Positions 1-20,000 of a DNA stretch of 20,000 nucleotides are shown here, in pieces (within the stretch, counting starts at the first letter, position 1; each line of letters begins with the position of its first letter). The notes under the pieces are model-generated. The model saw only the letters and a program-made list of their open reading frames with translations. It did not search any database and was not told where the DNA came from. Source of the DNA: Vermamoeba vermiformis. Taxonomy: Eukaryota. Both the position numbers and the translations under genes were made by a program. The stretch lies in NCBI GenBank assembly GCA_045837725.1, contig JBEWZL010000205.1, positions 51,631 through 71,630 on the forward strand. The letters run 5' to 3'.

Positions 1-2095
1 AAGTCATGTGAGTGCCAGGAATAATCTTTGCACAGCACTTGGCTACAGCTCTGGTCATAGCAGAAGGATCTTGTGGGTTGCCATTTTGAAAGCCAAGCCA
101 AAGAGCCAAAGGATCTTCATCAGTTTGAACCAAAAATGGTCTAACTTTCTCGAGAAAGAATTTGAAGAATGGATTGCAGTCAGCAGGGAAAGGAATCTTC
201 TTGACAAACTTTCTGAGCTTCTTTTCCTTGAAGTCTGGGCTAATGATGTAGCATTTCTTCTTGTTGCTGAATTTGAAGTTGTCTCTGGTCATGTGAATGA
301 TCAGCTCTTGACGCTGGCCTCCAATTTTGAAGTGACAGAGCATTTGAATCCAAGACTGAATGTTGTAGCAGATGCGATGAGTGTCAGTGGCAGAAGCCAA
401 GCCAATGGTGTCGTCCCAAGCTTGAATAGATTTGTTCAACTTGATGAAAGTTGTTGCATGAACTTCCTTTAACTGCTGAGCAGTGATAGCTTTGCCATCA
501 GCAAGGAGTTGATCAAAACAGGGTCTATCTATTTGGCTGACTTGTTGCTGCTGTTTCATCAGTCTTCGAAAGTGACCAGCCTGTTGAGCAACAATCCAAA
601 GTTCTCCTCCGAAAGGACGCAGGCACTCGACTTCTGCCAGCAACCACTCGCATACTTTTTGAGTGTACTTGGCTTTGTTGTTGGCAGTGTTGGGAGAGCC
701 GGCACGGAAGCGACAGTACTAGTGGAAAGCGCGCATTCTCTTGGAGGACAAGAAGCAAAGCCACCCAGGACAAGAGCCTTCATATTCCATGCAAAAGGTC
801 CACAAGTTCTTCAAGTAAGTGGCAACACCAGTAACAACAGAGTAGAACTTGTTGTAGTTAATTTGGCGGTTTCTTGCCAAATTTACTGTTTCTCTCTTAT
901 GCTTTTGCTTGTAGTCATGCAGGACATTCCAAAAAAAGGAGAGAAGGAAGGGAAAATCAGCTTCAAATTGTTTGTGCTGCGCTTTGGTGAGCCATGCAAA
1001 TCCTTTGCCTTCAAGCTCTGCAGGCCAGTCAAAAGTTGTGTATTCTGTAGGCCATCTCCCTTCTTTGAGCTTGCGTGTAGCATTTTGGGGATAAGAAGCT
1101 TTTGCCCAGTTAGGTCTTTGATCCACATTATTTGTTTTAAGAGACGAGGCTTGGAATTGAAGGTCTTGAACAATCCCATAGTCATTCCCTTCATAGGTGT
1201 CTTCTAGGTCAATGCCAAGCTGAGACAAAGTAACCTCAGAGAAGTCAACAGGTTTGAAAGCAGGCTCCAGGTTGTTGCCATCTTTGTCTTTAAGGAAAAA
1301 CCCAATTTGATGCAGGTAAGACTCCTTTTGTTTCATTGTCATGCCGCTGTCTTCATCTTCTTGTTTGTCTTGGTCTTCCTCTTCTTGTTCACCATCACTG
1401 GCATTGTCGGTGAGGTCAACTACTGTATGCTTGGTTCTTTCAGCTTCACTGTCCAAGTCCAAGTTACTTTGCATGCCAACAGCATTATCGTCTTCTTCAT
1501 AGCTTTGTTCGTTAAAGTTGAGCGCTTGGCGAGTCAAGTACTCCTGGAATTCACTTTCATGCTCTCTGTCTATTGCTGGATCAAACAGATCAAAGCTAGT
1601 GAGGAACAAAGTAAGCAACTGAATGCAATACTAATTAGATTATCCTTTTACCTTTGATTACGGCTGCTTCCCTCCTCAATAATCTGGGTTTGATCGTTGT
1701 CGATCTCTTGTGCTTCGCCATTCAAAGCTTCTGTCAGCCTACATAAAGAATAAGGGCATTGTAAAGGGCTTTTCAAAGACGTACTGATTGCTGGACACAG
1801 CCACTGCAAGTTGAGCTCGATCCGACCTCAAAAAAGCTTTTGTAGGCTTGAAACTGCTGCGTTGTTTGACCTCCAAGCTAACCGTGCAGCTCTGCAAAAG
1901 TTCTTCTAACAGGGGATTATTCTTTGCAAGAGCATAAGCAATTGACGACTGCACGCTTTGACCATTAGGAACCACAATGTAAATCGTCGAATTGCGAGCG
2001 TTAAAGTAGACGTCGCACTCGTGGCCTTTTGTCTGCTCAAATGCCTGCTGTATTGAAGTTAAAAAAGGCACTGTAACCTGAGACGTGGCGTTCAT
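1..2095 (-). pseudogene. Intron-containing tyrosine recombinase (phage-integrase superfamily), truncated by the window edge, with one in-frame TAG at 719-721
   Basis: Exons 2095-1785, 1738-1652 and 1595-<1 (introns GTACGT..TAG and GTAAAA..TAG keep the frame). The frame continues open for 239 codons past the TAG: ...HFKIGGQRQELIIHMTRDN (box I Arg, codon 311-313)...DFKEKK...FFKFFLEKVRPFLV...LWLGFQNGNPQDPSAMTRAVAKCCAKIIPGTHMT. This is the typical YR motif order; the box II H-x-x-R and the catalytic Tyr would lie just outside the window. Confidence 0.8.
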
Positions 2096-2533
2096 GTTGG
2101 AAGTGGATTGAAAATAAAAAAACAAAAGAAACGAACAAAATTCGACGCATAAAGTTAATAAAAAGAATAAACGTGATAAAACGGCAAAAAGAAAATCAAC
2201 GAGCAAAACGCACCTTTCCACGAAGCCTAGAGGTATATCCCCTTGCTATATCACGTTTATACTTGCGTGCAAGTCTTACCGTATTAGGGTAAAATTAGGC
2301 CCCCGATGTGCACTAGGGAATCCCCCAGGAGTGATCTCATTCATCCCGTTGCCGGGAGGGCTTACCCATCTTATGCATTCTAAGTCACTTTATTGGCTCC
2401 CCAGCATCAGAGATGAAACTATTACGGGACGTACAGCCTCATCTAGCCATGTGAAAGCCCTTTAAAAGAGCTTTTGATCAAGGCCCATCTCCATGTTCAA
2501 AGTTGCGTATTCACTGAGTATAGAGGGACTGAA

Positions 2534-2549
2534 AGGGTTAGGGTTAGGG
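2534..2549 (+). repeat. Short interstitial telomere-like repeat (AGGGTTAGGGTTAGGG)
   Basis: About 2.7 copies of the TTAGGG hexamer, read directly. Confidence 0.6.
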
Positions 2550-2903
2550 CTTATGCTTCGCTTTTCAGGCCCCTGGATCTCTGACGAAATTTCACCGAAA
2601 TTTCCGGGAGTTGTTCCATGCAGCGAGGGCCGAAGGCCCGAGCGCATTGCACCAAGTCCCATTACATTTGGTGATAGTGATGCAGAGATACAGGGGCTCG
2701 AAGTAGCTGCGGCGCCAGCGTCGTAATGCCGCAATGCCGCAGGCAAATCACCGTTCCTGACACTTTTCGGTTAATTCTAGCTCTGAGTCACGGACACTCA
2801 CAGACCTCTCCTTTGCAGGGTAGTCTAGTCTATATTTTAGATGATTTATCATATAAAATTTATTAATATTGCTGAAAGTTCGAATTTTTCAAAAAATTAT
2901 ATA

Positions 2904-2935
2904 CCCTATAGGGGTAGGGGTGGGTAGGTGGGGGG
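2904..2935 (+). other. G-rich tract with G-quadruplex potential, overlapping a CCCTATAGGG palindrome
   Basis: GGGGTAGGGGTGGGTAGGTGGGGG has four runs of 3 or more G and lies just left of the tandem arrays. Confidence 0.5.
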
Positions 2936-2963
2936 TTGCGTATTCTATTTTCATTCACATCAG

Positions 2964-3179
2964 CATCAAACAGGATGCACGATTATCGTGCACGCATGCG
3001 CATCAGACAGAGCGTACGATTATCGTGCACACATGCGTGCCAGACAGGGCGTACGATTATCGTGCACGCATGCGCATCAGACAGAGCGTACGATTATCGT
3101 GCACGCATGCGTACCAGACAGGGCGTACGATTATCGTGCACACATGCACATCAGACAGGGCGTACGATTATCGTGCACA
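2964..3179. repeat. 37-bp tandem repeat (~6 copies) with a palindromic core
   Basis: Core ACGATTATCGT at 2979, 3016, 3053, 3090, 3127 and 3164 (exact 37-bp period). Unit GTACGATTATCGTGCACGCATGCGCATCAGACAGAGC. Confidence 0.97.
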
Positions 3180-3180
3180 G

Positions 3181-4135
3181 GAGTGGGCACCTAGAATTCC
3201 ATGAGTGGGCACCTGGGATTCCGGGCACCTAGAATTCCGGGCACTTAGAATTCTGGGCACCTGGGATTCCGGGCACCTAGGATTCTGTGACTGGGCACCT
3301 AGGATTCCGTGGGCACCTAGAATTCCGCGCACATGACTGGGCACCTAGGATTCCGTGGGCACCTAGGATTCCGGGCACCTAGAATTCTGTGAGTGGGCAC
3401 CTGGGATTCCAGGCACCTAGAATTCCGTGAGTGGGCACCTGGGATTCCGGGCACCTAGGATTCCACGCACATGAGTGGGCACCTAGGATTCCGTGGGCAC
3501 CTAAATTTCCGTGAGTGGGCACCTAGGATTCCGTGAGTGGGCACCTGGGATTCTGGGCACCTAGGATTCCGTGAGTGGGCACCTGGGATTCCGGGCACCT
3601 AGAATTCCGTGAGTGGGCACCTGGAATTCCATGAGTGGGCACCTGGGATTCCGGGCACCTAGAATTCCGTGAGTGGGCACCTAGGATTCCGTGAGTGGGC
3701 ACCTGGGATTCCGGGCACCTAGGATTCCGTGAGTGGGCACCTGGGATTCCGGGCACCTAGGATTCCGCGTACATGAGTGGGCACCTAGGATTCCGGGCAC
3801 CTAGAATTCCGTGACTGGGCACCTAGGATTCCGTGACTGGGCACCTAGGATTCCGTGAGTGGGCACCTGGGATTCTGGGCACCTAGAATTCCGTGAGTGG
3901 GCACCTGGGATTCTGGGCACCTAGAATTCCGTGAGTGGGCACCTGGGATTCCGGGCACCTAGAATTCCGTGAGTGGGCACCTGGGATTCCGGGCACCTAG
4001 AATTCCGCGCACCTAGAATTCCGGGCACCTAGAATTCCGTGACTGGGCACCTAGGATTCCGGGCACCTAGGATTCCGTGAGTGGGCACCTGGGATTCCGG
4101 GCACCTAGAATTCCAGGCACATGACTGCACACCTA
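3181..4135. repeat. GC-rich minisatellite of GGGCACCTRGRATTCC (16 bp) with or without GTGAGT (22 bp), roughly 50 units
   Basis: Read directly; 16- and 22-bp units often alternate into a 38-bp higher-order unit. Confidence 0.97.
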
Positions 4136-4226
4136 AATTCAAACAGCCCTGCTGACTAAACTTTATGTGCCCACTAAATTCCTACATTTGTGTCACTCCC
4201 TGAACTTGCTTTTAAAACTCCTTTGC

Positions 4227-4261
4227 AAAAAATGGCTACCAAACATTAGTATCTAATTTTT
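4227..4261. promoter_or_regulatory. 35-bp palindromic site, intergenic copy
   Basis: AAAAAATGGCTA-ccaaacattag-TATCTAATTTTT. Confidence 0.7.
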
Positions 4262-4413
4262 AACATGAAAAAGTAGTGTAACTGAAATACCACTTAGGAC
4301 ACTGCTTTCCCTACCATGCTATCCTTGGACAATGTATGAGTGTGTCTGATATGATCAGACACACTAAGAATTGAACTTGGATAGCTACAAAGTCATTACA
4401 TTGTCCTGAAACT

Positions 4414-5978
4414 TTATTTATTTTTAGAGCCTAAGCGTACAGATGGGAATGAATTGTTCTTCATTTGCTGAACAAAACCCATGTCCTTATTCATTACAGT
4501 TTGTCGTTTTGCGTGAATAGCTGCAGCTTGAGACATCACAAATAGATCTGTGAGGAAATATTCAGAGGACAATTGTAGAGCTTCAAGAGCAACTGCTTGC
4601 CAGCGAACACCTTCTAAGTCACTATCACGGGTTAGATCTTCAGTTACTTCACGGACAAGGCGCTGGAAACCTCGACGTGACATCAGAAGTGTGGTGCTGT
4701 TTTGATAAAATTTGATTTCAGCCATGCCTATTAAAAATTATTAATAATGAACTAGTATAAATTTACTGAACTTACGTCTACTTGCAAGGCTTTGATTCAC
4801 GTTCTTCTTAGCCTTGAACACCTTGGGCTGCAAATGTTTTAATTACACACGTGTTTATGAAATTAGTTTAAATGATGATATAACTTACTCTTTTCGTTGG
4901 ACGAGAGTTTGAATCTGCACCTGATGCCTTTCGTTTCTGTCCTCTCTGTAAGATAAGACTGTGAGATTACTTATCAATTTACTAACAATATTACCTTCGG
5001 TTCATTCTCATTCTTATCGTCAACTACTCGTTTTCTCTTCTTTGCCTTCTTGTTGGCGACGGTTTTGTTTGTTGCACCTCTCTGCAATAATGTTAGGTCA
5101 TACTATTAATTAAATTACTTACCTTTGTCATGTACTCCTCTTCATCGACCTTGCCGACACTCTTTCTTTTCTTGTTTGGCTGTTTGGCAGGGGCTTGTTG
5201 CTTGGCAGTGTCCGCTTGTTTGCCACTCTCCGATCCTGATTGTCGTAGTTTGGCATTGCCGTCTTTGTTGCCTTCATCAGCAGCAACATTGGTGTCTTCA
5301 GCCTCACTGTCGCGTTTCTCGCCACCCCCTTCTTCTTCTTCAGCCTCACCATCGTCATTGTTACCGCGTTCTTTTTCGTGCTCGCTGTGTTCGCCTTCTT
5401 CTGGCGCTGCACCTTCAACGTTTTGGTTGTTTTGGGCTAATTCCTAAATAAAAATTAGCTATTGTTTGCTCATAGCCAATAAAACTGTACTGCATTAGCG
5501 TCGGTGATCTCAACAACTTCCTCGATCTCACCAGCCAAACGTGCTGATCGTCTGGGTGAATTACCAACACCATCATCTTGGGTCGCACGAGCTTTGTGGC
5601 GAGCTTTAGCTCCAGGCCTATTTCGTCTTTTACCGGTCCTGATTGAAGTACATTATTAAACGTGTTTTAATTATTAATTTCATCGAAAAAAAGCATCTTG
5701 GAAATTTGCCCCGTAAATAAAGATTAATGATTAAAATTACTTACTTTTGGCCTGATTTATTTGAAGATTTTTTTTTCGATTTATTCTTATTAGTAGACTG
5801 GGAATTAGACCTAATTATGCCGTTAATAATATTTAATTTTGACGATAAATATTTTATTCATAATTGTACACTACGTACTTATTTCCAGAGGCCACCCGAC
5901 CAGATCTGTTAACTATTGTAAATATCTAATAAACAAACTTATTATATGAGCTTACATTTCGTGTGGGGAACGAGGCAT
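4414..5978 (-). CDS. Divergent histone H3 variant (CenH3-like) with a very long charged N-terminal tail, 364 aa, 9 exons
   Basis: Exons 5978-5956, 5905-5879, 5810-5745, 5638-5491, 5443-5123, 5081-4995, 4945-4889, 4827-4776 and 4727-4414, all GT-AG and frame-consistent (first two exons less certain). The C-terminus EIKFYQNSTTLLMSRRGFQRLVREV...VRWQAVALEALQLSSEYFLTDLF...AIHAKRQTVMNKDM aligns with the H3 histone fold. Confidence 0.9.
5450..5484. promoter_or_regulatory. 35-bp palindromic site in a histone-gene intron (5444-5490)
   Basis: AAAAATTAGCTA-ttgtttgctca-TAGCCAATAAAA. Confidence 0.75.
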
Positions 5979-6077
5979 GTGGTGTTTGATTTGGGTACGA
6001 TAGATTTTTGTTTCGATTTTAACGGTAACCAAAAAACCTTCGGCCACTAGCAAAAAGCAACAGATAGACCAACAGCA

Positions 6078-7042
6078 ATGTTAAATTTAAGGTACGTATT
6101 AAATCGCAAATAATTTTTTTTTGCCTCTTGGCGCAGATCAAATAATAATAATTCTTTATTTATTTTTAAAATAATTAAAATACTTCGTAGGCTAGTAGCA
6201 AAAGATTTCTTAGTTGCCGCTAGCAAGGAACAACTATTTGCATCGGTTCTTGGAGTGCACCAAGTAACCGGAATTGCTGTACCAACGATTAAAAAATATG
6301 CCTTGGAAAAAAATATTGGTAAGCCATTGAATATCAATTACTATTCCATTTCTGATATGACATTAGGACGAAAATTATTACCGGGAGAGATCCCGCCTGA
6401 AATTGCATCCAAGATGCATAAATTAAAGGTTGAAGGGTATTGGTTTGATGTCGCCGACATCAATTCCCTTCTACGGATAATCAGCACCAAGACCAGCAAC
6501 AAAGAACAACTCAAGACAATAAGGTAAGGATTAAAATTTTAACGACCAATTAAACTCACCAAAATTTTATAGGGAAGGACTCAAATCAACAACCTTGAAC
6601 AAAATTATAATGGTCGCTTGGGATGGCTCGAATTTTAAGGTACGTGATTTTTAAAATTAAAATAATTATTTAATTAACCAATTTTGAGTTGCTTTGGAGA
6701 GAATCAACTGACGAGGTTTCTGCCGATGAGAGTGATCCAACACTCTTATCGACTGCAGACGCTGAATTTTTAGCGAGTGAGGAACTGCTCGCCAAGGGTT
6801 GGAAAGCAATACCCAACCGAGCAGAACACATCGCAAAAATTTATAATATTGATATCTCACAAATTGAGACGCCAGTGAAAGAAGCGGAAACAATTCCTAT
6901 TTTGGACAACTTACACAATTTTTACACGAACGCTGCGGCAACAAGTGCATCGGACGAGGATCTATCTGGCGAGGAATTTGAAGACCTAGACTCATCAGAA
7001 GAGAGCCAATCAAAAGAAAGTAGCTCGGAGGATTTTGTTTAA
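6078..7042 (+). CDS. Hypothetical 255-aa protein, possible N-terminal helix-turn-helix, acidic C-terminal tail, 4 exons
   Basis: Exons 6078-6091, 6191-6523, 6573-6639 and 6689-7042 join in frame. The segment SVLGVHQVTGIAVPTIKKYA resembles a MerR/excisionase-type HTH (by eye only). Divergent from the histone gene across ~100 bp. Confidence 0.75.
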
Positions 7043-7055
7043 CGTTAATAAATAT

Positions 7056-8583
7056 TTATTTAAAAATATTATCAATTTTCTTTTCTAAAAAATACAACTT
7101 TCTTGCTCGGCCTCCAGCTCGACGTGCTCCTCTCTGTGCAGAAGAACGCCCCGATGTACCTTTGGGCTGGTGGTTTGACGGCTCGATCTCTGGCAATGGC
7201 AGGCTTAGGAGGCTGGCCTTCGTACGGTCTCGAAGTCTAATGCTCTGCGTTGTCATTAGACATTATTAGATATAATTATATTATTATTTATATCTCGATT
7301 AGACATTATTATTTTATTTTAAACTTACCTCTTTTTGCGGCGATCCTAGCGTGATCTTTTTATCCGCCTCACCCCACCACATGTACGGTCCAACACCAAG
7401 ACCATGAGCCCCAAAGCCTGTCGTCTGCGTTGATTCTTTGTGCCAACTTGCTGGCATCTCGGATAATTCCTCTTCTTTAAGATCGGGCACAAAAATCGTT
7501 GCCTGAGACTTCGTTATTTTCATTTCTCGTGCACCGGCCTTCGTCAGCCCTGCTGTCAATCGCGCTACCGGCACTCGATGCTCTGGGTCCAAATTAACAG
7601 AGCTCGCTCGGTAGACTTTGATGAAAATGGCCCTGAACGAGAGCCATTCCCGCTCATCAAACTCGGTTGGCGGCACGTATGGTCTATTGGCCATATAGCC
7701 AATCATGAAGTCGAAGTACGCTTGAACCAAGGCAACGAACTGCTGCAAGTAACCGCGCACTATCATTGCGTCATAGAAATTTGCCCAAGGCCGAATGCCT
7801 AATTATGTAGTTAATAAATTGGCTATTATCCGTTAGTAGCCAGTATTTACCTGTATATTTGTACCACCAAAAGCAAATTTCGTTTGAAGAATACGCACCG
7901 ACACCGTTGAACATCGATTGGTTCAATAAACAGTCGATGATCGTTGCCCTCTAGTAAAATATTAGTATTAGTCGTACTGATTTGTTATTGTACTAACCTT
8001 GAAATATTTTTGGTAGGCATCATCGTTTAACAGCGCCAGCAAGTGTTCGTGCAAGTCGCCGGCAAGTACATCCGGGCCCCTGGCTGGATCCATCGCTAAA
8101 CTTGCATCAGGATGCCATTTGAATGACACCTGATTTTGTTTGGTGTGGCAATCTAATATATAGATTGCCGCACCATTGTCGGCATTTAGCGCTATGTTTC
8201 GCCGATAGTCTAATGGGCTCGTGTCGCGATCTGATATCGCACCAACGTGAAATGCTGCGCCGGTGCCCATGCCAAAGGTCATCGCGTAATTATTAAAAAT
8301 TAACGCAATTTCCTTGCCTCGTGATACTACCTACGTAAATAATAATTAATTATAACCTAATTTTAAATCAAAACTTACATCCGTAACCGTCAGCGGTAGG
8401 CACGCGCGCATTGCCTCGATCTCCGCGCTGTACTTGTTGTGAGGCACGCGCTTCTCCACTTCTACAATCCTTAAGCCAATTGCTATAAATAAAGATTAAT
8501 ACAGATTAAATTTTATTTTATTTGGAATTACCTTTTTCTTTGAGGTGCCTTGCGAAGCCCTCGATCTCTGTTTTTTCGGGCAT
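7056..8583 (-). CDS. nei: Fpg/Nei-family DNA glycosylase/AP lyase (NEIL1-like, no zinc-finger cysteines), 415 aa, 6 coding exons
   Basis: Exons 8583-8532, 8482-8379, 8330-7998, 7950-7851, 7798-7329 and 7244-7056. N-terminus MPEKTE (catalytic Pro2/Glu3), SRGKE (conserved Lys), FGMGTG, RGPD, H2TH motif IIDCLLNQSMFNGVGAYSSNEICF, GIRPW, IKVYR, and a basic disordered tail. Probable 5'-UTR intron at 8585-8625. Confidence 0.9.
7814..7848. promoter_or_regulatory. 35-bp palindromic site in a nei intron (7799-7850)
   Basis: ATAAATTGGCTA-ttatccgttag-TAGCCAGTATTT. Confidence 0.75.
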
Positions 8584-8644
8584 ACTATTAAACGGTAATC
8601 GATTAATTAACAATTAATAAATTACTTATTCAATTCGTTTAACG

Positions 8645-9073
8645 AAGCCAATCCGGATCATTTTGGCGAGTGCAACAACAGCTGCTGCCAGACACCAGCT
8701 TGATTTACGTCATAACGCCGCGGTTCATCTGGAACCAGCCGCGCTTGATTTCATCAAGCTGTGTGCGGCATCAAGCTGCATTGAAGCCGGATTAACCGTT
8801 GCTTCGATTGAGTCAGATGCGGTTCAACGGGAACCAGCAAAACGACAAAACCATCGCCAAAGCTGAGGTCACTCTTAATAGATTTTTGGAATTGGCTTCG
8901 CAAATAACAAAGCCAATCCGGATCATTTTGGCGAGTGCAACAACAGCTGCTGCCAGACACCAGCTTGATTTACGTCATAACGCCGCGGTTCATCTGGAAC
9001 CAGCCGCGCTTGATTTCATCATGCTGTGTGCGGCATCAAGCTGCATCGAAGCCAGATTAACCGTTGCTTCGAT
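8645..9073. repeat. 164-bp direct repeat (8645-8808 and 8910-9073)
   Basis: Two copies 265 bp apart with about 3 substitutions, upstream of the nei gene. Confidence 0.95.
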
Positions 9074-9470
9074 CGGATCAAGTGTGCGGTTTAACGTAAA
9101 CCAGCGCCACAGTAATCCATGCATGCCCTTGATGACCTCGCAGCGTAGTGTCGTATTTGATTACGAGTAAATTCCTAGTCAAGCCAGCACATCTCGAAAG
9201 TAATTTAAAAATTATACTAAAAAAATTTAAAATATTATTAAACGATAATATTTGTTTTTGTTGCTTACGTTTTATTTTTCTTGATGCCAAGCTCAGACAA
9301 ACTTCATTGGACTGAGATCGGGGTCCCGAAACCTTATGACAGGGCCGATCGACTATTTAAAAAACAGAAGTAGTAGTTAGAGGCTTTATTCTCGATATTG
9401 TTAGTACTTACCTGCGCGTGGTGTGTTGATATTGCGGTTTAAACAGTTAAATGACGTGTTTCGAAATTTA

Positions 9471-9545
9471 CCAAAAAAAGTTAGCCAAAAAAATTTGGGC
9501 CAAAAAAAGTTAGCCAAAAAATTCGTCCCAAAAAAAATTGCGGAA
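9471..9545 (+). repeat. Five CCAAAAAA(A) A-tract units at ~14-15 bp period
   Basis: ccaaaaaaagttagccaaaaaaatttgggccaaaaaaagttagccaaaaaattcgtcccaaaaaaaattg. Confidence 0.8.
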
Positions 9546-9589
9546 ACCAATTTTGCGCGTTTGTCTTCTATCCGCACAGATGCGCAGCA

Positions 9590-11820
9590 ACACAACTCAG
9601 CTAAAGGTCGTAATAGGTAAGTGTTCTTTATTGTTTTATTATTTATATTGTATTAATTTCTTTAGCTATCTTTACTAATTAATTTTCGTAGATTTTAATG
9701 CGCGCATCGGCTTAACCACGAGCAAAACCGCGTCAAGCCCCCACGCGCTTGGATGACCGCAGTGATGGTAAGTGTTATTTAATTCTCGCGTGAGAATACT
9801 AATTAATTTTATTTGTATTAGATTTTACAACGCATTGAAATTACCTGTGAGCGAGTCCGTGAAAAGCCCTCCGCGCTTTAATGATGAACAGTAACGCAGT
9901 ATTGATGGTAAGTTAATTATTTAATCTAGCGCGAGAATACTAATTAATTTTGTTTGTATTAGATTTTACAACGCGCATTGAAATTACCTGTGAGCGATTC
10001 GTGAAGAGCCCTTCGTGCTTTGATGAATGAACAGTAACGCAGTATTGATGGTAAGTATAATTATTTAATTCTCGCGTGAGAATACTAATTAATTTTGTTT
10101 GTATTAGATTTTACAACGCGCATTGAAATTACCTGTGAGCGAGTCCGTGAAAAGCCCTCCCGCGCTTTAATGAATAAACAGTAACGCAGTATTGATGGTA
10201 AGTTAATTATTTAGTTAATTAGTTAAGCTCGCGCTAGAATACTAATTAATTTTTACAGATTTTAGTACTAAAATGCGCATCGGGTTAGACTTGGCACAAG
10301 CAAGCCCGCACCGAGCTCTCTTTTGGCTCATCCTCTGCACTTCTTGTGCAGCATATGTGAACTATTCATGATGGCTACTCGCGTCTTGTTTCGCTAGAAC
10401 TGCGATTTCCGTGCTCTAGATTTGGTCACTGGCGCATCCGTACCGAGCCTTCCCTGCCTTGGCTCACCCTCTGCGCTTCTTCACAAGGGTCTGCGGTGTA
10501 TCGACGAACTATTCACGGTGACTACACGCGACCTGGGTCGTTGGAGACAGTGCAACACGATCTCCCGCGCATCGGATTTCTCGCTAGCGAATCCGCACCG
10601 AGCCCTCCCTGCCTTGGCTCACCCTCTGTGCTTCATCATAAGGGTGTGCGGTGTGTCGACGAACTATTCATGGTGACTACACGCGTCCTGAGTTGTTGGA
10701 GACAGCGCAACACGATCTCCCGCGCAGCAGATTTGGCAGTAGCGAATCCGTACCGAGCCTTCCCTTGCCTTGGCTCACCTCTGCGCTTCTTCACAAGGGT
10801 CTGCAGTGTGTCGACGAACTATTCATGGTGACTACACGCGTCCTGAGTTGTTGGAGACTGTGCAACACGATCTCCCGCACAGCAGATTTGGCAGTAGCGA
10901 ATCCGTACCGAACCTTCCCTTGCCTTGGCTCACCCTCTGTGCTTCATCACATGGGTGTGCAGTGTGTCGACGAACTATTCATGGTGACCACACGTGTCCT
11001 GAGTTGTTGGAGACTGTGCAACACGATCTCCCACGCATCGGATTTGGCAGTGGCGAATCCGTACCGAGCCTTCCCTTGCCTTGGCTCACCCTCTGTGCTT
11101 CATCACAAGGGTGTGCGGTGTGTCGACGAACTATTCATGGTGACTACACGCGTCCTGAGTTGTTGGAGACAGCGCAACACGATCTCCCGCGCAGCAGATT
11201 TGGCAGTAGCGAATCCGTACCGAACCTTCCCTGCCTTGGCTCACCCCCTGCTCTTCTTCGCAGGGTCTGCAGCGTGTTTACGAACTATTCGCGAAGGCTG
11301 TATGCGTTTTGGGGTCGCCGAAGTTCGAAGTAATGCGATCTCCTGTGGTTGGATTTAATCTCGAGCTAATCTGCACTGCGCTCTCTTCTGTCTTGGCTCA
11401 CCCTCTGCTTTAATGCCCGGCATCTGTACGTTCGTGGTGGTTAGGTGCGCGTTGCATCGCTGGGGACGAAGCAACACGATCTCCCACGCAGCAGATTTGT
11501 CACGAGCGAATCTGCACCGAGCCCTCCTTTGTCTTTGGCTTACCCTCCGCACTTCGTCGCAGGGTCTGCAGCGCCTTTACGAATTATTCATGGTAGACAC
11601 ACTGGATACTCGCAACACAATCGAGCACATCTCGGATGTAATGCGCAACGAGGCTCGCACTGAGTTCCAGATGCGTTACACGATTGCCGCAGGTCACTTC
11701 AAAGCCTGCAGCATCTTCATGAGCTATTCGTGATAGTTACAACATGGATGTTGAGACAAATGCAACGTGTGTAGTTCAGGATCTTGTTAATGTTGTTAAT
11801 AAAATGTAAAATAAATGTAT
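9590..11820 (+). ncRNA. Putative spliced long non-coding RNA built from tandem repeat units
   Basis: Five consensus introns (GTAAGT...CTAAT...YAG) at 9617-9691, 9768-9821, 9908-9962, 10051-10107 and 10198-10258. The internal exons checked (9692-9767, 9822-9907) have stops in all three frames. AATAAA motifs near 11798-11815. Transcript ends are approximate. Confidence 0.55.
10270..11770. repeat. ~155-bp tandem satellite (~10 units, central 5-6 nearly identical)
   Basis: Marker GAACTATTC at 10359, 10506, 10661, 10816, 10972, 11128 and 11282 (periods 147, 155, 155, 156, 156, 154), with degenerate copies near 11430, 11581 and 11721. Confidence 0.95.
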
Positions 11821-11892
11821 TAGTTTATTTGTTAGCTACTGGCTAGTAAGAGCTAGCAATTTAATAAAAGTCCGTTAGGATTTAGATTTTCA

Positions 11893-11938
11893 GGCCACAT
11901 TTTTTGGGTCACATTTTTTGGGTCACATTTTCCTGGCA
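11893..11938 (-). repeat. Three (CC)AAAAAATGTG-type A-tract units at ~15 bp period, upstream of the 800-aa gene
   Basis: Plus strand gccacatttttttgggtcacattttttgggtcacattttcctgg. Confidence 0.75.
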
Positions 11939-12005
11939 ATTTTTATTGTTTGCCTTGAACCTTATCCAATTTTGATTTCTAGTCGTTACAGAACTCTTCA
12001 AAGGT

Positions 12006-14813
12006 ATGTCTTTATTACAAAAATTAGAGGCAAATCTAGACAAAATTCTAAAAGAAAATGTCTCGTCGGGAGACTTCAAATTGCCCAATTTTAAGCAAAA
12101 TTTGAATTTCTTTTTAGATTACATTACCAAAAAATTTCCCTGTTTTGCCGATCAACCCCAGAAAGAAATATCTGGGTTGATTAAGGGCAAAATTGCTGCT
12201 ATTAACCCAACAGGATTTGTATCTGATGGTCAATTGCCAACTCCAAATGCAAAGCGTATCTGGGTAACGGCCTTTTATTCTCATCTCTTGCTTGGTAAAT
12301 CTTTTTCTTCACAGGAAAGTGTCCAAGATTGGGTAGCAGAAACATGGCCGGATCTCCAAGTACCTGTCCAGGCTTTCCAAGCAGCTTATATTTTGTTGAG
12401 CGAGTACTCTGATTCTCCACCAAGAGGTGCCAGAACCTCCAAGAGGAATGCTAGTTCTGGTGTGCAATTAGAAGTAAGACCTTGCAAATTCCAGCTATCA
12501 GCGATTAATAGCTTTGTTTTGTTGCTTAGGCGGGAGCTGCTGAAATTTCTGCTTCAATGGACTCAACCTCAAGAGATTCTGACGAGGAAGAGGAATCAGA
12601 CATAAGTCCTGGGCCTATCAAGGGTGCTCTCAGGCAAAATCCAAAGAGAGTGCAAAAGCTCAACCTGGATGAAAAGTTAGCGGATGATTCCAGTGTAGAT
12701 GAAGCTGAAATTGGGACTGGCAGTGATGTTGTTGTGAGTGATGACAGTAGGTCCCAGGGGCATGATAGCGACTCTCAACATGATGCCGAGCTAGAATCCG
12801 AGTTTAGCAATGATGATGTGATAAGTACTGAAACTGTCCAGCCCCCAGTACTGGATGAACATGAAGGAAATGCTCTAGAGCTGCTTGCCTGTTCAGCTTT
12901 GGATTTTCCCTCTGAAAGTAAGCAAAAACTAGCTACCATTGATTGATAGCTGATTTACTTTTGCAGATGACCCCGATGTCAGCAATAGTGTTACTTTTGC
13001 AACAAAAGCTTCAAGCCAACTTTCCAAAGCCAGTGTGAGGCAGGCTAGTGTTAAGCCAAAGGAAAATATTGGGTCACACGTCAACACAACAGAAAATGAG
13101 ACCGTGGCTACTGTCACAGCAGACTTGCCAAAACAACAGTCTTGTACACCTCAAAGTAAGCAAAAATGAGCTACCACAAGCCAATAGCTAATTATTTTAC
13201 AGGTTTGAGTCCTACTGTTGCAAATATTGTTAGTATGCTGATGGCTAAGGCATCAACAGGTTAGCTTACCATTACAATGTCTAATTAACGCCATTAACAA
13301 TATTGAAAACAGATCCTGAAAAACTTGGTGTACTGTGTGTGGCATACTTATCTGCAGTTCACTCATCTATGGTTGTCGAAGATAACAAATTGATTGCAGT
13401 GCGAGTGAATAATGAAACATGTAAGTGCCTCTATCTTTCCTATATTTTACAAACATTTTCTTACATTTAAAGCATAGTCAAATTCAAAAAGGGCATCCAT
13501 ATTGATGTGGAAGTAAGATGGTCTGACGAGTCTTCAAGCTCTTCGGAAGAAAGTTCCAAAAGTTCTAGAGAAATGAGATCTTCCAAAAGTTCTAAAGAAA
13601 AGAGGTCCAAACACAAGATACAAGAAGAAAGATCACAAAGTTCTACAGAAATGAAGTCTAGATCTAAGACACAGCATGGTGTTAAGGACAAAAAGAATGA
13701 TTCAATGGAGGTTTCTGAAGGCTCAAGTTTGCAATCAACTAATGCCATCGAGCCACAAAAAGAGTCAATCACATCTCAAGCCTCTGGTGCAGTAACCTGT
13801 GATAGTGCCCAAAAAAGTGGTTTGCAATCGAAGAAAAGAAAATCTGGAAGCATTGCTGAAGATGAATTGCCTAGCCCTTTAGACAATTCAAGACCTCAAG
13901 GATTTGCTGCATTAATCAGAGAGCTTGGCCTTGAAGGTAAGTTGCAGCCAACCAATTGACATTTTCTTACAATTTTTGTAGAAAAAACAATGGCGTTCTT
14001 GGAAAGACTCATCAAAAAGAATTACATCAATGAGGGCCTTTTCCAAACTTTTTCGACAGCAGCCCAAAGTGTAGTGCACAAGCCAGTAGAAATATTGTGT
14101 CCTACAGTGGACTACATGCCTAAACAGTTTTTGCAAACCTGGTTTGATCCTTCTTTGGGAAGTGTGAACAAAGATGAACTATTGGTTTGGATGGCCTCGA
14201 GCATGGAGACAATCTGTCCAACATACCTGAGCATCACGGTATGCAAAAACAAGCTATAAACTCATGATAGCTGATAATTTTGAATAGGTTTATGTAAAGC
14301 TAATGGTTTTTGTGCTGGCAACTGTTCTTCGGGCATGGTCAATGACTATTCAGACTGAGCTCCAAAATTCCTCAGAGTATGCTTCAACTCCAAATGCTGC
14401 ATCCATTGCATCCAAGACAAACGAGCAGTTACTGCAAAGGCTCGCAAAACATCCTCAGTTTGAGAAGCTGTGCAATATGGATTTGTTTCCTAGGAACTTT
14501 TACAAAACAACAACGCCAAAACAAACTTTTAGAACGTAAGTGCACATCAAAATGGCATTATTTCTAAGATGTTTTCATTTTTAGGTGTAAAAGTGAAATG
14601 CTCAAATTCTTGGAGCTTTGTCGCTTAGTACCTGCTTTATTGTTTTGTGAGTTGCCATATTCTTCAATCATCAGGCACTCTCCCACATTCACAGAGTTTG
14701 AAAAGGGTTGGACCATCTTAAAGAAGGATGTCCGTGCAAAGGACTTTTTACACCTGGCATATTTCACTGAAATTCCTATGCCAGTAGCCATTCCAAGCTA
14801 TTTACTTCAATAG
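12006..14813 (+). CDS. Hypothetical ~800-aa protein with long acidic and Ser/Lys-rich disordered regions, 9 exons
   Basis: Exons 12006-12473, 12530-12917, 12967-13155, 13203-13259, 13313-13420, 13478-13936, 13982-14238, 14288-14535 and 14585-14813 splice in frame with GT-AG introns. No family recognised; KKRK is a possible nuclear localisation signal. Confidence 0.85.
12486..12520. promoter_or_regulatory. 35-bp palindromic site in intron 12474-12529
   Basis: AAATTCCAGCTA-tcagcgattaa-TAGCTTTGTTTT. Confidence 0.7.
12924..12958. promoter_or_regulatory. 35-bp palindromic site in intron 12918-12966
   Basis: AAAAACTAGCTA-ccattgattga-TAGCTGATTTAC. Confidence 0.75.
13162..13196. promoter_or_regulatory. 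35-bp palindromic site in intron 13156-13202
   Basis: AAAAATGAGCTA-ccacaagccaa-TAGCTAATTATT. Confidence 0.75.
14245..14279. promoter_or_regulatory. 35-bp palindromic site in intron 14239-14287
   Basis: AAAAACAAGCTA-taaactcatga-TAGCTGATAATT. Confidence 0.75.
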
Positions 14814-14897
14814 ATTTTTTTCTCCCGACGAGTTTTTTTTCGATCTGTTGAGTAATTTCAAGTAGTTTATTCTACTAAATAAATTGTATTTGTAGTC

Positions 14898-17800
14898 ATG
14901 GACTCGGCTGGTTATCTCAACCATATATCTTCAGATCTTTATGCTGATCCTTATGCGGACTCCTTCAATGATTTTTCCTCAGACTTGGCTCCACACTATA
15001 TGGATGAACTTGAAAGTCTTGATTTGGAAGACCGAATGGATGTTGGGTCAGTTTTAACCCCAGTGCATGAAACAGCCCCAGTAAGTTATTGACATTCATT
15101 GTACAGTAAAAAATGTTTAATTTTGTTGAAAGGAGTTGTGGAGTTTGGAACAATACAAGTCTGCACACCCACAAACTGTGTTGTTTGTTCAAGACTTTTG
15201 TAAGCTGTCGGCAGAAGACCAAAGGAAAGTTATTTACAAACTTGAAAAGTATGTAATCATTACACTACATGTTTATTTACTGAGTTTTGTCTTTAGTTTC
15301 GATGAAAACGCTTCAAAGTGTGCTGAGCTGCCAAGACATCTGGCATCTGCTTTGAAAAAGAGCATAGATAGATTACAACCTGCTTCTGTATACACTAGTC
15401 AGTTAATGGAAGCAGTTAGAGTTGTGTCGACAAAGTCTCTTCCTGTCATTGGGGACCAGTCACCGCTAAAGCACTCAATTCTTCAAAAACACAAACAAAT
15501 TCCATGGCACGAGTGGATAAACAGTCCAGTCATGTACTCTCTAGACAATGTTGAGCCAAATCTTGGAGAAAACAACTTTAACACAACTATTGACATTGAT
15601 GCAACCATCGTCCACTCGAATACCTTGCATGTCATGAAACAAGGGTTCAGATTGTTTAGCAACCCAAGGTATCACCACCAAGCTGCAAAGATTAAGCATG
15701 CATACAAGGGAAAGTCTTTACATCGAGTAGTGCATGTTGAGATTGGGTAAGAAAACAATACTAAATCTATACATTAATAATCAATTTTCAGTGAGTTGGC
15801 TGGCAAATACAAAGTATATGCATGCTTTACCAACTTTCCTTCTTGGTACAACAAACAGGCAGATCTTGTACGAAAGTTTTATGAGTGCGTATTGAAAGGT
15901 ATGCAAAAATTAGCTATAGCTCATTCGTATCCAGTTTTTAACAATGAAATCTTTAGGAATCAAGCATGGTCCTCAATCAGGACAGGTTGGAATTTTCAAA
16001 GATATAGATCAGTACCTGAGCGCTACATCCTTTGCAGACCGTCAGCATATTGATATCCAACCAGATTCTTTCAAGTTCATTGAGAATTCTATATCACAGT
16101 TCAAATATGACGAGAAAAAGTAGGGTATTAATTCAATTTACTATGCTAACAAGATTTTAGAGTGGATGTATGTTACTCTTTCCAATACTTTGGAGCAAAA
16201 GAGGTTGTTACTCCAACTGGTTTTAAAGCTCACATGGATTTAATTGGGTCAATATTTGACATTGCAGGCATTGTTGATCCTTCAAACAAAATGCTTGATG
16301 ATACAGTTTATATTCAAGATCTAGCTCTTACAATCAGGTATCTTGCTCTCAACAATTGGAATTCTTATACTGATTTCATGTATTAGTCCTGTTAAAGAAC
16401 AACGCCATAAAATTGCGTTGCTATGGAACCCAGAATTCCTAGGGTCATTAGGCAAGCAGGATTCATCCCCTTTAAAAAGATTACTGAAGGCAAATGAACG
16501 AAGTGAACAGCCTACAAAAGAAGTTTACCCAAAGGGCTCTACAATTCTTTATCCAAATTTGGGAATGGGTCAAATTACCAGTTGTATGGTCGATTGGTCT
16601 TCAACAAAGGGTGCTATTAGAGAAATCAAAGGATACTGCTCAGTGAGCAAAATTTGGCGCTTAAATGCTCCGTATGAAGATACTTGCTACTCTGTAGCCG
16701 CTCTACCTCTGGCTCCAATGTTGAGCAATTCTGATATAGATGACCATGTGTGGAAAGCTCTTGATGACCGGTGCGTTGTCATTAACTTGTTTATTGTTTC
16801 CATTGCTAATTAGATTTAGTGTTCACAAAATAATTGCTTCATTTGAAAAGCACTTGGAAAATGAAAAGATCTACAACATCTGCCAGGCTCTTCAAGAAAC
16901 AACAGCTGGCGTCAGACTAGAAATAAGTTTCCAAAATCTTGGGTCTGAGCGACTACAGCAAGCTTATAAAGAGCTGGAAGAGTTATCACAGTCCATTCTC
17001 AAAACTCACTTGGGATTGCAAACTCTGTACCAACAAGAGTACATTCCATTGGAGAGCATGCGATTTAGTCCTTTGCAAATAGTTACTACTTGCTCTGTAA
17101 CAGCTCTAACTGAATTCCAAGCAAAGTCGATGAACTGCATGTTTGAAAAAATTCTCGAGCAGGTTATCAAAGGTAAAAACAAGCTACCGAGTGATCATAG
17201 CTAATTTTTGTATAGAAGGAACAAACAACACTAGCATAGATACGGTAAATGCCCTTGCTGTTCTGGAGGATGTATGTACATGACACGAATTCAAAATCTG
17301 TGTTATTAATTTGAATGGTCTGCTCTACAGCTACAGAAATTGTTGTGGTCTGGTAGTATTCCTACTCTTCATAATCCTTCGCTATTCAAAGCATATAATG
17401 TAATTGGTTGGATCAACAAGTACAATAGAGTGTATCTACCGCCATCAGTGTTCCGTTACAACCATCAGTCTCCTGCTAAGAGCTCCTGCATTTTGAAGTC
17501 TTTGGTTAATACTGTTGATGATACAGAAGGGGCGGACCCAGAAGTGTTTCGTACAGGATTAATGGCTCCTAATTTAGCAATCACAAATAGATTCTTATAC
17601 CAAGCATTTGGGGAGAACAGCAAAAAAGTAGCAGAAGTGTGCAAGACAATCAACGACATGGTGATTGTGAAGTTGAATGGCCAATCAAAATTGCTACAGC
17701 CAACTTATCTTTCGCAAACAATGATCATTGCCACAAATTTGCTGAACAAGCTGTTTGAATGCTTGTTGTCTGAAATGGCCATTCCAAGCACTCAACATCA

Positions 17801-18721
17801 CAAAGTCTTTCAGCTGCTTCGAAATGAGCTACCTTATGAAATTGCAAACGCTAGATCCAATGCCAAAATTACAACAATCAAGGGCTTTGTACGCAACTGC
17901 TTTCCTTTAGACAATCCTGCTGCATCCATTGAAAAGCAACCGTTCTTTGCACTTTGGGTGGAAACTGTTGCATCGTTGAACCATGTCAATAAGTATGTAA
18001 AAACAAGCTATCAAGTAGCGGTAGCTAATTTTTGCACAGGAGCATGCATTTTGCAGCATATTGCGATGTAAAAGAAAAGAATGGAGTGGGCTATCCAGTA
18101 AACAAGACGATATATGCAGAGGATATCCAAAAACAAATGATTATTGTGTTGTTCAACAGTGAAATACGATGGCTACCATCTCTTGGGTCCAATTCATTGG
18201 TGCTCAAGGATAAGGCTGGCAAGTTTGTTTTGGACAAGGTGGCTCTGCAATTCAAGTCAAGCATATTTCCTGATTGCAAAATGACTGCAAAAGATGGAGA
18301 ATTGCTTCCTCATCCAGTTGATGGATCCTTCATCCACATGCTTGCTGTGCAGGTTGGAACTCTCGCTGCAAAAAAGAGAGAAGCTGAGGTTGCTGCTTAC
18401 AAACAGGCAAATCCAGATTATAACAAGCCCAGAGTTATTCGAACAGGTGCGATTAGCAAAGTGTCCACTTACAATGCACAAACAGTGAAGTATAGCGCTG
18501 CTGAGATTATTGGACAGTTGTTATTTCAGTACTTCCACATGCCAGTGCATGAACAGATGCCCGCATCCGAAGCTGAAAAGTACAAAACATCTGTTAATAC
18601 ACACAACTCCTCAAAAAAGGCCATTGTTGCTACCAAGATGCTTCGAGAAGCTACACATGGACGTGGATACCAGCGACTTTCTCTTGATGATTTGTGGAGA
18701 TTGCACATAAGTTTGAAGTAG
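14898..18721 (+). CDS. Large hypothetical protein, ~1112 aa, 11 exons
   Basis: Exons 14898-15080, 15133-15248, 15297-15746, 15792-15898, 15957-16119, 16161-16337, 16387-16770, 16814-17172, 17216-17271, 17331-17992 and 18040-18721 join in frame. Globular-looking core with motifs IDID, LHRVVHVEIG, YFGAKE, QDLALTI, KGYCSVSK and GVRLEISF. Confidence 0.85.
15905..15939. promoter_or_regulatory. 35-bp palindromic site in intron 15899-15956
   Basis: AAAAATTAGCTA-tagctcattcg-TATCCAGTTTTT. Confidence 0.7.
17175..17209. promoter_or_regulatory. 35-bp palindromic site in intron 17173-17215
   Basis: AAAAACAAGCTA-ccgagtgatca-TAGCTAATTTTT. Confidence 0.8.
17999..18033. promoter_or_regulatory. 35-bp palindromic site in intron 17993-18039
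   Basis: AAAAACAAGCTA-tcaagtagcgg-TAGCTAATTTTT; arms identical to the 17175 copy, spacer different. Confidence 0.8.
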
Positions 18722-19399
18722 GAGGATGGTTTTTAGCTGCCATGGGAATCTATAACTGAATGCATATCTTTTTCTTATTAATTAATAAACAATTACATCT
18801 ACTACACTTTGGTATCTCTTCCTTTGAGTGTACGCAGAGACTACAATAGTGACCTCCTAATCAGTGCCTAATCACAATAACAATTAATATGTGTAGGACA
18901 ATAGATGCGTGTTGGAGTTGCTTAACGGTATCCTCGATCTAAGTCAGCACCAAGGTCTGCTCCTTTTTGGAATTTGTCCAAGCTAGATCTAGAGCAGGAT
19001 CTCAACTTCTCCAAATTAGAATCAACTCATATATTATCCATAGCATATTTATATCAATTTGTATTGATTCATGCCATGTCCACAAAGATTAGATGTTTTC
19101 CAACTTTGACACATCCGGCTAGCAACCAGATCTTGTAGCCATGATCTCATATTGATGAATCTCTTTCATATTCTTGTGTTACTCTATTTATACGTATTTA
19201 GTGTAATAGTGGCATCTTGTTCTGACAGTTGGTGCATGGTTGTAAGATTTGTATCCCTTATCAAGTACGTGATAACTTCAAGTGTGGACTGAAAACCAAG
19301 CCAAATTAATCAGAAACATATCAGAACATTATCTAAACGGTGGATCTGATAGTTTTAAGTTGGAATGTCAATTCAAGCATGGGTAAAAGTAGGCACCCT

Positions 19400-19870
19400 G
19401 AATGAAGGACTAAGTTAAAGCCCCAAAGTTGGGATTTGACATCAGACTCACTGTTAAATCCATGATTTCATAGTGAATATGAAGACTATTAACAGATCCG
19501 AGTAGAACTCAGCTTGATCCAGTGCCTGGAGGTGAGTCAGCACCAAGAGCAAAGACTCAAAGTTGGGAAACACTTTGGAATAGGTGTTCCATTGATGGAT
19601 CATAGCTAATAACAGTAAAGTAGCAGATCTATTTTGAAGTCAGTTCAACGTGATCCCTTGATTTGATTCAGCTCCAAGAATCAAATAAAGGTTGGGATTT
19701 AACTTGGGAATCAGTGTTTAATCAATGAATCATAGCAAATCTAAGTAAAATAATAGATCTGTGGTGAAGTTAACTCAATTTGATCCCTGGATCTTAGTTA
19801 ACAACCAAGGTCTGTGGCTTGGTAAAATCCAAGTAAAGTTTTTATCTGCAATCCCAAAGTTTGATGCATG
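19400..19870. repeat. Degenerate ~130-bp tandem repeat (3-4 copies), subtelomere-like
   Basis: Recurring landmarks at ~130-bp spacing: AARGTTGGGA (19425, 19559, 19688), CATAG (19469, 19601, 19731), AGATC (~19494, 19625, 19755) and CCAAG (~19543, 19675, 19806). Confidence 0.7.
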
Positions 19871-19949
19871 TGTGGGTAGGGCTTGAAAAGGCCTTCAAAG
19901 TGGTACCAGTCTTGCCTCTGTAGCTGTCCTAGTAAGGGAGAAAATCGAG

Positions 19950-20000
19950 TTAGGGTTAAGAGGTAAGTTAGGGCTAGTCGAACAATAGGGTTAGGGTTAG
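19950..20000 (+). repeat. Degenerate then perfect TTAGGG telomere-type repeats at the window edge
   Basis: TTAGGG at 19950 and 19968, then TAGGGTTAGGGTTAG at 19986-20000, with the G-rich strand running toward the end. Confidence 0.65.

Follow-up and report, generated by a model that had tools for sequence, protein, structure and literature searches.

A family of short predicted introns built around a 35-bp inverted-repeat dyad in Vermamoeba vermiformis

The core sites loxP, FRT and dif, at which tyrosine recombinases act, have inverted arms of 11–14 bp around a 6–8-bp spacer and a total length of about 34 bp. Introners are spliceosomal introns that arise from non-autonomous transposons and form families of near-identical members; in the parts of the survey drawn on here, the published families have median lengths of 30–654 nt, lie in both orientations, and have terminal inverted repeats in 72 of 177 cases (PMC9860276). 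The introners of Amoebophrya, as described in the sections cited, carry inverted repeats of 8–20 nt at the intron ends, which can form a hairpin that joins those ends (PMC7789003). In the proliferated (stw)introns of the Hypoxylaceae, as far as the cited part of that report goes, symmetry is suspected to aid propagation (PMC8469720). Here we analyse a stretch of 20,000 nucleotides from Vermamoeba vermiformis (assembly GCA_045837725.1, contig JBEWZL010000205.1, positions 51,631 to 71,630; "the window" below), in which a palindromic dyad of 35 bp recurs inside very short introns. The locus lies at a chromosome end. These dyad mini-introns are a real and unusual intron family. Our preferred reading, which we hold tentatively and with less than even confidence, is that minimal spliceosomal introns, each self-contained and palindromic, form an introner-like family here with the dyad as their core.

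The dyad and its fixed spacing

Both strands of the window were scanned with the IUPAC pattern A5-NN-RGCTA-N11-TAGCY-NN-T5, allowing up to three mismatches, and the resulting 17 matches merge into ten distinct sites, which start at positions 4227, 5450, 7814, 12486, 12924, 13162, 14245, 15905, 17175 and 17999. All ten copies of the original prediction are thereby recovered; shuffled versions of the window hold a mean of 0.02 matches and at most 1, and 17 matches were reached in none of 200 shuffles. A "weak copy" that had been listed at 11827 is rejected as a member, as it has GAGC where TAGC is needed, lacks the N11 core and is missed at up to three mismatches. A bare GCTA-N11-TAGC core without arms (one of the nine strict-core matches) is present at 12790, within an exon of gene g1. 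An unguided repeat search also retrieves the dyad family, listed there as D10 (6 copies, 46 nt).

The claim of a fixed 11-bp spacing is borne out. When the spacing was varied from N3 to N21, GCTA-N11-TAGC was found nine times and any other spacing zero to two times, and a relaxed core pattern gave 12 matches at N11 (here including copies 4227 and 15905, whose right arms read TATC) versus 0–4 at other spacings. Across the ten copies there are no indels within the dyad, the arms hold 1.48 bits of information per column and the spacer 0.59, and pairwise identity is 75% in the arms and 36% in the spacer, against a random expectation of 27%. The centres of all ten copies are unrelated, and this excludes a single master from which the copies were simply and recently made. 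Copies 17175 and 17999, whose arms had already been noted as identical, agree at 24 of 24 arm positions and at 4 of 11 spacer positions, so that selection on the arms or a diverse source pool is needed. Faint symmetry reaches into the spacer and leaves about 5 central bases free; the semi-conserved symmetric columns 13/23 and 15/21 leave 5–9, and if such weak positions are counted the layout is about 15-5-15 or 14-7-14. No half-site of at least 10 bits occurs in the window outside the ten dyads, where shuffles expect about two.

Placement in short predicted introns

As originally proposed, nine of the ten dyads are intronic, spread over four genes and both strands, and under our gene models none of the ten full dyads is exonic; the introns in question are predicted GT-AG introns of 43–58 nt (Table 1), so that some indeed barely exceed the palindrome. 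These locations rest on predicted gene models with hand correction of three introns. One of these, 5444..5490, was set by hand where the flanking frames fit phase 0 (the automatic model took a neighbouring GT/AG). Of the non-coding DNA in the window, 18% is intronic, and the binomial probability of at least nine of ten copies falling in them is about 2e-6.

Table 1. Coordinates of the genes, dyads and dyad-bearing introns of the window
Feature	Coordinates	Strand	Description
Putative "recombinase" gene	1–2095	-	Cut by the window edge
Dyad copy 1	4227..4261	-	150 nt downstream of the CenH3-like stop
CenH3-like histone gene	4414..5652	-	3' part modelled; 5' exons further upstream
CenH3-like gene intron	5444..5490	-	47 nt: GTACAG + dyad 5450–5484 + ATTTAG; dyad from base 7
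415-aa gene	7056–8583	-	No assigned family; carries dyad 7814
415-aa gene intron	7799..7850	-	52 nt; dyad 7814–7848 from base 3; GGCTA...TAGCC variant
Proposed weak copy	11827..11861		More than 3 mismatches, no N11 core
Gene g1	12006..14813	+	Predicted 800-aa protein; 8 introns, 4 with dyad; no Pfam family
g1 intron 1	12474..12529	+	56 nt; dyad 12486–12520 from base 13, inverted
g1 intron 2	12918..12966	+	49 nt: GTAAGC + dyad 12924–12958 + 8 nt; 3' arm TAGCTGAT
g1 intron 3	13156..13202	+	47 nt: GTAAGC + dyad 13162–13196 + 6 nt; 3' arm TAGCTAAT
g1 intron 7	14239..14287	+	49 nt: GTATGC + dyad 14245–14279 + 8 nt; 3' arm TAGCTGAT
Gene g2	14898..18721	+	Predicted 1112-aa protein; 10 introns, 3 with dyad; no Pfam family
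g2 intron 4	15899..15956	+	58 nt: GTATGC + dyad 15905–15939 + 17 nt; frame change across intron
g2 intron 8	17173..17215	+	43 nt: GT + dyad 17175–17209 + GTATAG; dyad from base 3
g2 intron 10	17993..18039	+	47 nt: GTATGT + dyad 17999–18033 + GCACAG

Within the intron, the dyad starts at base 7 in six of the nine introns and at base 3 in two (hence from base 3–7 in eight), with base 13 in the remaining one, and it ends 6–9 nt before the intron 3' end in six and 13–17 nt before it in three. As to the original observation that the downstream arm often doubles as a branch point, the 3' arm contains a branch-site-like CTRAT in six of the nine predicted introns. In the CenH3-like gene intron this arm is TAGCTAATTTTT; the right arm of g2 intron 4, TATCCAGT, has no CTRAT, and TTAAC occurs further downstream. 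Orientation relative to transcription is biased 8 to 1, the exception being 12486, which is inverted with respect to the other copies (the usual 5'-type arm sits on the 3' side, and the pattern matches the minus strand only). The 7.6 kb of intergenic DNA contains a single dyad, 4227, whose right arm reads TATC, not TAGC, on the plus strand; reading the minus strand, this copy is framed by GTT...GCAAAG from 4264 down to 4221 (44 nt), and it may be a 3'-UTR mini-intron of the CenH3-like gene. The suggestion that these are sites parked in introns so as to leave coding sequence undisturbed does not explain this placement, neither the fixed donor offset and the CTRAT in the 3' arm nor the GT...AG frame of the lone copy in so much intergenic DNA. 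The dyad unit looks like a whole mini-intron rather than a site parked in one.

No paralogy links the four host genes: among five modelled gene products, the lowest E value of any BLASTP pair is 0.12. The CenH3-like gene matches PF00125 with E 2.5e-19, and its best PDB matches, Cse4 and Cnp1, rank slightly ahead of canonical H3; it may well be an ordinary cellular gene and not the cargo of an element. The spliced reading frame of g2 is stop-free, and its 15 relatives (E up to 1.4e-08, 20–57% identity) are known solely as exon-sized ORFs from metagenome-type assemblies.

It might be argued that the dyad is an ordinary habit of the species, many short introns genome-wide carrying an extended branch-site/U-tract motif together with its complement, and that the cluster reflects the intron density of the window alone. 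The presence of the dyad in genes of two styles, including the probably cellular CenH3-like gene, is consistent with this, as is a read-through tail, RYCKKPATTL, in the homologue P0006 (34% identity), which could encode the left arm at the corresponding intron. However, the dyad occurs in just 9 of the 32 modelled introns, and the remaining 23 have no half-site of at least 10 bits, hence the right arm is more than just the branch-site signal of the species. In addition, the exact pattern is very rare in collections that may not include this organism: it was found at 55 isolated places in a metagenome contig collection, at 62 places in 596 Gb of prokaryote genomes and nowhere in viral contigs, and it was never clustered. 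No related loci were found in the metagenome or viral collections. We consider a species-wide habit highly improbable.

Pairing and protein binding as possible constraints on the arms

A second possibility is that the arms form an RNA hairpin that regulates splicing. The donor-side 5' arm would pair with the branch-site/U-tract arm and either mask the branch point or draw it near the donor, so that splicing would be slowed or made conditional, with, for example, some transcripts left unspliced. The spliceosome would then fix the 3' arm and thereby the 5' arm as its complement, and covariation would not be expected. The confinement of the dyads to introns, their fixed distance from the donor, the CTRAT within the 3' arm and the 8 to 1 orientation bias all argue for such a hairpin. 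So does the minimum-energy fold, in which the GCUA core is paired with UAGC in six of the seven dyad introns of g1 and g2 (the exception is 15899), and so does column pair 8/28, the sole informative pair, where 9 of 10 cells pair, including two GU and one GC.

The pairing itself, however, does not appear to be what is conserved. Over 15 column pairs, 72.7% of cells are complementary, and column composition alone gives 74.2% in shuffles, 449 of 500 of which equal or exceed the observed value; the covariation score is 0.093 versus 0.127 in shuffles (461 of 500), in a test whose power is low because 3 of the 15 column pairs never vary. Thus no excess complementarity or covariation between the arms was found with these ten copies in this low-power test, and no compensatory changes above column composition are seen. 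Mismatches that recur at arm positions 6–7, and C:T at 10/26 in two copies, are uncompensated, and GU wobbles within the 12-nt arms are fewer in the sense strand (4) than in the antisense strand (8). The folds are weak, with energies of -3.3 to -9.9 kcal/mol in six of the seven g1 and g2 dyad introns (the lowest is -14.1) and z values of -0.1 to -1.6 in five, +1.0 in one and -3.9 in one. A simple stem also needs no loop held constant at 11 while the donor offset varies (3, 7, 13), and in copy 12486 the branch-type arm is on the 5' side. The lack of excess complementarity and the weak folding indicate a constraint on sequence rather than on pairing: the behaviour of the arms is that of a pair of inverted half-sites and not of an RNA stem under selection. 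We regard a splicing hairpin as rather unlikely. The introns were also rejected as mirtrons. A mirtron folds along its whole length into a hairpin resembling a pre-miRNA, whose stem reaches at least about 20 bp; these introns of 43–58 nt have stems of at most 12–14 interrupted pairs and fold energies of -3.3 to -14.1 kcal/mol.

Half-sites of this kind could instead be read as DNA. A dimeric DNA-binding protein (a recombinase, a partition or tethering factor, or a repressor) would recognise two inverted half-sites of 13–15 bp at fixed spacing, and the sites would be dispersed over a telomere-adjacent element, persisting only in places that leave coding undisturbed. The parts of the original prediction that stood, namely the dyad, its strictly fixed spacing in all ten copies and the conservation of the half-sites, here without covariation, point in this direction, as does the absence of solo half-sites from the window. 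At columns 13/23 and 15/21 the purine/pyrimidine preferences vary independently (C is opposite A in 4 of 10), which resembles degenerate half-site readout, and TTAGGG-type repeats bracket the block at 2535–2552 and 19950–20000. Like tyrosine-recombinase core sites, the dyad has two inverted arms and a short free centre in a similar total (35 bp as against about 34 bp), and with the weakly symmetric positions included its layout is closer to loxP and dif than originally thought; the strict spacer is nonetheless 11 bp and not 6–8 (5–9 when the weak columns are counted). No two centres are the same within the window, and ten different centres would restrict exchange by a tyrosine recombinase to allelic sites.

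Neither of the two candidate binders put forward has domain support: the "HTH-like" protein encoded at 6078–7042 has no HTH match in Pfam or NCBIfam, and the "recombinase" gene at 1–2095 has no Pfam, NCBIfam or PDB sequence match. For the latter a language model suggests ResT-TelK_cat (0.93) and Phage_integrase (0.92), the Phage_integrase annotation being borne by 13% of the members of that cluster. None of the genes in the window showed a DNA-binding or recombinase domain in searches of Pfam, NCBIfam and PDB sequences, and two AlphaFold models, with pLDDT 58 and 36 (the second that of gene 1–2095), are too poor to use. Unlike recombinase core sites, the dyads are tied to splice signals; the donor offset, the branch-site content and the orientation bias are unneeded for a DNA site, the one copy in 7.6 kb of intergenic DNA is itself GT...AG-framed, and one host gene, the CenH3-like one, is perhaps a normal cellular gene. 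We think a protein-bound DNA dyad unlikely. Very unlikely is its specific form, in which a dimeric protein belonging to a telomere-adjacent element would use the dyads for docking or crossover, as sites of lox/FRT size (about 14-7-14) with common arms and centres that all differ. If that form were true, each site would pair only with its own allele on another copy of the element, which would serve copy correction, resolution or tethering. The only tolerant intragenic sequence would harbour the sites, one half-site would double as the branch site, and a splicing signal and a DNA recognition site would occupy the same bases as a dual-use code.

Intron age and relation to described intron families

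In the introner-like family that we favour, a member would consist of a donor of 2–6 nt (GT or GTAWGY), the dyad (two inverted half-sites of about 15 bp, with the consensus TGATAGCTAATTTTT, around about 5 free bases) and a further 6–17 nt with YAG at the end. The 3' half-site would provide the branch-site-like CTRAT and the U-tract, the 5' half-site would be its inverted copy directly after the 5' splice site, and the unit would be transcribed and then excised by the ordinary spliceosome. Being a DNA-level module, it could lie in either orientation and in unrelated genes, and its half-sites and spacing would be preserved by the copying machinery or by a role of the module after insertion. The inverted copy 12486 is allowed by such a module but not by a branch-site complement that arose in situ. 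We infer that splicing follows the gene models, that the family is propagated or kept as a unit, and that other parts of the genome carry it too. No transposase or other copying enzyme was identified in the window.

Homologous genes were compared, as had been proposed. Intron 17993–18039 is absent from the homologue P0011, a single ORF of which aligns to both flanking exons, and this alignment with an intron-less homologue confirms the predicted intron. The 17993 boundary is the alignment end for most of the 15 aligned g2 homologues (20–57% identity), so that this intron position appears common to most of them and missing only in P0011, and the position of the 17173 intron is shared by an intron of the homologue P0003. 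Both testable dyad introns thus occupy old positions and were not created by recent insertion. Back-translation indicates that the P0003 intron at the 17173 position cannot contain the motif; for P0015 at the 17993 position neither the strict core nor either of the arms is possible, though the relaxed core fits once. If selection keeps the dyad in such old introns, then minimal introns here contain a sequence of strong conservation and constrained geometry, which is rarely seen. The ten-copy set is a ready position matrix for a genome-wide census.

Introner families are defined by at least four similar introns in non-paralogous genes, and here there are nine in four such genes. The likeness to the introners of PMC9860276, as described in the parts cited, extends to inverted repeats, occurrence in both orientations, and length. 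Introner similarity is also expected to begin within about 10 intronic bases of both splice boundaries; the dyad does so on the 5' side in eight of the nine introns and on the 3' side in six. In contrast to those families, similarity is limited to the arms and the centres are unrelated: introner families show BLAST similarity at E 1e-5 over roughly the whole intron, whereas only arms of 12–15 nt are common to the copies here, and with 24–30 shared bases that threshold is out of reach. Nor is there a target-site duplication, as inspection by eye found no direct repeat in the flanks of the ten copies (only 17173–17215 has AAGG on both sides), and both testable introns (17993 and 17173) are at positions common to distant homologues and not specific to one lineage. 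With Amoebophrya introners the dyad introns share short inverted repeats at the ends and the fact that most introns of their genes belong to another class. Those introners have direct repeats of 3–5 nt at their boundaries, mostly non-canonical splice sites and, in the sections of PMC7789003 cited, no family-specific motif; the dyad introns are GT-AG, have no direct repeats and use one arm sequence throughout. The Hypoxylaceae (stw)introns, according to the cited part of PMC8469720, are likewise proliferated, highly symmetrical inverted-repeat spliceosomal introns with no flanking duplications, but their inverted repeats are 45–55 nt long, they are highly similar from end to end and many are nested twins, whereas the dyad introns are single introns with arms of 12–15 nt and a variable centre. 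In SOS splicing, in the portion of PMC12779559 used here, paired inverted terminal repeats in a transcript also mark a segment for removal from the mRNA; that process is independent of the spliceosome and removes whole transposons, while the dyad units are 43–58 nt long and framed by canonical GT...AG. If the family is mobile, it would be among the smallest intron-generating or intron-colonising modules known, about 45 nt with little beyond two inverted arms; only the arms and their spacing would need keeping, which bears on the origin of introns and on bursts of intron gain in particular lineages.

Copies, spacing and conservation of the dyad

The dyad is a 35-bp palindrome, A5-NN-RGCTA-N11-TAGCY-NN-T5, in which two inverted arms (half-sites) surround an 11-bp spacer; its copies are named here by their start coordinates in the window. 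All ten copies described as clear in the original prediction (4227, 5450, 7814, 12486, 12924, 13162, 14245, 15905, 17175 and 17999) are recovered as distinct sites by its pattern at three or fewer mismatches, against a mean of 0.02 in dinucleotide shuffles, and a pattern-free repeat search recovers the same family (as D10, 6 copies, 46 nt). A further weak copy proposed at 11827 is absent from these matches and has no correctly spaced core. There are no indels among the ten copies, and copy 12486 is the same dyad in reversed orientation. The predicted fixed spacing is borne out, as GCTA-N11-TAGC occurs nine times in the window and each other spacing from N3 to N21 zero to two times.

When the copies are turned to a common orientation, information per column is 1.48 bits in the arms and 0.59 in the spacer, and pairwise identity is 75% and 36%, respectively (27% is the random expectation for the spacer). 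Copies 17175 and 17999 do have identical arms as claimed (24/24 bases), and their spacers match at 4 of 11 positions. The idea that the spacer sequence differs each time holds for the mutually unrelated centres, but not entirely for columns 13/23 (Y/R) and 15/21 (mostly A/T), which show weak symmetric conservation and thereby leave a centre of about 5 truly free bases. Scanned with a half-site matrix, the window yields 19 of the 20 half-sites and no additional site (about 2 are expected in shuffles); solo half-sites are thus absent there, and none of the other 23 introns has a half-site as its branch region. That the dyad is a plain species-wide intron habit seems to us quite improbable.

Genes of the locus and placement of the dyads

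The window is eukaryotic DNA whose introns measure about 40–60 nt, and the six gene models were made in this analysis, those of the 5' part of the CenH3-like gene and of the 1-2095 gene being rough. The g1 and g2 translations are stop-free once the curated introns are removed. No Pfam or NCBIfam family was found for any modelled gene, the histone fold excepted. The best PDB matches of the CenH3-like protein are Cse4 and Cnp1, narrowly above canonical H3, and its gene could be either the host's own CenH3 or an element-borne copy. Among longer proteins, a word search with the CenH3-like exon found no match. For a different exon, 7317–7802, the best score in the Atlas protein-language-model neighbour search was 0.88, under the lead threshold.

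Modelled genes of the window and their dyad introns
Gene	Coordinates	Strand	Dyad introns/introns	Basis and remarks
Gene cut by window edge	1-2095	minus	0/2	gene model
CenH3-like histone gene	4414-5652	minus	1	PF00125; long charged N-terminal region, several introns
273-aa protein gene	6078-7042	plus	0/3	gene model
415-aa protein gene	7056-8583	minus	1/5	gene model
g1, 800 aa	12006-14813	plus	4/8	gene model
g2, 1112 aa	14898-18721	plus	3/10	gene model

Nine of the ten dyads lie within predicted introns (P ~2e-6, introns being 18% of the window's non-coding DNA), in agreement with the earlier assignment of nine copies to introns of four genes; none of these host genes is a paralogue of another. 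In six of the nine the dyad begins at intron base 7, directly behind GTAAGC, GTATGC, GTATGT or GTACAG; in two it begins at base 3 and in one at base 13. Dyad introns are only 43–58 nt long, so the dyad fills most of the intron, much as expected from the description of some introns as little more than donor, palindrome and acceptor. The downstream arm had also been thought to double as the branch point; six of the nine dyad introns have CTRAT in the 3' arm, where it may do so. Copy 4227 lies 150 nt past the CenH3-like stop, and the GTT...GCAAAG that encloses it on the strand of that gene makes it a possible UTR intron. A search of sequencing runs found no RNA run that contains the stretch, and three RNA runs labelled as the same species have 0 reads on 11940–18800 (g1 and g2), which has no bearing either way on splicing.

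Masking of the branch site by an RNA stem could account for the restriction to introns and for the orientation bias of the dyads. Within-copy complementarity is 72.7%, compared with 74.2% from column composition (449 of 500 shuffles are at least as high), arm covariation is lower than the shuffled mean in a test of low power (few paired columns vary), and recurrent mismatches at arm positions 6–7 are uncompensated. Such a stem could also account for the absent covariation, because the branch arm would be fixed by the spliceosome. It leaves unexplained, however, the invariant 11-nt loop, the inverted copy (12486) and the weak stability: predicted folds are weak in six of seven dyad introns (-3.3 to -9.9 kcal/mol, z +1.0 to -1.6), the seventh having -14.1 kcal/mol (z = -3.9). 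We consider this explanation rather unlikely.

A candidate protein-bound DNA site would explain the half-site pattern and the fixed spacing, but neither the tie to splice signals nor the near absence of dyads from 7.6 kb of intergenic DNA, and no binder is supported. The binders originally put forward, an HTH-like protein (6078-7042) and a recombinase, are not backed by domain searches: no HTH or recombinase domain was detected, and the one lead is an Atlas result for the 1-2095 gene. The language-model neighbours of its last 239 residues are unnamed eukaryotic and Preplasmiviricota clusters (scores 0.95–0.96), with ResT-TelK_cat and Phage_integrase as weaker neighbours that no profile or PDB sequence match backs. 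Two structure models are unusable, that of the recombinase-like piece predicted alone (pLDDT 36) and that of the g2 exon with 16 sequences (pLDDT 58), both too poor for a fold search. We regard protein binding as the reason for the dyad with considerable doubt.

Runs of TTAGGG-type short repeats occur at 2535–2552 (interstitial) and at 19950–20000 (running off the window end), with the plus strand G-rich, and suggest a subtelomeric block or stacked telomere-healing events. Long tandem arrays occupy about 2960–4130 and 9760–11590, and with these repeats the locus therefore looks subtelomeric. At 2958–4136 there are two adjoining satellites, one with a 37-bp unit (~6 copies) and then one with a GC-rich 22/38-bp unit (GGGCACCTAGRATTCCG-like, ~40 copies). 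Three to four tandem 145-bp units lie at 9600–10260 (9763–10213, 3.1 copies), each with an intron-like GTAAGT...TATTAG stretch flanked by short exon-like pieces, followed by a 155-bp array (5.6 copies at 10418–11290, diverged copies to ~11590); the reading frames of the 145/155-bp array look non-coding. A direct duplication of 176 bp (8640–8815 and 8905–9080, 96% identity) is found just upstream of the minus-strand 415-aa gene. In the DNA sequencing run X1, from which the window probably comes, window positions 11203–19930 form a single 8.7-kb contig that ends at the tandem array on one side and at the telomere-type repeat on the other; its mean word depth of 278 has no baseline and so is uninformative on copy number. 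Three metagenome runs (X3–X5) contain 21–29% of the sequence words.

Relatives of g2 and the pattern outside the window

The g2 family is rare: among 1.8 billion representative proteins, exon 17331–17990 has 17 matches. Exon-sized ORFs (P0001–P0015) account for fifteen, aligned over the whole exon with 20–57% identity and E up to 1.4e-08, all unnamed and from Logan or NCBI assemblies; the other two matches are weak and partial and fall in proteins of >1,300 aa, of which one is a named protein from a bacterium. Protein word searches matched this exon to P0002 alone among near-length proteins, and gave no match of the last g2 exon to longer proteins. Most of the relatives stop at the residue where the window exon stops. 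P0011, which is without the 17993 intron, continues as a single ORF in which residues 8–234 correspond to exon 17331–17990 and residues 239–344 to the next exon, so 17993–18039 is an intron at an old position. Comparative support of this kind was obtained for this one dyad intron. In P0003 the 17173 position likewise carries an intron, which on back-translation cannot contain the motif. At the 17993 position, back-translated P0015 excludes the strict core and either arm, with one fit to a relaxed core pattern, and the P0003 tail, by hand, allows the core at N11 with one mismatch, which is compatibility only. For P0006 (34% identity), the left arm would fit the back-translated read-through tail at the homologous site.

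The exact pattern AAAAAYNAGCTA-N11-TAGCTRAT, which fits five of the ten window copies, has 55 loci across the entire collection of metagenome contigs, 62 loci in prokaryote genomes totalling 596 Gb (one place listed per locus) and 0 matches in viral contigs. When the 55 metagenome loci were rescanned with a relaxed pattern, 52 had one site, one (L009) had two and two had none; no cluster of exact-pattern sites was found at any metagenome or prokaryote-genome locus (only the metagenome loci were rescanned). The surroundings of these matches resemble bacterial terminators or unrelated repeats. Loci L027 and L048, with GTAAGT upstream of the match, were dismissed as chance since they lie in stop-rich, repeat-like DNA. 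Six very AT-rich contigs of one metagenome (L005, L006, L009, L017, L020 and L051; GC 13–33%) each carry a near-identical copy of a different palindromic repeat that matches the pattern by coincidence; it is a separate family in a context unrelated to the window. Protein-profile scans for DNA relatives confirmed none of 275 pattern matches in metagenome contigs and none of 92 in viral contigs. Full-text literature searches turned up no account of an intron family with an A5-NN-AGCTA-N11 dyad, which is weak evidence of absence; supplementary tables of the introner surveys could list this family.

Comparison with introners

We tentatively favour the reading that the dyad introns are an introner-like family of mini-introns, in which the unit would be an entire mini-intron built on the dyad core. 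Like introners, they lie in unrelated genes, have inverted terminal repeats and occur in both orientations. Their mutual similarity approaches the boundaries to differing degrees, with the dyad starting at intron base 3–7 in eight of nine and at base 13 in one, and ending 6–9 nt from the 3' boundary in six of nine and 13–17 nt from it in three. Mirtrons, Helitron-end hairpins, excision footprints and IESs were dropped on account of the stems, which are too short, the GT-AG ends, the constant spacing of 11 and the reading frames, which need exact removal.

Dyad-intron length falls inside the published introner range (PMC9860276), and the dyad introns resemble both the Amoebophrya introners with hairpin ends (PMC7789003) and the symmetrical introns of Hypoxylaceae, which have no duplications (PMC8469720). 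Set against these systems as a group, the dyad introns differ in that the centres of their copies are mutually unrelated, in that they are without target-site duplications (none was seen by eye at the flanks of the ten copies), and in that both testable copies are at old intron positions. These differences imply that something keeps the arms and their spacing, which could be the machinery that copies them or else a function exerted after insertion.

What the first reader, a model, noticed from the sequence alone, without database searches (positions are those of the whole stretch)
4414..5978. CenH3-like histone with a ~260-aa tail located between satellite arrays
Seen, relative to canonical H3: loop 1 is 5 residues longer (TEDLTRDSDLEGVRW vs AQDFKTDLRF), F84 is W, T107 is S and C110 is A. 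The tail has no canonical ARTKQ sequence and alternates basic and acidic blocks. Known: a long loop 1, F84W, loss of T107 and a divergent tail are CenH3 hallmarks, but Q68 (FQRLVRE) is retained here, unlike in most CenH3s. Inference: either an unusual host CenH3 or an element-borne centromeric-histone mimic that could seed a centromere on the element's own repeats or interfere with host centromeres.
Basis: partly seen in the sequence, partly recalled or inferred. Interest (0 to 1): 0.8.

Follow-up and report, generated by a model that had tools for sequence, protein, structure and literature searches.

The report
Long-tailed centromeric-type histone H3 gene
This is an intact seven-exon gene for a centromere-type histone H3 with a long charged tail, most likely the ordinary centromeric histone of a poorly sampled eukaryote; nothing found shows that a mobile element carries it.

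Summary
On the minus strand, 4414-5978, seven GT..AG exons give a 333-aa protein. Its last exon is an H3-type histone fold (Pfam Histone, E 2.5e-19). Against canonical H3, loop 1 is 5 residues longer, F84 is W, T107 is S, C110 is A and Q68 is kept. The tail is about 230 aa, not 260, in basic-acidic-basic blocks. The best solved relatives are Cse4/Cnp1, not H3.

The fold lies in a well-supported clade of 8 divergent proteins, 34-60% identical to each other. One member, P0152, has a collinear long tail, and a sister record reads into an intron at the same place. So this is a conserved, spliced gene family with CenH3 hallmarks.

The "element-borne mimic" idea is neither supported nor excluded:
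- A tyrosine-recombinase gene with a chromodomain-like end lies 2.8 kb away but has an in-frame stop.
- The neighbours are intron-rich genes without known families.
- No terminal repeats and no viral relatives were found.
- The flanking "satellites" are short arrays of 0.2-1.2 kb.

No whole genome was available, so copy number and a second CenH3 could not be checked. Verdict: new member of a known kind, modest interest.

The parts
5956..5978 (-). Exon 1 (23 nt): ATG plus 7 codons, donor GTAAGC. Inferred only; no homologue or RNA covers it.
   Evidence: Exon 2 has no in-frame ATG, so an upstream start exon is needed. This is the first ATG that splices in frame.
5491..5638 (-). Exon 2: basic start of the tail (K/R-rich), followed by a 47-nt intron.
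   Evidence: Reading through the intron hits a stop. One search shows this intron resembles the hairpin intron family of the neighbouring genes.
5123..5443 (-). Exon 3: acidic block, then a basic KKRK-containing block.
   Evidence: Collinear with P0152.
4995..5081 (-). Exon 4: basic tail segment.
4889..4945 (-). Exon 5: tail segment with the motif shared with P0152 (RKRK-x-SG...RP).
   Evidence: P0153 reads into an intron right after the homologous RPKK.
4776..4827 (-). Exon 6: last tail segment, phase-1 junction into the histone fold.
   Evidence: The junction is supported by the uninterrupted alignment to P0152.
4414..4727 (-). Exon 7: alphaN, histone fold and a 15-20 aa C-terminal extension. 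The TAA stop is embedded in AATAAA.
   Evidence: Pfam Histone E 2.5e-19; PDB Cse4 5.6e-19; hallmarks; predicted helices 2-11, 17-28, 37-73, 79-91.
2963..4114 (.). Context: 37-bp array (2963-3178) and 16/22/38-bp array (3181-4114) downstream of the gene.
9763..11290 (.). Context: 145-bp x 3.1 (9763-10213) and 155-bp x 5.6 (10418-11290) arrays upstream. Degenerate copies run to about 11589.
2..1630 (-). Context: putative tyrosine-recombinase gene with a chromodomain-like C-terminus. It runs off the left end and has an in-frame TAG at 719-721.

Best explanation
The locus is an intact nuclear gene for a CenH3-type (centromere-specific) histone H3 variant of an unidentified, poorly sampled eukaryote. 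It is most likely that organism's own centromeric histone.

Inferred mechanism, from established knowledge of CenH3/CENP-A:
- The C-terminal histone fold pairs with H4 and replaces H3 in centromeric nucleosomes.
- The lengthened loop 1 and altered alpha2 (the CATD region) give chaperone-dependent targeting.
- The 230-aa basic-acidic-basic tail and the family-specific C-terminal extension recruit kinetochore components.

Shown here: the gene structure, the H3-type fold, the CenH3 hallmarks, membership of a conserved and rapidly diverging clade, and a tail and intron position shared with a relative.

Inferred, not shown: centromere localisation, H4 pairing, and being the only CenH3 of the genome.

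The nearby recombinase gene and tandem arrays are read as neighbouring repeat/transposon DNA, not as parts of one unit with the histone gene.
For: 1. A clean seven-exon model: six GT..AG introns of 41-317 nt and a 333-aa ORF.
2. Pfam Histone at E 2.5e-19.
3. The 11 best of 176 PDB sequences are Cse4, Cnp1, CENP-A chimeras or a Cse4 fusion (61.5-71.2 bits). Plain H3 starts at 58.4 bits.
4. Hallmarks against canonical H3: loop 1 +5, F84W, T107S, C110A, and no ARTKQ. Identity to canonical H3 over the fold is 41%, typical of CenH3.
5. In the 1.84-billion-protein library no hit exceeds 53% identity. Named hits among the 150 listed include S. cerevisiae Cse4 (P0073) and Rhodotorula Cse4 (P0031).
6. 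The query sits in a clade of 8 rows with 99% SH-aLRT: query, P0012, P0013, P0016, P0020, P0026, P0030 and P0123. Pairwise identity is 34-60%, and the query is not an outlier. This is the fast divergence expected of CenH3. The H3-Q68 position varies within the clade.
7. P0152, which shares a 90% cluster with P0016, aligns with the spliced model over 240 aa across four exon junctions (36% identity, E 1e-37). P0153 diverges exactly after the homologous RPKK, as an unspliced intron would. So tail architecture and an intron position are conserved, and the relative's open reading is a spliced form.
8. Intron 2 of the gene resembles the hairpin intron family of the neighbouring genes, so the gene is at home in this genome.
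9. Long CenH3 tails are known: 170 aa in Cyanidioschyzon and over 520 aa in Dictyostelium (passage read in PMC9145170).
10. There is one H3-like locus in the window.
Against: - No genome was available, so a second, more conventional CenH3 and the copy number are unknown.
- Q68 is retained in this protein.
- The neighbourhood is unusual for a housekeeping gene. Across two Pfam scans and a PHROGs scan, every neighbouring ORF scanned lacked a family above cut-off. A recombinase gene lies 2.8 kb from the stop, and tandem arrays lie on both sides.
- Three RNA-seq runs carrying the same species label gave 2, 1 and 0 partly fitting reads on 4150-8600. The tool itself says this is no test unless the organism is shown to be in those runs, which I could not check.
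- Exons 1 and 2 have no homologue or RNA support.
- The H3 tree is largely unresolved: 108 of 148 inner branches are open. So the clade is not shown to be sister to known CenH3s.
Confidence: 0.68

Rival explanations
1. A lineage-specific H3 variant or CenH3 paralogue with a non-centromeric or specialised role (for example germline- or stage-specific), while another gene is the main CenH3.
For: - CenH3 duplications are reported in many lineages (titles and abstracts only, in the listing: Drosophila, mosquitoes, Caenorhabditis, cereals, cowpea, Chlamydomonas).
- The whole clade has unusual features: hydrophobic residue + Met where H3 has Glu-Asp at the end of alpha2, and a conserved C-terminal extension.
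- There was essentially no RNA signal in the labelled RNA runs (not a valid test by the tool's own caveat).
Against: - The clade has 8 members, each from a different 50%-identity cluster, with no sign of two clade members from one source.
- All tested hallmarks fit CenH3.
- No second H3-like gene lies in the window.
Confidence: 0.17
2. Cargo of a large tyrosine-recombinase-mobilised element (Starship- or Crypton-like). The element carries its own CenH3-like histone, which could chromatinise the element's tandem arrays or interfere with host centromeres.
For: - A 408-aa recombinase-like protein (P0159, 100% identical to window 2-718 minus) has a C-terminal stretch, residues 327-381, that hits only chromodomains in the PDB (5 of 5 hits, E 0.04-0.5). 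Pfam Chromo scores E 0.16.
- The same recombinase-plus-chromodomain layout is described for Kirc, the recombinase that the Enterprise paper credits with moving that giant transposon (figure legend read in PMC8092012).
- A 70% identical relative exists elsewhere (P0160).
- Atlas features place the ORF near recombinase-like clusters (0.92-0.96).
- All neighbouring genes lack known families.
- Near-identical DNA occurs in three water metagenomes.
Against: - The recombinase matches no Pfam recombinase family, DUF3435 included, at E up to 1.
- It carries an in-frame TAG at 719-721 with no intron around it. This looks like a decaying transposon copy.
- No terminal inverted or long direct repeats bracket the region.
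- Word depth in the metagenome is similar over the gene and its neighbours, 2.4-7 against 3-6.6. This is weak evidence.
- The histone family is deep and divergent with a conserved intron and tail, as for a vertically inherited host gene.
- The two literature searches (terms 'CenH3' + 'transposon-encoded' + 'histone'; 'tyrosine recombinase' + 'chromodomain' + 'Crypton') gave no report of a transposon-borne CenH3.
Confidence: 0.1
3. A histone of an integrated or free nuclear-replicating giant virus.
For: - Some giant viruses encode H3-like histones, have spliceosomal introns and are rich in ORFans. The clandestinovirus H3-like protein has a longer loop 1 (passages read in PMC9145170).
- The neighbours are ORFans.
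- Identical DNA is present in water metagenomes.
Against: - Six introns in a 1-kb CDS, and intron-dense neighbours with a shared intron family.
- No relative in 2.9 million IMG/VR contigs for the histone (single protein and family profile), the recombinase or two large neighbour exons.
- No viral hallmark family in Pfam or PHROGs.
Confidence: 0.03

Closest known systems
CenH3 / CENP-A family, best solved matches Kluyveromyces lactis and S. cerevisiae Cse4 (2yfw, 2yfv, 6qld, 6uph) and S. pombe Cnp1 (9lrv)
   Same: H3-type histone fold with a lengthened loop 1, W at H3-F84, loss of T107, and a divergent N-tail without ARTKQ. It scores higher against these than against any H3.
   Different: - Loop 1 is 5 residues longer than in H3. 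In the alignments the query carries 2 more residues than K. lactis Cse4 there.
- Q68 is kept.
- Hydrophobic residue + Met stands where H3 and Cse4 have acidic residues at the end of alpha2.
- There is a 15-20 aa extension after alpha3.
- Identity is only about 45-50%.
Unnamed environmental clade P0012, P0013, P0016/P0152, P0020/P0155, P0026, P0030, P0123
   Same: - Clade support is 99% SH-aLRT.
- All 8 share the [ML][AS]Q-x-AA-x-HA motif (the pattern used; alignment).
- W84 is present in 7 of 8.
- Six of the 7 relatives have a C-terminal extension; P0030 ends early.
- P0152 shares the long tail with its acidic and basic blocks and the RKRK-x-SG...RP motif.
   Different: - Identity is only 36-48%.
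- The query's C-terminal extension is shorter and lacks the conserved Tyr after alpha3.
- Their genomic context could not be fetched.
Long-tailed CenH3s (Dictyostelium over 520 aa, Cyanidioschyzon 170 aa; passage in PMC9145170)
   Same: A very long, low-complexity N-terminal tail on a CenH3 fold.
   Different: No sequence similarity of the tails was tested. Those sequences were not in hand.
Kirc, the tyrosine recombinase credited with moving the fungal giant transposon Enterprise (PMC8092012, figure legend read)
   Same: The neighbouring gene has a recombinase-like core followed by a C-terminal chromodomain-like stretch.
   Different: - No DUF3435 or other Pfam recombinase match.
- No zinc finger was seen.
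- In-frame stop.
- No element ends were found.
- No evidence links it to the histone gene.

Membership tests
CenH3 / CENP-A | H3-type histone fold | tested here: met
   Pfam PF00125 E 2.5e-19, 70.2 bits against a cut-off of 26.4. Helix pattern alphaN-alpha1-alpha2-alpha3 in the model, pLDDT 62.6.
CenH3 / CENP-A | Loop 1 longer than in H3 | tested here: met
   +5 residues.
CenH3 / CENP-A | Loss of the conserved H3 residues Q68, F84 and T107 (criterion recalled from the literature, not from a call) | tested here: inconclusive
   F84W and T107S are met; Q68 is kept. In the clade Q68 is variable, Q in 3 of 8.
CenH3 / CENP-A | Divergent N-terminal tail lacking the canonical H3 tail | tested here: met
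   230-aa tail with no ARTK(Q). No Pfam family on the tail exons.
CenH3 / CENP-A | Closer to verified CenH3s than to H3 | tested here: met
   The top 11 PDB sequences are CenH3-type at 61.5-71.2 bits; H3 scores at most 58.4. The tree does not resolve deep placement.
CenH3 / CENP-A | Localises to centromeres and nucleosomes with H4 | not testable with these tools
   Needs ChIP, CUT&Tag or tagging. No H4 of this organism was in hand.
CenH3 / CENP-A | The (usually single) CenH3 gene of the genome, syntenic in relatives | not testable with these tools
   No genome is held. The relatives' contigs are 1-7 kb and could not be fetched.
Starship/Crypton-type recombinase-mobilised cargo element | Intact tyrosine recombinase of a recognised family | tested here: not met
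   No Pfam recombinase hit at E up to 1. In-frame TAG. The recombinase motifs are my own reading of P0159 plus Atlas leads. The structure model was unusable, pLDDT 34.
Starship/Crypton-type recombinase-mobilised cargo element | Defined element ends, target-site duplication or insertion polymorphism enclosing the histone gene | tested here: inconclusive
   No terminal repeats in the 20-kb window. The ends could lie outside it.
Giant-virus (Nucleocytoviricota) histone | Viral hallmark genes nearby, or relatives in viral contigs | tested here: not met
   No hits in five IMG/VR scans. No viral family in Pfam or PHROGs.

The most novel reading that the evidence does not exclude
The histone gene is cargo of a large chromodomain-guided, recombinase-mobilised element. 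That element also carries the family-less, intron-rich genes and the 145/155-bp and 16/22-bp arrays. The element-encoded CenH3-type histone would mark the element's own repeats, or compete at host centromeres, making it a selfish 'portable centromere' module.
Probability: 0.08. Interest if true: 0.9.

Novelty: new member of a known kind. Interest (0 to 1): 0.3.

Why it matters
If it is the host CenH3, it adds a divergent clade of at least 8 sequence clusters, from an unsampled eukaryotic lineage, to the catalogue of centromeric histones. The clade has three unusual conserved features: a hydrophobic end of alpha2, a C-terminal extension, and a long tripartite tail. That is useful for studies of CenH3 evolution but not surprising.

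It would matter much more if genome-wide data showed that the gene travels with the neighbouring recombinase and arrays. My two literature searches turned up no mobile element that encodes its own centromeric histone.

Tried and rejected
No H3 census, copy number or synteny was possible.
- Word-indexed homologue search of the fold: 'longer' gave none. 'near' gave only two fungal proteins at 47-49%.
- Metagenome locus scan with the family profile: one locus, L001, a marine contig. Its H3-like ORF is only 37% identical, lacks the family motif, and sits beside an AAA ATPase-like ORF and an ankyrin-repeat-like ORF (my reading of the translations). It is not a clade member and says nothing about synteny.
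- IMG/VR scans for the histone (single protein and profile), the recombinase and two neighbour exons: nothing.
- Phage collection blastn of 15130-18721: nothing, as expected.
- Rfam and tRNA scans of the window: nothing.
- Sequencing runs: no RNA holder was listed.
- Laying three RNA-seq runs with the same species label on 4150-8600 gave 2, 1 and 0 partly fitting reads, with no joints. Expression and splicing are therefore unverified.
- A water-metagenome run (X3) holds identical short contigs over exons 1 and 3-7. This shows presence only.
- Structure of the recombinase (2-sequence alignment): pLDDT 34, unusable.
- Structure of the fold (8-sequence alignment): pLDDT 62.6. Foldseek against the PDB gave only 2 weak rows, both H3 chains (E 0.07 and 0.12). 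This adds nothing beyond the sequence evidence.
- Atlas search of the 253-aa neighbour exon: best score 0.85, lead only.
- PDB sequence searches of two neighbour exons: none.
- H4 complex prediction: not run. No H4 of this organism was in hand, and an H3-fold/H4 pair would pass by likeness to solved nucleosomes.
- Earlier findings of this scan: none for this genome. Two CenH3 reports from other genomes did not bear on this one.
- Supplementary files of papers were not consulted.

Full report
**What is in the sequence**

The minus strand between 4414 and 5978 holds a split gene. A stop-to-stop ORF list and the sequence itself give seven exons: 5978-5956, 5638-5491, 5443-5123, 5081-4995, 4945-4889, 4827-4776 and 4727-4414.
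- All six introns start with GT and end with AG. Their lengths are 317, 47, 41, 49, 61 and 48 nt.
- The joined reading frame is 1002 nt, or 333 aa, and ends in a TAA embedded in AATAAA.
- Exons 3-7 are supported by a homologue (see "Relatives"). Exon 2 is supported only by coding appearance and by the stop codon inside its downstream intron.
- Exon 1 (23 nt) is supported only by the need for an ATG, so the first roughly 57 residues are inferred.

**The histone fold**

The last exon translates to 103 aa.
- It matches Pfam Histone (PF00125) at E 2.5e-19 over residues 3-84.
- Against all PDB chains, the 11 best of 176 matching sequences are Cse4, Cnp1, an H3/CENP-A chimera or a Cse4-Scm3-H4 fusion (61.5-71.2 bits). 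The first plain H3 follows at 58.4 bits.
- In an alignment of the query, a canonical H3 copy cut from hit P0004, and the 150 best library hits, the query has Q at H3-68, W at 84, S at 107 and A at 110. Its loop-1 span is 5 residues longer than in H3.
- Identity to canonical H3 over the fold is 41%.
- Among the 150 best hits, 110 have a longer loop 1, 57 have W at position 84, and 102 keep Q68.
- An AlphaFold model from an 8-sequence alignment is of modest confidence (pLDDT 62.6). It shows the expected helices at 2-11, 17-28, 37-73 and 79-91. A Foldseek search with it found only two weak H3 rows and adds nothing.

**The tail**

There are 230 residues before the alphaN-equivalent, rather than about 260.
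- They form a basic block (1-45, net +8), an acidic block (46-120, net -22) and a basic block with KKRK-type runs (121-230).
- No ARTK(Q) is present.
- Long CenH3 tails are on record: 170 aa in Cyanidioschyzon and over 520 aa in Dictyostelium, in a passage I read in PMC9145170. The length itself is therefore not exceptional.

**Relatives**

An exhaustive HMMER search of 1.84 billion representatives found 5859 proteins at E up to 0.001. None exceeds 53% identity.
- The top eleven rows are multi-stretch proteins. The two I fetched, P0003 and P0004, are tandem copies of canonical H3.
- A maximum-likelihood tree of 152 folds is mostly unresolved: 108 of 148 inner branches are open.
- The tree does place the query in a clade of 8 rows with 99% SH-aLRT: P0012, P0013, P0016, P0020, P0026, P0030, P0123 and the query.
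- Pairwise identity inside the clade is 34-60%, and the query is not an outlier.
- Clade members share three features. A hydrophobic residue plus Met stands where H3 has Glu-Asp at the end of alpha2. The [ML][AS]Q-x-AA-x-HA motif is conserved. Most have an extension after alpha3.
- The H3-Q68 position is Q in 3 of 8 and otherwise G, C, S or A. It is unconstrained, as in CenH3s, so the retained Q in the query is not a real anomaly.
- The clade members come from unnamed NCBI, Logan and JGI records on 1-7 kb contigs.
- P0152 is a 287-aa record in the same 90% cluster as P0016. It aligns with my spliced model over 240 aa across four exon junctions (36% identity, E 1e-37). It shares the acidic block, a KxRKxVGxVD stretch and the RKRK-x-SG...RP motif.
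- Its sister record P0153 departs from it exactly after RPKK, as unspliced DNA would at the position of my intron 5.
- Together these support the exon junctions. They also show that tail architecture and one intron position are conserved, and that the relative exists as a spliced open reading.
- Named proteins among the hits I looked up include S. cerevisiae Cse4 and Rhodotorula Cse4.

**Surroundings**

- Tandem Repeats Finder confirms arrays on both sides: 37-bp x 5.8 (2963-3178), 16/22/38-bp units (3181-4114, ending 300 bp from the stop codon), 145-bp x 3.1 (9763-10213) and 155-bp x 5.6 (10418-11290). Each is short, 0.2-1.2 kb.
- The left end holds a minus-strand ORF pair, 719-1630 and 2-718, in one frame and separated by a TAG at 719-721 with no intron around it.
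- The downstream part is 100% identical to P0159, a 408-aa protein, which has a 70% identical relative, P0160.
- By my own reading, P0159 carries tyrosine-recombinase box motifs. Atlas features point to recombinase-like clusters at 0.92-0.96.
- Its residues 327-381 hit only chromodomains in the PDB (5 of 5 hits, E 0.04-0.5). Pfam Chromo scores E 0.16.
- Pfam finds no recombinase family, and the structure model was unusable at pLDDT 34.
- The layout of a recombinase followed by a C-terminal chromodomain is described for Kirc, the recombinase of the Enterprise giant transposon (figure legend in PMC8092012).
- The other neighbours are intron-rich genes without any Pfam or PHROGs family above threshold: a plus-strand gene at 6255-7042, a minus-strand gene at 7314-8330, and plus-strand genes from 12006 to 18718.
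- No inverted or long direct terminal repeats bracket the region.

**Is it host or element?**

For a host gene:
- The family is deep and divergent, and its tail and one intron position are conserved.
- Intron 2 resembles the neighbours' intron family.
- The window holds a single copy.
- The recombinase gene carries an in-frame stop.
- There are no element ends and no viral relatives in five IMG/VR scans.

For an element:
- A chromodomain-like recombinase lies nearby.
- The neighbours have no known family, and arrays lie on both sides.

The decisive tests could not be run, because no genome is held and the relatives' contigs could not be fetched. Those tests are a census of H3-fold genes, copy number, and synteny or insertion polymorphism.

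Sequencing-run results:
- The DNA is present in the probable source runs at 0.98-0.99 of sampled words.
- It is present as identical short contigs in a water metagenome.
- Three RNA-seq runs with the same species label gave practically no reads on 4150-8600. By the tool's own caveat this is not a valid test of expression.

**Verdict**

This is an intact CenH3-type histone gene with a long tripartite tail, belonging to a previously unnamed, divergent clade. It is most likely the ordinary centromeric histone of an unsampled eukaryote (confidence about 0.68). A paralogue or specialised variant (about 0.17), element cargo (about 0.10) and a viral histone (about 0.03) remain possible. It is a new member of a known kind, of modest interest unless genome-wide data tie it to the neighbouring recombinase.

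Noticed in passing
window 12474-12529, 12918-12966, 13156-13202, 14239-14287, about 17169-17215, about 17993-18039 (+); weaker copy in 5444-5490 (-): A family of 43-56-nt introns shares GTA[AT]G-CAAAAAC-AGCTA-N10-TAGCT[AG]AT...AG. It has a 5-bp hairpin (AGCTA/TAGCT) that overlaps the likely branch site. There are 6 hits of AGCTA-N5-16-TAGCT against 0.23 expected in 200 shuffles (maximum 3). It looks like an introner-like or strongly constrained intron class.
   Followed up: partly
window 2-1630 (-), continuing beyond the left end (P0159): A tyrosine-recombinase-like gene with a C-terminal chromodomain-like stretch and an in-frame TAG at 719-721. A 70% identical relative (P0160) exists in another record. 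It matches no Pfam recombinase family.
   Followed up: partly
window 2535-2549: A telomere-like GGGTTAGGGTTAGGG (2.5 units) lies inside a GC-richer stretch between the recombinase gene and the 37-bp array. It may be chance.
   Followed up: no
window 10418-11589: The 155/156-bp array is GC-rich (about 55% against about 40% around it). It stays open in several reading frames over 4-5 units (ORFs of 196-238 aa). The period is not a multiple of three, so it is probably not coding.
   Followed up: no
window 12006-18718 (+): One or two long, intron-rich genes with acidic/Ser-rich stretches have no match in Pfam or PHROGs for the exons scanned, and none in the PDB or IMG/VR for the two largest exons.
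   Followed up: partly
L001 9561-9959: A marine metagenome contig carries a very divergent single-exon H3-like ORF (37% to the query). Beside it lie ORFs that look like an AAA ATPase, a RING-finger protein and a 956-aa ankyrin-repeat protein. It may be a protist or giant-virus histone.
   Followed up: no
window 4992, 5868, 7049 (run X3): Water-metagenome contigs are identical over the exons but run into unlike sequence at three points. One is the exon 4/intron 4 boundary, one lies in intron 1, and one is just past ORF 6674-7042 of the divergent neighbour gene. This suggests structural variants in non-coding DNA.
   Followed up: no

Follow-up and report, generated by a model that had tools for sequence, protein, structure and literature searches.

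Introner elements are near-identical introns that bring their own splice signals and are dispersed through unrelated genes, and in the tandem-duplication model of intron gain a duplicated exonic AGGT provides the new splice sites within a coding gene. Tandem duplication has been linked to the origin of introns (PMC4974935, PMC3629103). In the SNORD116 and SNORD115 clusters of the U-UBE3A-AS lncRNA, a unit of non-coding exon plus intron is reiterated head to tail (PMC3845636), and hsr-omega, a lncRNA gene of Drosophila, is spliced in its 5' part and has a short ORF that can be translated, then a long run of tandem repeats ahead of the 3' end (bioRxiv 10.1101/695486).

The array that we describe here, located within a 20-kb window (the whole stretch of DNA that was analysed), can be set against each of these systems. 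With the SNORD115/116 clusters it shares the likeness of a long non-coding transcript composed of head-to-tail exon-intron units, the transcript being a putative one in our case. The introns of those clusters each carry a C/D snoRNA, which is what the arrangement serves, whereas the putative introns of the array are 54-75 nt long and have no snoRNA or other Rfam match, and, unlike the clusters, the repeat family of the array continues in an intron-less form. The units of SNORD115/116 are also much larger than those of the array. The likeness to hsr-omega is one of layout only and is known from sequence alone: the array has a 33-codon ORF starting in its putative exon 1 and about 10 monomers in its putative last exon. 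The intron of hsr-omega, however, lies outside its repeat family, and there is no sequence relation between that gene and the array. Stress-induced nuclear retention and nuclear speckles are further traits of hsr-omega. Several near-identical introns with signals of their own are also what characterizes introners; the copies in the array, in contrast, stand in tandem at one locus, and no further copy was found elsewhere in the 20-kb window. As for the duplication model, the array apparently copied a unit that already held both splice sites, and it did so in a non-coding array. A limited keyword search of the literature, which is a thin basis, returned no satellite with introns in only one part of its array. 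The scan of metagenome contigs with the satellite pattern gave a sole match (L001), a chance one inside an ordinary long ORF without such a repeat, and viral contigs and prokaryote genome contigs, scanned with both the satellite pattern and the intron-bearing unit, gave 0 matches.

The window is eukaryotic (about 40% GC), and short AT-rich introns interrupt its protein-coding genes. The array is flanked by a minus-strand neighbour (7245-8585) with its ATG at 8585 and by the next plus-strand gene with its ATG at 12006. Removal of five GT-AG introns (47-84 nt, GC 0.14-0.29) from the minus-strand neighbour yields a 415-codon ORF, so that these introns can be taken as validated by the reading frame. 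With three further arrays in the same 20 kb, namely a 37-bp repeat at 2958-3215, a 22/38-bp repeat at 3185-4136 and a 265-bp duplication at 8640-9080, the region is thus a repeat-prone one. Short-read contigs of one DNA run (n = 26) agree piecewise with the sequence and cover 27 of 30 bins; the copy number of the array is not confirmed by them, because no contig spans it.

The genes adjoining the array are near-orphans. An exon of the neighbouring gene had zero relatives by word-index search and 18 by exhaustive search, the best at 50-53% identity and all of them unnamed, and the four real relatives that were compared with Pfam belong to no family there. One weak match to this exon (P0018, E 1.9e-4), a protein with bacterial Ig and cadherin-like domains, was set aside as probably spurious, and the viral contigs searched with the same exon gave zero matches. 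Elsewhere in the window, the protein search with ORF 722-1630 (minus strand) found zero relatives, Pfam gave a single credible match among ten window ORFs (a histone fold, 4414-4737), the scores of the protein atlas comparison were all below 0.9, and the tRNA search found none.

The left block of the array consists of alternating AT-rich and GC-richer pieces. Five intron-like segments on the plus strand, at 9617-9691 (75 nt, GC 0.19), 9768-9821 (54 nt), 9908-9962 (55 nt), 10051-10107 (57 nt) and 10198-10258 (61 nt), each carry GTAAGT, TACTAATTAATTTT and a terminal AG (5/5), and the GTAAGT donor and YAG end of U2-type GT-AG introns are likewise found in 5/5. The branch-like TACTAAT/TTAAT lies 13-23 nt from the 3' end. 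The first segment has a unique 5' part, and its last 25 nt (TACTAATTAATTTT..TAG) are common to the other segments; the fifth contains a 12-nt micro-duplication, and its shortened 3' tract ends in CAG. GC content is 0.19-0.25 in the segments versus 0.42-0.57 in the intervening pieces. Both the length of the segments (54-75 nt) and their GC content fall within the range of the ORF-validated introns of the neighbour, which they also resemble in a branch-like motif 13-19 nt from the 3' end, and their splice consensus is stronger than in the latter. The five matches of the window to the strict motif GTAAGT..TACTAAY..YAG are all located in the array, versus a mean of 0.06 and a maximum of 1 in 300 composition-keeping shuffles, while a looser intron motif shows no enrichment (11 in the window vs 4.98 +/- 2.25 in shuffles, maximum 13). 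Judged by these features, the AT-rich segments look like real introns of the same genome, and we refer to them as putative introns.

The first-pass annotation, made from the letters alone, had predicted five introns at this locus, and all of them were recovered at exactly those coordinates with their signals intact. They are, nevertheless, not five events. Identity among copies amounts to 92-96% for introns 2-4 and to 93-99% for exons 3-5, and indels between the intron copies are located between the splice signals, never inside them. Introns 2-4 are young tandem copies, which leaves at most two or three independent introns, and the perfect signals are repeated largely by inheritance, since introns 2-4 and exons 3-5 are recent copies. 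Nor can copies so few and so diverged bear out the earlier suggestion of selection on splicing.

The pieces between these segments are exon-like. The putative first exon (9540-9616, plus strand) is not part of the repeat and ends at the donor G/GTAAGT at 9617; a 33-codon ORF begins at ATG 9580 within it and extends into exon 2. Four internal pieces follow on the same strand: piece 2 at 9692-9767 (76 nt, GC 0.57), the closest of the left units to the satellite, piece 3 at 9822-9907 (86 nt), piece 4 at 9963-10050 (88 nt) and piece 5 at 10108-10197 (90 nt). The differences between their lengths (76/86/88/90 nt) are non-triplet indels, and each of the four contains at least one stop in each of the three plus frames, in agreement with the earlier statement that the exons checked were closed in all frames. 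Tandem Repeats Finder (TRF) reports this left array at 9763-10213 with a period of 145 bp, 3.1 copies, 90% matches and a score of 765. That intron 1, with a 5' part of its own, follows a non-repeat exon is a gene-like arrangement.

To the right, a hinge unit (10259-10410, plus strand) begins with ATTTTA like a left exon, then continues as a satellite monomer and has no intron-like segment; at 10259-10417 it is clearly satellite (z 21.6 vs shuffles, profile E 1.9e-27). Six well-kept monomers, S1-S6, follow at 10411-11342 on the plus strand (155/156 bp, GC about 0.56), and then the degenerate monomers S7 and S8 and the remnant S9 at 11343-11770 on the same strand, with profile E values of 4e-28 and 5.4e-36 and of 0.0034 for 11704-11741. 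By profile search the right block ends at about 11741-11770. TRF describes this array at 10418-11290 with a period of 155 bp (5.6 copies, 89%, score 1359) or, alternatively, with a period of 311 (2.8 copies).

The first left unit, U0 (9692-9821), scored 29 against two satellite units, where shuffles gave a mean of 15.5 and a maximum of 24 and 0 of 300 reached the score; the three young left units were singly weak, with 62, 16 and 22 of 300 shuffles reaching their scores. For the 5' halves of U0-U3, the shuffles that reached the score numbered 2, 48, 5 and 0 of 1000. A profile built from the four left 5' cores found satellite matches in register (E 9.9e-5, 0.011, 0.031 and 0.04) and a single unrelated match below E 10, and the reverse search, of the satellite profile against the left units, was weaker (E 0.21-4) and not significant alone. 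The shared core of about 50 nt at the start of the unit reads CGCGCAT..AGCGA.TCCG....AGCCCTCC..CTTKG. Over a core of about 55 nt, identity to S2 amounts to 61-66% for the left units, which places them at no greater distance than the degenerate S7 has from S2-S6 (51-64%). The start-to-start spacings are 130, 141, 145, 157, 137, 155, 155, 155, 156 and 156, with no foreign sequence between the blocks. These comparisons place left units and satellite in a single repeat family with an unbroken register, in which similarity exceeds chance only over the first ~50 nt; the remainder of the unit is linked from left to right by register, not by similarity. Of the homology of left units and satellite that had been claimed earlier, the first ~50 nt are thus confirmed, at profile E values from 1e-4 to 0.04, and the rest of the unit stays at chance level. 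The strings quoted in support of it are present, the satellite one starting at 10566 and not at 10567. By position, the intron takes the place of the GC-rich last third of the monomer, so the observation that the same part of the monomer is AT-rich and intron-like on the left and GC-rich on the right stands.

The reading that we prefer, at a probability of about 0.5, is a putative spliced non-coding transcription unit derived from one repeat family, whose intron was multiplied by tandem duplication. Under this reading, about 14 monomers of one family (~9540-11830), lying between two protein-coding genes, would form a non-coding RNA polymerase II unit on the plus strand. It would begin with a short first exon of unique sequence, continue with four exons derived from the repeat (76-90 nt), with five short canonical GT-AG introns between them, and close with a terminal exon of about 1.6 kb made of intron-less 155/156-bp monomers and ending at AATAAA. 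The intron would be situated in the last third of the monomer and would have been copied each time an already intron-bearing monomer was duplicated in tandem, while the first intron may have originated through in-situ decay of the last third to an AT-rich spliced segment or through its replacement by unrelated sequence. The repeat structure, its register, the anatomy of the splice signals and the lack of a coding signal are shown by the analysis; that such a unit is transcribed and spliced, that it has a promoter and a poly(A) site at the places named below, and whatever function it may have, we infer. No run on record as RNA contains 9540-11800, and three RNA runs under the same species label (about 13 million reads from each) had 0 reads on 9250-12050, a result that weighs neither way, since the presence of the organism in those runs is unproven. 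The locus is, in this sense, a well-formed prediction built on a real and tidy feature, namely an intron-like segment in the 5' monomers only of one repeat family.

The flanks of the array carry signals that would suit such a unit. An A-rich 14-nt tandem repeat of the CCAAAAAAAGTTAG type at 9471-9536 (TRF period 14, 3.6 copies; period 28, 2.3), with the array on one side and the predicted leader of a divergent minus-strand transcript on the other, is promoter-like and may act as a promoter. Between this repeat and the ATG of the neighbour (8585) there is a minus-strand GTAAGT...TAG segment (9353-9411), which together with the repeat upstream of it suggests a divergent promoter shared by the array and the minus-strand gene. 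The 14-nt repeat CACATTTTTTGGGT at 11896-11931, upstream of the ATG at 12006 of the plus-strand gene, is the inverted counterpart of that at 9471-9536, and the inverted pair (61 nt) is 72% complementary. We considered these inverted repeats as terminal inverted repeats of a transposon and dropped the idea; they are probably better seen as shared promoter motifs facing outward genes. At the other end, two AATAAA hexamers on the plus strand (11798-11815, at 11798 and 11810), at most 45 nt past the last remnant, offer a possible polyadenylation signal. As to function, the putative transcript most likely has none beyond being a by-product of the promoter of the neighbour; a role as a multivalent repeat RNA, in the manner of hsr-omega, is less likely.

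Among the competing explanations, the one that survives best, though we hold it to be unlikely, is that of an intergenic satellite, untranscribed or incidentally transcribed, in which the intron-like segments are relics or lucky signals copied by unequal crossing-over and no consequential splicing takes place. It would suit the repeat-prone region with its three other arrays, the youth of three of the five intron copies, and the fact that neither relatives nor conservation were found in the collections searched. Lucky signals are, however, hard to reconcile with a strict intron motif that is expected only 0.06 times per window, with an intron 1 whose GTAAGT is independent of the others and correctly spaced behind a non-repeat exon, and with AT-rich segments whose limits coincide exactly with GT and AG and where GC jumps as in the validated introns of the neighbour.

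Next in order, and likewise unlikely, comes intronisation, the proposal of the first-pass annotation: the last third of a satellite monomer would have been converted in place to a spliceosomal intron, or the reverse, so that the left and right blocks represent before-and-after states of the same nucleotides. Position speaks for it. The intron plus the next 9 nt (63-66 nt) stands where the satellite monomer has its last 42-47 nt, in continuous register; at 130-157 bp the left units do not exceed the satellite units in length, unlike what simple insertion would give; and the 3' halves find their best local match in a collinear pair, ACGCAGTATTGATGGTAAGTA / ACGAACTATTCATGGTGACTA. Sequence similarity, on the other hand, fails to follow. 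The 3' halves of U0-U3 match the satellite at chance level, with 880, 110, 43 and 44 of 1000 shuffles reaching the score, so that the match fails for U0 and the similarity of donor context on which the proposal had drawn is not beyond chance. The "echo" of the satellite that had been seen within the introns fared no better: for the introns with their flanks, 132-1470 of 2000 shuffles reached the score against the corresponding part of the satellite and 606-1811 of 2000 that against the hinge unit. MAFFT, moreover, aligned the donor to a different position of the satellite, and the direction of change cannot be set without an outgroup. What is left of the proposal is its position in the register; descent of the intron from the satellite in situ rests on that position only, because the intron has no significant similarity to the matching part of the satellite. 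Distinctly unlikely, in our estimate, is the fuller version, in which the last third of the monomer became an intron in place and was then spread by unequal crossing-over, one transcript thereby coming to hold paralogous monomers with and without the intron.

Under a very unlikely alternative, the array would belong to the downstream gene, either as a long 5' leader that is spliced or as an alternative region for its first exon. It lies on the same strand, about 200 nt from the ATG at 12006, and acceptor-like TTTCTAG and TTACAG are found just 5' of this ATG; the array is nevertheless set apart from the gene by two AATAAA and by a distinct 14-nt repeat of promoter-like character, and in a leader of this kind more than 17 ATGs would lie upstream.

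Still harder to believe is a protein-coding gene for a 52-residue repeat protein. The thought arises from the satellite itself, in which the monomers S3-S5 measure 156 bp, i.e., 52 codons, and two plus frames are open, with a stop-to-stop ORF of 238 aa, which had been absent from the earlier description, and a longest ATG ORF of 177 codons at 10825-11358. Stops on the plus strand of the satellite are also fewer than in mononucleotide shuffles (16 vs 30.5 +/- 4.4), but this is in part because the plus strand is A-poor (18%), which alone lowers the count. The variable columns of the satellite are spread over the codon positions without 3-periodicity or an excess at the third (7/9/6 of 22 for S2-S5 and 22/19/16 of 57 for S1-S6), and 1-nt indels between monomers shift the reading frame relative to the monomer. 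The satellite ORF had no protein relatives among 4789 candidates scored and no credible Pfam match, and in the spliced model the longest ATG ORF comes only after 17 other ATG triplets. We also weighed alternative genetic codes and rejected them, as the indels that distinguish the left exons are non-triplet ones and the standard code gives good readings of the neighbours. The array has, in short, no convincing coding capacity, and its earlier description as non-coding is borne out by the stops, the indels, the lack of periodicity and the lack of protein relatives.

Least probable of all is that the array hosts small RNAs, be they intronic snoRNAs, mirtrons or small RNAs derived from the repeat. 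For this one might cite the tandem exon-intron units of non-coding hosts such as SNORD115/116 (PMC3845636) and the minus strands of introns 4 and 5, whose folds are somewhat more stable than those of shuffles (z -2.8 and -2.3); against it stand the absence of any Rfam match, introns of just 54-75 nt, unremarkable plus-strand folds of introns, exons and monomers (z -1.4 to +1.9) and a C-box-like TGATGA that occurs in some left exons only. Rfam yielded nothing at gathering score in the window, and at E up to 5 the region 8500-12000 gave only a meaningless bacterial sRNA match (E 4.4). Two specific candidates were accordingly rejected, the mirtron for want of a stable hairpin over the whole intron (plus-strand z -0.28, 0.75, -0.77 and -1.36 for introns 2-5) and the snoRNA host gene for want of an intron-encoded snoRNA.

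Should the splicing predicted by our preferred reading, that of a spliced non-coding unit with an intron multiplied by tandem duplication, prove true, intron-bearing and intron-less copies of one repeat would stand side by side in one transcript. The locus would then be a compact natural test bed for the definition of short introns, and it would show how tandem duplication multiplies introns outside coding sequence. If, in addition, intronisation in place were true, the array would offer a datable natural series, from which one may learn what small number of substitutions is enough for a short AT-rich segment to be spliced.

Six candidate introns were recognized in the plus-strand gene that begins at the ATG at 12006, downstream of the repeat array (12918-12966, 13156-13202, 14239-14287, 15899-15934, 17173-17215 and 17993-18039, all on the plus strand). 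All are short (36-49 nt), and all share the motif GTA[AT]GCAAAAA..AGCTA[CT]...[AG]TAGCT[AG]AT..AG, inside which lies the inverted repeat AGCTA/TAGCT. Judged by sequence, these candidates are a family separate from the predicted introns of the array (9617-10258). Removal of the candidate intron restored an open frame over +/-40 codons in three of the six cases, and the other three have further introns close by.

On the other side of the array, the neighbouring minus-strand gene (7245-8585), with five introns, encodes a 415-residue protein starting MPEKTEIEGF. With one exon as the query, 1.84 billion representatives were searched exhaustively, and only 18 relatives emerged, every one of them unnamed, the closest at 50-53% identity; none of the four real relatives tested carried a Pfam family. 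Upstream of the ATG of this gene (8585), on the same strand, we found a 265-bp repeat in two copies (96%; 8640-8815 and 8905-9080) and a GTAAGT...TAG segment (9353-9411). From its sequence features, the region 8586-9440 (minus strand) could be a leader that is spliced and contains repeats, a mirror counterpart of the array on the opposite side of the A-rich 14-nt repeat (9471-9536). In some DNA-run contigs the A-runs of this 14-nt repeat are short of one base, at positions 9473 and 9487, which suggests either length polymorphism or sequencing slippage.

Among ten ORFs of the window searched against Pfam, only the one at 4414-4737 (minus strand), a divergent, H3-like histone-fold ORF, possesses a Pfam family (Histone, E 1.8e-19). 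The minus strand also carries a pair of long ORFs in the same frame (722-1630, the upstream one, and 2-718), split by a single in-frame TAG at 719-721, which could represent an unrecognized intron, a pseudogene or readthrough; a search for relatives of the ORF at 722-1630 found none.

Repeats of other kinds also occur in the window. Two minisatellites are GC-rich (0.57-0.59, versus about 0.40 around them): at 2958-3215 a 37-bp unit is repeated about 6 times, and at 3185-4136 a 22/38-bp unit (GGGCACCTAGGATTCC...) about 40 times. A GC content far above the surroundings is likewise seen in the 155-bp satellite of the array. Downstream of the long plus-strand gene, a sequence of about 129 bp is duplicated in degenerate form (19559-19662 and 19688-19792). 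Short runs of telomere-like, TTAGGG-type repeats are present both internally (2534-2549) and at the window end (19950-20000); these runs, together with the many arrays in the window, hint at a subtelomeric setting for this stretch of the Vermamoeba vermiformis genome.
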